Part shown: piece by piece, positions 1 through 64,000 of the stretch | How the letters are laid out: every line of letters starts with the position of its first letter | Numbering within the stretch: the first letter of the stretch is position 1 | Assembly: GCA_964187785.1 (NCBI GenBank) | Contig: CAXLNC010001087.1 | Coordinates: 248,001-312,000, forward strand | Length of the DNA: 64,000 nucleotides | Direction: 5' to 3' | DNA from: Amphiscolops sp. MND2022 | Taxonomy: Eukaryota | The notes under the pieces: generated by a model | Told to the model about the DNA's origin: nothing | What the model saw: only the letters and a program-made list of their open reading frames with translations | Database searches by the model: none | Program-made: the position numbers and the translations under genes

Positions 1-790
1 CAAAATAAACTTTGCGCCGCAGAACTACATAACAATCGGAAATTCACGACTGTAAAAGAAATTATTACTACAAAACCAAGAAATAACTACAATGTTTCAG
101 AAAACGACAACAACTTCCAATTGGAACTGTCAGACTTTCCGGGGGAACAAGACTCGGAAATACTGGTGAGGGAACGTGCAAGAGGTACGAAGCTGGACGG
201 ACTCTTCAAGAAGAAAAAAGGGGTGATCACAAAAGAAACAGATCACACAATCACAGTGAGCGGCAAGAAACGGCGACCAACTATATACAGCAAGCGAGAC
301 GTAGCGATGGCAATTACAAATGAGGCGCGAACAGCACCGAACCAAGAAGCTACAACAAGCCCTACCAACCGCAGACTCACAACGAGAAAGACGAACACCA
401 AGCACTGACAGCGAACCAATTAAAAACGCCGCACCAAACAAAAAGCCACAACCAGCTAAAGTGAACGAAAAGAGGAAAAAATCCAAACTCCCAAAAGAGT
501 TCCACAGATTACAAAACTGGCAACAACTACTAGAAACAGACTCAACTGACGAAGAGGAGGAAAGGAGGCGACAAAAGGCACCAATAAAAGCCACAACAAA
601 CTGGGAAAAACAGCCAAAAGAAGAACCGAAATCAGAAGAAGAAACGGCAAGTCAACAAGCGAGCGACCGACCAAGAAGAGAACGAAAGACCCCAAATTAC
701 TTTGGAAACCCGGTTATGATCTGTGGAGTTGAACAAGGAAAACAACCCCCCGAAATCATCACTATCAGTTCATCAACAGATGAAAACTAA
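1..790 (+). mobile_element. 3' end of a Gypsy-like LTR retrotransposon: integrase C-terminal tail and low-complexity ORF remnants, truncated by the window edge
   Basis: Open frame through ...ILVRERARGTKLDGLFKKKKG..ETDHTITV, then a charged ORF (320-790), followed by a PPT and an LTR. No catalytic motif lies inside the window, so the family call is tentative. Confidence 0.55.
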
Positions 791-905
791 AGTAGCCACA
801 AGAAGCAGCTAAAGGAAATAGAAAAACTTAGAAGCAACAGAAACTTACAGAGCCAAATTATTTATGTTCAATTTCATGACTGAACGTCAAGAAACGAAGG
901 AGGAG

Positions 906-1129
906 TGTGACAGGGCTCAATCAAAGAAGCAAAGAACAAAACACTAAATTAAAAATAACATATGAGTGACGTAAACTTTACCAACAAGTTGTACATTTTA
1001 TCTTACATATTTACAAATAATGTACTGGTTGAATTATAGAGCTTGAAGTCTGAGATCCGCTCAGTCACCATATGGTCTATACAATAAAGTATTGCTTCTC
1101 GTCTTTTCACCTGAAACATACACTTCACA
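906..1129 (+). repeat. 3' LTR (224 bp) of the truncated element
   Basis: Starts TGTGA, ends TCACA (inverted termini). Purine tract AAGAAACGAAGGAGGAG (889-905) immediately upstream. AATAAA at 1083-1088. Confidence 0.75.
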
Positions 1130-1321
1130 ATGAAAACTGAATTATACAACAGGAAGTTACTTAATGGAAACTACCCTAAAACAAAAGGTTAGAGCATTCG
1201 GCCTTTACTGGGCGGTATCATCCTCGAACCATATTAACCCCTCCCCATTGTTAAAAATTAGGCAAGTCCTTATCCGTAGCTTAGTGGTATTGATAGTGCA
1301 ATGATCAAGTTGAACAGAGGT

Positions 1322-1860
1322 AAACAAGCCGGGAGCAGCCCAAGTCGGCGTCCCGGTCAAAGTTCAATAAAGGGTTCAATACTAGACAGGACACTATTTG
1401 AAAAATTTTAAAGTGACAACGCCATAACATACCCGAATCATCGAATAGCCCAGATTTTTGAAAAAAATAGTCGTAAGTTTTTCTATCGGGAAAAGTCTTA
1501 TAGTGTTGAAAAACCCAAAAGGAGACTATTAAGTTCACGAAACGCTTTTTGTTGTACCCTTTGACCAAATGGACGTTTCTTCCCAAAAAAGTGGCAAAGC
1601 GAGGGAAAACCGTAGGTCATTTCTACAGCAATGATGAAAACTCTCGAAAACCCAATAATATTTTCGATGAGTCGCATGGTGCCAAAAATTCGAAGGGAGC
1701 CCTCTTTACTCGCAAAACGCTTTCGTTCTGTCAAACACTGAAAGATGTTCCGGTGAAAAACAAATGAACAAAAGTCGTATAGTATCAAAAAAGTATAGTA
1801 CCGACCCTTTAGTCCTTTCTCTATTTTTGCAAGCAATAAAAACTTGGTTCAGTGCGTGAC
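1322..1860 (+). repeat. Diverged copy of the dispersed AAACAAGCCGG...AAGTCGGCG repeat family (see 24325-25530)
   Basis: Shares the 5' motif aaacaagccgg-N-aagtcggcg with the copies at ~24325 and ~24887. The right boundary is approximate. Confidence 0.45.
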
Positions 1861-1999
1861 TCAAACTCGTTCTCCTGCTACCCAGGCCTCATAGCCACAT
1901 CCGAAAATCCACGTTACCCACTGGATCAAAGCAAAAGGCGGGCACACTTTCATATAAAGTTTATGACTCAATCAAAATTTCTTTTAAAAAAAAGACATT

Positions 2000-2437
2000 T
2001 GAAAAAGAGTTGCGGGTTCGATATTGTAATAAATATCCGTTTATCTTTGCGGTTACGCTCAGTTGAAGTGACCCAGATTGATTGGAGGGTCGAATTTTGG
2101 AATGTTCAAAACCAGTTATCTAGTGTTCATTGACCGTACCGATCAATCTGGGAGTCTATTTCTTTGAAGGGAAAAGCATTTTATATAAAAGATTCCTTTA
2201 GTTAGATTTCAGTGTTAAGGTAAAGGAAGCATCGATTGAATAAAGGTAATTCAACAGAAGAGTTTGAGTTGATGATAATTTGCGTGGAAGAAAGTTTTTC
2301 AAAAGTCCGAGTTGACGGAAATGTTCAATTGCTTTTTCCGGAAGTGTGAAAAGTTTGTTCTGAAGTTCGGAGTTGAATCTTTCTTGAGAATTGGGTTGAA
2401 GCCACGTGAAATATTCTTTTTGAGATGATCACTAACA
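2000..2437 (-). repeat. BEL 3' LTR (438 bp)
   Basis: TGTTAGT...TTTTTCA on the minus strand. Near-identical to 8210-8646. Purine-rich tract AAAATGAGGCCGGC directly upstream. Confidence 0.95.
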
Positions 2438-2503
2438 GCCGGCCTCATTTTGCAACGCAAAATAAATTTCCAAAGTGTAGATCGAAAAAATATGAAATAA
2501 AAC

Positions 2504-3562
2504 TCATCTTTCAGTTCCATCTTGATCAACGAAGTTTAAAGGTGCAAGTTGTACAGCCGGATTTTCCTTTTCACCCAGTTGAGTTTTGATTAGATATCTC
2601 TTGAATTGTGTTGAATCTGGAGATAGTGCCTTAATGACACGACCCAAAGGCCATAAACCTCTTGGAGTGAATTCTTTTAAAATCCAAACTAGTGTACCAT
2701 GTTTCAAATCCATGGTTTTGGCTGTCCATTTCTTTCTAGGTAATAAAGTTGGGTAATATTCTTTCTGCAGTCGCTTCCATACGTGGTCCGCCAGTTGTTG
2801 GGCAAATTTCCATTGTCGAGTCAAAGGCGTGCTTTTGTCATGGTAAAAGGTCAAAGGAATTTTGCCATGAGCTCTCCCCAAGAGAAAATGATTAGGAGTA
2901 AGCGCTTCAATGTCACGAACATCTGTGGAAACACTAGTCAGTGGACGGCAGTTCAAGAAATTTTCTACTTCGCAAAGTAGTGTTGTAAATGTGTCGTCAG
3001 TCAGGGTTTGACATCCAAGGATGGAGTAAAACGCATCCTTGCAGGATCGAATTAAACGTTCCCACACACCTCCGAAATGAGGAGCTTGAGCAGGATTGAA
3101 ATGCCATTGTATTTCGAATTTGGTGAGAAAGTCAAGTACTTGCGTCGAGTCGAAAATTTTTTGTAATTCCTTCTCGGCAGCAGTGAAGTTTGTTCCTCTA
3201 TCAGACACTAGTTGCGCTGGATAACCGCGCCGAGAAAAGAAACGTTGGAGGGCGTTCATAGTTGCATCGCATGAGAGATCGACATACATTTCCAAATGAA
3301 CCGCTCTTGTAGTCAGACAAGTAAGTATTAGAGCGTATCGTTTGTTATAGGTAGACGAAGATTTAGAGGCGAAGGGTCCAAACATGTCCAAACCAGTTTG
3401 TTGGAAAGGGAAAAGTTTTTCAGTCGTAAAGCGGAATTCGGGAAGTGGTGACATCTGTGGGAACTCCGCAGCCGCGTGTTGTCGACAACATTCGCGGCAA
3501 CGTTTGAGCATCTTACGAATCTCATTTGTTATCGACAGAATCCAAAACTCGTTCTGGAGCAT
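2504..3562 (-). CDS. pol: BEL integrase (DDE core), separated from upstream pol by a frameshift
   Basis: C-x2-C zinc motif, GLDMFGPF, VSDRGTNF, PHFGGVWERLIR, LTPNHFLLG, WPLGRV. Confidence 0.93.
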   Translation of the reverse strand: MLQNEFWILSITNEIRKMLKRCRECCRQHAAAEFPQMSPLPEFRFTTEKLFPFQQTGLDMFGPFASKSSSTYNKRYALILTCLTTRAVHLEMYVDLSCDATMNALQRFFSRRGYPAQLVSDRGTNFTAAEKELQKIFDSTQVLDFLTKFEIQWHFNPAQAPHFGGVWERLIRSCKDAFYSILGCQTLTDDTFTTLLCEVENFLNCRPLTSVSTDVRDIEALTPNHFLLGRAHGKIPLTFYHDKSTPLTRQWKFAQQLADHVWKRLQKEYYPTLLPRKKWTAKTMDLKHGTLVWILKEFTPRGLWPLGRVIKALSPDSTQFKRYLIKTQLGEKENPAVQLAPLNFVDQDGTER

Positions 3563-5085
3563 GTTTTTTGTGTGCTGTAAGGGGAATGACTATTGGCAAC
3601 GTGTATATGGCGTTTTAACATTTTAACCACAGGATGTTTGCCATCCAAGATAATGGGATGTTTCTGGCAATATTCGAATTCCGATTTCTGGAGTCGGCCT
3701 CCTGCTCGAATGAAATCATCGGCCGAAAAGAAAGGACTCAATGGTGTTAAGCGACTACTTTTTTCAACTGGTCGTTTGCTGGTTAGAGCTAGCATCTCGG
3801 GATGAAAAGAGTCTCTTTGGGACTGACGTAAGAGGTACAGTTTTGCGTTCGAAATGTCCTGAGGCTGAACGCAACCTTGAGCAATGTCAGGCTGACTTGA
3901 GCCTTGCAGCATACTGTTAGCGCTGGAGTCCAGCCAGACATGCTGCTTGATGACATGTGAGGTGCCTGAGATGCTCGAATCAATTACTGTCTCATCGTGA
4001 TCAACACTTGCACGAAAGGATTTGAAAATTCGAACTGCACGAAGGACTGTTGCAGTGACGCGAACTAGCTTAGTCCAATCTGAGAAAGTTTCGAAGTCAA
4101 GGATTGGTTCTAGTGGAGAACAGCTGTGAGCGCTTTGCATTGTAACTTCTTCAATTCCACTAAAACTGTGATCAACAGGCCATCGATGTTCTGGTTGCTG
4201 AAGGAATTGTGGGCCAGAGAACCATCTGCAGTCAGATGAGAAGTCCTTCAGCGGCAAACCTCTGGTTCCGTCGTCTGCCGGGTTCAGTTCTCCAGGGCAA
4301 TGCCGCCATTGGCGAACGTGAGTGTTGTCTAAAATTTCGGCAACACGGCTAGCAACAAAGATTTGCTGCCTTTTTTCGGAGCCACGAATCCATTGCAACA
4401 CGGTGGTACTGTCCGTCCAGAACACAGTGTCCGCAATAAAAAGTGTTTGCTCTTTTTTGATGAACTTACAAAGTCGAGATCCAATAAGAGCAGCTTGGAG
4501 TTCAAGTTTGGTAATTGTGTGCTGTTTTAGCGGGGCGACGCGTGCTTTTCCTAAGATAAAGGAAGGTTTTGGAAACTGAGAAGCAGAAGAGCAGTAAACA
4601 AAGTATGCTACTGCGGCAATTGCTGAATAGGAAGCGTCACAGAAGATGTGGAGTGTTATCTCACTTGCTTGACCCAGGAACGCATGTCGTGGAATGGCGA
4701 TTGTTTTGGAGAATGATGGTATTTCGGAGATTAGATCAAAAAGTTCAGGAAGGATGTCTGAGGTTAAAATGTCATCCCATTTGACGCTTTTTCGCCAGAG
4801 CAACTGCTGAATGATTCGGAGACGAATTGTTATGGGTGCAGCGATACCCAGAGGATCAAAGATTGAAGAAATTATATGTAAGAGGTTTCTCTGTGTCAAT
4901 TTGATAGTCGTCAAATCTTTGAGTTTGAGAGGATCGAATTGAAGTTGGTCACTAGACAAGTCCCATATCACACCTAGAACACGCTGTTGCACCGTCTTCG
5001 ACTGTATGTCAACGTGGGAAATTCCGCGGTGGGTCTCGGGAATTGCGAAAAGTACATCTTGGGACGTGGTTGTCCATTTAGTCAA
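3529..5085 (-). CDS. pol: BEL pol fragment: RT thumb/connection, RNase H and start of the integrase zinc finger
   Basis: SIFDPLG, LHIFCDASY, KARVAP, KLELQAA, FWTDST, WRHCPGELNPADDGTRG, typical of Pao peptidase/RNase H regions. Confidence 0.92.
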   Translation of the reverse strand: MTKWTTTSQDVLFAIPETHRGISHVDIQSKTVQQRVLGVIWDLSSDQLQFDPLKLKDLTTIKLTQRNLLHIISSIFDPLGIAAPITIRLRIIQQLLWRKSVKWDDILTSDILPELFDLISEIPSFSKTIAIPRHAFLGQASEITLHIFCDASYSAIAAVAYFVYCSSASQFPKPSFILGKARVAPLKQHTITKLELQAALIGSRLCKFIKKEQTLFIADTVFWTDSTTVLQWIRGSEKRQQIFVASRVAEILDNTHVRQWRHCPGELNPADDGTRGLPLKDFSSDCRWFSGPQFLQQPEHRWPVDHSFSGIEEVTMQSAHSCSPLEPILDFETFSDWTKLVRVTATVLRAVRIFKSFRASVDHDETVIDSSISGTSHVIKQHVWLDSSANSMLQGSSQPDIAQGCVQPQDISNAKLYLLRQSQRDSFHPEMLALTSKRPVEKSSRLTPLSPFFSADDFIRAGGRLQKSEFEYCQKHPIILDGKHPVVKMLKRHIHVANSHSPYSTQKTCSRTSFGFCR

Positions 5086-5112
5086 ATTGAAACCACCTTT
5101 CAGCAGAACACA

Positions 5113-6627
5113 TCAAAGAGTTTGAAATAGAGAGATAGCTTCATCAACCGTGTCAGTTGAGACGAAGAGGTCATCCATGTAGAAGTTCTGTTTGATGATG
5201 GCAGCGGTATCTGGGAAGTCATCTACATTGTCATCAGCACATTTTTGGAGTGCAAAGTTCGCGCAGGTTGGAGAGCAAGCAGCTCCAAAGATGAACCTGA
5301 GATACTCATAAAACTGAGCATCTACAGTTCCCCAAAGAAATCGCAGAAACTTTCGATCAGCAGGTCGTACAGAGACTTGCATGAACATCGCTTCGATATC
5401 TTCAGTTAGTGGATACATCCGCTCGCGGAATCTGATAAGCACTCCTAACAAGTTAGCCAGAAGATCCGGACCCGGGAGAAGCATATCATTCAAACACACG
5501 CCGCGATATTTGGATCTTGCGTTGGACACGCGGCGCAGTTTACCAGGTTTATGCGGATGCATCACGCCGTGTTCTGGGAGTAACCACCCAGTGGATGGAA
5601 TTTCTTCGTGACTTAGCTTCCGTATATAGCCGCTTGCTAAATCTTTGCTGATAGTGTCTGCAAAAAGCTGCTTCACTTCTGGTTGTGAGTTTAAACGTTT
5701 TTGCATTCTTTTGAATTGCAGAATGGCTGAGTTGAAATTATTCGGCAGTTCCGCTTTTTGCTTCCAAAGCAATCCAACCTCGTAGCGCCCATCGACATAA
5801 CGAGTTGTTGCTTTCAGTGTTTGAAGTGCATGCTTTTCGTCATGAGACATAGTGACTTCAGGTGAAGTTCCATAAGTGTCCATTCTCCAGAAAGTTGCTA
5901 TAAGATCATACAGGTCTTTATCTTGTTGGTCTGATTGATAAACGGGGGCTTGGAAAGATAAGAGTTCGAAACTAGTGTCATTTGGACCTCCAATTGTCCA
6001 ACCGATGTCGGTCAAAACTGCACGAGGTGCGTTATCAGGTCCTTTGAAAACAGCTTTAGCTGTAATTAGATCAAAATTGTCTTGACCAAGTATCAGACCG
6101 ATTTGGTTGTCGGAAAAATCAGGAAAACTGATTTCCTTCAGATGACTATAGGATTGGCAAATACTGTTGAGTTGAGTAGGGTCGGCATCGTCATCGTGTA
6201 AATTAATTTTGGGAAGGACGAAAGCATTATCAATTGGAAACTTTTCAGTATTCTGTCCGAAAGGGTGAAGGATGAAAGAAACGGGTTCAACAGTTAATGT
6301 TTTAGTTCCATGGAAGCCGCCTACATGGAGTTGCACACTAGGCGTTTTCTTTACAACATCTAAATTGCTGGCAAGATCTTCCGAAATGTAGCTACAATTA
6401 CTCCCAGAATCGAGGAAAGCGTATGTTGAAACAAATTTATTCTGATGTTGTAGGGTTACTGGAATTGTGAACAGGAGAGAGTTTCGAATTCGAACTGGTT
6501 GGTTCCCCTGGGTGTGATGCAGATTGCTGATTAGTTGATTTGACAGTTTGCTGCGGTTTTTGAGCGTTTTCGAAGGTTCGAGAAGAGTTAGCGTGGTTTT
6601 GCTGACCTGTACTTGAGTAGCATCCAT
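5113..6627 (-). CDS. pol: BEL pol fragment: aspartic protease and reverse transcriptase
   Basis: AFLDSGS protease motif, GRYEVGLLWK, PDLL, DIEAMFMQV, FGAACSP, NFYMDD. Confidence 0.93.
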   Translation of the reverse strand: MDATQVQVSKTTLTLLEPSKTLKNRSKLSNQLISNLHHTQGNQPVRIRNSLLFTIPVTLQHQNKFVSTYAFLDSGSNCSYISEDLASNLDVVKKTPSVQLHVGGFHGTKTLTVEPVSFILHPFGQNTEKFPIDNAFVLPKINLHDDDADPTQLNSICQSYSHLKEISFPDFSDNQIGLILGQDNFDLITAKAVFKGPDNAPRAVLTDIGWTIGGPNDTSFELLSFQAPVYQSDQQDKDLYDLIATFWRMDTYGTSPEVTMSHDEKHALQTLKATTRYVDGRYEVGLLWKQKAELPNNFNSAILQFKRMQKRLNSQPEVKQLFADTISKDLASGYIRKLSHEEIPSTGWLLPEHGVMHPHKPGKLRRVSNARSKYRGVCLNDMLLPGPDLLANLLGVLIRFRERMYPLTEDIEAMFMQVSVRPADRKFLRFLWGTVDAQFYEYLRFIFGAACSPTCANFALQKCADDNVDDFPDTAAIIKQNFYMDDLFVSTDTVDEAISLFQTL

Positions 6628-7924
6628 GGATTGTGGTGTGATGTTTTTTGTTACAATCGCGACACGTGTTCTTGGAGTTGCAGTCTTTTACCATATGATG
6701 TCCCAGGCAATTGAGACATCGCTTATGGTCCATTATCATTTTCTTTCTGTCTTCAGCGGAGGACTGCTTGTATAGTGCACAATGCGCCGGGTGATGCTCC
6801 TTATTGTCAAAGGGGCAAGAAAAGTTTTGCTTCCTTGTTGGTTGTTGTGTTCGAACATCTTTTGTTTTTGTATTGTTGGAAGAGTTATCAGAATGAAAAT
6901 CAGCAGGTAAGTTCTCACAAGCAATGGCAAACTCACGTAACCATGCATTGAAGTCCATCAAATTGGGTTGAGCTATGTTCTTGCTAACTGCGTGTTGATT
7001 CCATTGAACTCGCTGGAAATGAGGCAGTTTGTTGGTAGCAAACTGTACATAGATAGTCGAGTGCAGATCATGGGTAAACCCAAGTGACTGGAAGGTTTCA
7101 ACCAAGTTGTTAACAAACGTGGAGAAAGTCATGAAACTATCTTTTTCGTGCGTCGAAGGTTGTGGGAAAGACCGGAGTTCACGCAGAAAGTTGTTGATTA
7201 TCACTTCTGGTCGACCGAAACGTCTTTGAAGCTCTGCTAATGCCGCATTGTACATCGAGCTGTTGCAAGAGAATCCAGAGATTGCCTGCTGCGCTGTTCC
7301 AGTTGTTAAGGTTCGCAAGTGTGTCATTTTTTCGGCATTAGAAATTGGTTGATCGTGAATGAGGGTTTTGAAAAGACCAAACCAAGTGTTCCATTTGAGA
7401 GGATTTCCATCATAAGGCTCAATTTTGATTTTCGGGCGAGACAGGTGCGAAATTGGTTGAGGAGGAGCAGAACTTCCAACGGCAACCGCAGGAGTTTGTT
7501 CTTCAGTGTTAACAATAGGTATTTCTTGGGCTGTCTCATCATTGGGGCCATCAGTCGTTATTGATACTGATTGAGTTTGTTGTTGTTCATTGGTTTCGTT
7601 TTTCGAACGTCGGAACATGTCTTGGAACCGGTCACAGACATCGTCGATGCTGTCTTCCAAAGCTGTGAAGTCAGTAATTAAAGTGTCTACTGTCATGTTT
7701 TCTGTTGGATGGTCAACGAGAAACATCGTCGAGATTTCAATATCTTTTCGTATTTTCTCCAAGTCATCAATTGTTTTGTCGATTTGAAACTGAGTATTAG
7801 AGTCATCGATTGCTTTTTCAATTTTAGCTAAGTGACGCTTCAATTTGGCAATGAGGAAATCTCTTTGAGCTATCGAAGATTTGGGAGGCATAGTGAAGTA
7901 CTTTGAAGAAATTTTCTTGAACAA
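6437..7924 (-). CDS. gag: BEL gag
   Basis: IEPYDGNPLKWNTW motif and three tandem Cys/His knuckles (CPFDNKEHHPAHC, CLNCLGHHMVKDC, CRDCNKKHHTTIH), the typical BEL arrangement. Confidence 0.9.
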   Translation of the reverse strand: MFKKISSKYFTMPPKSSIAQRDFLIAKLKRHLAKIEKAIDDSNTQFQIDKTIDDLEKIRKDIEISTMFLVDHPTENMTVDTLITDFTALEDSIDDVCDRFQDMFRRSKNETNEQQQTQSVSITTDGPNDETAQEIPIVNTEEQTPAVAVGSSAPPQPISHLSRPKIKIEPYDGNPLKWNTWFGLFKTLIHDQPISNAEKMTHLRTLTTGTAQQAISGFSCNSSMYNAALAELQRRFGRPEVIINNFLRELRSFPQPSTHEKDSFMTFSTFVNNLVETFQSLGFTHDLHSTIYVQFATNKLPHFQRVQWNQHAVSKNIAQPNLMDFNAWLREFAIACENLPADFHSDNSSNNTKTKDVRTQQPTRKQNFSCPFDNKEHHPAHCALYKQSSAEDRKKMIMDHKRCLNCLGHHMVKDCNSKNTCRDCNKKHHTTIHGCYSSTGQQNHANSSRTFENAQKPQQTVKSTNQQSASHPGEPTSSNSKLSPVHNSSNPTTSE

Positions 7925-8194
7925 TTAGCTGGTGTATGCTTGATAAAAGTTACTTAAACAATGATAGTTAGGCTGCTCCGGTCAAATTTCAAAGTCTCGA
8001 GGCGTTACTAGCTTGAGTGTTCCTGAATTTGAATGTTTTGACTTTCAACAGAAACTAAGGCAAGTTAAAATAGTTTCAAAAGCATGAAAATTGCAAAATG
8101 AGAGGCCCATTTGGCGGCAGAAGGCTGAATCCAAAGCTCGAAGATCTACGTCAAACGTAGATTCTAGGCTGATTGGCAGTGGGTAAGGCAAATC

Positions 8195-8209
8195 GGAGTT
8201 GGTGCGCCA
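8195..8209 (-). promoter_or_regulatory. BEL primer-binding site
   Basis: TGGCGCACCAACTCC immediately follows the LTR end (...TTTTTCA). The cognate tRNA was not determined. Confidence 0.75.
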
Positions 8210-8646
8210 TGAAAAAGAGTTGCGGGTTCGATATTGTAATAAATATCTGTTTATCTTTGCGGTTACGCTCAGTTGAAGTGACCCAGATTGATTGGAGGGT
8301 CGAATTTTGGAATGTTCAAAACCAGTTATCTAGTGTTTATTGACCGTACCGATCAATCTGGGAGTCTATTTCTTTGAAGGGAAAAGCATTTTATATAAAA
8401 GATTCCTTTAGTTAGATTTCAGTGTTAAGGTAAAGGAAGCATCGATTGAATAAAGGTAATTCAACAGAAGAGTTTGAGTTGATGATAATTTGCGTGGAAG
8501 AAAGTTTTTCAAAAGTCCGAGTTGACGGAAATGTTCAATTGCTTTTTCCGGAAGTGCGAAAAGTTTGTTCTGAAGTTCGGAGTTGAATCTTTCTTGAGAA
8601 TTGGCTTGAAGCCACGTGAAATATTCTTTTTGAGATGATCACTAAC
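8210..8646 (-). repeat. BEL 5' LTR; its first base is displaced to 23458 by the nested insertion
   Basis: Matches 2000-2436. Ends in ACTAAC where the intact LTR ends in ACTAACA. Confidence 0.95.
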
Positions 8647-10543
8647 TGTTGGAACTCACGTTCCTATCAATGCTTTCGTTTCCTGTATTTCCTATCGGGT
8701 CCGTTTCCAATTCGAAATGTGCGGCAGAACTACATTGTTCTGAGACAGAATTGGACAGGTTGTCCACTTTTGATGCTAAGTTCTCGATCAACCTCAGGAT
8801 TTCTCTCTGTCCGAATTCAGTGTCTCTTAAACGCTTGGACAGACGATTCTCTATTTTATTGGAGATATCTTCGAAATCTTGTTCAGAGAGGCTAACATTT
8901 TCGTCATTTGAGGCATTACAATTCTCAATTTCCTCTTGGCTAGTCCCTTGGTCACTCCTTAGCTTTCTTTTCTGTGACTTTTCGGGCATTTTCAAGGAAG
9001 TATTTCTGCTTGGAAAATTGAATTGGGTATTCACTTGATAACAGTTATAGGTAAACTATTCCCAAGCAACGCTGGTTAATCACAAAATAATATCCAAAAG
9101 TTCAAAATTACGGACGAATGGTTTCAACAAACGGATGAAGTCAACAATTATCAAAAGTAGATAATTACAAAACAATACTTGAAAAGACGATCAAAGTAGT
9201 TCGTACAATCGTGAAATTGATTCTGTTCCTTTCCTTATCCCGCTTCAGGTATTTATACTTTACGCTAGACACGCGGAATAAATTCCGCGCGTGAATTCAC
9301 ACCTTGTTCAGCTCGGCGTCCTTCCGAGGCGGGAAACTTTGAATCAGGTCCACATCCTCGGGATTCGGCTCTCGGCGTCATCTCACTTTTAAGGAAAAGT
9401 GGGAATCAACTTCCTGCCGAAGTCCCAATTCCGCTTCGCTTTCTTCTCGGTTTCCCGCCAATTCAAGACGCCGAACCAAAGTTGGCACTGAAATTCATGA
9501 ACCTAGCTACTAAAGCGGGAAAGGAAAGTGAAATTGTCATCGAATAATCCCAAATTTTACTGCCAATAAATTAAGGGAAAAGCTTCAAATGAATAATTCA
9601 ACAGCACTGATTTACATTAAATCAGATAATTATGGCTGTCAAATGGCATTTTAAGTTGAACCAAACAATAAAAATCCTGGATGAACGCCAGGTAACATGT
9701 TTCATTTCGAGTAGCCTAGCCGGTTGACCAGGCGATTGACTCAATTATACATGAACAGAACAATACATGTGAAGGTGAATATTAGCACGGGGGGGTTATT
9801 TTATCACAATATTATTATATATTATAATCAACAAGGACGGCTTTGCAGTTTAGGTGATTGGAAGTTGCATTTCAATTAACTATTTTCAATCATCTGTCCA
9901 GGCTGTTGTTTCATTAAGGAAAAATAGCGCCTTGCCTGGGAGATTGACTCAGATGGAAAGTGGATTAAACATATTATGATACTTCAAAATATCGTTGATT
10001 GGCGTTTATTAGGTGTTCTTTTGGTACTTAGCTTCTTTTAAGCTGTGATAAACTCATTTGAAAACTGCATCGATTAATTATAATTTGAGTACTCAGGTAG
10101 TGCGACTGAGCGAGCGTCCCAGCTTCAGTCGACTGGTAAGTTGCCTGGGACGTTGACTCAGTTATTCAATTAGTAACAACTGCGCTCGAATCTGATTGGT
10201 CAATATGAATTGGCTTAATGAAATTTGCTACTTCAGCTGAGGCGAATCCCCAGTCAACGCGTTGATTGAATTAATTTCAGTCAGCGCACTGGCTAGGTTG
10301 ACTAAACAAATACTGCATTCATTATTATTATTTAATTATTTACATATGTATGTATTTTAGCTACAGCACAGAGGAGGGGAATGTACGATTGTGTGTTATT
10401 CAAATAATATCAAGCTGTTTGTTGTCCTTTTTATTTTAGATCTGTTTATGGTAATTTTGGTCAGTTCTGATTGATTTCCTCACTCTCTTCTTCAGGCGTT
10501 CCTCCCGTTGTATGTGTCCCGTGACGCCTCTGGGGTCGCGACA
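8647..10543 (-). repeat. Element A 3' LTR (1897 bp)
   Basis: Direct repeat of 21556-23452 at offset 12909. One substitution noticed by eye (9597 T vs 22506 A). Purine-rich tract AAGAAAGCCGGGGAC upstream. Confidence 0.97.
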
Positions 10544-11087
10544 GTCCCCGGCTTTCTTGAGGGACGTCCGGTACAGGAGGGAGTGGGGAAATCGGTCTGA
10601 ACGGCGACGAAATAGGCTGTTGAAAGACAGATTGTACTAGGGAGTCGTAAGTGAACCACGACGAGTCTGTCGTCCAGTCACTCCCCGAGAAGTAGCCAAT
10701 TGAGCTAGAATGGCTCGAAATGGGACTGACTGTGCCATTGATAGGGGCGAATAACCAACTATCCATTTCATTATAATCTCGGGGTGGACTGACGTTTATG
10801 TCATCTTGGATCACAGGGTTGTCCCTGGTGAATCGCCGGATAGTCGGGCCCTCTTCGCTCGCTGTAGAGAGGATTGCCATTGGCGCTGTGTCGTGATGCA
10901 ACACCGTATGCTCTTCTTTGGTCTTGATGATCTCGTATAAATCATGTATTACGGCTGGGGGGGAGCCGTTTTGTGGATATAATTGGATAGTGGGTGTAGA
11001 TTGCGCTTGAGGCAATTGTAAGTATTCGTCCTGGTCGCGGTCCAGAATAAAGCAGTCGTTAGATAAATCGAATTCTGGTGTCAGCAT
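10461..11087 (-). CDS. Accessory sense ORF-X, 208 aa, Ser/Pro-rich, function unknown; last 83 nt lie in the 3' LTR
   Basis: ATG-initiated. Clear homologue at the same position in element B (28708-29304): F[IL]LDRDQ, YEIIKT, IRRFTxDNPVI, GY[FW]SGSDW, SRGLS. Confidence 0.8.
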   Translation of the reverse strand: MLTPEFDLSNDCFILDRDQDEYLQLPQAQSTPTIQLYPQNGSPPAVIHDLYEIIKTKEEHTVLHHDTAPMAILSTASEEGPTIRRFTRDNPVIQDDINVSPPRDYNEMDSWLFAPINGTVSPISSHSSSIGYFSGSDWTTDSSWFTYDSLVQSVFQQPISSPFRPISPLPPVPDVPQESRGLSRPQRRHGTHTTGGTPEEESEEINQN

Positions 11088-11273
11088 TGTTTCTTTGGTT
11101 GTAATTGCAAGTATAGCAATAATTGTTTTGACAATGCTAGGCTGCTAACAATTTGAGAGTAAGCTGCGGAATAAAGGTAATTATAGTCGACTGCGTTGGG
11201 AATAGTTGAAACGTTTAAGTGATAATTCCCTTCGTTGTATTTCGTTCACGCCGCTTGCGTGATTGAGAAAGTT

Positions 11274-11353
11274 TTCAGCTGGCAGACTGAATGACTTCCA
11301 TTACGTCATGATAATAATATTTCATATTAATAATTACGTTGGTTTTACGCCAC
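11274..11353. promoter_or_regulatory. Candidate bidirectional promoter motifs between ORF-X and the antisense gene
   Basis: TTCAGCTGGCAGACTGAA (11274-11291) and TTTTACGCCAC (11343-11353) recur in element B at 29407-29424 and 29474-29484 with similar spacing. Confidence 0.5.
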
Positions 11354-11426
11354 GTCTTCGTTTTGATCTCTTTGGTGTTACGGTATGGTACTTTTTAGAT
11401 TTGCATTGTTATTGTCGTAACTGGTG

Positions 11427-14400
11427 ATGGCTGAGTCTACTGATGAGGATGCCGCTCGATTTCTGCAATCTCGGCATGTGGGTATTATCGAAAGTGAAGT
11501 GGAGGTGGGAAGGAGGGATGAGTCAGTCGAAGAGGGTGAGTCTGAGTCGCGTCTTGTGATTGCGGAGAGTTCGAAAGAAGGGGAATCTGTTGAGGAGACT
11601 GGAGATGGCGACAGTCCTTGTCCACAGGATGTTCGCCATGTTCCTGGATTTGGAGAGGTGGACGATGGTTCAGAAGAAGAAAGTGCTTCTGAGAGAGACA
11701 GCGTTTCCGATGATACTTTGCATTCCGACGAGTTGGGCGAGAGTGATTCAACCCATTCCACTGGCAGTGACGCCAGGCATGGTATAGACTTCCTTCATGA
11801 CCAGCTTGGTAAGTCCTTAGCTATTCTGTTAATGGCCAGTTAACATTATGCGAGCTAGTATTCTGACGCGTCAATTCATCTACTTTCGTATTCTTTGTAG
11901 GTCTTTCTGATGATTCCAAAGACGAGGATTTCTCTCCTGGCAAATTGCCTCCCGTTTCCGTGTTTCGGCGGAGTAAGCGTTTGAGCTCTGTTCCGCAGGA
12001 GGGGCCAAGTAAGCGAGCTCGTGAGATGTCACTTGGTGGAGTCGCTGGATCCGTTGATGAGGAGTCATCCAATGTTTCTACTGTAGAGCATGAAGGTAGG
12101 AATTCATTTGTGTTTGCTGATTGTCCGGAAGTATTGGGGGGCTGGGTTGTTTTCTTTCTGTCCTCGATGTTTAGTTGCCGGTTGTATTTCAGGGCGTAAA
12201 GTTAGAATTGCGGACGATGTTTCGAGTGATGCTATCTTTGACGTTCCTGGCGTCTCTCAGGATGATGATGGGGTTACCGTCGTTGGTGCAAGTTCCTTCA
12301 AAGTGGTGCACGAGCGTACTCAACATAATCGCCCTGCAGAAGGACTAGAGGCTTCTGTTCTTCACAACGAATGGGAGAAAGGTTAATCCTCTCGTTATGT
12401 CTGTGGGTTTCGGGTCTTGATTGGTATCGGTTGCATTGTTCGAAATTTTGTTCAGCTCTCAGTATTTGCGTTTCTGTTTCAGCTGGGTTATCTGAAGTTC
12501 CGGCAGGTGCTGTGTGTCTCTCCTCTTCTCAGGTGTTGGCGTTTGGGCAAGCTGCTGTTCGCTTGGAGAAAACTCAGTCGCGTATGGAGTCCCGCTCTTT
12601 GACCCGCCGTAAGTCATTACTAAGTTGTTTCTTCTTCCGATTGGTTCGCTTTGTTGTTTGTTTGTGTTTCCGACTGATTTGTTTATAACTCTCTGTATGG
12701 TTGCTTCTGTTGGTCTTCAGTTGGTAGTGGTTTTGTTCTGTATTTGTAAGTATTTAGTTGTGTTTAGAACTTGAAGAAGTTGTGCGACTGCTGAAGTCGA
12801 AAGGGATTCGCCTGCATCGCGATCAGGGTGAGTCTGGGGCTGAGGACGATGCCAAACGGAAGCTGTATGCATCCTACTTGAAGAAGAAGAAACGTCAAAC
12901 TGAACGTCATGTGCTCCGGAAGGAGATGGCCGAGCATGCCATACCCCGATTGTTCGTGAGTCGGCGTTCTGACAAGAATCCAAATGGGTTCAACTGCGCA
13001 ATCTGTCGTAAGGACATCTCCTTCTTGAGCAAGGGAGAACCAGAGATTTGGCGTCACTTCGGGAGTAAAACTCATTTCCTGCGTGATAGACGATACAGAC
13101 TTGACCACGAGGATTATTTGTACACCTCACGATTTGATGCTGTGGAAGTCTCATCTATCTCAGCTGATTTACGGGCGGAGATCGAAAAAACCCCTGCTGT
13201 TGTCCTTGGTTGCAAGAATCCGTTCGTCGAGGATGAGGTCGATGCTCTGGTTGGGGTGTCGTCGAATGTTCCTGCTTCTACTCTTGTGGGGGGTTTATTT
13301 GAACTCTTGCGTAGTGGTGGATCACACAGCTTCCTCAGGAGGTTATGGAATCAATTTAGAACCACGATGCCTGTTGATTCAGAGTGTGCTCACACGACTT
13401 GGAGCAAGACAGCGTCTCTCGTGATTTTGACTCAAACCTTGTATCCCAGGATTATCCGTCGCGTGCAGACTTGGTGTAAGGACGCTCACTTTAGCGTCAG
13501 TTTCCGCGAGGATCGTGATGGTCTTCGGTGTTTTGTACACTGTTGGAATGCCGGTAATTTGCATGAAGTCTGTGTGTTGTGGGAACCCGTGAGACCTGGT
13601 ATCTGTGACGCTGAGATTTCCTGTTTGTCCCGATTACTAGCTGTTCTTCCTGCTGGGGCTACGCCTGTGTCGCTACGTGGTTGTTCGTCGACCCTTTTCA
13701 ATGTCGTCGTTGAATGGTGTAAGGCTGACAGTCGTCCTGTGCCAATTCTAATGATGGAGTATTCTGTGGAGATGTTCAAAGGGCATGTGCGCGAGGCTTC
13801 TGGGCCAAGCATTGGGTCTTTGGATCCTTTCTCCATCGTTGAGTATCTTCTTCTTCGTTTGGGGAAAGCTTCGCATCAGCCCTGGCTTATGGGTTTGAGT
13901 GAGTTGCGTCGTTGTGTGCAGCAGTGTGCCGTACCCTTCTCTTCTCTATGTGCAGTGCTGGAGGAATTGATATGCAACTGGGGTGATGTTCAGTCTTGTT
14001 TGAAGGAATCCTCGATTGTTCCTGCCAGTCGTACTAAAGCGCCTGCTGATTTGAATCAGATGATCTTGGCTGATGCCCAAGTGTTGCCTCGTTTGTGCCT
14101 GTTACATCTTCTGGTGTCGTGCTTCCAGGCGAATTTCCAAAAACTTTTCGCTCAAGGGATTTGTGATTACAGTTGTCGCAATTATGGCGAGTTCTGCTTT
14201 TTCTATTGGAGCATCCTGAGCAAAGTGAAGAAACTGTCTGATCTTCCTGACATTAACGCTTGGAGTGAGTACATTGGGCGACCTCTGAATTCGTGGTCTA
14301 ATGTGGCATATGTTGACTGCTTCCGAGGTGAGCGTATTGTTGGGCTTGCCATGACAGGATTTACAGATGCTCGGAAACGGACTTTCTTGCGAGATTGTCA

Positions 14401-15400
14401 TGGTCTATTGATGGAATTCTTGAAGGTGCTGTCACGTTGTCCATTCATTCTCTCTCAGTTTGCGTCAAATTTGAGTTGTTTCGCACCAGATATGCTGCTT
14501 CTGGGAGATGAAAAGTATACAGTTGAACTGTTCCGTGGGTTGATGGCGTGTTTCCAGGAGTGTGGGCGTGTGACGAATGTTGTTGCTGAGGGCGCCTGCA
14601 ACGAGTTCAAGTCGTTTTTGGTGGAACTTCGTCGGCGCAACCGACGTCTTGTGGATACCATCACAGATAGTTTCGTTTTCATGCAGCAGTTTGAAGCGTT
14701 TGGCTGTCGGGAGAATTTGGCTCGGGTGGTCCAGTTGGCTTCACTTGTGGCTGTTCCTCGTGAGGTGTGTTACCCGGTCGTGGAGTTCTCTCTGAGTGGT
14801 GTTCAGGTCCCTAAGAAGATATTGTTGTCTTCCATCTTTGCTGTGCAGTCTTTCATTTCTGCTCCTGGGTTCAATTCCGGTGAATTGTTGACCAAAGACT
14901 GCTTGCTTGAGCTGAAAACCAATTTGCCTGTTGGGAGGGACTTTCTGAGTAATGAGAGTTTCGCTCCGTGGCGACCGTTGTATATGCTCAGCCGTCAGGA
15001 TCTGTACCGTGGTTTGCGGGGCCGGTTCGATGAGTACTATTTGGAGCAAGTTGCCGAGTGGCGCCGTCGGTCTGGTCAGCCACCTCTTACTGGCTTGTCA
15101 TCTTCCGCGACGTTGTCCGTTGCTGATGTCAGTCCACAAGCGTCGGTGGCCCCTGGATTGGTTGTGGATACGTCTGTCTCCCCAGTATCAATTGATGTGT
15201 CTTCTGCTGTTGTTGGAGCAGGGAGAAGTACAGAGTCTGCAGAGTCCCCTCAGGCTTCCTCTTTATTTGCTGCCTTGTCGCATTCCCCGACTTCTTCCCG
15301 TGATGTGACTCGAATGTTGAGGCAGAAACGAGAAGCTCGGCGAGCATCGCAGGAAGCAGCGACTGCTGGGAAGGATTCGACCCCAATAAAGAAGCGCTAG
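11427..15400 (+). CDS. Antisense 5-exon gene, 1174 aa: join(11427-11808,11901-12095,12193-12381,12483-12608,12768-15400). Acidic/disordered N-terminus plus a BED-like zinc finger and a degenerate hAT-transposase-like body
   Basis: Four GT-AG introns (92, 97, 101, 159 bp), all phase 1, join five separate ORF-track fragments into one 3525-nt open frame. The structure is mirrored in element B. The hAT assignment is by-eye motif similarity. Confidence 0.85.
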
Positions 15401-15695
15401 TGAGGGTTGTCTGCCACCTAAGGTTGTTGTATTTAGACTTCGTAATTGACTGCAGTATTGTTGTTCTTTTTATTTTATTTACATTCTTTGTAGTATTCCT
15501 TGTAAAAAACGTGTACGTTGGGAAAAGAAAAGAGAAAAGTTGAGTTGTAGTTCGTCCTCTGATGGGGTATTATCGCAATACATTTTTGGCCCCTCGTGTA
15601 CGTTTTCTCTTGAGTTCTCAGGTTGAGATATAGTGATAAGTAAGTCGTAAGTAGGTCAGTAAGTGAGGCGATTACCTTTTGGAAGAATGAAATAT

Positions 15696-16930
15696 TCAGT
15701 TTTGAGAACTCGTGTTGACATTCAGCGGGTTGTAATACGCATAATCCTTTTTCCAGTTTGATGGGGGGTTTGCTCGCAAATTGTATTTGTTTTTTCGTGG
15801 AGAATTCTGGGTTGGGGTATCATTTACATAGTTGTCTGAACTGGCGCCAGGTAGTGTGTCGTTTGGGGGTTCATCTGGGTTAGGTGTTATGTGGAAATCT
15901 TCTGGGTCGGGTGATCGGGTGTTTCTTGTAATCGCTTGATCTTCGGGTGGGTCGGGAAACGTTACAGTGGGTTCCTTCTGTAAAGGGGTGTTAGGTGTTG
16001 GGGCAAAATCTTCGGAGTTTGACTGCCAGGCTTGGGCATATAGGTCGTCATGGAAGACGTCTACTTCCTTGTCCGGTATGAACTCTTTGGGCAAAACTGG
16101 TTTGTCTGGGAGCGGTTTGTCAGTTGGGCAAGGTTTCAAACGAATCCTATGAAGGATTTGTGTGAACTTTGTTTGGAGTTTTCGTATGAGGTAATTGTTG
16201 TTGGGTAGAGTTTTAACAACGATATATGGTCCTGTCCAGAGGTATTCTGTGAATGGGATTTTGGTGCCCTGGGTGTTCGCTTTCGGGTGAAGTGCGTAGC
16301 AGTATTCGTTGACATGTAGGGGGTGAGCATTGGCTTTCTTATCGTAATACTGTTTGTATCGTATATAAGATTGCATCAAGTTTTTGCTCACAGTTTCTTT
16401 GATCTGTTGGGTTTTGTGTAAGATATCTTCCCCATGGGTCGTCGTCGGTTTCGTTTGTTGCGCATTGCGGATGCCGAACTTAAGGTCCAACACGTTGTAC
16501 GGTATTCTCCCGTGGAATACCCTGCTTGGTTCGCATCCAAGTGAGGAGTGGTACGACGTGTTGTAGTTAAGTGTTGCAATGGCCACGTATTGGTGCCACA
16601 TTGTCCTTCGTTCTCCTGTTGATATCTTTAGCGATTCTTTTAGGGAGGCGTGGCATCTTTCCAGAATTCCGATGGTTTGGGCATGTTTTGTTGTGGCATG
16701 TCGTAGTTGTATGCCCAGGGTTCTAGTGGCGTCAGCCACTACTTCAGACATGAATTGAGTGCCTTTATCAGTGATAATTGTGGTTGGTAGGTAGGCGTGG
16801 CGGGTCATGATGTCTACTAGAACTCGGGCTACTGTGCTGGCGTCTGTTCTGACCACGTTGTATGTAAATAGGTAGCGAGAGAAAACGTCCATCGCCGTGA
16901 TGATTGCATGGTAGCCGCCGGATGGTTCGT
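15696..16930 (-). pseudogene. pol: Element A integrase, N-terminally deleted (lacks HHCC and the first catalytic Asp)
   Basis: Begins at DEPSGGYHAIITAMDVFSRYLF. Retains ITDKG, ILERCH and the GPY motif. About 0.6 kb is missing relative to element B. Confidence 0.9.
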
Positions 16931-19900
16931 CGTTTCTATGGTCGTTTCATTTGAAGGGGGAGGAGAGTCATCTTTGGCGGTAACTTTCTTGCGGCCACGG
17001 AGCTTGCGCTCCCAGATTTGCTCCTCTGTTTCTGTGTCGTCATCGGGCATAAAGAAGAATTGTTCTTCTTCCGCGACATCGGACGACTGGATGTTGACCT
17101 GTATCGGTGTGGTGGTGATGTCGTCTCGGATCGTTAGGTGGACCTTTTCTTTCGGGTGGAGGTCGAGGCGGGACAGAAAGTCCGCTGCAGTATTCATCTT
17201 GCCCGGTACATGAGCAATGGTGAAACGGAACTGGAGGACGAAATCGCATGCGTTCCACAAGGCTGGTGGAATGATTTTCGTCTGGAAAAAGCGTGTCACA
17301 GATTTGTTGTCCGTGAGTACAACAACCGGTTTGGTTGATTCCCAAAGAATGTGGCTATACTCCATGAAGGCGAAGTAGGTAGCCAGGTGCATAAGTTTTC
17401 TTGACTGACGTGATTTTTTCTTCTTCATTCTCTTCAATCATGAGGGCGTAGCCCGCGTTTTTGAAGTTGGCGTCGGTCATGAGCACGTATTGTCTGTTGG
17501 GCATGGGTTGTTTGAGCCACAGACCACATGCGTTGTCCAAAGATTTGTTGATGCTGGAGAAACTGTTCATGATCTCGTTTGTGATCTTGATGGGTTTTTC
17601 GGCTTTGATAAGGTCGTGGAACGGGGCTATCTTTTCGGAAAGTCTGGGAATGTAATTCCGGTAATAATTGACGAAGCCGATGTAGCGTTGGAGGCCCTTT
17701 TTGGTTTTCGGGAAGGTTAGTTTTTGTAGGTAGTTGTGAATCTTCTGGTCTTGGGGGGCGATTCCTTCCGGCGACACTGTTCGTCCAAGGAATTGGACTT
17801 CCTTGGCACCAAACTGGCATTTGGCCATTGTCAAACGCAGTCCTGCTTCGCGGACGCACTGAAAAACCTCACGCAGGTTGGTCTTCAGCTCCTCGGCGTT
17901 GTGGGTGGCAATCCCGATGTCGTCAACGTACTGAGCACATTTGTCAGCCTTGATGACTCGATCGAGGTATTCTCTCATGAAGCTCGAGAAGGAGGAGAGG
18001 GACCTGCTGAGTCCTTGTGCGAGGCGCAGGTAAGCAAATGTTCGACTAGCGAAGTTGAAAGCTAGGAGTTCTACCGACTTTTTGTCTGCCATTTGCAAGA
18101 CGTGATAAGCCTGGGAGCAGTCTAGCTTGCAGAATAACTTTTTCCCTGCGAGGTGCTGAGCTGCATCGGAGAGGGTGCTGACCGGATGGTTGTTGTTCGT
18201 GTAGTCGTCAGCTATTAGACTGTTGATTTTACGGAGGTCTACTAGCAGTCTGAGGCGCCCATTTGGCTTCCTTTGAGCAAATATGGGGCTAGCATACTTG
18301 CTGAACGGCAGTGTAGTTATGATGCCGTAGTAGTGCATCAGGGCAAGTTCGACCGTGAGGTCTTCCTTGAGGTTTACTGGACAGGGTAGGCTTTGCGTGT
18401 ATGCAGGCTGGTCGTTTTTGGGCGTTAGTTTTATTTTGAATTCGTGGTTTACTCCAATATCTAATCGGTGGCGAGCGAATATGTCGTGGTATTCGACAAG
18501 GATGTCTTCTATATCCTTCCTGTCTTGTTCGCCGAGCTGTGAGTCTTCCCACTTGAAATTCTCGAGGAATTTCTGTTTTTCCTGTAGGCTGTTTGTGGGG
18601 TTCAGTTTCTGAATTTCCTCCAATTCTTCGATTTCCCTGAGAATCCGTCTTTGGACTGGCGTGTGAGTGGAGGGATCACCCGGGTTGTCCGGTGTGGGGA
18701 ACCAAAACTGTTGGGTCGTTTCTGGTTTCTCCGTTGTTTTTAGCAGTTCGTGTACGTACTCTAGTGCTTGTTCTGAGTCGTCTTCTGTTAGGACCTTTAA
18801 TGCTGCTGTGGATAGTGGTTTGATGTTCTTGGCTTCTTTTGGTGTTGTTATGTGGAATTCGGCTACCACCGTGTTCTTCTTGATTGTGAAAGGGGTGGGT
18901 GAAGTATTCGTTATTCGGATTGGCACCTTCATTTCGTGGGCGGTGGATAGAGAGCTGGCAATTGCTATTGGTTTATCTTCGGTGTATGATGGTATCGGGT
19001 GAATGACACCGGTGGTATCTGCTATTGACCTGATGTTGACTGCGGCTTCCACCGTGATGCACTGGTCAGGAGCCAGTGTTGTTTGGTTGGGGATGCTCAC
19101 TTTGTATGGTTTCGCTGGTTGTTCTTCGGACACTGGGTTTATTGCGTAGGTTAAGTGGGGGAAGTGGAGGAGTCCTTGACTGGCATCCAGGATGGCACTA
19201 TTGGACTTTAGGAAGGTGAGGCCTAAAATGGGGCCAGTGATCTTGTTCGCCACGATGAACGTTTCTTTGAATGTCCAATCACCAATTTCAAACTGGAGTT
19301 GAATTGTCCTGGTTGGGCTTTCGATGTCGCCATTTGCGACTTGCAGTTTGAAAGGTGGAGGATCGGTCTCTTGGAGGATGTTATCGGGGCTCATGTTTTT
19401 CAGTTTTTGGAACTCGTTTTCAGGCATGCAATTGACTAGGGCGCCAGAGTCAATGAGTGCATCTATTGAGAAATGCTTGAAGTCCATGGGCGCGAAAAGC
19501 ATGCGTCTTTTCTGTTTTAGGGCAATTGCTGAGAATAGTGGCAGGCATTTCTCGCCTGCTGGTTTGTCACTGGTCGGGATACTGGTTATTAGGTTTGGGT
19601 CCAGCTGTAATAGCGTGTTGTCTTCCTTGTGTTGATGATTTTCGGGTTCGTGGTTTCTTTCGGTATTGAGCTGTGCTTTGTTGTCAAACTCGCAAGTCAG
19701 TGCTCGTTTGATTCGTCGTGTTTTTTGTATTGGGGTGACGGTAGTTTGGGTTGTAGTGTTGACGGGAGGGTCCCCGGCTTTATGTGCGTCTGATGCCCCG
19801 GTGATTATGGCTTCCGTTGGGGGTGTGCGTTTTGTGGTTGAGATTTCTGGACTTTGGGGGGAGGATGGTGATGATGTCATCGAAGCCCTGATTTCGTTGG

Positions 19901-20489
19901 TGGGTGCCGGAACTCTTATGGGTGACCTATTGGCGGTCGAGTTGGAGACAAGTTTTTTGATGATTGGTTTGAGGGGGTACTCGGGTGGTGACACAATGAC
20001 TTGTAACTCCGTTTCTCGTTCGTCGGCGTGGGGTACGGGTTGATGATCATTGTTGTCATCTATTCTCCTCTTGGTTGTGTCCAGATTCATGTTCGTCTTT
20101 TTGACGAATTCGTGGAAGGGGACGTTAATCGTCTCCTTGAATGTTAAGGTCGTTTGGTCGTATAAGTCGGGGTTGTGATAGGGGTCGCAACCGTAGTCTG
20201 GGTCATGGAAGTAGGTGTCAGGGGTAGAACTGGGAGGGAGGGGGCGTCTAGTTGAATTGTACATTTGGGGGTTTTCTAAGTACCATGCTGGGTATTGTAA
20301 TTTGTCGATGGTGGATTTATTGAACTTTATGAGGCGCCGGATAAGCCATCTCCGCTGCCAGTCGGTAGATGGTTCACCGGTACACTCTGCGAACATTTCA
20401 GAATCGTGGTTCTTCGGAGGTTCAGATATCGTGTAATATCTGTAATCGATGTAGTCTCCGAAGCGAAGACGTGGCTCTAGAAGTTTTTT
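16930..20489 (-). pseudogene. pol: Element A pol: pre-protease domain, protease, RT and RNase H, with a frameshifting ~68-nt deletion near 17385
   Basis: LIDSGA, YASPIF, LVDLRKIN, KLDCSQAY, YVDDIG, LMTDANF, VLTDNK. The segment VAFGSKTF...AKEFL present in B is absent. Confidence 0.93.
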
Positions 20490-21898
20490 GATTCATTCGT
20501 TGACTGCGTTACAGTCGGTGGTTGAGGCATTGGTGTAGTTTGTGGCTGCTGCATTGGGATGGTTTGTGGATGTTGGGCGATGGGGATGTTGTTGGGTGGC
20601 GTTGTTTTGGGCGTTTTCCACCACGTGGGACGGTTTTCCCAATTCGCACCTGAATAACAGTCCTTTGTCTCGTGGCTCATTTTGCCGCATGTCTCGCACG
20701 GTGAGGCCTGTGCTGCGGTATTGTTTCTTTGGGATCGTTTGTCCCTATTGGTTTTGCGGCAATTTCGTAGTAGGTGTCCCGGATGGCCGCACCCAAAGCA
20801 TGTTCCCGTTGTTTTTGGGGGTTTGTTCTGTTGTTGTTGTTGTAGGGAGGGTTCGATGTTGTGTATCCCGGTTATTGATGTGCTGTCAGTAGTGGCGAGT
20901 CCGTTGAGTTCGATTTCTCGTTCCAAGTGTTGGACCATTGTTTCGTATGATTCTGTCTCGAGTCTGGCCTGGTTTAGAACCTTCTTGAGATGGGGGGGCA
21001 TTTTGGCATAAAAGGAGGTTTCTATGAAACGAGGGGCGTCCTCCCCGTAAGCTTCTTGTGCTAACTTTTGATACTGCTCTAGGAAGTCTGGGAATGTTTG
21101 TTGGCTTGGGTTGAACGCCAGATTTTCCCATTTGCAGCGTGCTGTTGCTACTGACTGTTGTCTGACATACCGTCGGCGGAAGCCTGCGAGGATGTCGTTC
21201 AGGTGTTCTCGAGTTGCGTCGGTCATGTTCCTGAACGTTTGTAGTGCTTCGCCTCTCAGGAGAGAGTGGAAATAATGAATTTTCTCCTCTTCTGTGATAT
21301 TCGGGTACACTTTCAGACTTGTTTGAAATAGATCCTCAAAGTGTTCAAACTTGTCCGTTTTTCCATCAAATGTGGGCATCGTGGTGGACATGGCTTTGGG
21401 TAGCCTGGGTATTCCGGTGTTGTGCGTCGTTGCCGTTTGCAGCGAGTGTAAGAGTTTGTCAATGAAGTCATCAGGGTACCTCTGGTTTGGAGGCGGCAGG
21501 CTTGATGATCTTTGGTGGGCGCTTTCTTGCTGGTTCGCTGAAACTCCTGTCACCATGTTGGAACTCACGTTCCTATCAATGCTTTCGTTTCCTGTATTTC
21601 CTATCGGGTCCGTTTCCAATTCGAAATGTGCGGCAGAACTACATTGTTCTGAGACAGAATTGGACAGGTTGTCCACTTTTGATGCTAAGTTCTCGATCAA
21701 CCTCAGGATTTCTCTCTGTCCGAATTCAGTGTCTCTTAAACGCTTGGACAGACGATTCTCTATTTTATTGGAGATATCTTCGAAATCTTGTTCAGAGAGG
21801 CTAACATTTTCGTCATTTGAGGCATTACAATTCTCAATTTCCTCTTGGCTAGTCCCTTGGTCACTCCTTAGCTTTCTTTTCTGTGACTTTTCGGGCAT
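20477..21898 (-). CDS. gag: Element A gag (473 aa from ATG 21898; first 114 codons inside the 5' LTR)
   Basis: MPTFDGK..FEHFE capsid-like start. Two CX2CX4HX4C knuckles (CFGCGHPGHLLRNC, CETCGKMSHETKDC). Confidence 0.92.
   Translation of the reverse strand: MPEKSQKRKLRSDQGTSQEEIENCNASNDENVSLSEQDFEDISNKIENRLSKRLRDTEFGQREILRLIENLASKVDNLSNSVSEQCSSAAHFELETDPIGNTGNESIDRNVSSNMVTGVSANQQESAHQRSSSLPPPNQRYPDDFIDKLLHSLQTATTHNTGIPRLPKAMSTTMPTFDGKTDKFEHFEDLFQTSLKVYPNITEEEKIHYFHSLLRGEALQTFRNMTDATREHLNDILAGFRRRYVRQQSVATARCKWENLAFNPSQQTFPDFLEQYQKLAQEAYGEDAPRFIETSFYAKMPPHLKKVLNQARLETESYETMVQHLEREIELNGLATTDSTSITGIHNIEPSLQQQQQNKPPKTTGTCFGCGHPGHLLRNCRKTNRDKRSQRNNTAAQASPCETCGKMSHETKDCYSGANWENRPTWWKTPKTTPPNNIPIAQHPQTIPMQQPQTTPMPQPPTVTQSTNESKNF
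20483..20489 (-). promoter_or_regulatory. -1 ribosomal frameshift heptamer A AAA AAC (gag-pol)
   Basis: Lies two codons before the gag stop. The -1 frame is open from here into pol. The same heptamer is in B at 38462-38468. Confidence 0.8.
21543..21555 (-). promoter_or_regulatory. Element A PBS TGGTGACAGGAGT
   Basis: Directly follows the LTR-terminal CA. The identical 13-mer is in element B (39648-39660). Confidence 0.85.
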
Positions 21899-23452
21899 TT
21901 TCAAGGAAGTATTTCTGCTTGGAAAATTGAATTGGGTATTCACTTGATAACAGTTATAGGTAAACTATTCCCAAGCAACGCTGGTTAATCACAAAATAAT
22001 ATCCAAAAGTTCAAAATTACGGACGAATGGTTTCAACAAACGGATGAAGTCAACAATTATCAAAAGTAGATAATTACAAAACAATACTTGAAAAGACGAT
22101 CAAAGTAGTTCGTACAATCGTGAAATTGATTCTGTTCCTTTCCTTATCCCGCTTCAGGTATTTATACTTTACGCTAGACACGCGGAATAAATTCCGCGCG
22201 TGAATTCACACCTTGTTCAGCTCGGCGTCCTTCCGAGGCGGGAAACTTTGAATCAGGTCCACATCCTCGGGATTCGGCTCTCGGCGTCATCTCACTTTTA
22301 AGGAAAAGTGGGAATCAACTTCCTGCCGAAGTCCCAATTCCGCTTCGCTTTCTTCTCGGTTTCCCGCCAATTCAAGACGCCGAACCAAAGTTGGCACTGA
22401 AATTCATGAACCTAGCTACTAAAGCGGGAAAGGAAAGTGAAATTGTCATCGAATAATCCCAAATTTTACTGCCAATAAATTAAGGGAAAAGCTTCAAATG
22501 AATAAATCAACAGCACTGATTTACATTAAATCAGATAATTATGGCTGTCAAATGGCATTTTAAGTTGAACCAAACAATAAAAATCCTGGATGAACGCCAG
22601 GTAACATGTTTCATTTCGAGTAGCCTAGCCGGTTGACCAGGCGATTGACTCAATTATACATGAACAGAACAATACATGTGAAGGTGAATATTAGCACGGG
22701 GGGGTTATTTTATCACAATATTATTATATATTATAATCAACAAGGACGGCTTTGCAGTTTAGGTGATTGGAAGTTGCATTTCAATTAACTATTTTCAATC
22801 ATCTGTCCAGGCTGTTGTTTCATTAAGGAAAAATAGCGCCTTGCCTGGGAGATTGACTCAGATGGAAAGTGGATTAAACATATTATGATACTTCAAAATA
22901 TCGTTGATTGGCGTTTATTAGGTGTTCTTTTGGTACTTAGCTTCTTTTAAGCTGTGATAAACTCATTTGAAAACTGCATCGATTAATTATAATTTGAGTA
23001 CTCAGGTAGTGCGACTGAGCGAGCGTCCCAGCTTCAGTCGACTGGTAAGTTGCCTGGGACGTTGACTCAGTTATTCAATTAGTAACAACTGCGCTCGAAT
23101 CTGATTGGTCAATATGAATTGGCTTAATGAAATTTGCTACTTCAGCTGAGGCGAATCCCCAGTCAACGCGTTGATTGAATTAATTTCAGTCAGCGCACTG
23201 GCTAGGTTGACTAAACAAATACTGCATTCATTATTATTATTTAATTATTTACATATGTATGTATTTTAGCTACAGCACAGAGGAGGGGAATGTACGATTG
23301 TGTGTTATTCAAATAATATCAAGCTGTTTGTTGTCCTTTTTATTTTAGATCTGTTTATGGTAATTTTGGTCAGTTCTGATTGATTTCCTCACTCTCTTCT
23401 TCAGGCGTTCCTCCCGTTGTATGTGTCCCGTGACGCCTCTGGGGTCGCGACA
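21556..23452 (-). repeat. Element A 5' LTR (1897 bp)
   Basis: Direct repeat of 8647-10543. Candidate TATA box TATAAATA at 22159-22166. Confidence 0.97.
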
Positions 23453-24324
23453 CTAACAACATTTGACAGTGACTGAAAGAAAAAACTAGCTACTGTGAAA
23501 ATTGTGCAGGTTTCCACAAAAACACCTATTGCATACGCGTTTTCAGTTTTCAAATTTCTTTTCAAGTTTTCTCTATTCTATATGCGTTTTCGGAATTTTT
23601 CGTTTTTCTTTAAATTTTTCATTGAAAATGGAAAATGTTTTAATGATTCAATTTCATTGCAAATCTTTACAGATCCCTAACAAATCCTTATGGAGTCCTT
23701 TGCAGAACTTGAGACAAGAGATCAATTCGCTAGCTAATCAATACCCTTTTGCAAATATATAAATCGAGGAATATTATCAATTCCAAACATTCTGTCCCAG
23801 ATAGTCTAGTGAGTGGATATAGGATATGCCAATCCCAACTCCGAAGTCTGGGTACGTTTCTTGGTCTTTGATAAGTGTTTGCACTTCATTTTGCCAACCC
23901 TCGTTGAAAGTCCTGTAATTTTCCACATGTTCTCAAAAGTTGCCATCAAGTTTTGTTGAAATTTGCTAAAACTCCTGCGCAAACTTTCGAGCCAAACTTT
24001 ATGCCTGTTGTATTCGATTTTTATCAAGCTTCTTGGAATTTTCATCAGAAATGTGGTCGCAATACTAGGCTGCGAAGATTTGCAACTTTTTATAATGGCA
24101 TGAGTTCTCATATGAAATATGAGAAGTTAACTATTTTGCCTCAATTTTAATGTAAAATAGGTTAGTTCAATCTCTGAAATGCAGACTAGCGTCATCTTCA
24201 CTGTGCTATCCGAGGAGCGGCGACGACACCAGACCAACAGTTGAGATTCAAAGTATGAGTACATTGGGATTGAGTCAGTAACAAATTGGGAAATGTTTCG
24301 GATTTTAATTGCAATAGTTTTTAA

Positions 24325-25530
24325 AAACAAGCCGGAGAGGGCATAAGTCGGCGCCATATCTAGGGCTCAGAAATAGCAGAAGGACTTGAAACTGTCAAGT
24401 ATTCCTTACTTTACAAGTATTCTTACCAAGTATTCAATCCCTGAAAAACCCCAGAAGTTTGACCGAATTTGCCCCCGGCCCGCTAAAAGGGGGATCCTTT
24501 CGGATTTTTAACATCCATCGTTGCAAAACATCTAAAAATTGAAGGGTGACCCTTTCATGTTAGAAAACTTTTGCCGAGAAAAAAAGTCTCCCAATGCCGG
24601 AAAAACTGAAAGGGGGACTCCTTGAGACTTTTCAACATCCATTCTGTCGCAGAATATAAAAAAATTGAAGGGGGACCCTTTGGGGAATTTTCGTTTCAAA
24701 AAAAGTCTCATAATGCCGAAACAATCTGAAAGGGGGGACCCTTCAGTCTCTCTTGGTCTTGTATGTTACCCGGAAAAACATTTAAAAAACTTTTTGGTTC
24801 AGTTCGCTAAGCCAAATGTTTCAATTTGGCACCATAAAATTTCGTGGAACTTTTAAGAACTATTTTGGTCAGTTCGTGTGGATTGAAACAAGCCGGGACC
24901 GGCCCAAGTCGGCGCCATATCCAAGGCTCAAAAATAGCAAAAAGACTTCCAAGTGTCAAGTACTCTTTTACAGTACTCGAAAATCGAAATTTTTTGAAAA
25001 AAAAATTTTTCGAAAAAATTACATACTCAAAAAAATGGACCGAGTGGCGCGCCAAAAGTCTCACAATGCCGAAAAACTGAAAGGGTGGACCCTTTGAGGT
25101 TTTTCAACATCCATTCTGTCGCAAAACATGGAAAAATTGAAGAAAACAAAAATTTTCATTTTCGGGAAAAAATCTCACAATGCCGAAAAAAACTGAAAGG
25201 GGGGACTCTTTGGGATTTTTCAACATCCATTCTGTCGCAAAACATCAAAAAAAATACAGGGGGGACCCTTTGGGGAAAATTTTTTTTCGAGAAAAAAGTC
25301 TCGCAGTGCCAAAAAAATGAAAGGGGGGAGTCTTTGGTCTCGCCCGGTATGGTATGTTACGCGGAAAAACAGGTAAAACCTTTTTGGTTCAGTTCGCTAG
25401 ACCAAATAGTGCATTTTGATGCAATAATATTTTGTAGAACTTGTAGAACTATTTTGGTCAGTTCGTGTGGATAGAAAAAAAAGAGTCACTATAATAGTCG
25501 CGTTTCACTTCATGAAGCGCCGACTAAAAA
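24325..25530 (+). repeat. Two tandem/nested copies of a non-coding dispersed element with internal ~60/120-bp subrepeats (HINE/MITE-like)
   Basis: Repeated starts aaacaagccgg...aagtcggcgcc at ~24325 and ~24887. Subrepeats contain gaaagggggaccc, caacatccattctgtcgc and aaagtctcacaatgcc. Inverted copy GCGCCGACT at 25517-25525 inside a hairpin. Confidence 0.55.
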
Positions 25531-26588
25531 AGGGTCACTATAATAGTGGCGTTTCACATGCATACAGGACCGCAACAGGTGAAAAGTGGCAGCAGTTTTG
25601 ACAAGGGAAACCAAAATGAGACTTCCAGGACTGGTGAGAACTAATCCATATGACGGGTAAGGATACAATTATTGTAACGGCAAGCTGTTATCGGTCGCTT
25701 AACGCGTTAGCAGAGGTGGAGAAACCTGCAGAAATGGGTGTATCACTCGGGAGAGGCACCCATCGCCACAGATCCAGTTTACTTCCAGGTGTAAAATACG
25801 TCCCGAGGCCGTCGGTGCTTCGACAAATACCTTCAACCCAGTTCTAGTAGTGATTGCTAATGGTAACAGGCATCTTCCTGACTCTCTAAAGACCACCGTT
25901 TAACTAGCACGTAAAAACAATGCCAAGAATAAGGGAAATTTCCAGCTCCAGGGAAAATATCTAAAATTGTCAAAACTAGTTCTGGGGCAAGAAAGAACAG
26001 ATAAAAACAGTGAAAATAAATTAAATCTGGCAGACCACACAGCTACAAACTGGGGCGCAGGGGCTCCAAGAACCAAACAAGGATCTTCAGGCGAAAAGAC
26101 TCATTTTCACGGTTTCCGCTACATTGGGTAGCATAATGATGAAAATCAATAAAAACCAAGTGTTAGCACCAAAAAATAGTTTTCTTCGAGATTTTCACAG
26201 TTTTTATAAGGCTCATTCTTTGTGTTCTCGCTCCGTCTGTTCTCGTCCTCGTTGTGCAGTGAAAATGACGGAAACAGCGAAAGAAGCATTCACATGCCTT
26301 ATCAGTGCCACATGACTCATCGAATTAAATTTTTTCAGAAAATTTCGACTGATTTTGCTGTAGCAGAGGTTGTTGTTACATATCACTTGTAAAGACTGGT
26401 CCATGACTTGGAAAGTCGTTACCCGTCCTTGGGAATCCTTGGCAGTCCGTGGATTACGGGCAGACCTGAAAATATAGAAAACTTTTTATAATATTGTACA
26501 GGTCAACGTGGAAAACAATAAGAAACGCGCAGAAAGAGCATGCAGGGTTACTTCCAAGGGGAAGCATGATGTAAAGGTTAGAGCATTC

Positions 26589-28781
26589 TGTGTTGACCCT
26601 GAGATGGGTGCAACTCGTTCAACGTAGTTGGCCTTGATGTCGAGGCTTGATTTTCAGGTTCGTAGAGATCTACTATGGGATTTTCGGATCTAAGCGGATG
26701 GCCGGACAATGAGTCTATTTTTGAAGATAAATTCTCAATCATCTTCAGGATTTCCCTTTGCCCAGTCTCGGCGTCTTTTATTCTTCTACCAACTGATTTT
26801 TCGATTTTCTCAGAGATTTCGGAAAAATCGCGATCGGAGATACTGGGTACATTTTCAGTCCTTTGGCTAGCTGCCTCAGGTTCACCTAGCGAGCTGGATA
26901 CTGAATCCCTTCTGGCTTTCCTTTTAGCGGATCTTTCGGGCATTTTTGGGTTTTAAGTTCACAGATTCAAACTATTCGACAAAGAATAAAGAAAGGTTGA
27001 GATTTTTAATCTTCAATTGAGTTTTGTAACAAGAGAAAACAAAGTTGCTTTACAGGAAGCGGTTTTTGAATTTTCAAAATCTATCAAATTATTATTTTTC
27101 AACTGCACTTATTTAACTTTTTCAAGTATATATACCTTTCACCCACGTGAAGCGGGGAAAAATCCGCACCACTTTCACGCTTTATTCAGCCCGGCGTCCT
27201 TCCAAGGCGGAGAAACCGGAAGTTCAGTTCCGCTTTGTCGAACTCAGGCTCTCAGTTTGTTCATGCTTTCCGAGGAAAGCACGCGTCCACTTCCTGCCTG
27301 AGTTGCGACTCCGCTTTCCTTCACCTCCAATTCCCGCCTTTTCAGGACGCCAAAGCTGAAATCAGCAATAAAATGAGCGATGATTCAACATTTCGCTTTT
27401 AAAAAGCGGGAAAGATGAAATTAAAGCAACGACAATTATGGAAATTAGAAATTTCCCAAAACGATTTAACTGATTTAAATATTACTCCAGATAATAGTTA
27501 TTTCAACGAAACTGCACTTAGGCTCGTAAAACTACCCGTGGGGGCATGAAAACACTGATTAAGCATGAAGGGACAAAGCTCAGTCTCAGGTTGGGGTCTG
27601 AGACGATTAAGGCAAAATAACTGATTTCGCAAAAATAGCAAAAAAAATCGCAATTTAGCAACGACTAACAATTTTGTGATTTATATCAACTTGGGGGTGC
27701 GGTTCAGGTCATTTCTCAATCCAGTTTAAATGAGGATTAATTTTAAAAGGGTAGTACAAACCATTGATTAAATAACTCAAGTCAAAGATTTAATTCCCAG
27801 GCCGGGGTCTAGGCCGTGGTTTAATGCATTCAAAGTTAAGTATTGCTACATGAATAAATGGTCATAAACTGCATGTAATCAACCACTAATTCTTATTATA
27901 CTTCGTATTTGGGACGTGGTTTCACTGATAAGACGGTGGGTAATCGGGAGTACCGATATTTTTACTTTTAAGATGGATTTGGACACACCTGATTTCAGGC
28001 CGTGTCCTGGGCTACAGTTTATTGCATTTACTAATTAATCTTGGTTTACATGGGTGAATAGTATTGCACAACACTCTTGATCGTTATTCGATCGTTTTTC
28101 ATTGTAGGTGTTTGGTTATCGGGTAAAAATCATCAACCGAATTAACAATTTCCATTTCTACAATGGATTTTAAAAATTTACATTTCAGGCCACTTCCTGG
28201 GCCGCGGTACATTACTTTCAGTTAAAATCAACACAATTTGTACATTACTCAGGGAATTACATGTAAATCATCACATTAGTTGTCTTTGTTTGCATCAACA
28301 CTTTTACATGTAATCATTTAATAGCGCGTTCACTGCTGCATAGCGTTAAATAGCTCATTCCAATTTCAGGCCGCTTGCCAGGCCGCCGCTTCACTGCGCA
28401 AATCTGAGGCCGGTCGCCAGGCCACGGTTCCGCCATTGATCTTCCAAACCGTTTGCTGAGCGGTGTGATTCTATTAATAATATAGCACTGTATTATTATT
28501 ATTATTATTAACTGCACTAATAGCTCCGTACTTGTTGGTACACTGTGTGTGTACGTATATATTCTTGTATAAATATATGTAATTATTAGTATTTATATAT
28601 ATATATAAATATATTTTTAGCTCCAATTTGATTTAAAGTAATAATTTATAATAGCAATAAGTTAGTTGTGTGTTAGTTATTTCACTTGCCTTTTCTTCTG
28701 TTTCGGTCTAATTCCAATTTCCTTCTTCGAAGACTGCGCTTATTGTGTGACAGGTTTCATAGCTTAGCTGGGGCTGTGACA
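26589..28781 (-). repeat. Element B 3' LTR (2193 bp)
   Basis: Matches 39661-41774 with scattered substitutions and several indels. Confidence 0.95.
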
Positions 28782-29304
28782 GTCCTCGACTTCGATGTGC
28801 TGTCTCATCTGGAAGGCGGAATTGGGATATCGACCGGATTGGAGTGTCAAACAAATTGGGTAGATCATCGCGCATTGAGTCGTAGGATCTCCACGACGAA
28901 TCCGAGTCCCAGTCGCTTCCTGACCAGTACCCTTCTGAGCTGCTGTATGGGCTCATGGGACTGCTGACGGTAGAGTTAGGGCTGTATCGGTCCGCAGGAT
29001 TGAACCGCCGGATTGGGCTCACGAATTCGTCATCTGGGATAACCGGATTATCTGTAGTGAATCTTCGTATCACTCCTTGTTCGTTTTCAACGTTAATTGC
29101 ATTTAAAAGCGGTTGTTCGTGAACAAGGACTACATGTATATCTGCCGTCTTGATTATTTCGTAGGTAATAGTATGCTGTGCTGTGTTGATGAGATTGTAA
29201 TTAGGCGGCGGTGTACCGGGCCTTTGTCTTGGCTGCGCTGGTTGATCTCGGTCGAGCAGAAAAACGTCTTCATTTGTTTGATCGTTGGAGTGGGAATTGT
29301 ACAT
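28708..29304 (-). CDS. ORF-X homologue in element B (198 aa); last 74 nt lie in the 3' LTR
   Basis: Motif-level identity to 10461-11087. Open frame with ATG. Confidence 0.8.
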   Translation of the reverse strand: MYNSHSNDQTNEDVFLLDRDQPAQPRQRPGTPPPNYNLINTAQHTITYEIIKTADIHVVLVHEQPLLNAINVENEQGVIRRFTTDNPVIPDDEFVSPIRRFNPADRYSPNSTVSSPMSPYSSSEGYWSGSDWDSDSSWRSYDSMRDDLPNLFDTPIRSISQFRLPDETAHRSRGLSQPQLSYETCHTISAVFEEGNWN

Positions 29305-29531
29305 TTTATTTGATTGGCAATCTGATTGTCAGTTGATTAGGAACATAACTGACTAATCCGCGTCCTGAAAATTTGTTCAAACCGTTTGTGTTGAGCTTTT
29401 GAATTGTTCAGCTGCCAGACTGAACAACTCTCCTTATATAGTAGATAACTTCTAGTATTAATATTTCCATTGATTTTACGCCACAACTTCTTTTTATTTT
29501 TTCATGGTTTGTTATTTTCAGACAATTGATT

Positions 29532-32500
29532 ATGTGTTCTACTGAAGAAGCTAGTGCATTGTTGCACCGCAGTCGAGAAGCAGAGTTAGTTGAGAGTGGA
29601 GCAGAAGTTGAGTCTGTGGTTGAGTCGTTGTCCGTGGAGAGGAAAAAACTAGTGGATGTGGGGGTGATGATGAAAATGAAGAGGCGAGTGGAGGCGGCGT
29701 TCAGGAGGAAGCTGGTGTGTCTGTTGAGCATGCAGAAAAACATGTGCCAGGCTTTGGTGACAGAGCAAATTCCAGTGATGACAGTAGTGGAGAGCATGAG
29801 AGTGTTATTGCAACTGGGTCTTTCCATTCTGCCACAAGTGATGATCGGCATGACATTGATTACTTGGCACGGAAGAAAGGTAATCTTTTCTAGAAATTAA
29901 TAGGTGGCCAGCCTTTTCTAGGTTTTTTGAACGCGTTCTATTCATCTACTTTCTGTAGCTACCGATGATGTATCTGATGAGGATTATGCCCCGATCCGTA
30001 GTACGAGGTCCCAAGGGAAGAAGAAGAGAAGGGCCAGTCGAATGTTGTCAACTACCAGTGTGCAGTCTGCGAAACGGGTTCGGTTGGCGGATGTCATTTC
30101 TGATTCGATTACCAGGCCGCCCTCTTTTCTAGACAGTTCGGGAGATGACCATGTGCCCGCCATGATTTCTGCTTCTCGGACTCTTGAAAGTAGGTATTCT
30201 TTCTCTTTCTCTTTCTAGGGGTGTCAAGTACAATGAAATGGGTTCGTGTATTGCTTGTAGGGACACTTGTTCTGCATTTCCTGTTGTTCATACTTTGGTT
30301 GTATTATAGTTGCTGGAGCAATGCCTGGGCCAGGAATTGAGTCTTCCGAGGACAGTGATGTATTTGTGTGTGAGGTGGCGGGTGATACTCCTGCCCCTGT
30401 CAGTGATGCTGTCTCGGAGCTACCCGGTGTGTCGTCCAAGCGTGGCAGGACTCAGCACGGACGAGTCGCTGTTGGGGTGGAGGCCTCAGTTGTGTATAAT
30501 GACTGGGAAAATGGTACGTTGAATTTTCATTTCCATTCCTCTTTTTATGCCCTCTTCGTGTTGTGTACTTTTGCTCATGGTGCGGTTTAGCGTCAAATAT
30601 AGTGTTGTGAAACTTGCTTGTTTGTTGTCAGCTGGTCTGGATGCAGTTCCTCCTGGTTCACCAATGATGATGTCCGCGGCGCAGTGTGTGTTACTGGCCC
30701 GAAGTGCTGCCCGAGCAGAGCGGACTGAGTCTCTTAAAGAAACTAAAAGCCTGGCTAAGCGTAAGTGTATTGTTGTTGTTCTGTTGTTTGGCTTTCTTGA
30801 CTTCTTCGGTGGTTTCTTTTAGGTTGTTTTGGTTGCTTCTATCTCTTGGATGTTTGTATGAAGTGTTGTTGTATGCTGTCATTTGTTTGACTACTTGTTG
30901 TTATGTTTAGAATTTGAGGAGTTGTCTCGGCTCCTGAAAGGGAAAGGCATTGACGCTGAGATGCGGTGTCTAGCACGTGTTCTGTCCCTTGTGTCGACCA
31001 TTCGTGGACCTGCTTCAATTTTGAACTGCCCACCTGTTCTATTTAATGGGTATATCGACTGGTGTCACACCGTTGGTCGTCCTGTGCCTGTTGTTGCTAT
31101 GGATTTCGATCCCGATATGTTGCGGCGTCTAATCAATGAGTCCAGTATTGTGTGTGTGGGGTCTGTGGATCCGTTCTCAGCTCTGAAGTATTTGGTTCAG
31201 CGTCTCAAGCGGGTGCGTCATCAGGCGTGGTTATTAAATCTGCCTCAATTGCGTCTATGTTTGGAAACCGGAGTCGTGCCCTTTGCGTCTTTGTGTGGGA
31301 TTCTGCAGGAACTTCTGGATAATTGGGCTGACGTGAAGCTGTGCTTATCGAACAATGTGCTTATTGATGAAGAAGTCAGCGAATGTTGTGGATCTAGATT
31401 CTCTTCTGTGTGTTGATCGTCTGGTCTTGCCGCGCTTTGCCTTTTTGCACGTTGTGTTGCTGTGCTACAATTCAAACTTCAGGAGGCAGCAGGATCCGAA
31501 GGTTCGGGATTACGCGTGTCGCAATTTTACTGACTTTTGCTTTTTTTACTGGAGTCTTTTGGGCAAGGTGAAGAAAGTTAGTCAGTTGCCGTCCGTGGAT
31601 AATTGGTTTGAGTACATTGATCAGCCTCTGACCAATTGGGCGAATGTTACCGCTGGGGAGTGTTTGCAGTCCGAGCCCAGCATCATGACAGCGTTGCGCG
31701 GTTTTGATGACGCTCCTCGCCGCACCTTCCTGCGTGAATTTCAGGGGTCCTTGCTTGAGTTGTTGAAACGGCTTGGATCTTCAGCTTATTGTAATTCCCG
31801 TGTGGCCCGTTCGATCAACTGTTTGAGTGTAGATATGCTGCTGTAAGGAGATGCTGAGTATGTGGTAGATTTGTTTCAAGATCTGGTGAGCTGTTTACAT
31901 GGTGCTAGCTTTCTGAGTGGAGTTGACCGGGAGGCCTCTGTAAATGATTTCAAGTCTCTGGTTGTAGACCTGCGTCAACGGTCTTCTGATCCTGAACAAA
32001 TTTGTGATGTATTCGGATTTTTGGAAGCTAGTGATGTTTATCAGTGCCGGGGCTACGTCAAACAAGTGGTTCGTCTGTTGCGAGTGATGGTGTGTTCTGG
32101 GCCAAATGCCATGCCTCCGGTGGATATTTCAAGTAGTGGAGTTGGTCTTCCTGCAGCTGTTATCCGTTCAGGGATCAGTGCAGTGCAGTCGTTTGTTCTC
32201 CATCCCAAGTTTGTCTCGAATGGTTTACTGACCGTGGAGTGTTTGGAGGAGTAAAAGGTGAATTTGCCTGTGGGGCATCAGTTCTTGGCGCGCACCTCTT
32301 TTGATCCGTTCGTGGATATCAGTCGTCATGATTGGACAGATGTTTTTGAGAGTTTGTTTCGCTGTTACACCGCCTACTACACTGGTCAGGTTGAGGGATG
32401 GAGAGCCCGGATGGCTAGTGGGCGATCATCCCGTGGTGTGCCGTCTGGTACTACGTCTGCTGCTGAGACTGTTTCTGTGGTTGAGGCGTCCGAACCAGTG

Positions 32501-32578
32501 CAGGCCTCTACGAGTTCGTCGGTGCAAAAGAAGAGAGCGGTGTCGAAGAAAGGATCTCGCCAAGAGAAGTCTTGTTGA
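29532..32578 (+). pseudogene. Disrupted homologue of the antisense spliced gene (exons 29532-29879, 29959-30189, 30310-30513, 30632-30760, 30911-32578)
   Basis: Four phase-1 GT-AG introns and conserved exon-edge peptides. Frameshifts in exon 1 and near 31410. TAA stops at 31844 and 32252, both opposite Leu in A. In-frame loss of ~0.8 kb including the zinc finger. Confidence 0.85.
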
Positions 32579-32914
32579 GTTTTTTGAAACTTTACGTTGA
32601 TGAACTGCTTTTATTTATTTTCTTTGTTGTTTCTTTCTATTGTTCTGATGTTACAGGGTTCCGCTAGTCGGTTCCGTCTGAGAAAATAAAATAGATAGAA
32701 AATCAGGTTAAGAATGCTCTGGTATTATGGAGCGAAGAAAAAATTTGAGGCAGCTCGGTGGTCCACTGGGTTATTCAATTTAGTATTTAGCCTCTGTATT
32801 GTTTTCATCCGAGTCGTACAGTAAAAGTGTAAGAGAGAGAAAGAGCCATTATAAGTTGAGGAGATTTGGATATGAGTTGCAGTATAGCTGTCCAGGTTAG
32901 CGCCTGGGGCCTTT

Positions 32915-35900
32915 TCAGTTTTCTGATCTCAGGCCATCGTCAGGGCCGAGGTCCGCTACAATCTGTTTTTCTGGGCTGTTGTCCAGGCCTTGTATCTGAT
33001 TTAGGGAATTTTCAGAGTTTACCTCTAAGGCGTTGCAATATGCGAAATCTGGTTTCCAATTTGAAACTGGGTTTCGTCGGAGATTGTAATGGGATTTTCG
33101 GGGGGATTTAGGAACGGGTGTATGATCTTCGGGTGCATCTTCGGTATCCAGAACTGGGTCATCTGTCTGGCTTCCTGGGTGGTTATTATTGCTTTCAGGC
33201 CCGTGCATTGGGTCGGGGTTCAAAGGGCTGGGGTACGTAAGGGCATCGTTTGTTTCCGGTGCCTGGGGTATTACTTCGGGTTCGGGCGACTGGCTATTTA
33301 CGGGGTGGGTAGGGGGTTCTTGATAAAGTTCTTGCCAAGCCATTGCGAAGAGGTCATCATGCTGTATGATTACCTCCGTGTCCTGCTGGAAATCTTTAGG
33401 CGAAACTGAGATGTCAGGCAGTTTGTGGCTGCTTGCGAATGGCCTTAGTCTGATTCTGTGCAGGATCTGGGTGAGGTTCGTTTGGAGTTTTCGGATTAAA
33501 TAATTACTATTAGGTAGGGCTTTGACAACGATATATGGTCCCGTCCAAAGGTATTCCCGAAACGGCAGTTTTGTCGCTTGGCTATGCGCCTTTGGATGCA
33601 ATGCATAGCAGTAGTGGTTTGCTACCAGTGGGTTTGCTGATGCCTTTCTGTCATAATAACGTTTATGACGTACGTAGGCCTGCATCAGTGCTTGCTGACT
33701 TTGGTTGAGGATTTGTCGTGTTTGCTGCAACACTTCCTCAGCTATTTCGTGATTGATTGGGGTAGGGGGCTGTGGTTTGAGTCCGTATTTCAAGTCGAGT
33801 ACGTTGTAGGGCACTCTTCCGTGAAACACCCTGCTGAGTTCGCAGCCTAGGGATGTGTGATATGGGGTATTGTAGTTCAATACTGCCATCGGTAGGAATT
33901 GGTGCCACATAGTGCGTCGTTCTCCTGTCATAATTTTGAGACTTTCTTTCAGGGAGGCGTGAGTCCTCTCTAGAATGCCGATCGTCTGGGCATGTTTTGT
34001 GGTGGCGTGTTTCAATTGGATTCCCAATGCTGCTGTGGTTTGATGCATTGCTTCTGATATAAATTGGGATCCCTTGTCGGTTATTATTGTTGTGGGAAAG
34101 TAGCAATGCCTGGTTATGATGTCTGTGAGGACTCGTGTGACTGTCTTGGTATCGATTCTGGTGACACTGTATGCGAATAGATATCTGGAGAACACGTCCA
34201 TTGCAGTAATGACCGCGGTGTAGCCTCCTGATGGTTCATCAAAAGGGACTATGTCCATCTGGAGTGCATCTTCGGGTCCCATTGCTACTTTTGACATGTC
34301 GATCAGCGGTGGTGTGATGGTGCTGTTGGGTGTTCTCTTTGTCTGGGCACATTCCATACAGTGCGCTATATGGTGAGCTATTGGGGCGGCAAGTCCTGGG
34401 AAGTAGTACTTCTCGCGGCATTGTTGGATAGTTTTGGCTATTCCCGGGTGTTTTCCATATTTGCCATAGTGGTGTTGTATGAATTCATCGACAAGTTGTT
34501 GGGGGAGCAGCACTTGTAAATATTTGATATTTGACTTTTCCAGTGTCCCCAAAGTATTGCCTTGATAGGAGTCCATCTTTGATAATGATCCTATCTTCTT
34601 GGGCTAGGTACTTCGTTGCTCTGGGATCGTCATTGAGGAGTTGGGTGTCGTACGGTTCCTTCAATATTTTGAGCTTGAGGTTTCTGAGGATGGGGTCCTG
34701 GTCCTGGTGTGGTCTTAGGCTGCGAGGAAAATTGGTTTCGTTGTGTAGCTGACGCCTTTGTTCCTGTTCCGGGTCTTGGATGTTGTTGCAAACCAGGGGC
34801 AGATTCTCTGTTTGTGAGCTTGGTTCGGTGGTATCGATTTGAGGATCAGTTGGTTGTTCTTGGGGGTTATAGATTTTCTTTCGGGCACGTTGTTTGCGTT
34901 CCCAGATGTCTTCTTCAGTTTCAGAATCGTCTTCTGGCAAAAAGTAGAATTGATCCTCCTCATGTATGTCTGAGGATTGGATGTTAACTTGGATGGGCGT
35001 GGTCTGGATATCTTCCCTGATTTGGAGAAGGACTTTTTCTTTTGGATTGATGTCCAATCGGGAGAGGAAGTCTGCCACCGTGTTCATCCTTCCTGGCACA
35101 TGGGCAATTTTGAAGTGAAATTGAAGCACAAAATCACAGGCGTTCCACAGGGAGGGTGGGATCAATTTGGTTTGAAAAAACCTTGTGACTGATTTATTGT
35201 CTGTTAGGACGATGGTTGGTTTGGAGGAACCCCACAAGATGTGGCTATATTCCATGAAGGCGAAATAAATGCCTAAAAACTCCTTGGCATAAATTGACAT
35301 TTTCAATTGTGACGGGGAGAAAGTTTTAGAGCCAAATGCCACGGGGGTGTATGTTTTCTTTGTGGAGGTGAGTTTTTTTTCTGGGTTTTCTTCAGTCATC
35401 AAGGCATATCCAGCGTTCTTGAAGTTCGCATCAGTCATTAGGACATACTGCCGGTTTGGCAGCGGCTGTTTGAGCCAGAGGTCACATGCGTTGTCTAACG
35501 ACTTGTTGATGGCTTCAAAGTTGGTTATGAGTTCTTGATCTATTTTGGCAGGTTTGTCGGATTTGATGAGTTCGTGGAAAGAGGCTTTCTTCTCGGATAA
35601 TTGGGGAATGTAGTTTCTGTAATAGTTCACGAATCCGATGTATCGTTGAAGTCCTTTCTTCGCTCGAGGGAACTTGAGTGTTTGTAAGTATTTCTGGATC
35701 TTGTGGCTCTGGGGTGCCACTCCTGATGGGGAGATCGTTCGCCCAATGAATTCGACTTCCTTGGCGCCGAACTGACATTTCGCCATTGTGAGCTGGAGTC
35801 CTGCGGCACGGATGCATTGGAAAACCTCTCTCAAATTGTTTTTCAACTCTTCGGGAGTGTTTGTGTCGATTCCAATGTCGTCCACGTATTGGGCGCATTT

Positions 35901-38468
35901 GTCCGCCTTTATGGTTTTGTCCAGGTATTCCCTCATGAAACTTGAGAAGGACGATAGTGAGCGGCTCAGTCCTTGGGCCAGCCTCAGGTACGCGAACGTT
36001 CTGCTGGCAAAGTTGAAGGCTAGGAGCTGGACGAACTTCTGGTCTGCCATCTGCAGTACGTGGTAGGCTTGTGAGCAATCAAGCTTGCAAAACAACTTCT
36101 TGCGGGCGAGGTGTTGTGCAGCGTCGGTTAGTGTGCTGACCGGATGGTTATTGTTAATATAGTCGTCGGAGATCAAATTATTGATCTTTCGGAGGTCCAC
36201 TAGGAGGCGCAGTCGTCCATTCGGTTTGCGCTGGGCGAAGATCGGGCTGGCGTACTTGCTGAACGGGAGGGTTGTTATGATCCCGAAGTAATGCATGAAT
36301 GCTAGATCCACTGTCAAGTCCTCTTTCAAGTTAAAAGGGCAGGGCAGGCTTTGCAAGTAGACTGGGTCGTCCGTTTTCGGCGTGAGTTTGATTTTGAAGT
36401 CGTGGTTAATTCCGATGTCCAATCGGTGCCTCGCAAAAATGTCATTGAACTCTATCAGTATTTCTTGGACGTCTTTCTGGTCATTTTCTGTTAGCTGGGA
36501 ATCATCCCATTTGAAGTTTTTGAGGAATGCTTCTCGGTCTTCTGCGTTGTTGTTGGGGTCCAGCTTCTGGATCTCCTCCAGTTCTTTGATTTCCCTCAGT
36601 GTCCTGCTCTGAATTGGCGTGTGGGTATTTGGGTCTCCAGGGTTATCTGGTGTGGGGAACCAAAAGTTTTGACTGTGAGAAGGTTGGTCAGAAGTTTTCA
36701 GGAGTTCGTTGATGTATATTATGGCGTCTTCTGAGTGGTCCTCCGTGAGTACTTTTAGTGCTGCTGTGTTGAGTGGTTCGAGTACTTTGGCTTCTTCGCG
36801 TGACGTGATTTTGAACTCAGCAACAGTTGTATTCTTTTTTATGGTGTAAGGCGTGGGGGTAGTATTGGTTACCCTGACGTCAATTTTCCGGTTGGAGGCC
36901 GTGGATATCGAGCTGGCTACGACCAAAGGGTCACCGCTGCAATGGTTGGTGGCGGGGTTGATGACACCGGTTGTGTCGATGGTAGATGTTATGTCCGCGT
37001 AGGCGGTGATTGTTTGGGTTGTTTCAGGAGGAATGGTTAGTGGACTCTTGACCTGTACTTTGTATAGCTTTCTGTTGCGGGTAAATTCATCGGTTTCAAT
37101 CGAGTACGTTAGATGGGGGAAGTGGAGTAGGCCTTGGCTTACATCCAGAATGGCACTATTGTTTTTCAGGAATGTGAGGCCGAGTATTGGGCCTGTGAGT
37201 CGTTTTGCGACGATGAACGTTTCTTTGAAATTCCAGTCCCCGATTTCGAATTGGAGGATTATGGTCTTGGTGGGGGTTTCAATGTCGCCGTTTGCGAATT
37301 GGAGTTTGAACGGGGGTGGTTCCAGTTCTTTGACTATGTCCTTGGGGGACATCTGGAGGATTTTGTTGTAATCGGTTTCGGAGATGCAGTTGACCAGTGC
37401 TCCGGAGTCGATGAGGGCGTCCAGGGTCAAGTCCTGGAAGTCCATTGGGGCGAATAGCTTCTTCTTTTTCTTCTTAAGGGTCACCGCTGAGAAGATTGGA
37501 ATGCATTCTTCTTTGGTGATGGGGTCTCTTGTGAGGTATTCTGCAATCTGAGCCATGGGGTAGGACTGGGGTTCGTCCTGTGTCGGTGTGTCGTTTACAG
37601 CACCTGAGGGGGATTCAGATTGCATGTTGGTTTCGGCAGCCGTAATGGGTCGAGGGTCCTCGACTTCATTTGCGGGCTGACTTCTTGGGGAGGAGGGTGA
37701 GGGCGACGCCTCGTTGTAGGAGAGGGGTTCTAGGAGTAGAGACCTTTTTATTCTCCTTGTTTGCGGTGTGGAGATTGGGTCAGGTCCACAGCTTCAGTCG
37801 TGGTCCTGTCGGTGAGGTTTTGGGTTTGGTGACAGTCTGGTGCCACGTCCATTGTTGGGGATCGTACGATTCCGGCTCTGATGGGGTTGGCTGTTTGGTG
37901 TTTTGGTGGTGATTGTGGAGCCGTGGTTTGGGATCCGTGGTTTTTAAGTATGGACTTTGGCCTGGTAGTCGATTCGTCGACTAGTATTTCCGTCACTCGT
38001 TCTGTGTCTTGGTCGTACTCTGGGACCGGTTGGATGGTTTTCGGTCTGTGGCGTGGTTCTGTGGATATATTCATCTCGGTTGTCTTGATAAATTCCTCAA
38101 TTGGCGTGCACTCTCGTTGTTTAAAGGTTAAAGTCGTTTTGTTGTAGATTTTGGGGTTGTGATAGGGATCGCAGTTGAAGTCGGGATTATGTATATAGGT
38201 TTCAGGGGTAGTAGTTTCGGGTAGTGGTCGTTTTGGAGTGTCGTAGTCGTTCGGGTTGTTACCATTGTGGGTAGTCTTTTTTGGTCGTATTTTGACGGTT
38301 GTACTTATGGAGCCTGTGGATTTGCCATCTTCGCTGCCAGTCGAGAGATGGTTGTTCACAGCGCACGGTGATTTCTTCATGGTCGTAAGAGTTTGGGGGT
38401 TCCGATGTTGTGAAGTGTCGTGTGTCGACCTCCTTCCCAAACTGAAGATGTGGCGAATTTAGTTTTTT
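32915..38468 (-). pseudogene. pol: Element B pol (pre-PR domain, PR, RT, RH, INT), broken by frameshifts near 38260, 37740 and 34525
   Basis: LIDSGA, YVDDIG, LMTDANF, AKEFL, VLTDNK, H-x6-H...C-x2-C, QMDIV, ITDKG, ILERTH, GPY. Confidence 0.95.
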
Positions 38469-40015
38469 GACTGATTTGGTTCCTGGGGTTGGTTTTGGGG
38501 TTGGGTTGTCGTTTGCGCAGGCGGCATGTAGCCCATTTGGCTAGTTGCTTGATTGTGGTACTGGGTTTGGGTTTGGGTTGTCATTGGGAGAAAGGGGGAG
38601 GTAGCCCATTTGGCTGGTTGTTTGGTTCTGGTACGGCGGTTGGGTCGTTTGGAAATTGTTTTTGGCATACTGACCTTGTGATTGCGGAGGTATCGGGATG
38701 TTATTTGGGGACGTGGCTTTGGGGGTTTTCCACCACTGTGGTCGATTTGCCCAGTTGGCGCCTGAGTAGCATTCTTGGGTGGTGTGGCTTTTTTGCCACA
38801 AGTTTCGCATGGGTCAACAATTTTGTTGGGCACCCTGTTACCTCTATTGCGGGCTTCGCGGGCTACTTTCCGGCAGTTTTTGATAACATGGCCAGATTGT
38901 CCACATCCGTAGCATGGTCCTGACGTTTTGGGAGGATTCGTAGCTTGCTGTGGTTCTAGTGCGTCGATTTGATGCACTCTTGTTATGTTGGTCTCGCTGG
39001 GGGCCAACAGCCCGTTTAACTCCATCTCTCTCTCTAAGTGTTGGACCATCATTTCGTAAGATTCAGTTTCTAACCTTGCTTGGTTCAGGACTCGTTTGAG
39101 GTGGGTTGGCATTTTCGCGTAGAAGGAGGTCTCGATAAACTTGGGGGCGTCGTCACCGTATGCTTCTTGAGCCAGCTTTTGATACTGCTCCAAGATGTCT
39201 TGGAAGGTTTGTTGGGATGGGTCAAAATGGAGTTGTTCCCTTTTGCAGCGGGCTGTCGCGATAGATTGGGGGCGGACATATCGTCGTCGGAAGGTCGCGA
39301 TGATGTCGTCTAGGCTGGCACGGTTTGTGTCAGTCATGTTGCGGTAAATCTGCAGAGCGTCATCCCTGAGTAGTGAGTGGAAATAGTGGATCTGCTCCTC
39401 TTCTGAGATGTTGGGATACACTTTGAGGCTGGTCATGAAGAGGTCTTCAAAGTGCTCAAACTTGTCGTTCTTTCCGTTGAATGTGGGCATGGTTGTTGAC
39501 AATGCCTTGGGCAATCTGGGGAGTCCTATGTTTTGTTGGGTGACATTCATGAGTGATTCTAGCAGCTTGTCCACTATGTGATCCGGGTATTTCTGGTTGG
39601 GGGGCGGTAGGCTCGAAGATCGGGGCGGTGCTTCTTTTTGGGGGAACACTCCTGTCACCATGTGTTGACCCTGAGATGGGTGCAACTCGTTCAACGTAGT
39701 TGGCCTTGATGTCGAGGCTTGATTTTCAGGTTCGTAGAGATCTACTATGGGATTTTCGGATCTAAGCGGATGGCCGGACAATGAGTCTATTTTTGAAGAT
39801 AAATTCTCAATAATCTTCAGGATTTCCCTTTGCCCAGTCTCGGCGTCTTTTATTCTTCTACCAACAGATTTTTCGATTTTCTCAGAGATTTCAGAAAAGT
39901 CGCGATCGGAGATACTGGGTACATTTTCAGTCCTTTGGCTAGCTGCCTCAGGTTCACCTGGCGAGTTGGATACTGAATGCCTTCTGGCTTTCCTTTTAGA
40001 GGATCTTTCGGGCAT
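38459..40015 (-). CDS. gag: Element B gag (first 118 codons inside the 5' LTR; a frameshift in the second zinc knuckle is likely)
   Basis: Homologous to A gag. CYGCGQSGHVIKNC. The second knuckle CETCGK continues as KSHTTQEC in another frame (ORF 38541-38810). Confidence 0.88.
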   Translation of the reverse strand: MPERSSKRKARRHSVSNSPGEPEAASQRTENVPSISDRDFSEISEKIEKSVGRRIKDAETGQREILKIIENLSSKIDSLSGHPLRSENPIVDLYEPENQASTSRPTTLNELHPSQGQHMVTGVFPQKEAPPRSSSLPPPNQKYPDHIVDKLLESLMNVTQQNIGLPRLPKALSTTMPTFNGKNDKFEHFEDLFMTSLKVYPNISEEEQIHYFHSLLRDDALQIYRNMTDTNRASLDDIIATFRRRYVRPQSIATARCKREQLHFDPSQQTFQDILEQYQKLAQEAYGDDAPKFIETSFYAKMPTHLKRVLNQARLETESYEMMVQHLEREMELNGLLAPSETNITRVHQIDALEPQQATNPPKTSGPCYGCGQSGHVIKNCRKVAREARNRGNRVPNKIVDPCETCGKKATPPKNATQAPTGQIDHSGGKPPKPRPQITSRYLRNHKVSMPKTISKRPNRRTRTKQPAKWATSPFLPMTTQTQTQYHNQATSQMGYMPPAQTTTQPQNQPQEPNQSKN

Positions 40016-41437
40016 TTTTGGGTTTTAAGTTCACAGATTCAAACTATTCGACAAAGAATAAAGAAAGGTTTTTAATCTTCAATTGGGTTTTGTAACAAGA
40101 GAAAACAAAGTTGCTTTACAGGAAGCGATTATTGAATTTTCAAAATCTATCAAATTATTATTTTTCAACTGCACCTATTTAACTTTTTCAAGTATATATA
40201 CCTTTCACCCACGTGAAGCGGGGAAAAATCCGCACCACTCTCACGCTTTATTCAGCCCGGCGTCCTTCCAAGGCGGAGAAACCGGAAGTTCAGTTCCGAT
40301 TTGTCGAACTCAGGCTCTCAGTTTGTTCATGCTTTCCAAGGAAAGCACGCGTCCACTTCCTGCCTGAGTTGCGACTCCGCTTTCCTTCACCTCCAATTCC
40401 CGCCTTTTCAGGACGCCGAAGCTGAAATCAGCAATAAAATGAGCGATGATTCAACATTTCGCTTTTAAAAAGCGGGAAAGATGAAATCAAAGCAACGACA
40501 ATTATGGAAATTAGAAATTTCCCAAAACGATTTAACTGATTTAAATATTACTCCAGATATTAGTTATTTCAACGAAACTGCACTTAGACTCGTAAAACTA
40601 CCCGTGGGGGCATGAAAACACTGTGTAAGCATGAAGGGACAAAGCTCAGTCTCAGGTTGGGGTCTGAGACGATTAAGGCAAAATAACTGATTTCGCAAAA
40701 ATAGCAACGACTAACAATTTTGTGATTTAAATCAACTTGGGGGTGCGGTTCAGGTCATTTCTCAATCCAGTTTAAATGAGGATTAATTTTAAAAGGGTAG
40801 TACAAACCATTGATTAAATAACTCAAGTCAAAGATTTAATTTTCAGGCCGGGGTCTAGGCCGTGGTTTAATGCATTCAAAGTTAAGTATTGCTACATGAA
40901 TAAATGGTCATAAACTGCATGTAATCAACCACTAATTCTTATTATACTGCGTATTTGGGACGTGGTTTCACTGATGAGACGGTGGGTAATCGGGAGTACC
41001 GATATTTTCACTTTTAAGATGGATTTGGACACACCTGATTTCAGGCCGTGTCCTGGGCTACAGTTTATTGCATTTACTAATTAATCTTGGTTTACATGGG
41101 TGAATAGTATTGCACAACACTCTTGATCGTTATTCGATCGTTTTTCATTGTAGGTGTTTGGTTATCGGGTAAAAATCATCAACTGAAATAACAATTTCCA
41201 TTTCTACAATGGATTTTATAAATTTACATTTCAGGCCACTTCCTGGGCCGCGGTACATTACTTTCAGTTAAAATCAACACAATTTGTACATTACTCAGGG
41301 AATTACATGTAAATCATCACATTAGTTGTCTTTGTTTGCATCAACACTTTTACATGTGCAAAATCTGAGGCCGGTTCCGCCATTGATCTTTCAAACCGTT
41401 TGCTGAGCGGTGTCATTCTATTAATAATATAGCATTC

Positions 41438-41505
<68 letters not shown>

Positions 41506-41774
41506 GCACTGATAGCTCCGTACTTGTTGGTACACTGTGTGTGTACGTATATATTCTTGTATAAATATATGTAATTATTAGTATTTATACATATATAAAT
41601 ATAGTTTTAGCTCCATTTTGATTTAAAGTAATAATTTATAATAGCAATAAGTTAGTTGTGTGTTAGTTATTTCACTTGCCTTTTCTTCTGTTTCGGTCTA
41701 ATTCCAATTTCCTTCTTCGAAGACTGCGCTTATTGTGTGACGACAGGTTTCACAGCTTAGCTGGGGCTGTGACA
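39661..41774 (-). repeat. Element B 5' LTR (2114 bp), with an expanded (ATT)n tract at ~41438-41501
   Basis: Direct repeat of 26589-28781. PBS adjacent at 39648-39660. Confidence 0.95.
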
Positions 41775-43913
41775 CATTCGGCCTTTTCTTTAAAAGACCT
41801 TTGTACTATTTGTTTACTCGAATAAACCAGCAAAATACACATCATTGAATCTCAGTTTTCAGGCCAAAGTATTGGAGAAAATCCAACTTTCATTCGAACT
41901 ATAAGTAGTCATAAAAGTAGGAACCCTGTGTCACTTTGCTCCGTTTTCGTGAAGTTGAACTAATTTATACGAGGGGGGGGTTCCTTGCGGCTTGTGACTA
42001 CGAAAGTAAATTATTGGTTGAATGCTTTTTGTATTCGTTTTTGGAATTGCATTTTTGCGAAAGTACATGTAGTAAAAGCATAGACACTCTTGTTTATTAT
42101 TTTAATGCCTGAAAGTTTGGAAAGTACTAACCTTGAAATTTTGTTGTAAATGAATTGTAAAGCTGGATTGACTAATACTGGTACAAATTTATTGTAAATA
42201 AAGGGAGTGGTATTTCCAACTTTCTTATCTGTATGTACTCTTAATATTATTAGGAATAGCTATATGCGTACCTCCAAATGTAGTGTTAGCAGATCTTATT
42301 TCTACCTGTAAATTATCTTAAACTTTCCAACAAATTCGTTTTGAATCGACATGTTGTTGCCATCCCCTGACCTCAGGTTACCTAGCCTACCCAAGTTAAA
42401 TTGAAATTTAATATAACTGTAAACCACCATTCTTCGTTTCAATCACATAAACTCTTGTTTGAAAACAAAATGAATTTCACAAATTCAAGCTTTATTATGC
42501 TGTTAACGTTATACAAAGAAAAATTAATGAATGATATTACTGTAATTCATTATTAATATAAAATTTGACTTTTTACTGAGGAGGGGGACCACGGGTGGGA
42601 ACTTCCATTGCTTCACAGTTTAAACATACATTTGGTTGGGTATTGGATAAGTCTTCTTTGAAATCAGACAACTGTTAGGGGTCCCTGCGGTTCAACTTTT
42701 AGGACACCTTCAAAAATGGCAGCTGGGTGCGGTCCTAATTTAAGAACCTCGATATTTCAGCTGAGTTTATGCGAGCCATGTGTTTTTTTGTGTGAGTTGA
42801 ATTCTCAAGTGGTTTTTTGTTTACAATTGTTAAGTCGTTTTGACATGGCAAGTTAGTAAAGGGTTTGTGTTTAATAAATAGCGGCGGTGAATATTCTTTC
42901 ATGGTGGATCCCAACCCCGGCTTTCTTGTAGGAGCAGAAATCAAAAAGGAATGCTCTGCAATTGATTTACAGCAACTTTTGATTTTCAATAGCTGGATTG
43001 AGATTCAGACTCCATTTTCTGAATACCTCTGTGGACTGCAACAGCTCGGTAAAGTGAATAGTTTATATTTTAGTGATAAACATGAACTTTAAAAGCTTGG
43101 CTTTGGAAACTTGAAAAATGATGTGAATTGTATTTTTCTGATACGATCATAACCCTAGTTTCAATATTATCAACACACTGAACTGTTTCAGCATGCCGGA
43201 AGGTGTGATGTAAACATTGACAATCCGAGAAGTATCTATTCCAAAACCTTTTTACAACACTCCAGAGCCATCTGAAACGTAACATCTTTGTAAGTTGAAC
43301 ACTTTACATTTCTAGAAATTGATAGTTAAACTGTAAACGTTTTGATATTGACCGGAACTGTAGAGTGGTTAGAATTGCAAACATTTTTCTATAGTATTAA
43401 TAGAACAATCTGTTTTAGCAAACAACACAATGAAAGCAGTGAGGAACACTTATAAAGTATCCATTCCATGACTAGTTCAACAGCACCCGAAAGAAGTCAA
43501 TGGAGAAAATATCAACACCGATCAATCTCGACTGAATGAAATCAGCAGAATTATTTAGTCAGCCACTTCAGTTGGGTTGACCCAATACTGAAACTTCTTC
43601 AGATTCTAAATTTCCACGTAAAATTTATTCGAAATATCCCACACACACAAAGTAGAAACACTTTTCCAGTAAAATATGTTTATAGTTACTTCCAAAATAT
43701 GTTGGTTTTGTCTGAATAAATACGGGATCTATTATGTCCTAATTGAAAATAATGTTTGATATATTCGACAATTCGGTACATTTCTGCTCTTGAAAATTTG
43801 GTCTTGACTAAAAGTAATAGACAACCTATTATGTCCTATTGAAAATTAATTCAATATATCTGATAATTTGTTACTTTTCAGCGCTTTATCTTCTGGTTAT
43901 GACTGAATTCATA

Positions 43914-44715
43914 AGGGATAAGTTCTGTCGGTTTGAAAAATTGTTGATTATGTCCAGCATTTTTGCTTTTTAAATGTCTTTAGCTGTCAAAATGGCTTAC
44001 TTTAGTGTACTTCCTTCCATAGGGGATAAGTTCTGTCGGTTTGAAAAATTGTTGATTATATCAAGCATTTTTGCTTTTTAAATGTCTTTAACTTTCAAAG
44101 CGGTTTACTTTAGTGTACTTCCATAGGGGATAAGTTCTGTCGGTTTGAAAAATTGTTGATTTTATCCAGCGTTTTTGCTTTTTAAAGGTCTTTAACTCTC
44201 AAAACGGCTTACTTTAGTGTACTTCCATAGGGGATAAGTTCTATCGGTTTGAAAAATTGTTGATTATATCCAGCATTTTTGCTTTTTAAATGTCTTTAAC
44301 TCTCAAAACGGTTTACTTTAGTGTATTTCCATAGGGGATAAGTTCTGTCGGTTTGAAAAATTGTTGATTATATCCAGCATTTTTGCTTTTCAAATGTCTT
44401 TAACTCTCAAAACGGTTTACTTTAGTGTACTTCCATAGGGGATAAGTTTTGTCGGTTTGAAAAATTGCTGATTATGTCCAGCATTTTTGCTTTTTAAATG
44501 TCTTTAGCTGTCAAAATGGCTTACCTTAGTGTACTTCCAAAGGGGATAAGTTCTGTCGGTTTGAAAAATTGTTGATTATATCCAGCATTTTTGCTTTTTA
44601 AATGTCTTTAACTCTCAAAACGGTTTACTTCAGTGTACTTCCATAGGGGATAAGTTCTGTCGGTTTGAAAAATTGTTGATTATGTCCAGCATTTTAGCTT
44701 TTAAATATCTTTAAA
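43914..44715. repeat. Tandem satellite, ~104-bp unit, ~7.7 copies; a further ~1.5 units at ~45710-45870
   Basis: Unit begins GGGGATAAGTTCTGTCGGTTTGAAAAATTGTTGATTA and recurs at ~44021, 44125, 44229, 44334, 44438, 44541 and 44645. Confidence 0.95.
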
Positions 44716-44724
44716 CCAAAATGT

Positions 44725-46240
44725 ATTCGTTCCGAGTAATTTTTTAAGGGACCTACTATGTTCGATTGAAACAAAATATTGCTTATTAGCGGCATTTTGG
44801 TGAATAGTTTGTCTTTGTCGCATAAAATGGTTTTGTTTAGTATACTTCCGTTTTTGTCGATTATTCTTCCGACTCCTTGTGCAAATTTTGTCTTCCTCTC
44901 ATTTGCTATTTAGTAATTTCACTACTCCCATGATGTAGACACAATGTACTGGGTAAGACGGGCCTAACCCAGCCTGCACAGTACGAGTGTCTACTTGGGT
45001 CTTAGTTTTGGTTAACTTTTCTTGGAGCAGGTTACAGCTCTACTTTTACAGACCGTTACAGCTCTACTCTTCAAGGATTGGGTTGAAGTTAACCAAGGAC
45101 CCCAGTGGGCACTCATTTTCAATTTTACAATCTGAATTAGGTAGATTCTCATTCAGTTGTATTTGTTTTCTGATTTTTGTTCTCTTGATGTTTTCCACTA
45201 CCAACCGCACTTCTCAGCCGATTCTCACCAGCACCTTCTAGAAGTTTTCTATGCATTTGTGACCAACACGAACGGCTCCATATTCACATTGTTGGTCCTC
45301 TCACGAAAAATACTGAAGGATGAAACTTCTTTTGGATCGTCATAGGTGAAAGCTTTTTTGGTAACCATCTTCTCTAGAACTTTTTCCTTTTTTTGTAAAC
45401 GTTGACATGAATGGTACTCTCATTCTCGATGTTTCCACGTACCGTTGATCGAAACTTTCAACACCTTGACTTTTGATCGTGAATCTCTGAAATGAATCTG
45501 ACATTGTAGATTGTTTTGGAATAGATTTCACTGTGATTGATGTTTTCAAGTGCTGATATTTTTCCACGTCTCGCCTTCTTAAGTCTCGCGGATGAGTCTG
45601 ATGTGCTGTAAAAATGTTTTGGAATAGATATCACTGTGATTGTTGATGTTTTCAAGTACTGAGATATCTCCACTCCTCGCCTCCTTAAGTCTCGCAAATG
45701 AGTCTGATGTGTTCTGTCGGTTTGAAAAATTGTTGATTATGTCCAGCATTTTAGCTTTTCAAATGTCTTTAACTCTCAAAACTGCTTACTTTAGTGTACT
45801 TCCATAAGGGATAAGTTCTGTCGTTTTGAAAAATTGTTGATTATGTCCAGCATTTTAGCTTTTTAACTCTCCAAATGTCTTCGTTTCGAGTATTATTTTA
45901 GGTGACTTACTATGTTCGATTGAAAAAATATTGCTTACTTGCGGCATTTTGGTGAATAGTTTGTCTTTGTCGCATAAAATGGTTTGTTTAGTATACTTCC
46001 GTTTCTGTCGAATGTTCTTCCGATTCCTTGTGCAAATTTTGTCTTCACTACTTGTGCAAATTTCACTACTCCCATGATAGAGAAACAATGTACTGGGTAA
46101 GACGGGCCTAACCCAGCCTGCACAGTACTAGTGTCTACTGGGGTCTTTGTCATGGTTAACCTCTGTTAGAGCAGGTAGATTAAGCAAATTCTACTCTCCA
46201 TTGTTGGGTTGAGATTAACCAAAGAGACTCCGGTAGACAC
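44725..46240 (+). repeat. Diverged direct duplication (~44725-45130 vs ~45880-46240) following each satellite block
   Basis: Shared tactatgttcgattgaaa...gtcgcataaaatgg...caatgtactgggtaagacgggcctaacccagcctgcacagtac. Confidence 0.85.
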
Positions 46241-49200
46241 TTTATGAACGAGAATACAGTAAAGGTCGTATTTTTAAAGTAATACGACCTGTATACTTTA
46301 GCTCTTTTTGGAGCTTCTTACAGTCTTCTTGTTTTCGTTTCAAAATTCCTAGGACTTATTGTACAACTGTCGTTTCGCAATTCCATGAACTATACAAAGA
46401 ATTCAAGAACCCTTCGCTCTACAGGAACGAGTAGTCCTCTCTCTGGTTTCTGTTGAATTGTACTTTAACTAGAAAAATTCAGCCCTCCCTCTCCAGGATT
46501 TGTGATGCTAATATCTCGCTGTAATAATTGTTGTATTTCGTTGGAGTGAATTATGTCAGTTTTCTATCTCAGCTATTGTTTCAATTTCGTATTTCAATTG
46601 AATCAATTTGATTGTTGGTATTTTCAGCATCTGCAACTTGATTCCGGAAAACTTTTGAGGTCAATTAGTGTACTTAGCTTTGTGTTTTTACTTTATCCTC
46701 AATTACCAACATATGCAGATTGTTGCAATTTCGCGTTGGAATAGATATCACTGTGATTGTTGAGATGTTTTTCAACCTTATCTTTTTAGTTTCCAGACGA
46801 AACTTCCTGAAAGGTAACAGATATCGTGTAAAAACAGACTTTTAAGCTGTACAGGTTGAACATTTTCTGTTGAGTAGTAACAGACTACTACTCAGTATCT
46901 TTCAACTTTTTCCCCACTTGAATTAGCTTCCGCCTCTTCACAATATGACGTGGAACTCAAACTCTTCGTTTGACGAAACTTCACAACATTAGCAAGAGCG
47001 ATTATTAATTATTGAAATTTTGTATTAGAATAGACAGCAGTTTGGCTGATGATATTCATTTTGGAACAGACAAACATAATCTCAATTGCGAACCATCGAG
47101 TACTGCATCCGATAAACGTCATCAATAACATGCTCAGCTCCATCATGGACGCTTTTGACAATGTCTATGCATTGTTTGTTGGCAATTTGTACAGGAATAG
47201 ACAGGATTGTTTTTTTAATTGTCGACCTTGAAAATGCGCGTGAGGCACTAGTTTATGAAGTTCAACTGAATTTTGGCTGTATTGTTGCAATGAAGAGAAT
47301 ATACCAATGTGAGTGTTGCTTCATCTTGCAGTTATTTTTTTGGAGGCAAATCAGAGATTTTTTGTTTTTTAGTGGAAAAACGGACCTTTCCGCAATACTC
47401 AAAGCTCCAAATTGTAGAATTATGTAATGTAGTAAATAGCAGGCTGACTGTCGTTGTTTTTTTGTCGCTCGGTTACTTTTTGATTTGGAAAGCTTGAATG
47501 CAATCCTTATGTACTCTACTTCTCCACAGTTGAATCAAGGTGAATAAATTAGCTTTTCCTTTATTTCCATAGTTTCAATTTGAAAATTTTTGAAATTTCG
47601 TGGTGGAACAAGTGTCACTGTGAATTCTTTTTGTTTTTGAAAAACGTTCTCAATTACATTTTCTAATCAATCTGATAATAGTCTTTTCTTCAAGTGGTAA
47701 TGTTTGCCTCGAACGCACTGAATATCTGATAATTACTGGTAGTGTAAAAGGTATAAAAATGGTCATTAGGTTTTGGCTTTTTAATTGTTAGGTAACGTTG
47801 AAACACCACTTCAAGTAGTTGGCAGTTCACTTATAAGCCTTTTTGACGTTGATTTGCAACGTTTTATTTCAGATTTTCTCGCCTGAAAGTGGTTTGGGAA
47901 CATTGGACTCAATGGATACACATCCTTCCAACTGATGTTCATCTGAAATCCTTTCAAATGCTTGTCTAATGTAAACACTCGTTTAACTTTTTGTTTTGAA
48001 AAATAAAGTTAATTGCTCTATTTTGATGAAGTCTGAAGCATTGATTTTGATTTTCAAAAATTATCCATTATGCAGTGTACTTGTGCTTTCTTTCAGTACT
48101 GACTCTAAGACGTGAAGGAAGTACTCATAAAGGTCCTTTCTCAGTTGCATGATTGTTAAATTTGTACAAAACGCATTAAAATTTTATTCAATCTAATGTT
48201 ATATCTTTTTTGGTAGTATTAATCCGTTAGCAACATTAGGTCTCGTTTTTGTTTTCAACTGGATACATCTCAATGCAAGTGAAAAAAGTGAATCTCTGAG
48301 ATTGACATTTAACTTGCAAAAACAATTTGTCAATAAGATCATTGGTCCTCCATGTAGACAATCTTGTTTCCCTCAGTTGCCATTTCCAAATTAAATAAGT
48401 ACGATTCGATGAAAAAAAATCTCACACGACAGTTTTCCTATTTTTGTAAACCAACCACAGTAACAACCTTCTAATGTTTTCCTGAACGAGTTTCACACCA
48501 ATTTTGATTGACACTACTCTTGACTGTCGGAAATCTGAGAATTGGACGGTATTCTCGTATACATTTTGAATTGCAGCAACATTCAATTTTCACACTACAA
48601 AACAATAACAATTTTTTTTTAAAAAAAATTATCAGTAGATTTACAAGATGAAGGTTTCAAAAAGTTTTTAAATTGCGTTGATAGAGATGCTCAGAAAATG
48701 TTCAAGATAATTCTGATTTCTAGAGTTTGCAACAATATTTTTCGAGTGACAAGACCAACAACCTATGAACTGATTACAAAGATTGTCTCGAAAAAGTATG
48801 CTTGTGTGTGGATTCCACCTAATATATTATGTTGCTTGTTTTAATAGTTTTTATTCATCAATTTTAGACAGTAATGAAATTTAATGTAATTAGCATCGAA
48901 GTTGAATTTACTTCTTGTAGTCTTTCGGTTTTGAAAAAGCAACAAAGGAATACTAAATTATCCAGACATTAAAGTTTAGGTTTCATAAAAAAAGAAAGTT
49001 GGGCTTCTTGAGCTTCAAACATGATGAATAGGTTTTCTCGCGCTCGTTTTGGCGGTGAGTACACTTGTTCGTCATTGGGCGTGTCAGACGATAAGAAACC
49101 TGGGTCAGGTATATCTTCTTTCTCGTTTTGTGTGCTTCTTTTATATGACACAACAAAGTGCTTCTCGTCCATTGATATCGTTGGATCAATTAAAATCTCT

Positions 49201-49249
49201 GGCAATATACTTTTTGGCGATGAGTGGGGTATTTCATAATGCCCAAAAG

Positions 49250-52200
49250 TTAGGGTTTCATTCCATCTTCTTCAATGTATCGCTTGTTATCAGCACTGTT
49301 CAAAACAATTTTGTTGCATTCCTCAACGAAAAGCTCCAAGTTGTGAGACTTCATTGTTCGCATTTTCTCTCTGATCGTTAGCTTTTCAGACAGGACTCTT
49401 TTGTATAGATCGTGATGGAGAGCTTTCTGTACTATCTTCGTACCAGCTTTTGCACACTTTTTGGATTTTACTGATGATTTGATGCTGTACATTTTTGCTC
49501 TCAGTCCGATATACTCGCTGATGATTCCACTATTCATCTCGTCTTTCTATTTCAGTACTACTTTCTTGTTTTTATCGCTGTGCAAATGGTGATCAATTGG
49601 ATAATCTGAAAAGTCAAACTCGTCTTGGATTTTTTGAAAGTCTTCGTACAAATTTTCCGTCTCAATTGCTAACAAAAGCAAGTCTGTGTCTGAGTAGAGA
49701 AGTTTTGCCTTGTCTCCATAAGTTGGTTTTATTGTTTGATACAGAAACTTGTACATGACCAACTTGAACAAATCCAAAACTGTAGCTCCAATGTATGTAG
49801 GTTTGTTCCAGGTTACTATCGACTTACCCATAATCAAAGCACATAGATTCGGTTGAAAAATTTTGAAAGATTTGAAGTTGGGTTTGCTAATAAACTTTTC
49901 ACAATGGGTGTCATCTGTGAAAAGCTTTATATTTTGACGATCCGTCAAATCTTCCATGGATTTCCCAAAAACTGAATTGTTTAACAATTTTCCGAGATCT
50001 TTCAAACAATCAATTTTTGCTTTACGCCGAATTTCTGTGTTGATGTCAATATAGCATTTCATCCATTTGCTCTGCCTAAATTTGATAATTTTATGAACTT
50101 TTACCACTTGTAACCCATGAGAAACGTAAAATTTCAAAATCCTGTAGTGGCAAACGTAATATTCCTTTGTGTTAAATGTTTGCAAAAGCTTGAATGTTTC
50201 CCCTGACTCACACTTCTCTCGTGCTTGTGAAGGTGAGAGCATTTCTTTTGTTATTTTTAATTGCTCTGGTGCCAAGGGACAATCATTGTGTTGATCGTGT
50301 AATTCTTTTGGATATTCCAAATCAACAACAACGAAAAATCCAAAATCAGCATCGTCAGCAGTTGCTAATACAGTTGCAAGAGAATCCGTTGTTTCTGAAA
50401 AGTTGCCAATGGGTAAACTTTCACGCATTACTCCTCCATAGAGTTTATTAGCGTCTAATAAAATCATCCAGGTTTTTGGCTCTGTGGCGTTATAATTTTC
50501 ACATTGTGGATTATTCGCTTTGAAAAATCTACTGTGAAAAACACCACATATTCCACCCCTGATTTCTCTCTTCACAATATCAAGATGGTCTTTTTCTGAT
50601 AGTAAATCCAATTCAACCTTTGTTGTTTTGAGCATTGCTTCCCATGCAAAATTAGGAGCTGTAAGAAAGTGTGCTGGGTCCAGCCCAAAATTGCTGTAAG
50701 CCAGTTGTCGAAAGTTCTCAAATACGTCGGCTAGGGTGTAAACATCAACTTGAAGATAAAAATCATGATATTCCCCCAGATTTTTTATACCTAGGCAGTG
50801 CCACACCTTTTTAGCGTGCTGGTAGTCTTGATCCGATATCGGTTCATTGGATAAAGTGTCAATCCAGATGGGGGAAAGTTCGGTTTCTTGGAACTTGTCA
50901 AATGAGTCCATATAGCTATAAGGGTAAACTCTTTTCTGAAGAATTAGATTTTGCTGATCTTGTGAGAAATGACTGAAACCTTCTTTGAAGGTAGCAAAGG
51001 GAACATTATCAGTCTTCATTGTTTCAATAATTCTGCTCAATGACTTTGCTTGGAATCGGAAACTATCAAAAAACTTGAGCTTTTCAAATGTAATTACTTG
51101 TTGATTTTGGTCATTCTGGAAAGACCCTGTTGGTACACAAATTGAAAAGCTGATGAATTTTTCAGAGTTGTTTGCAATGCACTCTAGTTTTTTGTTATCG
51201 TCTCCAGACCGATAATACCTCAGAACTTGCCTAAAATCATACTTTGAGCCATTGTGAAAAATAACTGGAGTGAAGTTTGGTGTTCTGCATGATATGTTAC
51301 ACTTACTATGGGCTATGCTCCGCAGTTTACCGGTAACATGATTATGCTCAAAAACCCTGTCGTCTCCGAGTGTTTCGTCACAAATAGAACAATCAACAGC
51401 ATCTCTCAACTTTGTAAAATCACTATATTTCTTTTGGTAAAAAGGAAATCTTCTCTTGTCTCGATATATTTCTTTAGCCCAATTTCGAACCGTGTCCAAA
51501 AAACCCGTGACACACCCCTCACTCCGACTGGAATATTGCTTTATCAGTTTCCCTTTTTCATTTAAGCATTTTGCGTGAATGCCACAAGGTATTTGTTTTT
51601 CAACTTGTCGTGCATGTAATTGGTTGGGTGTGTAGGTAATTTTAGGTGTGATGGCCTCTATGTCTGCATAAATAACAAACAGGACTCGCATTCTTGCTGC
51701 AACATTTTCCAAGCCATCTTACCTTTTTGTTTCATCTTTATTCGGCAAGGTTGTTCAGAACACATGAGTTGATGATTCTTGAAGCGACTCAAGCTTGAAC
51801 TTCCAGTCAAACAACGGCGACAGTAAAATTGATTCTTTTTCTTTGTTACTCGTCGCATAAACCCATTGAAAATTGTAATTAAACAGTAGTGATAACGGCC
51901 ATCGTCCTCAAGTAGCAACAAATCCACCGGAAATCCATTTTTGTTGGAATTTGGAATAGGATAAATTTCCTTATTCAGAGCAAAAACATTAATTGATAAA
52001 TCATTAGCTCCTTCAATCCTGCCAATGTCTTTAATTGCCACAGGATTCTCCGCGTCACATAAGTCAATTTTTTGAAACTTTTCTTATGTGCTGGTACGAC
52101 TCTTCTTGTTTTTTATATCGCGATAATGTCTTGCTGCGAGAATACAAAGCTCAAAACAGTTATTTGTCTTGATTGTTCGGATGTTAAGCAAGAAGTTATT

Positions 52201-52797
52201 GTTCGAAAACTTGGTTGGTGTTGGTATAAACCTTCCAGCTCTGATGGGCTTGTTTCGAGCAAAATTAATACCCAATTTTAAAATCTTCTTAACACTCCAT
52301 CCAGAGCCATGCTGACAGAAGTTTTCTAACTGTTTCAGAATGTGATGTTTAATTTCGTTGAAGGTTTCGCTCGAGAGACCCTCTGAATAAACAGCTTGCA
52401 TTTTTGAATTGAAACAAGTCTCAATTTCCAATTCAGTAGTTGGTTTGTATAATAAGACACACAAGGATAATTGTATTTTCAAACTAGTTGCCTCTTGTAA
52501 GTTTTTGATAATTAATGAATGGAGGATCGGATAGAAGTTATTTAGGAAAATAATGGGATGGAGAATTGTACTTTTTGGTTTGAAAGAAAAAACTTTCAAG
52601 TAATTTCGTGTGGTATTCTCTTCAAAATCATAATCATTGCTGGCAGTTGTGTTCTCTCTTGTTGTTTCTGAGTTAGTTTGAGATTTTAACTCACGGTCGT
52701 TCGAATTATCTTTGTGTTTTTGGTGTACGTGTCTGTTCAGATTTCGTTTGTGTTTGTAACATTTTAAGCAAGTTTCACAGCAAAATTTTCTGTCCAT
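49250..52797 (-). pseudogene. polB: Protein-primed family B DNA polymerase (Polinton type), ~1180 codons in four pieces
   Basis: ExoI YADIEA, ExoII FHNGSKYD, ExoIII YLQVD, polA LDANKLYG, polB KLLNNSVFGK, polC YSDTD(L), GLRAKMYS. EndoVII-like insert CSIC...EHNHVTGKLRSIAHSKCN. N-terminal C2H2 finger. Two frameshifts and an in-frame stop at 49547. Confidence 0.92.
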
Positions 52798-55700
52798 AAT
52801 GGAGGAGCGACTGGAAGGGTAGAATATACAACTTGTATTTGCAACAAAAGCTTTCAGTCTGTTTTTTCAGAAAAATTCACTAGGTATTGGTCAAAATGTT
52901 GGAAAGTTGGGATAGTCACTTCCTATTGGTCGCAATATTAAATATGTTTCCCTGTTGTGATCTTATTCACATGGAATTTACAATCATTCATGTTTCAAGA
53001 CATTCTTTTGTAGTTTTTCCGGAAAATTCTGTTCTTGACCTCAGAGAAGTTGTTTCTACTGAAAATTAAATACTAGAGAATTCATATATAACTTATTTGT
53101 TCTTTGTTTATGTATAGTTTTAGTTGTAGTTATAGTTAAGCTATTTTTGACCTCAGAAAGTGACCTCCTCTTGAAAAGGGCTTTATGACTAGCAAGTTTC
53201 AGGTAAGGTGAAGTTTTTCTTAAACTCAAGCAGTTGTTTTTCTCTGGACCTTAAAAAGATACAAAACACGTAGTGAATTTCGATTTAACTCTGAGTCTCA
53301 AGACATTACTCATGTTCATAGTTAGTATAATCTTTAACCTCAGGAAAGTAATCTTCTTTTGAAAAAGAAAACGAAATAAAAGCGATATTCAATTCAAATA
53401 TTGAGTCTTGATTGATTAGTTTCATTATTTGATCGTGAAGGTTATAAACAAAGTCATTGAAAACAAACCTTCGTTAGTTATGAATCATAAATTTATGAAT
53501 TTCAACACTTTGTTTCACGATTGAATTGGAACGAAAGCTTTATTACACTAAAACCAAACAAAGGCATAGACTTTTGATTCATTTTCGAAGCATCTAACAC
53601 ATGTTTTAGGAAACGCTCAAGGAGTTCAAGTAATTATCACCAAGTCAAGTAATTAGGGCATGCTTCATGGCATAGATGATTATTCCATATTCACTTCTTA
53701 CACTCTCTACCAACTGGAAACGTAGGCTCCAAAGAGCTTGTTCGTATCCTTGCAAGTTGTCTCCATCCACATAATATTGGATTGGGGTTACTGTAGTTGA
53801 TGAGTTCAACCTTGGGACAACAAAATCGAATTTTGCTTTTACAGGAGGGGCGGATGAGAAAAAAACGTTTGAGTTGCTCTTGAATTGTTACTGTCCAAAC
53901 GAAAGGTCCACTATTCGATTTTCTGGCAACTTCTTGAAAGTATCGGGAATAAAAACTGCAGGATCCATATAAAAAAATTATGTAGTACCTGAAGCAACAT
54001 ATGTAAAAGACAAATTGCGACTTGGGTGAGATACTTGAAACAGTTTAAAAATCGAGTGTTTTACTTACTTGATATCTGAGTTAAAAGTCGTTGCTTCTAT
54101 AGTTTGTTTTACTTCCAAAAGTGTGGTCTTCCTTGTTAAACCACCATCGATAGCTACCTCCACCATTACCATCTCCTCTTGAACTAGGTATTGACCAAAC
54201 AATTTTGTGTTGTTGCTTGTAAACGTCATTTCGAAGCGTTTCGAAGGTTTTGAAAAAAAGAAACTGGATTTTTCGAAGAAGAACGGTCTAGCTAACAATA
54301 AAGTGATCCTGATAGTCGGTTGGCTTTCTTGAAATGGTAATGGGAGAAATTAAAATGGCTGGAATATTTGTTAAACACCTTCCTATTGGCCATATTTCAG
54401 TGTTAGTCTTTTTCTTCCAATCAAGAAATCAATTTCTATAACCTTCAATAACAAACTGTGAATAATTTTTTGTTAGTATTCTTGGGTATTCATTTCAAAT
54501 TTGAAACATTCCATCATTGATTATGCATACAACAAAGTCCAAACTATTCTGACATATTATTGCAATTAGATCAAACAATTCTTTCAACTCGTCAGCAAAA
54601 CCGTCAACATCGGAACCAAATACGCTGTACAAAGTATGTTTATTGGTTGTCCTGTTGTTACATTTTCCACCATAGTCGATTTAAGTTTTGCACCTTAAAC
54701 ATGTTGAAATTTAATGAAATATTAGATTTTTTTTTGAATCGTTCTTTCAAATTACCTGTTTTGTTTGGAAACAATTCATAAACATCAAATAACCACCACT
54801 GGAATCCAAAACTCACTCATAAATTGTTCGAGCCATTCTTTGAAATAGTCACTGTCTGTTCGTTGGTATATAATAAGATACCTGTAAAATTGTTGTTAAT
54901 GAAAAAGTATACATATCATTTCTCTAATAACTAGATATAACAACCAGAAGTTTTCACTTGGCTTTTGAACATATATTGAAACAATCAACTCCTGGAGTGT
55001 AGCTTCCCGTATCATTTAATCACAACTCCATAAGTCATAGTAATTGAAGTACTGAAATGTTTGCTAAAACTCATATTAAGGAAGTGCTAGGGTGCAAACA
55101 GTATTAATTGTTATACATTTTACCCAAGAATTCAGATGCAATTCCATAACTTGAAGTGGTTTTCACTATACTTGAAGAAAATCTTCACTATAATAGCTGT
55201 AGACATTCATGAACAGGATCTACTTTTATTAACTTTAACCGAAAGTGGTGGCGATGTCACGATTACTCTCGAATTTATGTCCCCCGCGTGGATTGAGTTA
55301 ACACTTTATTTTCACCATCACAAGAGTCTGAAGGCAGTCCCTCGAAGCGAAAAATTACGTTATCTTTTTATGCGAAAGCGACTTACAGATCTCTTTGAAA
55401 TCCAGAAACCTCCTTTTATGGATTGAGTGTTTTCTCAAAATTATATTCCAAATTAACTTCAGAAACGAATTTCTCGCCGTTAGTTAACATCTTGACTCAA
55501 TTATTTAACCAAGCTCTTGAAGTCACTCGATGATAACTTCTTGATGAAAATATTTGCTGGCTCAAAATATTGAAAAGGACGCGGCGCACCCTCTTTATTG
55601 ACACACAAGTCAAAACTTTACGATTTTTAAACAAGAACCACTTAAGAATTCGCCCCCAGCGCAAGTGGTAAAAATAACAAATGGTACTGTACACATATAA

Positions 55701-58481
55701 CCCCACCACGTGAGTAATAAAGCCACACCTATATAAACCAGTGTGAATTTCAAGGTAATATTCCCACACCAAGTCTTAATTTCAAGGTAACCCCCCCTCG
55801 TATAAATTTGTTCAAATTCACGAAAACGGAGCAAAAGTGACCCAGGGTTCCTACTTTTATGACTACTACTATAGCTATAGATTCCTTAATGTGAAGAAAA
55901 CGAAGAACAGCGAATTTAGCAAAGAAATGTTTCATTGAAAACCTAGAGATTGCTTTTCAAATGGTTCTGAACCTACTTTCAAGTAACTGTGTCCATCTTG
56001 TTGTTTTCCTTATTGTAAATGTATCAGTGTATTACATCCAAGGCTATTAATTTGCAGTGGTGAGTATTGATGTATTAAATGTTTCAGAGATTAGCATTCA
56101 TGTTTTCTCATGTTTCAGTCAGAAACATTGATTTTTGAAATGTTTCAGTGATCAATATCCATGGGTTGGATGGGTCACACCGCGTCCCTGATCGACTGAG
56201 ATGGGTGATCTCCAGCAAACTGTTGTACCTGTTTTGCATGACACCCTGTGCAGTGGAAAAAGTGCGCCCTCTTGAGTCCGACCAACAGTCGCAGCGTAAA
56301 CCAGGAATCATGCTATTGGCCAGCTTTATTGGAGTTTTCTTGCAGGTTTTCTAAGAGCCTGTTGCTTTGGCAACGCAGGAAGTTTCTAAATGACCAATTT
56401 TTGAAGGAGTCTCTATAACTAAACTTGAAAAAATCTTGAAAAAAAACAAGAGTTGTTTCAAAAATTTCACCTTCAATCACTGCAACTGTTCATGACATTT
56501 CACTGTGAAACATTCTACACGTTTCAATAATGAAAATTAAACTTGGCAATCGCTGGTACTTGAGTACGTTTCTGAAGTCACCAAAATTTTTAGGTTCTTT
56601 CATTTTTTTTTCGAAAAAAAATACAAAAACTTCAGGTCCTTGAAACCTAGATCACTGAGCCTGCTTGCATGAAGAAAAACCTGTGTATTAAAAAACCGTT
56701 ATTGAATACCATGATTCCACCTCAGATCATACGTTCCACAACAAACTTTTCGCTCCTCGAGAAAAGGTCCAAAAGCAAAGTGATGTCACAATTGTGAAAC
56801 CTGACTCACAGAGGGATAGAAACAGGGATTGGAAATTTTGAGATTATTGAGGGATTATTTCACAAGATGAACACTTTTGGAATTTTTTGTGAGTGGTAGT
56901 GTTCAAGCAACTAGTTACACTGTATACATCTCACGGTTATTTGGAATATTTAACGGTAGGTCGCCAGGCCAATAGTTGACTTGACCTAATAGTGACCTAA
57001 ATGACTTAATAGTAGTACAAAAAGTAAAAGAAGGAGGCGACAAATTTCAAAAAAATTGTTTAGAAAAGCATTAAAAAGTCAATAAGTTAGAAATATTGCT
57101 CTACATCTTTTTTGATGTTTGGGCATTGCTCAATTTTAGATGCTTACTGATCTTCCACCATTTGTCTCAAAAAGTATACCTAACAGTCTAATTTGTTTTT
57201 GTTTTTTTTTCTTTTGAATATTGCAGCTTTTTACAGCAGCCCAAATTTTGATGTTTGCGCTAAAAGTATTTAACCCTTCTGCTACAAGGTGCTCCAACAA
57301 TAAGAATGTTTTGGTATGTGGCCCCAAAAACATATTATTTTTGCTCAGAGTACACAACTACACTTATTATTTTTTGCTCGTATCGAGAATCAAACATAAG
57401 TAACAAAGCATCAAAATGCGTTTTCCAACGAATTTTAAGTCAAAACTGTGCTTCCAACCGCAAGTGGGAAACGCGTTCTTTAATTGTTCTATTCTAGCAA
57501 ACTAGGATTTAAGAGAAGAAAGATTTTTAAAAAGTAATCTTTTTTGTATAGTCTAGAATGTAGATATCCAAAATAGTATAAATGAAATATCTGATTCAGT
57601 TTTGTTGTAGCTTTTATTTGTCAACACTGGTTGGTATTCTAGACGTATAAACTAGAGTTCTTTAAACCGAAACTCGGCAAGGTCATGAACCGGAATGAAC
57701 CCGAATATAACATTTCCCCCTCTTTCTTCTTCTCTTTCTCAATTCTGGTTTGAGGGTCCTGGGGGTGTATCTTCTTCTGGTAGAAAATCTGCCGGCTTTT
57801 GGGTTTTCTCCGGCTGTGGCGTTCCTTTCGTTCGGGTCCACGGGTTTCCTGTAACAAATACAATTTTTTAAAACATTTTTATTTCTAACCCCAAAAGTTT
57901 CCAGTGTATGGTATAGTACCGTATCTATTCGGTTTTTTACTATCTCGGGTGGACCGTCTTATATTTCTTTCTATATTCTCACCCGATATCTCGCCGTCGG
58001 TATGTAGTTGTAGTGCATCTTCTTCCGGGTTAGTCCGGACTGGTATGTATCACCCGTCCCGTTCTGAGGTACCGTATACCTTCGGTGTCGGTGTCCCGAC
58101 TTCTTCCGGCATCTCTTCGTCTTCATCATAATCGTCTTCTTCTGTATCACTTGTTGTTTGTTTTCGGGCTTTGACGAGTTTCAATTTTCCCTTCAATATA
58201 TCCCGGAGTATCTCGTCCCATCTGCCGTATTTGCCATCGAGACCTCGGAACAGTGTCTATTCTTTGGGTTTATTTCACCGGTGGCATTTATTGTTGACTC
58301 TCTTCGTGTTTTCTTTTCGGTCTGAAATAATGGTCCCGAAATAAATTTTCGGTTGATGACTTTTCCGGTATCCGTTTTTACGGTGTTTTCGGTTCCGCTT
58401 ATTGCGGTTTGTATTTTGTTTTGGAATCTCCCCTCTAAGGCTTTTTTGTTATGATTTTTTTCAACAAATGAAAAAGGGTAT

Positions 58482-61400
58482 CTAATTTTTCTTCTTCGGT
58501 GACTTCGTATTTTCTCCCGATTGTTTTTCTTCAGTCTTCGTCTTTGCCATTACGATGTGGTTGGTTATTTCGCCTTCCGCATCGCGGCCCACATAGATCG
58601 GGATTTTTTGTCTGTCGGGAGCTGAAATAGTCATTTCCGACCAGTTAGATAGGTATGTTTTTCCGTCTTTAACGACATTCGTTAATTCGGTTCTCGGTTT
58701 TCTTCCGTGATATATTTCAAACGGTGTTATTTTCAATCCCGTATGTATTGTAAAACGCATTACTCGTAGTGCCCGGTTTAAACTTTCGGTTAGACAGAGT
58801 CCGTCTTCCATAATTGCTATTATTAAGTTTTTGATTGTTTGTATTGCTCTCTCAACTACTCCGTTTCCGGTATGCATTCGGGTTGTACAGTATTCTATTT
58901 CTATATTTCGGCTTTTGCAAAATTGTTGGTATTCTTTCGAAATGAATGCCCTCCCTTCGTCCGATCTTAACTTTTCCGGTATTCCGTACAGATTAAAATT
59001 GCTAGATAGGAAGCTTATTACTTCCTTTGTTTCCGAAGTTTTACAAATTTTTGCTGTCGGCCATTTGCTAAACCTATCTACCGCGATCAAAATTTGTGTT
59101 TCTCCGATTAATTTTTTGTTTTGTAATTTTCCGGTAAAATCGATTTGTAATTCTTGTCCGGGTACGGTCAATTTCTCTAATTTTCCGTAATGTTTTTTCG
59201 GTAATTGATAGTTAAGGTATTTACCTGATGCTAACTATGCTGTACAGTCCTTGACTTTCGTTTCGATGTCCTGTTTTTTGTTCGGCCACCACAAAATTTT
59301 GGCTACGGTTGTCATTTTCGTGATGCCGGAGTGACCGAAATGAAGGATATCGAGTAGTCATCGTCTGAAGTCGATTGGTATGACGATTTGGTCGTCGACA
59401 AATATCAGGCCGCATCTGATAGAAACCTTATCGAAGACCGTCCGGTAGCCGTTCGGAATAGTTTCTCTGTCCTCGGGGCGCATGCTGTTTCTCACTCGGG
59501 TCAGCTCCGGATCGATTGCCGTTTTTGATATCAGGGTCTTCAGGTCAAGCATGAATTCGAATTCGGCTTTTTTGATATGGTCTTCAGTGGTTTTCTTTTT
59601 GGCGGTAAATTTTCCAACGATGTGGTTTATCTGTATGTATTTGGCTTCCTTGCCTTCCGTGTTATATTTAGATAAATCCACAATTGGTAGATTGTCGCCT
59701 CGCATGATTACGCTATCTTCTGTCTCGTTGTTTTCGAGTTCTCTTTCTTCCCGTACTTCATCCGGTTGCTCTTCTTGCTCTTCAAATAGTGGTTGATAGC
59801 CGCCTCCAAGTCTGTTTGCCCTCCGGATTAATCCAGCATCGATTTCGGCAATCTCTTTTCTACTGCGTTTGTTCGGCCGGGACGCAGCAAAAACCGTACG
59901 TTGCATTTAATGGTCAGGGTTACCGGCGTCTCAGAGTGCCGGGTCGGGATAGTGCATTTCGTTGTTCGACCAATCTTCTTGTTTCTGGGCTATTATTCTT
60001 TCTTCGGATGATATCCATAATTTCTCGGGTGGATCCCCAGTGATAAAAGTTTTCACGGTCCATGTTGTCAAAGTTTTCAATGTTTGTTGTTTGGATATCT
60101 TTTGGAGTGCTAATATCGGACTGCCCGGATGTTGTTTTCTTGTTCTGTTCGGTTCCGTTCACGTAGCTTTTGTTCTCGAATGTTCTATTCAATTGTGATT
60201 GGTTTTATGTTCTGTTTTGTGTTTGGAGTTCTTCTTTGTTCTCTCGGTGATGCGTTTGCTGCATTTTGATTGGTCCGCGAATAGTTGTCCGTATTTCAAA
60301 ATCAATTCAGCTTGTTCGGCAAGTATATTAATTACGTATTCTTCATCGTAATTTTCTTCCGGTGTTGCTCCCCCTACCGGATTTCTGCTGAGATAATCGG
60401 TAAATTTCAAATTACTACCGGCTATATGTTGTATTGATATGTCAAAGTGTGTTAGACGGTCTAACCATCTTGTTAATCTTGCACTGTATTGTTTATTGCT
60501 CCGGTTTATTTTGATCAAAGGTTCTGGCGCTTGATGGTCTGTATATAAATTATTTTTTCCGTAGAGGTAGAATCTGAATTTTTCTAATCCCCACACAACT
60601 GCTAGTAGTTCTAGTTCAACGATGGAGTATTTCTTTTCGGTATCATTCAAATATCTACTCCCGTAAGCTATTGGTTTTGTATTTCCATCATCTTGTCTTT
60701 GCCAAAGTGTTATTCCCAGTCCGGTAGTGCTTGCATCAGTTGTTACTATATTATCTTTGTCTTTTGCGTAATGTGCTAGACACGGGCCTTCGGTTAGCAT
60801 CTGTTTTATTATTCCGAAGTCTTCATTTTATTCGGTTCCCCAGTTCCATGTTTCGTTCTTTTTCAAAAGTTTTCCGCAATCGGTCCGTTCTTTCCGAAAG
60901 CTTCGGTATGATTTTTGCCATTATTTGTATTGCTCCAGGAAATGATTTTAGTTCTTTGGTATTTTCCGGTGGGTTCAATTTTAATATGGCTTCAATTTTT
61001 TCTTCGTTCGGTTTTATTCCGTTTTCATCGATTGCATGTCCCAGCCACTTTGTTTGTTTCATAAAGAAATCGGATTTTTTTTGCTAGCTCGGTAACCGGT
61101 TTTTTCTATTTGTTCAAGACGTCGAATAGTTTCTTTTCGTGGTCTTGTTTGTTTCCGCGTGTTACTTTTATTATGTCATCCAACCACGCTGGTGGGCAAT
61201 ATCCGAGTGTTCGGTCGATTTTTTCTTGGAATTTTGTGGGTATATCGGCAAGTCCGTAAAACCTTTTTTTTGAATCTGTAATAACCGCTGAATTTTCCTC
61301 CGGTTAATCAAATACACATTGTCGGCTAGTCACTTCGGATAGTTTCATTTGTCCGTATGCATAGTCCAGGTCTATTTTGGACATGAATAATTGCATTCTC

Positions 61401-62076
61401 CGTCCTCGTGTTATCTCTACCGAAATTTGGTTCAGTAGTTCAACCATATTCGGCGTATGTGGTCTCATTTTGTTACAACTATCGTTTAACTTTCGGGAGT
61501 CTAGTGCTATTTTTACCGATTTGTCGCTTTTTACTGTAATTACTACCGGTGCTATGAAACAGTCTTCGTCAACGTCTTTTATTTTCTCCAAGTGTCCGGA
61601 TTTGATTAGTTTTTCTAATTCTTTTCCTACGTCTTCTTGTAGGTGTAATGGTACCGGTCGGGCTTTTGTTTTTACCGGAAAATGTCAGGGTCTCAATTGT
61701 ATTTTTTATTTCAGTATCTTTTATTGTTTCGTTGTTTTCAAACAAGTCCGGAAATTTGTTTATAATTCTGTCTTTTTCTGATTGGTTGTTTTCGGCCATA
61801 TATATTCTTCCGATTGTTAGTTTGAGTATTTTCATCCAGTCCATTCCCAGCAATGGTGTTATATCTGTTCTCTCGGTTATTACGATTTCCATCTTTTGCT
61901 TGTTGTTTTCGTATTCGATATTTACCGGAATTTTTCCGCGGAATTTTACTTCGTTTTTTGTTTACGGCTTGGTATCGGTTTGTAATTTTTTGGATTTCGG
62001 TATGTTTCAATATTCTTTCGTCCGGTGGCATTATCGTTATTGGTGATCCCGTGTCGATAATGAATTCTTTTTTCAC
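58482..62076 (-). pseudogene. pol: Element D pol fragments (PR, RT, RNase H, INT)
   Basis: IIDTGS, KIDLDYAY, WLDDI (~61175-61190), TTDASTTGLG, ELELLAVVWG, QIDFTG, GVVERAIQ. Confidence 0.9.
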
Positions 62077-63037
62077 TCCGTTTACTTTGATTGTTGCCGT
62101 GTATGCAAAACACCTCTTTGATGTGGTGTATGCTTTCTTCTGATTCGCTAGTTGATTCGTTCGGCTGTTGAGCTTCGTCTTCGGTTAGTCTTTTCACTGT
62201 TCGGTTGTTATATGTTCTTTGTCTGCATGCTTTTGCGAAGTGGCCCTTCTTTCCGCATTTGTTGCAGTTTGCTTCTAATGCCGGGCATTTGTGTATCGGT
62301 GACCAGTTTGGTGCGCTGCAAAATCTGCATGGTCGGTTTCCGAATTGTTTATTCTTCGGTTTTGTTCCGAATCTTTCCATTCTTTGTATCGGTTCTTCCT
62401 TTATTATTTGTTTCTCTTTTGATGAAATCAATGCTCTCGGGATTGTGTTCTTTTCATTTTTCTTTTCGTATGTGTTTTGCTTTATCAGTTCGATTATTTT
62501 CTTCAGTTCCAGTGTTTTCTCTTTCATTATTTTGTCCCGTCGTTTCTTGTTGGTTTTTGCGGTCATGTTTTTGGAGATTAACAGTTCTTCGGCCGATATA
62601 GAGCCGAAAATGCAATCTTTTTCAATTTCGATTAATATTCTTTAAAAATCCTCCGGTGTTTCTTCTTCTGACTGTTTCGCCCAAAAGAAATCTCCTCGAT
62701 TGTGGTAAATGTTCCGCTTTGGTAGGTAGTATTCGGTATATAACCGGATTAGATCTTTGATTTTTTTGCTGTCCGGGTCTGTCTTGTACTCCGCTCGGGT
62801 TATTTGGAAGAGTGCTTCCGGTCCCATTCCCCAGATTAAATCTTCTTGTATTGCTTGTTCTTTTGCGCCCCAACCGGAATCGGTTATGTCTTCAGCTTTT
62901 AGTAAGGGTGTGATGTCCATCTTGTGTTCTCGTTTTGTAAATTGTTTGAATCTTTCTAGCCATTGTCTCGTTGTAAATACCGGATTTCCGTCTGTGGCTT
63001 TGGTTTCGAGGTTCCGTACTGTGTTCTTTTCTGCCAT
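61946..63037 (-). pseudogene. gag: Element D gag fragments
   Basis: QWLERFKQF N-terminal motif. CRFC..HKC and CNKCGKKGHFAKAC knuckles. Frameshift near 62630. Confidence 0.85.
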
Positions 63038-64000
63038 GGTTTCGGTTTATTGATAAGAATCCGGTTTATTTAAAAAATTGCTGACTGCGCCATGTTCTAT
63101 TCTGGCAAACTAGGATTTAAGAGAAGAAAGATTTTTAAAAAGTAATCTATTTTGTATAGTCTAGAATGTAGATATCCAAAATAGTATAAATGTAATATCT
63201 GATTCAGTTTTGTTGTAGCGTTTATTTGTCAACACTGGTTGGTATTCTAGACGTATAAACTAAAGTTCTTCAAACCGAAACTCGGCAAGGTCATGAACCG
63301 GAATGAACCCGAATATAACATTAATATCATTTCTGAAACGGTCCACCCGCTTCAAAAAATATTCGTGAACAGTAATGCCTCTTTGGTAAAAGGCAGTTTT
63401 TTTAATTCAAGTTCAAATAACCAGCCAAATCTGTCTGATGTTATCTTCCAAGCAGATGCTGTTCCGAATGATTGATTGACAAGTGACAAAACGAATTTCG
63501 GAGAATTTTTGACATATTGTTGACTAATGTTTACGTTGTGAAAAGCGTTGTTTATTGTTTTATTCGCACCGATTTTCGCGGATCAAATAATATTTGAAAC
63601 TAGATTTGAAATACGAGTTTTTTCCACTGGATTGACAGACAACTTGAACATTCCGCAAATCCAATTTGAAAAAAAAGTATATTCATTTTCAACAACGACA
63701 TTCTTTACTCGTTTCGTTTTTTTGATCATAGAGAGTAGTACACCTGTTATTTGTAGCTACGCTGTAAAACAGCGGGCGTGAATTTTCCTGGTATTGTCTT
63801 GGCTAACAAAAGCTCGTGTCAAATGTACCTGAGATATATGGAGTAAAATTTCTATCTGAGGTTCCTTGGTCAAAATTGCCCGGCTGAAATTTAGCATGAC
63901 CTAGGCAACTGACGCAGACACTTGGTGAAGTTACTGTGTCTTTCCTAAAGTTTGTGTATTCCCGGCATGCGTTTTCCGTTCCTTGTACAGTGAAATACCA

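Follow-up and report, generated by a model that had tools for sequence, protein, structure and literature searches.

The locus raises the question of whether an open reading frame that runs through the purine-rich tract of a retrotransposon into its 3' LTR is a gene and, if it is, how it is expressed and what its protein does. The stretch of DNA analysed here (the window, 64,000 nucleotides from Amphiscolops sp. MND2022) contains two such frames, ORF-X copy A (10461..11087, minus strand, 208 aa) and ORF-X copy B (28708..29304, minus strand, 198 aa). Both had been put forward in the original prediction, and each was found at these coordinates and lengths together with every motif quoted for it; the two are homologous, with 79 identities over 191 positions (41%; BLASTP E 3e-19).

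Judged by their sequence, the elements A and B that carry the two copies are Ty3/Gypsy-type LTR retrotransposons without env. They were assigned to the Ty3/Gypsy type because Pfam recovered the domain order PR-RT-RH-IN and the best PDB match of the RT was Ty3 RT (E 8e-30); after Ty3, foamy virus Pol ranks with the closest relatives among solved RT structures. Element A has its 3' LTR at 8647..10543 and its 5' LTR at 21556..23452 (both minus strand), the latter followed by a TGG-initiated primer-binding-like site, and the two LTRs are 99.95% identical and have TG...CA ends; the 5-bp target duplication reads GTTAG. Element B likewise has paired LTRs with TG...CA ends and a target duplication, GAATG, its 3' LTR lying at 26587..28781 (minus strand). 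The proposed crossing into the 3' LTR is real: the frame spans a purine-rich tract (10544..10558, minus strand; the PPT by its position) at which synonymous sites are constrained, and its final 83 nt in A and 74 nt in B lie inside the LTR. The gag gene of A (20477..21898, minus strand) starts inside the 5' LTR and stays open through the primer-binding site, with its start ~340 nt inside the LTR (8647-8989 and 21556-21898 of the window), so coding sequence overlaps both LTR ends. The pol gene of A (PR-RT-RH-IN, 15696..20396, minus strand) is broken by two copy-specific deletions. Element A is itself inserted in an LTR of a BEL/Pao-type element (8642-8646 and 23453-23457), and a 437-nt BEL/Pao-type repeat occurs at 2000-2436 and 8210-8646 (99% identical). 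Elsewhere the window holds a 104-nt tandem array (43900-46200), ORFs that by eye resemble pieces of a Polinton-type DNA polymerase (49547-52797), and a further LTR element, the third, which is decayed, has 230-nt repeats, and carries no ORF-X (57485-63322).

ORF-X is maintained by purifying selection on its protein. With A and B as queries, at least 150 matches per query were found in the 1.07-Gb genome (the best 150 of 836 and 1011 candidates were scored, and 150 of 150 matched). The original prediction had offered dN/dS as a check on the frame, and neutral evolution was not seen: among 16 copies that span the identity range and were chosen among stop-free matches, dN/dS was 0.11-0.38 in all 68 unsaturated pairs of 120, with bootstrap intervals of, for example, 0.10-0.27 and 0.17-0.40, and the remaining 52 pairs are saturated at synonymous sites, with pN below pS. 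The integrase (0.07-0.16) and the antisense gene that faces ORF-X (0.06-0.16; unsaturated pairs of 28) are under somewhat tighter constraint, and the same contrast between core and accessory transposon proteins is reported in the available portion of PMC13547354. The other five frames of ORF-X contain 5-21 stops each in 15 of 15 copies, and the position of the ATG and its A-rich context are kept across subfamilies. In sliding windows, the Ser/Trp block of family A has a pN of 0.03-0.04 with a pS of 0.65-0.70 and is thus kept as protein, since pN is tiny while synonymous sites are free. At the junction of PPT and LTR, pS in the SRGLS block is low (0.17-0.18 in family A, 0.27-0.34 in family B), so this block is constrained at the nucleotide level and these data do not make it a protein motif. 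Away from the junction, pS stays at 0.5-0.8 and pN falls to 0.02-0.13 at the motifs. The further argument that the frames are open even though pol is broken is correct in its premise for both window copies but weak, because the two deletions of A are private and pol lies in one stop-free frame in 15 of 20 sister copies; at A's rate of pol breakage, a 627-nt frame would remain open ~79% of the time. On the selection and reading-frame evidence, ORF-X is almost certainly a working protein-coding accessory gene. One natural protein of 284 aa (P0041) fuses gag to ORF-X and probably derives from an internally deleted copy.

The original prediction held that ORF-X, cut off from pol by the antisense gene, needs an internal promoter or splicing. 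The need for a route of its own stands, and of the two options the internal promoter, apparently a divergent one, is favoured over splicing by a conserved module between the two start codons. This promoter-like module occupies 11217..11399 in A and has its counterpart at 29347..29522 in B, neither being assigned to a strand. It comprises, in A, an Inr-like site for ORF-X (~11217-11222), a GTGAAC box (11244-11249), an element of 17 nt (11274-11290) bearing 5-bp inverted arms, a GCCAC element (11344-11359), and TT[CT]AGA ahead of the antisense ATG (11394-11399). In counts that come from related copies and hence are not independent, all 90 loci, which represent 85 distinct places, contain the 17-nt element; the Inr-like site lies 28-30 nt past the GTGAAC box in 81 of the 90; GCCAC on the other strand is followed 22-37 nt on by TT[CT]AG[AG] a short way ahead of the antisense ATG in most loci; and ATG occurs 10 times between the module and the ORF-X start in 18 related copies, against 36 expected, with controls of 38 against 59 on the opposite strand (mildly depleted) and 47 against 33 upstream. 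Genome-wide, the 17-nt element has 422 exact matches, compared with 0 for its reversed control. It is quite likely that the module is a divergent internal promoter common to ORF-X and the antisense gene. TT[CT]AGA could alternatively be a splice acceptor. Splicing into ORF-X was considered and is disfavoured, the AG sites ahead of its ATG not being common to the families by eye. The 17-nt element, which is TTCAG-N7-CTGA-like and contains CAGCTG and CAGAC words, might be bound by a dimer, the antisense product being one candidate.

The antisense gene (11427..15400, plus strand) is predicted to have several exons, the main one encoding 824 aa from 12926, and its protein combines a zinc finger with a hAT/ZBED5/FAM200-like body. 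The likeness of the main exon to hAT/ZBED5/FAM200 proteins (0.90-0.94 in language-model features) is a lead that Pfam and PDB sequence searches did not confirm. By eye, the protein has no acidic residues at the expected position of the first catalytic Asp of hAT transposases. The gene lies directly upstream of ORF-X, head-to-head, in 20 of 20 ten-kb loci, with the integrase beyond it in 19 of the 20. It is under strong purifying selection, as the dN/dS values above indicate, and is broken in element B; antisense-type proteins only ~50% identical to copies in the Amphiscolops genome also exist. This gene is probably the more striking half of the cassette.

The ORF-X protein is predicted to be disordered, its AlphaFold2 model having a mean pLDDT of 40 and a single hairpin at residues 50-65. 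ORF-X proteins carry a net charge of -7 to -18 and are 26-33% Ser/Thr/Pro. They have no Gly at position 2 and no basic cluster, and all 10 proteins examined lack a hydrophobic segment (the highest Kyte-Doolittle mean over 19 residues was 0.29-0.81), so that the earlier statement that ORF-X is not env is borne out by hydropathy. A profile search of 1.84 billion representatives returned 48 matches, all of 210 aa or less, and the 24 previously unseen sequences that were read appear to be ORF-X family members or fragments. One of these relatives, P0126, is at most 45% identical to the Amphiscolops genome among 128 matches and for that reason is probably encoded in a different genome; P0132 (195 aa), a full-length relative of P0126, aligns end to end with ORF-X (hhalign probability 98.5).

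Motifs were scored in 19 proteins, nine from family A, nine from family B, and P0132, and six patterns persist in this distant relative. FILDRDQ (11031..11051; all motif coordinates are minus strand, copy A) follows the pattern F[IVL]x[DE][RK][DE] in 19 of 19 proteins. The YE..KT..H.VL.[HY][DE] block (10893..10937), the sole predicted structure as a low-confidence beta hairpin, retains both YE...T and H.VL.[HY][DE] in all 19, as does NP.I within the IRRF..NP.I.DD block (10800..10841). In the Ser-rich block, W-x4-[ST]-W (10656..10676) is the deepest conserved part (18 of 19, P0132 included), and GY[FWY]SGS (10680..10697), which the original prediction took as its degron candidate, occurs in 18 of 18 family A and B proteins and not in P0132. 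A CDK-type site, [ST]P-hydrophobic-[RK]-[PS] (10587..10607), is found in all 19 and hence retained in all three families, P0132 included, and such sites exceed the shuffle expectation (p 0.03, 0.02, and 0.002). The LTRs carry E2F-like words (TTCCCGC, GCGGGAA) in 11 of 12 copies (A, 9328-9522; B, 27331-27413), with 24 in ~26 kb of LTR against 24 in ~88 kb of internal sequence. Together, the LTR words and the CDK-type site offer hints of cell-cycle control.

No known family was recovered for either protein. Single-sequence Pfam searches gave 0 families for ORF-X or the antisense protein and their alignments gave weak, unrelated Pfam matches only; no PDB sequence match fell below E 0.1, the best ESM Atlas value for ORF-X was 0.80 (no lead), and a JGI metagenome scan yielded 116 pattern matches with 0 confirmed. 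A family-wide motif scan found LxCxE, PIP box, and KEN in 0 of 19 proteins each, RVxF in 1 of 19, and the strict COP1-type ExxxVP[DE] in 0 of 19; D-box and PPxY occur in family B only (PPxY in 9 of 9). We note as a lead that [DE]NPVIP[DE] (29029-29070 in B), found in 10 of 19 proteins (family B and P0132), is similar to the COP1-type VP motif, with Ile taking the place of Val.

The proteins of families A and B are strongly depleted in lysine, containing 1-5 residues where codon-position shuffles predict 8-11 (P<=0.017 in 17 of 18), with arginine near expectation. A lysine-free stretch of 97-179 residues, more than half the length, is present in all 18, which places every one of them within the published definition of a lysine desert (a lysine-free stretch of at least 50% of length, in the accessible part of PMC13696103), and the stretch reaches 150 residues in 6 of 18. 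Five other disordered regions of the element gave depletion P values of 0.05-0.76, and P0132 has no lysine desert (longest lysine-free stretch, 44 of 195). Lysine is likewise scarce (0.8%) in the antisense gene's acidic first exon, so the depletion in ORF-X may partly follow from its acidic composition. Lysine deserts with arginine kept are described as typical of disordered proteins of the ubiquitin system, and only about one-third of the top human lysine-desert proteins belong to that system (both from excerpts of PMC10169902); lysine absence by itself is no proof of selection (PMC13696103).

Within families, ORF-X has been reshuffled against U3 and the antisense gene (for example, ORF-X 0.90 alongside U3 0.64 and 0.53 and antisense gene 0.60-0.64; the antisense segments were taken at a fixed offset and are sensitive to indels, and the U3 segments were anchored). 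Since ORF-X is shuffled against its partners within the element, a host target fits better than a matched element partner. Families A and B exchange no segment (91 pairs, all <=0.70). At loci L061-L080, the identities of integrase, antisense gene, ORF-X, and U3 are discordant between subfamilies, which we read as frequent module swapping; the conserved promoter and the PPT may serve as its switch points.

Our best explanation, held tentatively and at somewhat short of an even chance, is that ORF-X encodes a disordered, phospho-regulated adaptor that uses its motifs to engage, in trans, proteins of the host ubiquitin pathway. We chose it because of the lysine desert, the kept CDK-type site, and the recombination against U3 and the antisense gene. 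We hypothesize that the divergent internal promoter, common to the antisense hAT-like gene, would transcribe ORF-X and that the disordered product would be phosphorylated at the CDK-type site and would bind through its hairpin, NP.I, and W-x4-[ST]-W motifs to a host ligase or ligase-linked protein; the lysine desert would spare ORF-X itself from ubiquitin, and the adaptor would protect or time the activity of the element. What counts against this is that no known ligase motif is common to all families among the 19 proteins, that P0132 lacks the lysine desert, and that the depletion may partly reflect acidic composition. The original prediction also looked to a ligase, and in that broad sense it gains some support from the lysine desert in 18 of 18 family A and B proteins; its specific form, a β-TrCP-type phosphodegron, does not survive. 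The β-TrCP consensus is DpSGxx(x)pS, with noncanonical degrons on record (PMC5514133 and PMC11403584, in the portions available), and canonical DSG-x(2,3)-[ST] occurs in 0 of 20 ORF-X proteins. A relaxed form, [DEST][DEST]G..[ST], is present at the GY site in every family B protein (9 of 9; SEGY[WY]S) and in 0 of 9 from family A, where Ile precedes Gly. The target is thus probably not β-TrCP, and a β-TrCP role would be at most a gain of family B.

That ORF-X is nonetheless a Vpu-like β-TrCP decoy acting through a phosphorylated SxxGY[FW]S core appears highly improbable: the relaxed degron of family B, the precedent of noncanonical degrons (PMC5514133, PMC11403584), the lysine desert, and a Ser-rich block that is the most constrained part of the family A protein are compatible with it, and they are set against the missing canonical motif, the 0 of 9 in family A at the GY site, the loss of the block in P0132, and the lack of the membrane anchor that Vpu has. 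The head-to-head arrangement in all 20 long loci and the common module would instead suit a split transactivator, an unlikely reading in which the antisense protein binds DNA and ORF-X is the activation half, docking via its hairpin while a phosphorylated, acidic, aromatic, Ser-rich block recruits coactivators, as a split analogue of foamy Tas. The strong negative charge and the absence of exchange between A and B agree with this, and an activation rule based on charge and W+F+Y+L in a 39-residue tile (PMC10550315, in part) is passed by 8 of 19 proteins with two assumed phosphates per tile and by 16 of 19 with three; p53 AD1 is described there as passing only if phosphorylated. Unmodified, 0 of 19 proteins pass and P0132 never does, ORF-X and the antisense gene are shuffled within families, and ORF-X lacks a basic cluster. 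Its position-specific conservation is also stricter than is usual for activation domains.

Conservation of W-x4-[ST]-W, the deepest conserved aromatic motif, could also be explained if ORF-X suppressed RNA silencing or mRNA decay, its spaced Trp residues in Ser/Asp/Thr context docking in the Trp pockets of Argonaute/PIWI, CCR4-NOT, or autophagy proteins and the suppression offsetting double-stranded RNA from antisense transcription within the element. We regard this as distinctly unlikely. A W-D-E-I stretch in P0132 does resemble an Atg8-binding motif, and the antisense gene overlaps the genomic RNA, a situation in which such transcripts can trigger silencing (PMC7264820, as excerpted); the GW/WG hook, however, amounts to a single GW in 1 of 20 proteins, and the acid-preceded LIR pattern occurs in 3 of 20 and never at the W-x4-[ST]-W site. 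It is very unlikely that ORF-X acts elsewhere, whether in trafficking, as Nef does, or in the export of RNA in the manner of Rev or CERV, or that it is a relic whose frame remains open only through overlapping cis elements. CERV, which serves a nematode LTR element as a phospho-dependent accessory protein (PMC10309623, in part), the synonymous constraint imposed by the PPT/LTR junction, and PPxY in 9 of 9 family B proteins give some ground for it, but ORF-X is acidic, with no basic RNA-binding patch, position-2 Gly, or membrane segment, and cis elements cannot explain the low pN at motifs outside the junction, where synonymous sites vary freely.

The adaptor reading can be pursued, ORF-X being tractable through its hundreds of copies, three diverged families, few deep motifs, and compact promoter-like module. 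If it is a host-binding adaptor, a nef/bel2-like gene and a regulatory cassette of two genes can arise in an LTR retrotransposon that lacks env, and the partner of ORF-X would name the host pathway that limits this element family. A bolder and rather unlikely scenario is convergence of a Ty3/Gypsy lineage lacking env on the layout of complex retroviruses, in which a divergent promoter would drive a captured, intron-containing hAT derivative and a nef-like adaptor as a cell-cycle-gated module hijacking host ubiquitin or transcription machinery against silencing. Transposon accessory genes are described as poorly known and lineage-specific (PMC13547354, in part). A literature search that left most subscription papers outside its reach found no description of such a cassette, and the ORF-X protein family, its nef-like PPT/U3 overlap, and the head-to-head pairing with a hAT-like antisense gene appear to be new.

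The nef gene of HIV/SIV is a small accessory ORF that runs through the PPT into U3 and encodes a motif-based adaptor. ORF-X is likewise a small accessory ORF crossing the PPT into U3; unlike nef, it has no myristoylation Gly or predicted folded core and would be expressed from its own promoter, not by splicing. HIV-1 Vpu, a lysine-poor, membrane-anchored β-TrCP decoy, has a Ser/acid-rich block around Gly. ORF-X is also lysine-poor with a Ser/acid-rich block around Gly, but it has neither DSG nor a membrane anchor, and the block is lost in P0132. In foamy viruses, an internal promoter drives the accessory genes tas/bel2 near the 3' LTR (PMC3798896, in part), whereas the elements described here have no env and their internal promoter appears divergent; compared with Tas, ORF-X has no DNA-binding domain, fold, or basic cluster and is unmatched to its own U3.

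Additional ORFs located after pol and before the 3' LTR have been described from plants (PMC7264820, PMC11963269), rotifers (PMC5408684), and nematodes (PMC10309623), each as far as the excerpted text goes. Cer1 CERV and the bdelloid ORF3s are non-env accessory proteins of animal LTR retrotransposons; CERV is phospho-regulated and made from a spliced mRNA (PMC10309623), and the rotifer ORF3s are enzymes or membrane proteins (PMC5408684), whereas ORF-X is predicted to be disordered and matches no family. Among plant Ty3/Gypsy elements, Retand, Grande (gene23), and RIRE2 have, as here, a long region from pol to the 3' LTR; in it lies a conserved antisense ORF that is transcribed from an internal promoter and often carries a transposase-named domain, and some of the sense ORFs there, like ORF-X, lack a known domain or membrane segment (PMC7264820, PMC11963269, in part). 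The term "bidirectional" is absent from the available text of PMC11963269 on plant elements, and no sequence similarity was found to the additional ORFs of plant Ty3/Gypsy elements. Unlike the plant elements, those described here have an antisense gene that is hAT/ZBED-like and predicted to contain introns, and it is faced by a second gene, in sense orientation, that extends into U3.

Follow-up and report, generated by a model that had tools for sequence, protein, structure and literature searches.

The nearest precedent for the layout described here is the retrotransposon Ty1 of Saccharomyces cerevisiae, in which GAG starts a few codons before the end of the long terminal repeat (LTR), the LTR contributing a short stretch and not a separate conserved domain. 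Ty1 belongs to another superfamily, with the pol order PR-IN-RT, and is primed by initiator tRNA, as opposed to the tRNA-Leu of the elements analysed below. It shares with them a primer-binding site located within the GAG frame and, as PMC4974528 describes it, also has a shorter Gag form, p22, made from an internal mRNA and not from an ATG at the LTR junction. Functional coding sequence inside an LTR is also described in plant Ty3/gypsy elements, the CRM-clade chromoviruses Beetle and Bingo, where according to PMC3605345 the gag-pol frame with its CR motif enters the 3' LTR; there, however, the LTR concerned is the 3' one and codes for the integrase C-terminus, downstream of the polypurine tract (PPT), and not the 5' LTR, which here codes for the Gag N-terminus ahead of the primer site. 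With the Ty1 primer site in GAG and CRM pol reaching into the 3' LTR, LTR coding sequence as such is thus already known. Cer1 CERV of C. elegans (Ty3/gypsy) is reported in PMC10309623 to encode an accessory nuclear protein with predicted coiled coils that exports genomic RNA. Finally, PMC6894440 describes how an intermolecular first strand transfer joins the R/U5 of one RNA to the U3 of the other.

Here we analyse two elements, A and B, in a window of 64,000 nucleotides of Amphiscolops sp. MND2022 DNA (the whole stretch under study), whose gag frames start more than 100 codons inside the 5' LTR. A literature search brought up no gypsy gag of this kind; Repbase, GyDB, subscription journals and supplements lay outside its scope, and such a case may be recorded there.

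Results

Two related Ty3/gypsy elements on the minus strand

Both LTR elements in the window, A (8647-23452) and B (26589-41774), lie on the minus strand and are mutually related, with Gag proteins 55% identical (Table 1). They are Ty3/gypsy LTR retrotransposons (Metaviridae), having two direct LTRs (1897 bp and about 2.1 kb) with TG...CA ends and 5-bp target-site duplications (GTTAG at 23453-23457 and 8642-8646 for A, GAATG for B), a tRNA primer site that follows the 5' LTR, a purine-rich tract (ending GGGGAC or GAGGAC) ahead of the 3' LTR, a Gag with CCHC knuckles and a capsid fold (a weak fold match, E 0.004), and a pol region in which protease, reverse transcriptase (RT) and RNase H are followed by integrase, all on the minus strand (PR-RT-RNase H-IN). 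Among solved structures, Ty3 RT is the best match to RT-RNase H (E 1.1e-27), and the predicted Gag core resembles the PNMA2 and dArc1 capsids, weakly (Foldseek E 0.004-0.01). Ty1/copia (Pseudoviridae) was considered and rejected, the PR-IN-RT order being absent. The Gag of the window elements scores weakly against DUF1759 (27.9 bits, versus 71.6 bits for the Gag of a neighbouring element), a domain that we take to be linked to BEL/Pao elements, while their RT-RNase H matches Ty3. In both elements the 3' LTR also carries the start of gag: in A its ATG is at 8989 and its stop one codon past the LTR end, and in B the frame (26943-26578, 121 aa) extends three codons into the flank.

Table 1. Coordinates of features in elements A and B (window positions) and of recombination breakpoints (nt relative to the LTR/primer-site junction)
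Feature	Position	Strand	Remarks
Element A, 5' LTR	21556..23452	(-)	1897 bp, TG...CA; 1 mismatch vs 3' LTR
Element A, 3' LTR	8647..10543	(-)	1897 bp; second copy of TATA box, leader and head frame
Element A, TATA box (TATAAATA)	22159..22166	(-)	268 nt before first gag ATG
Element A, predicted 5' leader	21899..22136	(-)	238 nt; 0 ATG vs 3.98 expected (shuffles)
Element A, gag ORF	20477..21898	(-)	473 aa: head, linker, capsid-like core, two CCHC knuckles
Element A, LTR-coded Gag head	21557..21898	(-)	114 codons
Element A, basic patch	21866..21889	(-)	codons 4-11; NLS-like (putative function)
Element A, predicted amphipathic helix	21653..21793	(-)	residues 36-82, 47 residues
Element A, junction ATG (Met115)	21554..21556	(-)	last LTR base A + TG of primer site
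Element A, primer-binding site	21543..21555	(-)	13 nt complementary to tRNA-Leu(CAG) 3' end; read within gag
Element B, 5' LTR	39661..41774	(-)	2114 bp
Element B, 3' LTR	26589..28781	(-)	carries head frame
Element B, gag ORF	40015-38459	(-)	518 aa
Element B, LTR-coded Gag head	39662..40015	(-)	118 codons
Element B, junction ATG and primer site	39647..39661	(-)	ATG 39659-39661; 14-nt tRNA-Leu primer site
Breakpoint, L199 and L200	-7/+14		p about 1e-56
Breakpoint, L184 and L197	-29/-23
Breakpoint, L176 and L177	-67/-56		best single breakpoint
Breakpoint, L072	+47/+71
Breakpoint, L189	-226/-187
Breakpoint, L078	+388/+395

Several other features of the window were recorded. Another LTR element, likely BEL/Pao and with a strong DUF1759 Gag, occupies the region 2000-8646; it is flanked by a 437-bp repeat whose copies, 2000-2436 and 8210-8646, are 99% identical, and A has inserted at the end of the second copy. 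Immediately 5' of the gag stop, both A and B carry AAAAAAC (about 20480-20495 and 38460-38475, (-)), presumably a -1 frameshift site judging by its pattern, and across relatives the Gag C-terminus is KN or LN. Between integrase and the 3' LTR of A, a long antisense frame (12926-15400 (+), 824 aa) was found; it is single and 820-918 codons long in seven of 14 family representatives (L108-L121) and replaced by several shorter frames in the other seven. Its product gave no match in a Pfam search and begins with a CxxC...H...H pattern, which we take to recall a BED-type zinc finger. A tandem array of 104-bp period occupies 43911-46176, and frames at 49547-52797 (-) resemble, by their motifs, the family-B DNA polymerase of a Polinton/Maverick-type element.

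An LTR-coded Gag head shared across the genome

The initial annotation had placed the gag start of both elements deep inside the 5' LTR, and this holds at the lengths listed in Table 1; the motifs that it quoted as homologous between the two LTR-coded parts (hereafter, heads) align as claimed. A distant lineage in the same genome has 131-132 LTR-coded codons, in elements whose LTR end could be placed while the duplications at the assigned LTR start did not match. Genome searches with the heads of A, B and a third sequence, P0080, returned at least 150 matches each, often in pairs spaced about 13-14 kb, with a long open frame in one member and a short one in the other, and a first look gave 2187 head-like candidates. 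Both ends were taken for 30 elements, which A and B bring to 32. In 30 of these the 25 bases preceding the junction match the 3' LTR end, and 29 of the 32 have the standard 114, 118 or 131-132 LTR codons; of the three exceptions, one has a stop, another lacks the first ATG and the third has an additional ATG upstream. In a larger set of 138 primer-site-like matches, the first ATG stands at 114-132 codons in 124. For later counts 98 stop-free copies were retained, from a set chosen partly for long open frames, which biases stop-free counts upward.

In other genomes, relatives down to about 36% identity keep the basic start, the helical stretch and MVTG at residue 115-135, while in more distant ones about 95-220 residues precede MVTG, counted to the motif and not to a verified LTR end. 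One further lineage, P0096, whose head has no match in the present genome, was seen once, on metagenome contig L106, with a TATA box, an ATG-free leader, 129 codons and the same junction, in a contig that offers no 3' LTR to fix the boundary. Separately, Gag cores of one family recur every 13.6 kb (G000 C10:2570421-2611628, C8:18258129-18285639 and C5:49406061-49420196), a spacing that suggests tandem elements sharing an LTR.

A conserved TATA box and an ATG-depleted leader precede the head

Fifteen of 16 representatives have a single TATA box, placed 149-270 nt ahead of the first ATG (185 nt in B), and 88 of 98 copies have one in the same place; the sixteenth representative, missed by the TATA pattern, has a variant box at that position. 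Transcription would start about 30 nt downstream of the box, near 22136 in A. From this point (TATA+30) to the first ATG, the 16 representatives together contain one ATG against 41.3 expected from shuffles, whereas stretches of equal length before the TATA box contain 1-5 each. Among the 88 clean copies, the leader contains an ATG in 15, among them a subfamily of A with seven copies, and in ten copies inspected these ATGs open frames of 3-27 codons or adjoin the start as an in-frame ATG. The first ATG itself has a purine at -3 in all 98 copies, and scanning ribosomes would take it. Since a conserved TATA box and an ATG-depleted leader precede it, the head is very likely translated, as far as its sequence context can tell. 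The initial annotation had named a transcription start downstream of the upstream ATG as evidence that would overturn its claim; the TATA box, the ATG-poor leader and the recombination boundary described below would instead put the start upstream.

Identity between families is 81-88% over the 300 nt that precede the TATA box and 60-67% over the leader (four such pairs). For the polyadenylation site, no conserved AATAAA was found by which to place it; an AATAAA that occurs inside the head frames of A and B might have served as the signal but was rejected, being missing from families A2, B2, C and D.

The head is under purifying selection

Pooled over four disjoint pairs of active families, dN/dS of the head is 0.09 (bootstrap 0.07-0.12), an upper estimate since saturated synonymous values were capped, and neutral evolution of the LTR-coded codons is thereby contradicted. 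By segment, dN/dS is 0.01 over codons 1-13 (the basic patch), 0.03 in the helix, 0.15 and 0.39 in the two linkers and 0.02 in the capsid, and the head of the distant lineage has 0.10. The selection acting on it shows that the LTR-coded frame is far beyond chance.

AlphaFold predicts one helix (residues 36-82) between disordered stretches, the second of which contains Met115 (mean pLDDT 62, pTM 0.27, alignment of 15; blocks 31-80 with pLDDT 70-88), and the conserved hydrophobic positions of the head have a period of 3.6 (p=0.0015). The conserved LTR-coded domain of more than 110 aa proposed initially, with an NLS-like basic start and a helical pattern, is therefore borne out by purifying selection, by the basic patch and by a predicted amphipathic helix. 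No family above the cut-off was returned for the head by a Pfam search, an ESM Atlas search with residues 1-125 reached a best score of 0.79 at most, and a solved-structure search gave no match over the head, those to PNMA2, dArc1 and Ty3 all falling outside it. The head would consist of a basic patch and one long amphipathic helix on a disordered tether, and its role would likely be that of a matrix-like module for self-association and for trafficking or RNA contact. The Cer1 accessory protein offers a possible analogy for the role of such a basic, helical head, by description and not by sequence (PMC10309623).

Synonymous sites behave differently from the protein. In five family pairs, synonymous differences per site amount to 0.74-1.12 over codons 32-80, compared with 0.10-0.45 for RT and 0.21-0.64 for integrase, and over codons 1-80 as a whole (window 21659-21898 (-)) silent divergence between families is far above that of RT, integrase and capsid while the protein is conserved. 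The excess is present among close copies too, and swapping of R-U5 between lineages (see below) accounts for part of it; a higher mutation rate or selection on the nucleic acid may account for the remainder.

The junction ATG is likely a by-product of the primer site

The initial annotation had further observed that the last base of the LTR and the primer site together form an ATG (MVTGV), and this ATG is indeed in frame in both A and B. LTRs end in CA and tRNA primer sites begin with TGG; where the two abut directly, an ATG is always spelled. AACA or CACA precedes 127 of 138 primer-site matches. One of the three frames across the junction reads TGG TGA and is closed, so that a frame crossing it has two choices, taken once in an ancestor; A and B both descend from that one arrangement and are therefore not independent observations. 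On these grounds the junction ATG is not beyond chance; it is likely a by-product of LTR-end CA and TGG primer site, translated as an internal Met. The RNA fold predicted across the junction is unremarkable (z -1.19).

The primer site is matched over 13-14 nt by the 3' end of tRNA-Leu(CAG), a gene for which was found in this genome. Base 14 of the primer site, a Val third position for which the tRNA would ask for G, occurs with all four letters, as expected where a primer site doubles as protein code. The tRNA-Leu(CAG) 3'-end pattern has 1185 matches genome-wide, with large tandem arrays at G000 C8:35.59-35.64 Mb and C11:5.99-6.02 Mb, and the primer tRNA may be very abundant. In P0089, P0133, P0136 and P0213 the MVTG junction is repeated in tandem and in frame, as if LTR end and primer site had been duplicated within the Gag linker.

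Alternative readings of the head and the junction ATG

The long and short Gag suggested by the initial annotation are not supported. Leaky scanning, in which some ribosomes bypass the first ATG and initiate at the junction ATG so that one RNA yields both forms, is highly improbable. Relatives as remote as about 36-40% Gag identity all have the junction ATG, in frame; it is always followed by G at +4, and its position in a predicted disordered linker means that a short form would leave the capsid whole; however, its invariance is forced by CA and TGG, with one other frame closed by TGA, and its -3 base is A in 62 copies, C in 35 and T in one of the 98, in contrast with the constant purine of the first ATG. 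Leaky scanning would call for a weak first start and an ATG-depleted stretch to the second, neither of which was found: codon usage predicts 41.0 out-of-frame ATGs from one start to the other and 41 are present, and in-frame Met codons intervene in ten of 16 representatives. A separate internal transcript starting in U5, giving a head-less short Gag that limits copy number, would need no such depletion, and the junction ATG with its G at +4 is available to it; precedent exists in Ty1, whose Ty1i RNA gives the p22 restriction factor according to PMC4974528. Against this, a scan of 23 LTRs with the TATA pattern turned up no further box in the stretch from the first ATG to the junction, and the sequence has no feature indicating an internal promoter, leaving this route quite unlikely.

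Two further readings concern the head itself. It might act alone: the 3' and solo LTRs, with promoter, leader and 114-132-codon frame, would then yield the head followed only by a random tail, a product that would interfere with Gag or be co-opted by the host. In 15 of 15 family A 3' or solo copies inspected, the frame is stop-free in the LTR and continues 1-42 codons into the flank (1-150 codons in the 32-element set), and the head-like candidates of the first look are abundant; but a role in full Gag fully explains the selection on the head, and the tails vary per insertion, so we regard an independent function as unlikely. The converse, that the upstream frame in U5 is open merely by chance and the junction ATG is the true start of Gag, agrees with gene callers beginning P0071, P0122 and P0146 at MVTG, in copies possibly damaged or cut, but is scarcely credible given dN/dS of 0.03-0.10 with saturated synonymous sites, the conserved hydrophobic periodicity and an ATG-poor leader that ends precisely at the upstream ATG.

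Heads are exchanged against capsids near the primer site

The LTR-coded part and the capsid give conflicting trees. Across 97 copies, a triplet scan of the coding stretch (p<1e-7; mirror triplets merged by hand) identified six recombination events, four of which have breakpoints within 71 nt of the junction (rough binomial p 0.004, for a 71-nt window picked after seeing the data) and two far from it (Table 1). L199 and L200 combine the whole LTR of one family with the gag core of another. L176/L177 and L182-L184/L197 have U3 and the internal region from one parent, and the block from TATA box to junction mostly from another: L177 and L184 each change parent twice, shortly past the TATA box and then at the primer site or close to it (7/237, 82/28 and 2/88 informative sites in L177; 6/58, 31/5 and 1/17 in L184), the left switch of L184 falling between TATA+1 and TATA+50. 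A 3' LTR was recovered for four of six recombinants tried, and in all four the mosaic is present in both LTRs, which are 98.8-99.7% identical and flanked by matching duplications; the mosaics thus predate insertion.

The swapping of blocks between TATA box and primer site is likely the outcome of intermolecular strand transfer, whose expected pattern it matches, and would independently place the U3/R boundary upstream of the first ATG. In the LTR mosaics of PMC6894440, as described there, such a swap mixes regulatory sequence; here it would also carry a protein domain, in frame. What is new, as read from these mosaics, is that recombinant lineages swap the LTR-coded head against the capsid, in frame and near the primer site.

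Discussion

Our results probably reflect a single arrangement: an LTR-coded head of 114-132 residues is part of one main Gag, which would start in the LTR and continue across the LTR end and primer site for tRNA-Leu; the junction ATG would be a by-product, and strand transfer would re-pair heads with capsids. Lying in R-U5, the head would be part of the minus-strand strong-stop DNA (roughly 580 nt) and be copied separately from the remaining gag, and an intermolecular first jump or a later template switch would pair it in frame, at the primer site, with the capsid of another RNA.

A bolder extension of this arrangement can be put forward only tentatively. The head may be a swappable Gag module with no genetic linkage to its own capsid: reverse transcription would re-pair it in frame, at the primer site, with the capsid of a co-packaged family, and silent sites would turn over fast while the protein is held. 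The clade would then reshuffle a specificity or host-evasion domain every cycle, and a solo LTR would be a promoter-plus-domain cassette.

LTRs are normally taken as non-coding, both in annotation and in the dating of insertions by LTR divergence, and here about 350-400 nt per LTR are under protein-level selection. The junction ATG is in addition an annotation trap, at which gene callers start some relatives. From the recombinants the U3/R boundary can be located, and intermolecular first jumps counted, by sequence alone in a genome of animal scale. With a Gag domain in R-U5 that would travel in strong-stop DNA, adjacent parts of one protein would be split by the whole replication path, and could be paired anew at the primer site.

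Follow-up and report, generated by a model that had tools for sequence, protein, structure and literature searches.

Antisense open reading frames lying between pol and the 3' LTR have been described in plant and fungal Ty3/Gypsy elements (Grande gene23, RIRE2, Retand TRP28/PF04195, PvRetro13 and Boty), and the available text of these reports has them present in most copies and thought to be nuclear regulators, with Grande possessing an antisense promoter of its own (PMC7264820; PMC11963269). As far as that text goes, their origin and function are called unknown, and an origin from nested transposable elements is unsupported by similarity to such elements (PMC7264820; PMC11963269). Introns go unmentioned in the accessible part of PMC11963269. 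For plant DNA transposons, the portions available describe Spm TnpA as having evolved from a transposase and transposases as activating cognate copies (10.64898/2026.08.24.746577), and place the target motifs of VANC in non-coding parts, introns included, where dense tandem motifs are needed (PMC5735166). The main text of the TnpA preprint does not mention LTR elements or retrotransposons (10.64898/2026.08.24.746577). Animal LTR elements with captured cargo include those carrying bdelloid ORF3, whose description mentions neither an intron nor a transposase (PMC5408684), and planarian Burro, with its cargo, in the text available, in the sense polyprotein or an upstream accessory ORF (PMC6431247). 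We found no hAT-derived accessory gene of an LTR element in the literature; repeat-library entries, subscription papers and supplements may hold such an annotation.

The window analyzed here, a stretch of 64,000 nucleotides from Amphiscolops sp. MND2022 (contig CAXLNC010001087.1), contains two Ty3/Gypsy LTR retrotransposons, elements A and B, recognized by their LTR pairs, TG..CA ends, primer-binding site, polypurine tract and flanking 5-bp target duplications. Pfam domains on the window ORFs follow the gag-PR-RT-RH-INT order of Gypsy. In both elements an accessory gene lies on the plus strand, antisense to the minus-strand gag-pol, between pol/integrase and the 3' LTR (Table 1). The LTRs of B had been reported as largely unalignable to those of A, and only 7% of bases match between the two 3' LTRs. 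A conserved antisense ORF between pol and the 3' LTR is what defines an aORF-3R, and such was found here, in loci sampled from the gene outward. The accessory gene is like the plant and fungal antisense ORFs in place and orientation, but differs from them in its animal host, four conserved introns, hAT fold, cassette exchange and the absence of PF04195 (Retand TRP28) from all 35 members searched at E<=1. Like bdelloid ORF3 and Burro it is captured cargo of an animal LTR element, and like Spm TnpA and VANDAL VANC it is an accessory gene of a mobile element. The latter two, however, belong to plant DNA transposons, counter DNA methylation and have tandem motif arrays, whereas the elements studied here show neither motif arrays nor CpG depletion and carry a candidate target dyad only once or twice each, the true target being possibly a different one.

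Table 1. Features of elements A and B and their accessory genes in the window
Feature	Position	Strand	Basis or remark
Element A 3' LTR	8647..10543	-	99.9% identical to 21556-23452 (self-BLAST)
A accessory gene, open for 1174 aa	11427..15400	+	Exons 11427-11808, 11901-12095, 12193-12381, 12483-12608, 12768-15400; intron 2 acceptor uncertain
A intron 1, with hairpin and palindrome TGACGCGTCA (11864-11873)	11809..11900	+	Alignment, folding
A exon 5 open frame, 880 codons	12758..15400	+	C2H2 BED-like finger, RNase H-like core, helical insertion, C-terminal region; Hermes-like fold
Element A gag-pol, split into several ORFs	15696..21555	-	Pfam
Element A 5' LTR	21556..23452	-	Self-BLAST
Element B 3' LTR	26589..28781	-	Self-BLAST; TG..CA ends, PPT, 5-bp target duplication
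Leader, two motifs common to clades A and B; candidate antisense promoter	29407..29484	+	Alignments of 12 clade-B and 8 clade-A leaders; function inferred
Conserved splice-acceptor-like site 10 nt upstream of ATG; putative 5'UTR intron end or trans-splice acceptor	29510..29521	+	Sequence pattern
B exon 1, acidic, Ser-rich; frameshift near 29627 in window copy	29532..29879	+	Translation, splice sites, sister comparison
B intron 1, with conserved hairpin (29890-29921) and palindrome GAACGCGTTC (29929-29938)	29880..29958	+	Alignment, folding
B exon 2	29959..30189	+	Splice sites, multi-element comparison
B intron 2	30190..30309	+	Identical donor context in 13/13 clade-B elements
B exon 3	30310..30513	+	Splice sites, multi-element comparison
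B intron 3	30514..30631	+	Splice sites, multi-element comparison
B exon 4, 129 nt in clade B vs 126 nt in clade A	30632..30760	+	Multi-element comparison
B intron 4	30761..30910	+	Splice sites, multi-element comparison
B exon 5, probable hAT-transposase-derived body	30911..32578	+	Translation, sister comparison
Element B gag-PR-RT-RH-INT, split into several ORFs	32915..39660	-	Pfam DUF1759/Retrotrans_gag, asp protease, RVT_1, RT_RNaseH, Integrase_H2C2, rve
Element B 5' LTR, then primer-binding site	39661..41774	-	Self-BLAST

All four introns that the original prediction placed in the B gene are present with GT..AG ends, and each peptide it quoted was found in the translations of A and B. The phase 1 it gave these introns holds for sister copies but not for the window's own copy, where the chain from the ATG at 29532 is in phase 0 and stops in exon 2 because one base has been lost near 29627, giving an exon 1 of 348 nt. 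Exon 1 was measurable in 6 of 12 sister loci tested; it was 349 nt (phase 1) in five of the six, and four of those five were stop-free. In exon 5 the window copy is frameshifted by one additional base near 31361 and interrupted by stops at 31844 and 32252, and 798 nt of the sister copies, covering the finger and the following helical region, are gone at 30951-30959. With two frameshifts, a 798-nt gap and two stops, the window's B copy is broken. This breakage was earlier overlooked, as were the probable hAT-transposase origin of the gene, the exchange of the cassette between backbones and the conservation of intron 1.

Introns 1, 3 and 4, proposed to occupy homologous positions in A and B, were recovered in phase 1 in all 22 elements with an aligner free to pick any phase, and chance splice sites are ruled out by the occurrence of the same introns in 22 elements. 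Intron 2 had been regarded as not obviously homologous. It probably is, being invariant in 13 of 13 clade-B elements, and in clades A and B alike exon 3 measures 63-76 codons; the query used affected where the intron begins and ends in clade A. Spliced models are open for 1094-1179 aa in 16 of 17 elements, a count that omits five copies whose models were poorest or whose breaks were already known. Between A and the nearest sister of B, protein similarity over exons 1-4 is above that of shuffles (z = 8.7, 4.0, 10.1 and 7.9). At the DNA level the same pair is no more alike than noise, in introns (identity 0.53) as in exons (0.50). Mostly synonymous change had been expected from a codon alignment; this pair, with its saturated dS, cannot show it, and intermediate pairs do. 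For the closest unsaturated subfamily pairs dN/dS was 0.17-0.24 in exons 1-4 and 0.06-0.09 in exon 5. Intron interiors had been described as diverged, which does not apply to intron 1: in within-subgroup pairs its identity is 0.81-0.94, above that of exon 1 at only 0.59-0.85.

Of the loci fetched, 20 of 20 sit between LTR pairs, with gag and pol on the opposite strand in 19 of 20; the loci were sampled from the accessory gene outward and not from RT. The deep A/B split is shared by the RT tree and the accessory tree, the latter a quick tree without bootstrap, for 20 of 21 elements. With introns in 22 of 22 elements, dN/dS of 0.06-0.24 in measurable pairs and LTR linkage throughout, the earlier reading of this spliced antisense gene as an ancestral part of the lineage, maintained by selection over the long term, is borne out, and the accessory gene is almost certainly a real, selected gene. 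The family is abundant: a first look gave 12,029 candidates, 52 of which were scored. A distant clade with more introns, the P0107 cluster, has 28 members. None of the 93 pattern matches in a scan of viral_contigs was confirmed, and a metagenome scan confirmed one of 100 (L101, 1356 nt, too short for context).

The last exon of the accessory protein gave a predicted model with pLDDT 92.2 and pTM 0.78; a single-sequence fold (pLDDT 38.5) was set aside. Using Foldseek against the PDB, all ten matches at E<=0.001 were to Hermes (best E 3.9e-5). A structural match to Hermes had Z 12.2 and rmsd 5.6 with 403 aligned, the sole chain of 48,161 with Z>=8, and TM-scores to it were only 0.3-0.4 on the query. 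The one BFVD match at E<=0.001 is a hAT-domain protein, and atlas neighbours at 0.91-0.93, which count together as one further source of hAT evidence, bear Dimer_Tnp_hAT, DUF4371 and FAM200-ZBED5_RNase-like. Sequence searches were less informative: Pfam gave neither a hAT domain (PF05699, PF14291) nor any other informative family for the accessory protein on window ORFs, 35 alignment members and 42 distant pieces, a PDB sequence-profile search had no significant match, and a cluster look-up returned no names for 10 of 10 proteins. A Hermes-like RNase H core with a helical insertion domain is present in the model, together with an N-terminal C2H2 finger whose C40, C43, H60 and H66 are retained in 39-41 of 42-44 rows. 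We take this finger, which has no match in Pfam, to be of the BED type. The finger and the adjoining downstream segment are the best-conserved parts among alleles, at 83-90% vs 26-60% in the N-terminus, where 63 of the first 260 residues of the A protein are D or E.

Neither a conserved DDE triad nor the CxxH motif of an active hAT transposase was found in the alignment. D/E occupancy stayed below 80% in every column where strands 1 and 4 end and throughout the segment expected to hold the third residue, positions that we set from predicted strands and the hAT motif rather than by residue-level superposition. Column 636 is D/E in 49 of 64 rows and may represent the third residue in a shifted place. 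The gene resembles Hermes and other hAT transposases, as well as domesticated ZBED/FAM200/ZMYM1/GTF2IRD2-type proteins, in its finger, RNase H-like core, helical insertion and overall fold. Unlike Hermes and the hAT transposases, it has just 10-14% identity to Hermes, lacks a Pfam match, conserved triad and terminal inverted repeats (no pair common to A and B surrounds the gene), and bears a 260-aa acidic extension. Unlike ZBED-type proteins, it would have been domesticated by a retrotransposon and not by the host, and it is still mobile as cargo. Judged from the models and alignment, the accessory gene is very likely hAT-derived and its protein quite probably catalytically dead.

Among pairs with RT at least 94% identical, 20 of 22 had cassettes just 62-77% identical. 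Cassette silent sites are saturated although the backbones differ by 1-6%, and the reciprocal pattern was also seen, which rules out faster mutation as the source of the divergence. Cassette limits are sharp, and the panel, picked for cassette diversity, comprises 18 cassette groups vs 8 RT groups. LTR clade equals cassette clade for every one of the 20 elements in the LTR matrix, among them the recombinant P23_C13 with its RT in the other clade, an agreement that can reflect simple adjacency. A pol-less copy, B_C13, retains a complete cassette. The accessory gene is thus a swappable cassette exchanged between element backbones, and the leader moves with the backbone, not the cassette.

Within intron 1, the ACGCGT palindrome is invariant in 22 of 22 elements, and the pair flanking it is altered on both sides between clades; the same motif occurs in only 12 of 22 3'-LTR regions. 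The intron 1 hairpin has compensatory A-U/G-C changes in both clades, a covariation of one or two pairs per clade among related sequences. Single-sequence folding energies of the intron are not beyond those of shuffles (z from -1.4 to 1.5). The hairpin is closed by an invariant U-G pair that forms on the plus (pre-mRNA) strand, where consensus energies are lower in both clades. Gene conversion was ruled out as the cause of intron 1 conservation, as intron-1 variants track cassette subfamilies. An Rfam search of 26000-34000 had no matches at E<=1. In 20 of 22 elements a T-run and YAG precede the ATG by 9-29 nt. CpG observed/expected ratios are 0.77-1.01, with CpG transitions just 1.6-fold raised and transversions raised likewise; these indirect measures leave a VANC-like role in DNA demethylation unsupported.

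We propose that a hAT transposase gene with introns was acquired by an ancestor of this Gypsy clade, which placed it antisense to its own genes, downstream of integrase and ahead of the 3' LTR, and retained it as an accessory gene. The introns would outlast reverse transcription because the packaged genomic RNA carries their antisense strand, and by established splicing logic a separate plus-strand transcript from the conserved leader would be spliced. Going by the secondary-structure register, the DDE site would have decayed. The outcome would be a nuclear protein of ~1100-1180 aa that combines a transposase scaffold with a BED-like zinc finger of high conservation and an N-terminus that is acidic and rich in Ser. 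This protein may bind DNA sites in elements of its own clade, candidates being the leader motifs and the ACGCGT dyad found in intron 1 as well as in many LTRs, and may turn on element transcription or shield the element from silencing, as TnpA does for Spm. Co-packaged elements could recombine in similar flanks within one particle, and deeply diverged cassette alleles would therefore move between near-identical backbones, rare alleles probably being at an advantage in a conflict with small-RNA or protein defences of the host.

The dead transposase might instead bind host DNA or chromatin and tether the integrase complex, its alleles opening different genomic niches. A DNA-binding hAT architecture, the maintenance of many old alleles and a location adjoining integrase in all pol-bearing elements are consistent with such integration targeting, which we nevertheless hold to be unlikely: cassettes pair freely with different integrase types, once across clades, and the target duplications of 18 listed elements show no evident common motif by eye. 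The finger, moreover, is near-invariant among the alleles of a clade, which therefore probably read the same DNA. Less probable again is an RNA-level helper acting on genomic RNA in the manner of Rev and, reportedly, CERV, with the intron 1 hairpin and palindrome as an export, dimerisation or packaging signal on minus-strand RNA. The fold belongs to a DNA-binding family, and the closing pair and lower consensus energies favour the plus strand, not the minus; the shuffle comparison and the one or two covarying pairs per clade also weigh against this reading, which would account for the compensatory changes, the self-complementary motif invariant in every element with its two-sided flanking change, and the complete cassette of B_C13.

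Under a further alternative the protein would act as a repressor or exclusion factor, holding its own family in check or suppressing competing families, and competition between elements would keep the alleles diverse. Such self/non-self control is similarly improbable. Sharp cassette limits and the surplus of cassette over RT groups, in a panel chosen for cassette diversity, would suit it, as would autoregulation through a dyad in the gene's own intron; the candidate sites are, however, clade-specific rather than allele-specific, and an acidic N-terminus would better suit an activator. The idea that the gene is a passenger, whether as neutral cargo or as a hAT transposon that is active or of recent insertion, is largely refuted. 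A hAT DNA transposon would have short terminal inverted repeats and an 8-bp duplication around the gene. An entire transposase-length fold is kept, but the triad is not conserved, A and B share no inverted repeat pair, the only duplications are of 5 bp and lie outside the LTRs, the position is the same in 20 of 20 loci, and purifying selection has been strong over saturated distances. A nuclear, DNA-binding transcriptional activator or anti-silencer is the most likely mechanism on this analysis, with a probability of roughly 45%. The full scenario is more tentative and on balance doubtful: a class I clade would have domesticated a hAT transposase of class II, expressed from a spliced antisense gene, to serve as trans-activator or counter-defence factor, and would run it as an allele cassette. 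Many ancient versions with saturated silent sites would pass between backbones that are nearly identical, subject to frequency-dependent selection in the face of host silencing, with a cis dyad in the first intron and possibly trans-splicing as control.

The family supplies a probable resolved origin, a hAT transposase, for an antisense extra ORF, and does so in an animal. Here a transposase would have been domesticated not by its host but by a different mobile element, and the cassette pattern may be a readable record of element-host or element-element conflict. The function can be tested directly, given the many natural alleles, the candidate binding sites and a model of high confidence. If the full scenario is true, the accessory gene would be a transposon-borne counterpart, in an animal, of hypervariable viral anti-defence loci.

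Elements A and B lie in the window G000:C1100:248001-312000 of a 1.07 Gb animal genome. Each has a primer-binding site, a purine tract, a 5-bp target duplication, gag-PR-RT-RH-INT on the minus strand, and an accessory gene on the plus strand between the integrase and the 3' LTR. Element A is inserted at the end of the LTR of a BEL/Pao-type element, within which no accessory gene was seen. A 723-aa frame elsewhere in the window presumably resembles the protein-primed polymerase B of Polinton-like elements.

Window positions of elements A and B, their accessory-gene features and surrounding sequences
Feature	Position	Detail	Basis
Element A LTRs	8647-10543; 21556-23452	99.9% identical	Self-comparison
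Element B LTRs	26589-28781; 39661-41774	96.8% identical over main block	Self-comparison
B introns 1-4	29880-29958; 30190-30309; 30514-30631; 30761-30910	GT..AG ends in all four	
A intron 1	11809-11900		
Leader, A	~11270-11400		
Leader, B	29407-29521		
3'-LTR ACGCGT, A	~10257	12-bp perfect palindrome	
3'-LTR ACGCGT, B	~27281		
BEL/Pao-type LTR element	2000-8646	DUF1759, RVT_1, rve, DUF5641; LTRs 99% identical	
Third, smaller Gypsy element	57485-63322	230-bp LTRs (97%); gag, RNase H, integrase broken	
723-aa frame, minus strand	49547-52866	Weak Endonuclease_7 match; also a 260-aa frame matching no family	
Tandem array	43910-46176	Units ~104-108 bp	
Tandem array	24325-25480		

The accessory gene was compared across a panel of 20 loci plus A and B (n=22), with one to three per subfamily taken among the top matches and picked for accessory-gene diversity. 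With a spliced aligner for which no phase was prescribed, introns 1, 3 and 4 came out in phase 1 in all 22 elements; in some copies the aligner also called additional introns that were spurious. The exon-edge peptides quoted in the original prediction are all present. With a clade-B query, all 13 clade-B elements agree in the donor context of intron 2, whose ends in clade A moved depending on the query. The claim of four phase-1 introns in B holds for their ends and, in sister copies, for phase, but the window copy is itself broken: one base is missing near 29627, one is extra near 31361, stops occur at 31844 and 32252, 798 nt that its sisters have are lacking at 30951-30959, and the chain from its own ATG runs in phase 0 to a stop inside exon 2. 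Exon 1 was measurable in 6 of 12 sister loci tested, with a phase-1 length in five. Five damaged or poorly modelled copies were set aside; of the 17 models translated from the rest, 16 are open (1094-1179 aa).

Long-term selection on this antisense spliced gene, as had been proposed, is supported by dN/dS of 0.06-0.24 in three unsaturated pairs: 0.17 for exons 1-4 and 0.06 for exon 5 in A against Ap_C4, 0.24 and 0.09 in the nearest sister of B against Bp_C1, and 0.20 and 0.07 in P4 against P5. In the two closest pairs, where changes are few, exons 1-4 gave 0.36-0.64. Mostly synonymous change is seen in the three pairs of intermediate distance, but between A and the B sister dS is saturated (protein identity 36% in exons 1-4 and 46% in exon 5), and introns and exons are alike at noise in DNA identity (0.53 and 0.50). 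At intermediate distance introns 2-4 are less conserved than their exons, as expected from diverged intron interiors, but intron 1 exceeds exon 1 (0.81-0.94 against 0.59-0.85).

All 22 elements keep TGGC and the palindrome ACGCGT unchanged in intron 1. For each clade a hairpin is predicted, its loop closed by U-G and one or two of its pairs compensatory; its covariation score was reached by 8-10 of 500 shuffles, and related sequences can reach such a score without structure. Single-sequence folding energies of intron 1 were not better than those of shuffles, and Rfam was blank. ACGCGT also occurs in 12 of 22 3'-LTR regions, with a common context in eight clade-B elements, and there was no CpG depletion. 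Two motifs of the leader, which precedes the ATG, recur in both clades, and 20 of 22 elements carry an acceptor-like site that lies 9-29 nt upstream of the start codon, for which no donor common to both clades was found. The host we take to be an acoel. Use of this site in trans-splicing is a possibility; in one acoel, 30.2% of genes are reported to be trans-spliced (PMC9911081).

An LTR pair encloses the gene in 20 of 20 fetched loci, with gag and pol on the opposite strand in 19, so close homologues do not lie mostly outside LTR elements. In the RT tree and a quick accessory-gene tree alike, 20 of 21 elements fall on the same side of the deep A/B split. One recombinant (G000:C13:52469641-52487640; LTRs 96.8% identical) joins clade-B LTRs and cassette to a clade-A-like gag-pol. 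Another locus (G000:C13:36186253-36204252), apparently a tandem arrangement, has gag and an open accessory gene with no pol or integrase within 18 kb, and is a non-autonomous form retaining the cassette. Among distant relatives (P0068, P0119, P0101, P0107, whose cluster has 28 members, and kin; 20-36% identity), homology is broken near profile positions 205 and 430, and L101:704-776 shows a further GT..AG break, indicating relatives with more introns inside the region that is exon 5 here. The full-length homologues P0011, P0012 and P0014 are mutually 62-68% alike and the best match of P0012 in this genome is 49-50%, so that the family is probably present in at least one other genome.

Pfam and PDB profile searches with the accessory protein were blank. 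In a protein atlas it adjoins hAT-family clusters, and exon-5 frame residues 41-780 (99-row alignment) gave a structure model with pLDDT 92.2. All 10 PDB structure matches at E≤0.001 were Hermes transposase, with query TM 0.3-0.4 and a best E of 3.9e-5; a wide search gave Hermes Z 12.2 (rmsd 5.6, 403 aligned) and the next row 6.2, and the sole match at E≤0.001 in a viral structure library was a hAT-domain protein. C2H2 finger ligands are conserved in 39-41 of 42-44 rows. By ancestry the gene belongs to the hAT superfamily; the part encoded by exons 1-3 is acidic, rich in Ser and variable. With the catalytic positions placed by predicted strands and the hAT motif, D/E reached 80% in no column where strands 1 and 4 end, at the CxxH position that follows or in the third-acid segment, and 49 of 64 rows have D/E in one nearby column; loss of catalysis is for these reasons put only as likely. 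No inverted-repeat pair common to A and B was found flanking the gene. It is not classed as an active hAT transposon.

Sliding comparisons of P23_C8/Q_C3, Bp_C1/Q_C2a and P5/P7 showed LTR, gag and pol mostly 94-99% identical but accessory genes 52-79% identical, with the reverse in P23_C13/P23_C8 and Q_C2a/Q_C1a. Where RT identity reached 94% or more (22 pairs), exon 5 was in 20 cases just 62-77% identical. In 8 pairs the exchanged unit begins 9-71 nt upstream of the ATG, and in 7 pairs for which a model exists it ends 113-285 nt past the stop. Because the panel was picked for cassette diversity, copies found from one cassette provided a second check. Across 17 loci with the B cassette, one integrase-side type occurs in eight and another in two, five match no probe above 85% and two have no match; six Ap-cassette loci divide four and two by type, and 21 of 22 A-cassette loci share a single backbone. 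Old versions of the cassette are thus reshuffled, introns included, between young backbones, which template switching in similar flanks could accomplish.

Introns would persist because the packaged RNA would be their antisense strand. The protein would be a dead transposase serving as a DNA-binding factor, most likely (probability roughly 0.45) activating or shielding elements of its own clade. Integration tethering is a distinctly less probable role; RNA export or packaging, and equally repression or exclusion, are somewhat more doubtful still, and a mere passenger transposon is very improbable. The gene was classed neither as a TRP28 protein nor as a proven anti-silencing factor.

Plant and fungal Gypsy elements are known to carry antisense ORFs at the same position, the origin and function of which are described as unknown (PMC7264820; PMC11963269), and the accessory gene is a member of that class by position. 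The animal bdelloid ORF3 (PMC5408684) and Burro (PMC6431247) differ from it. TnpA is a transposase-derived regulator within Spm (10.64898/2026.08.24.746577), VANC binds motifs in non-coding parts, introns included (PMC5735166), and one domain of ATLANTYS shows homology to ASY2 (PMC13547354). In the open-access articles searched, no LTR element was found to carry a hAT-derived gene. The original prediction was borne out in part as observation, and its interpretation is supported and extended: the gene is old, under selection, of spliced type and of hAT fold; it holds a fixed position within a Gypsy clade and moves between elements as a cassette. The many retained versions suggest frequency-dependent selection, and a class II transposase may, tentatively, have been domesticated by a class I element and run as an allelic counter-defence cassette.
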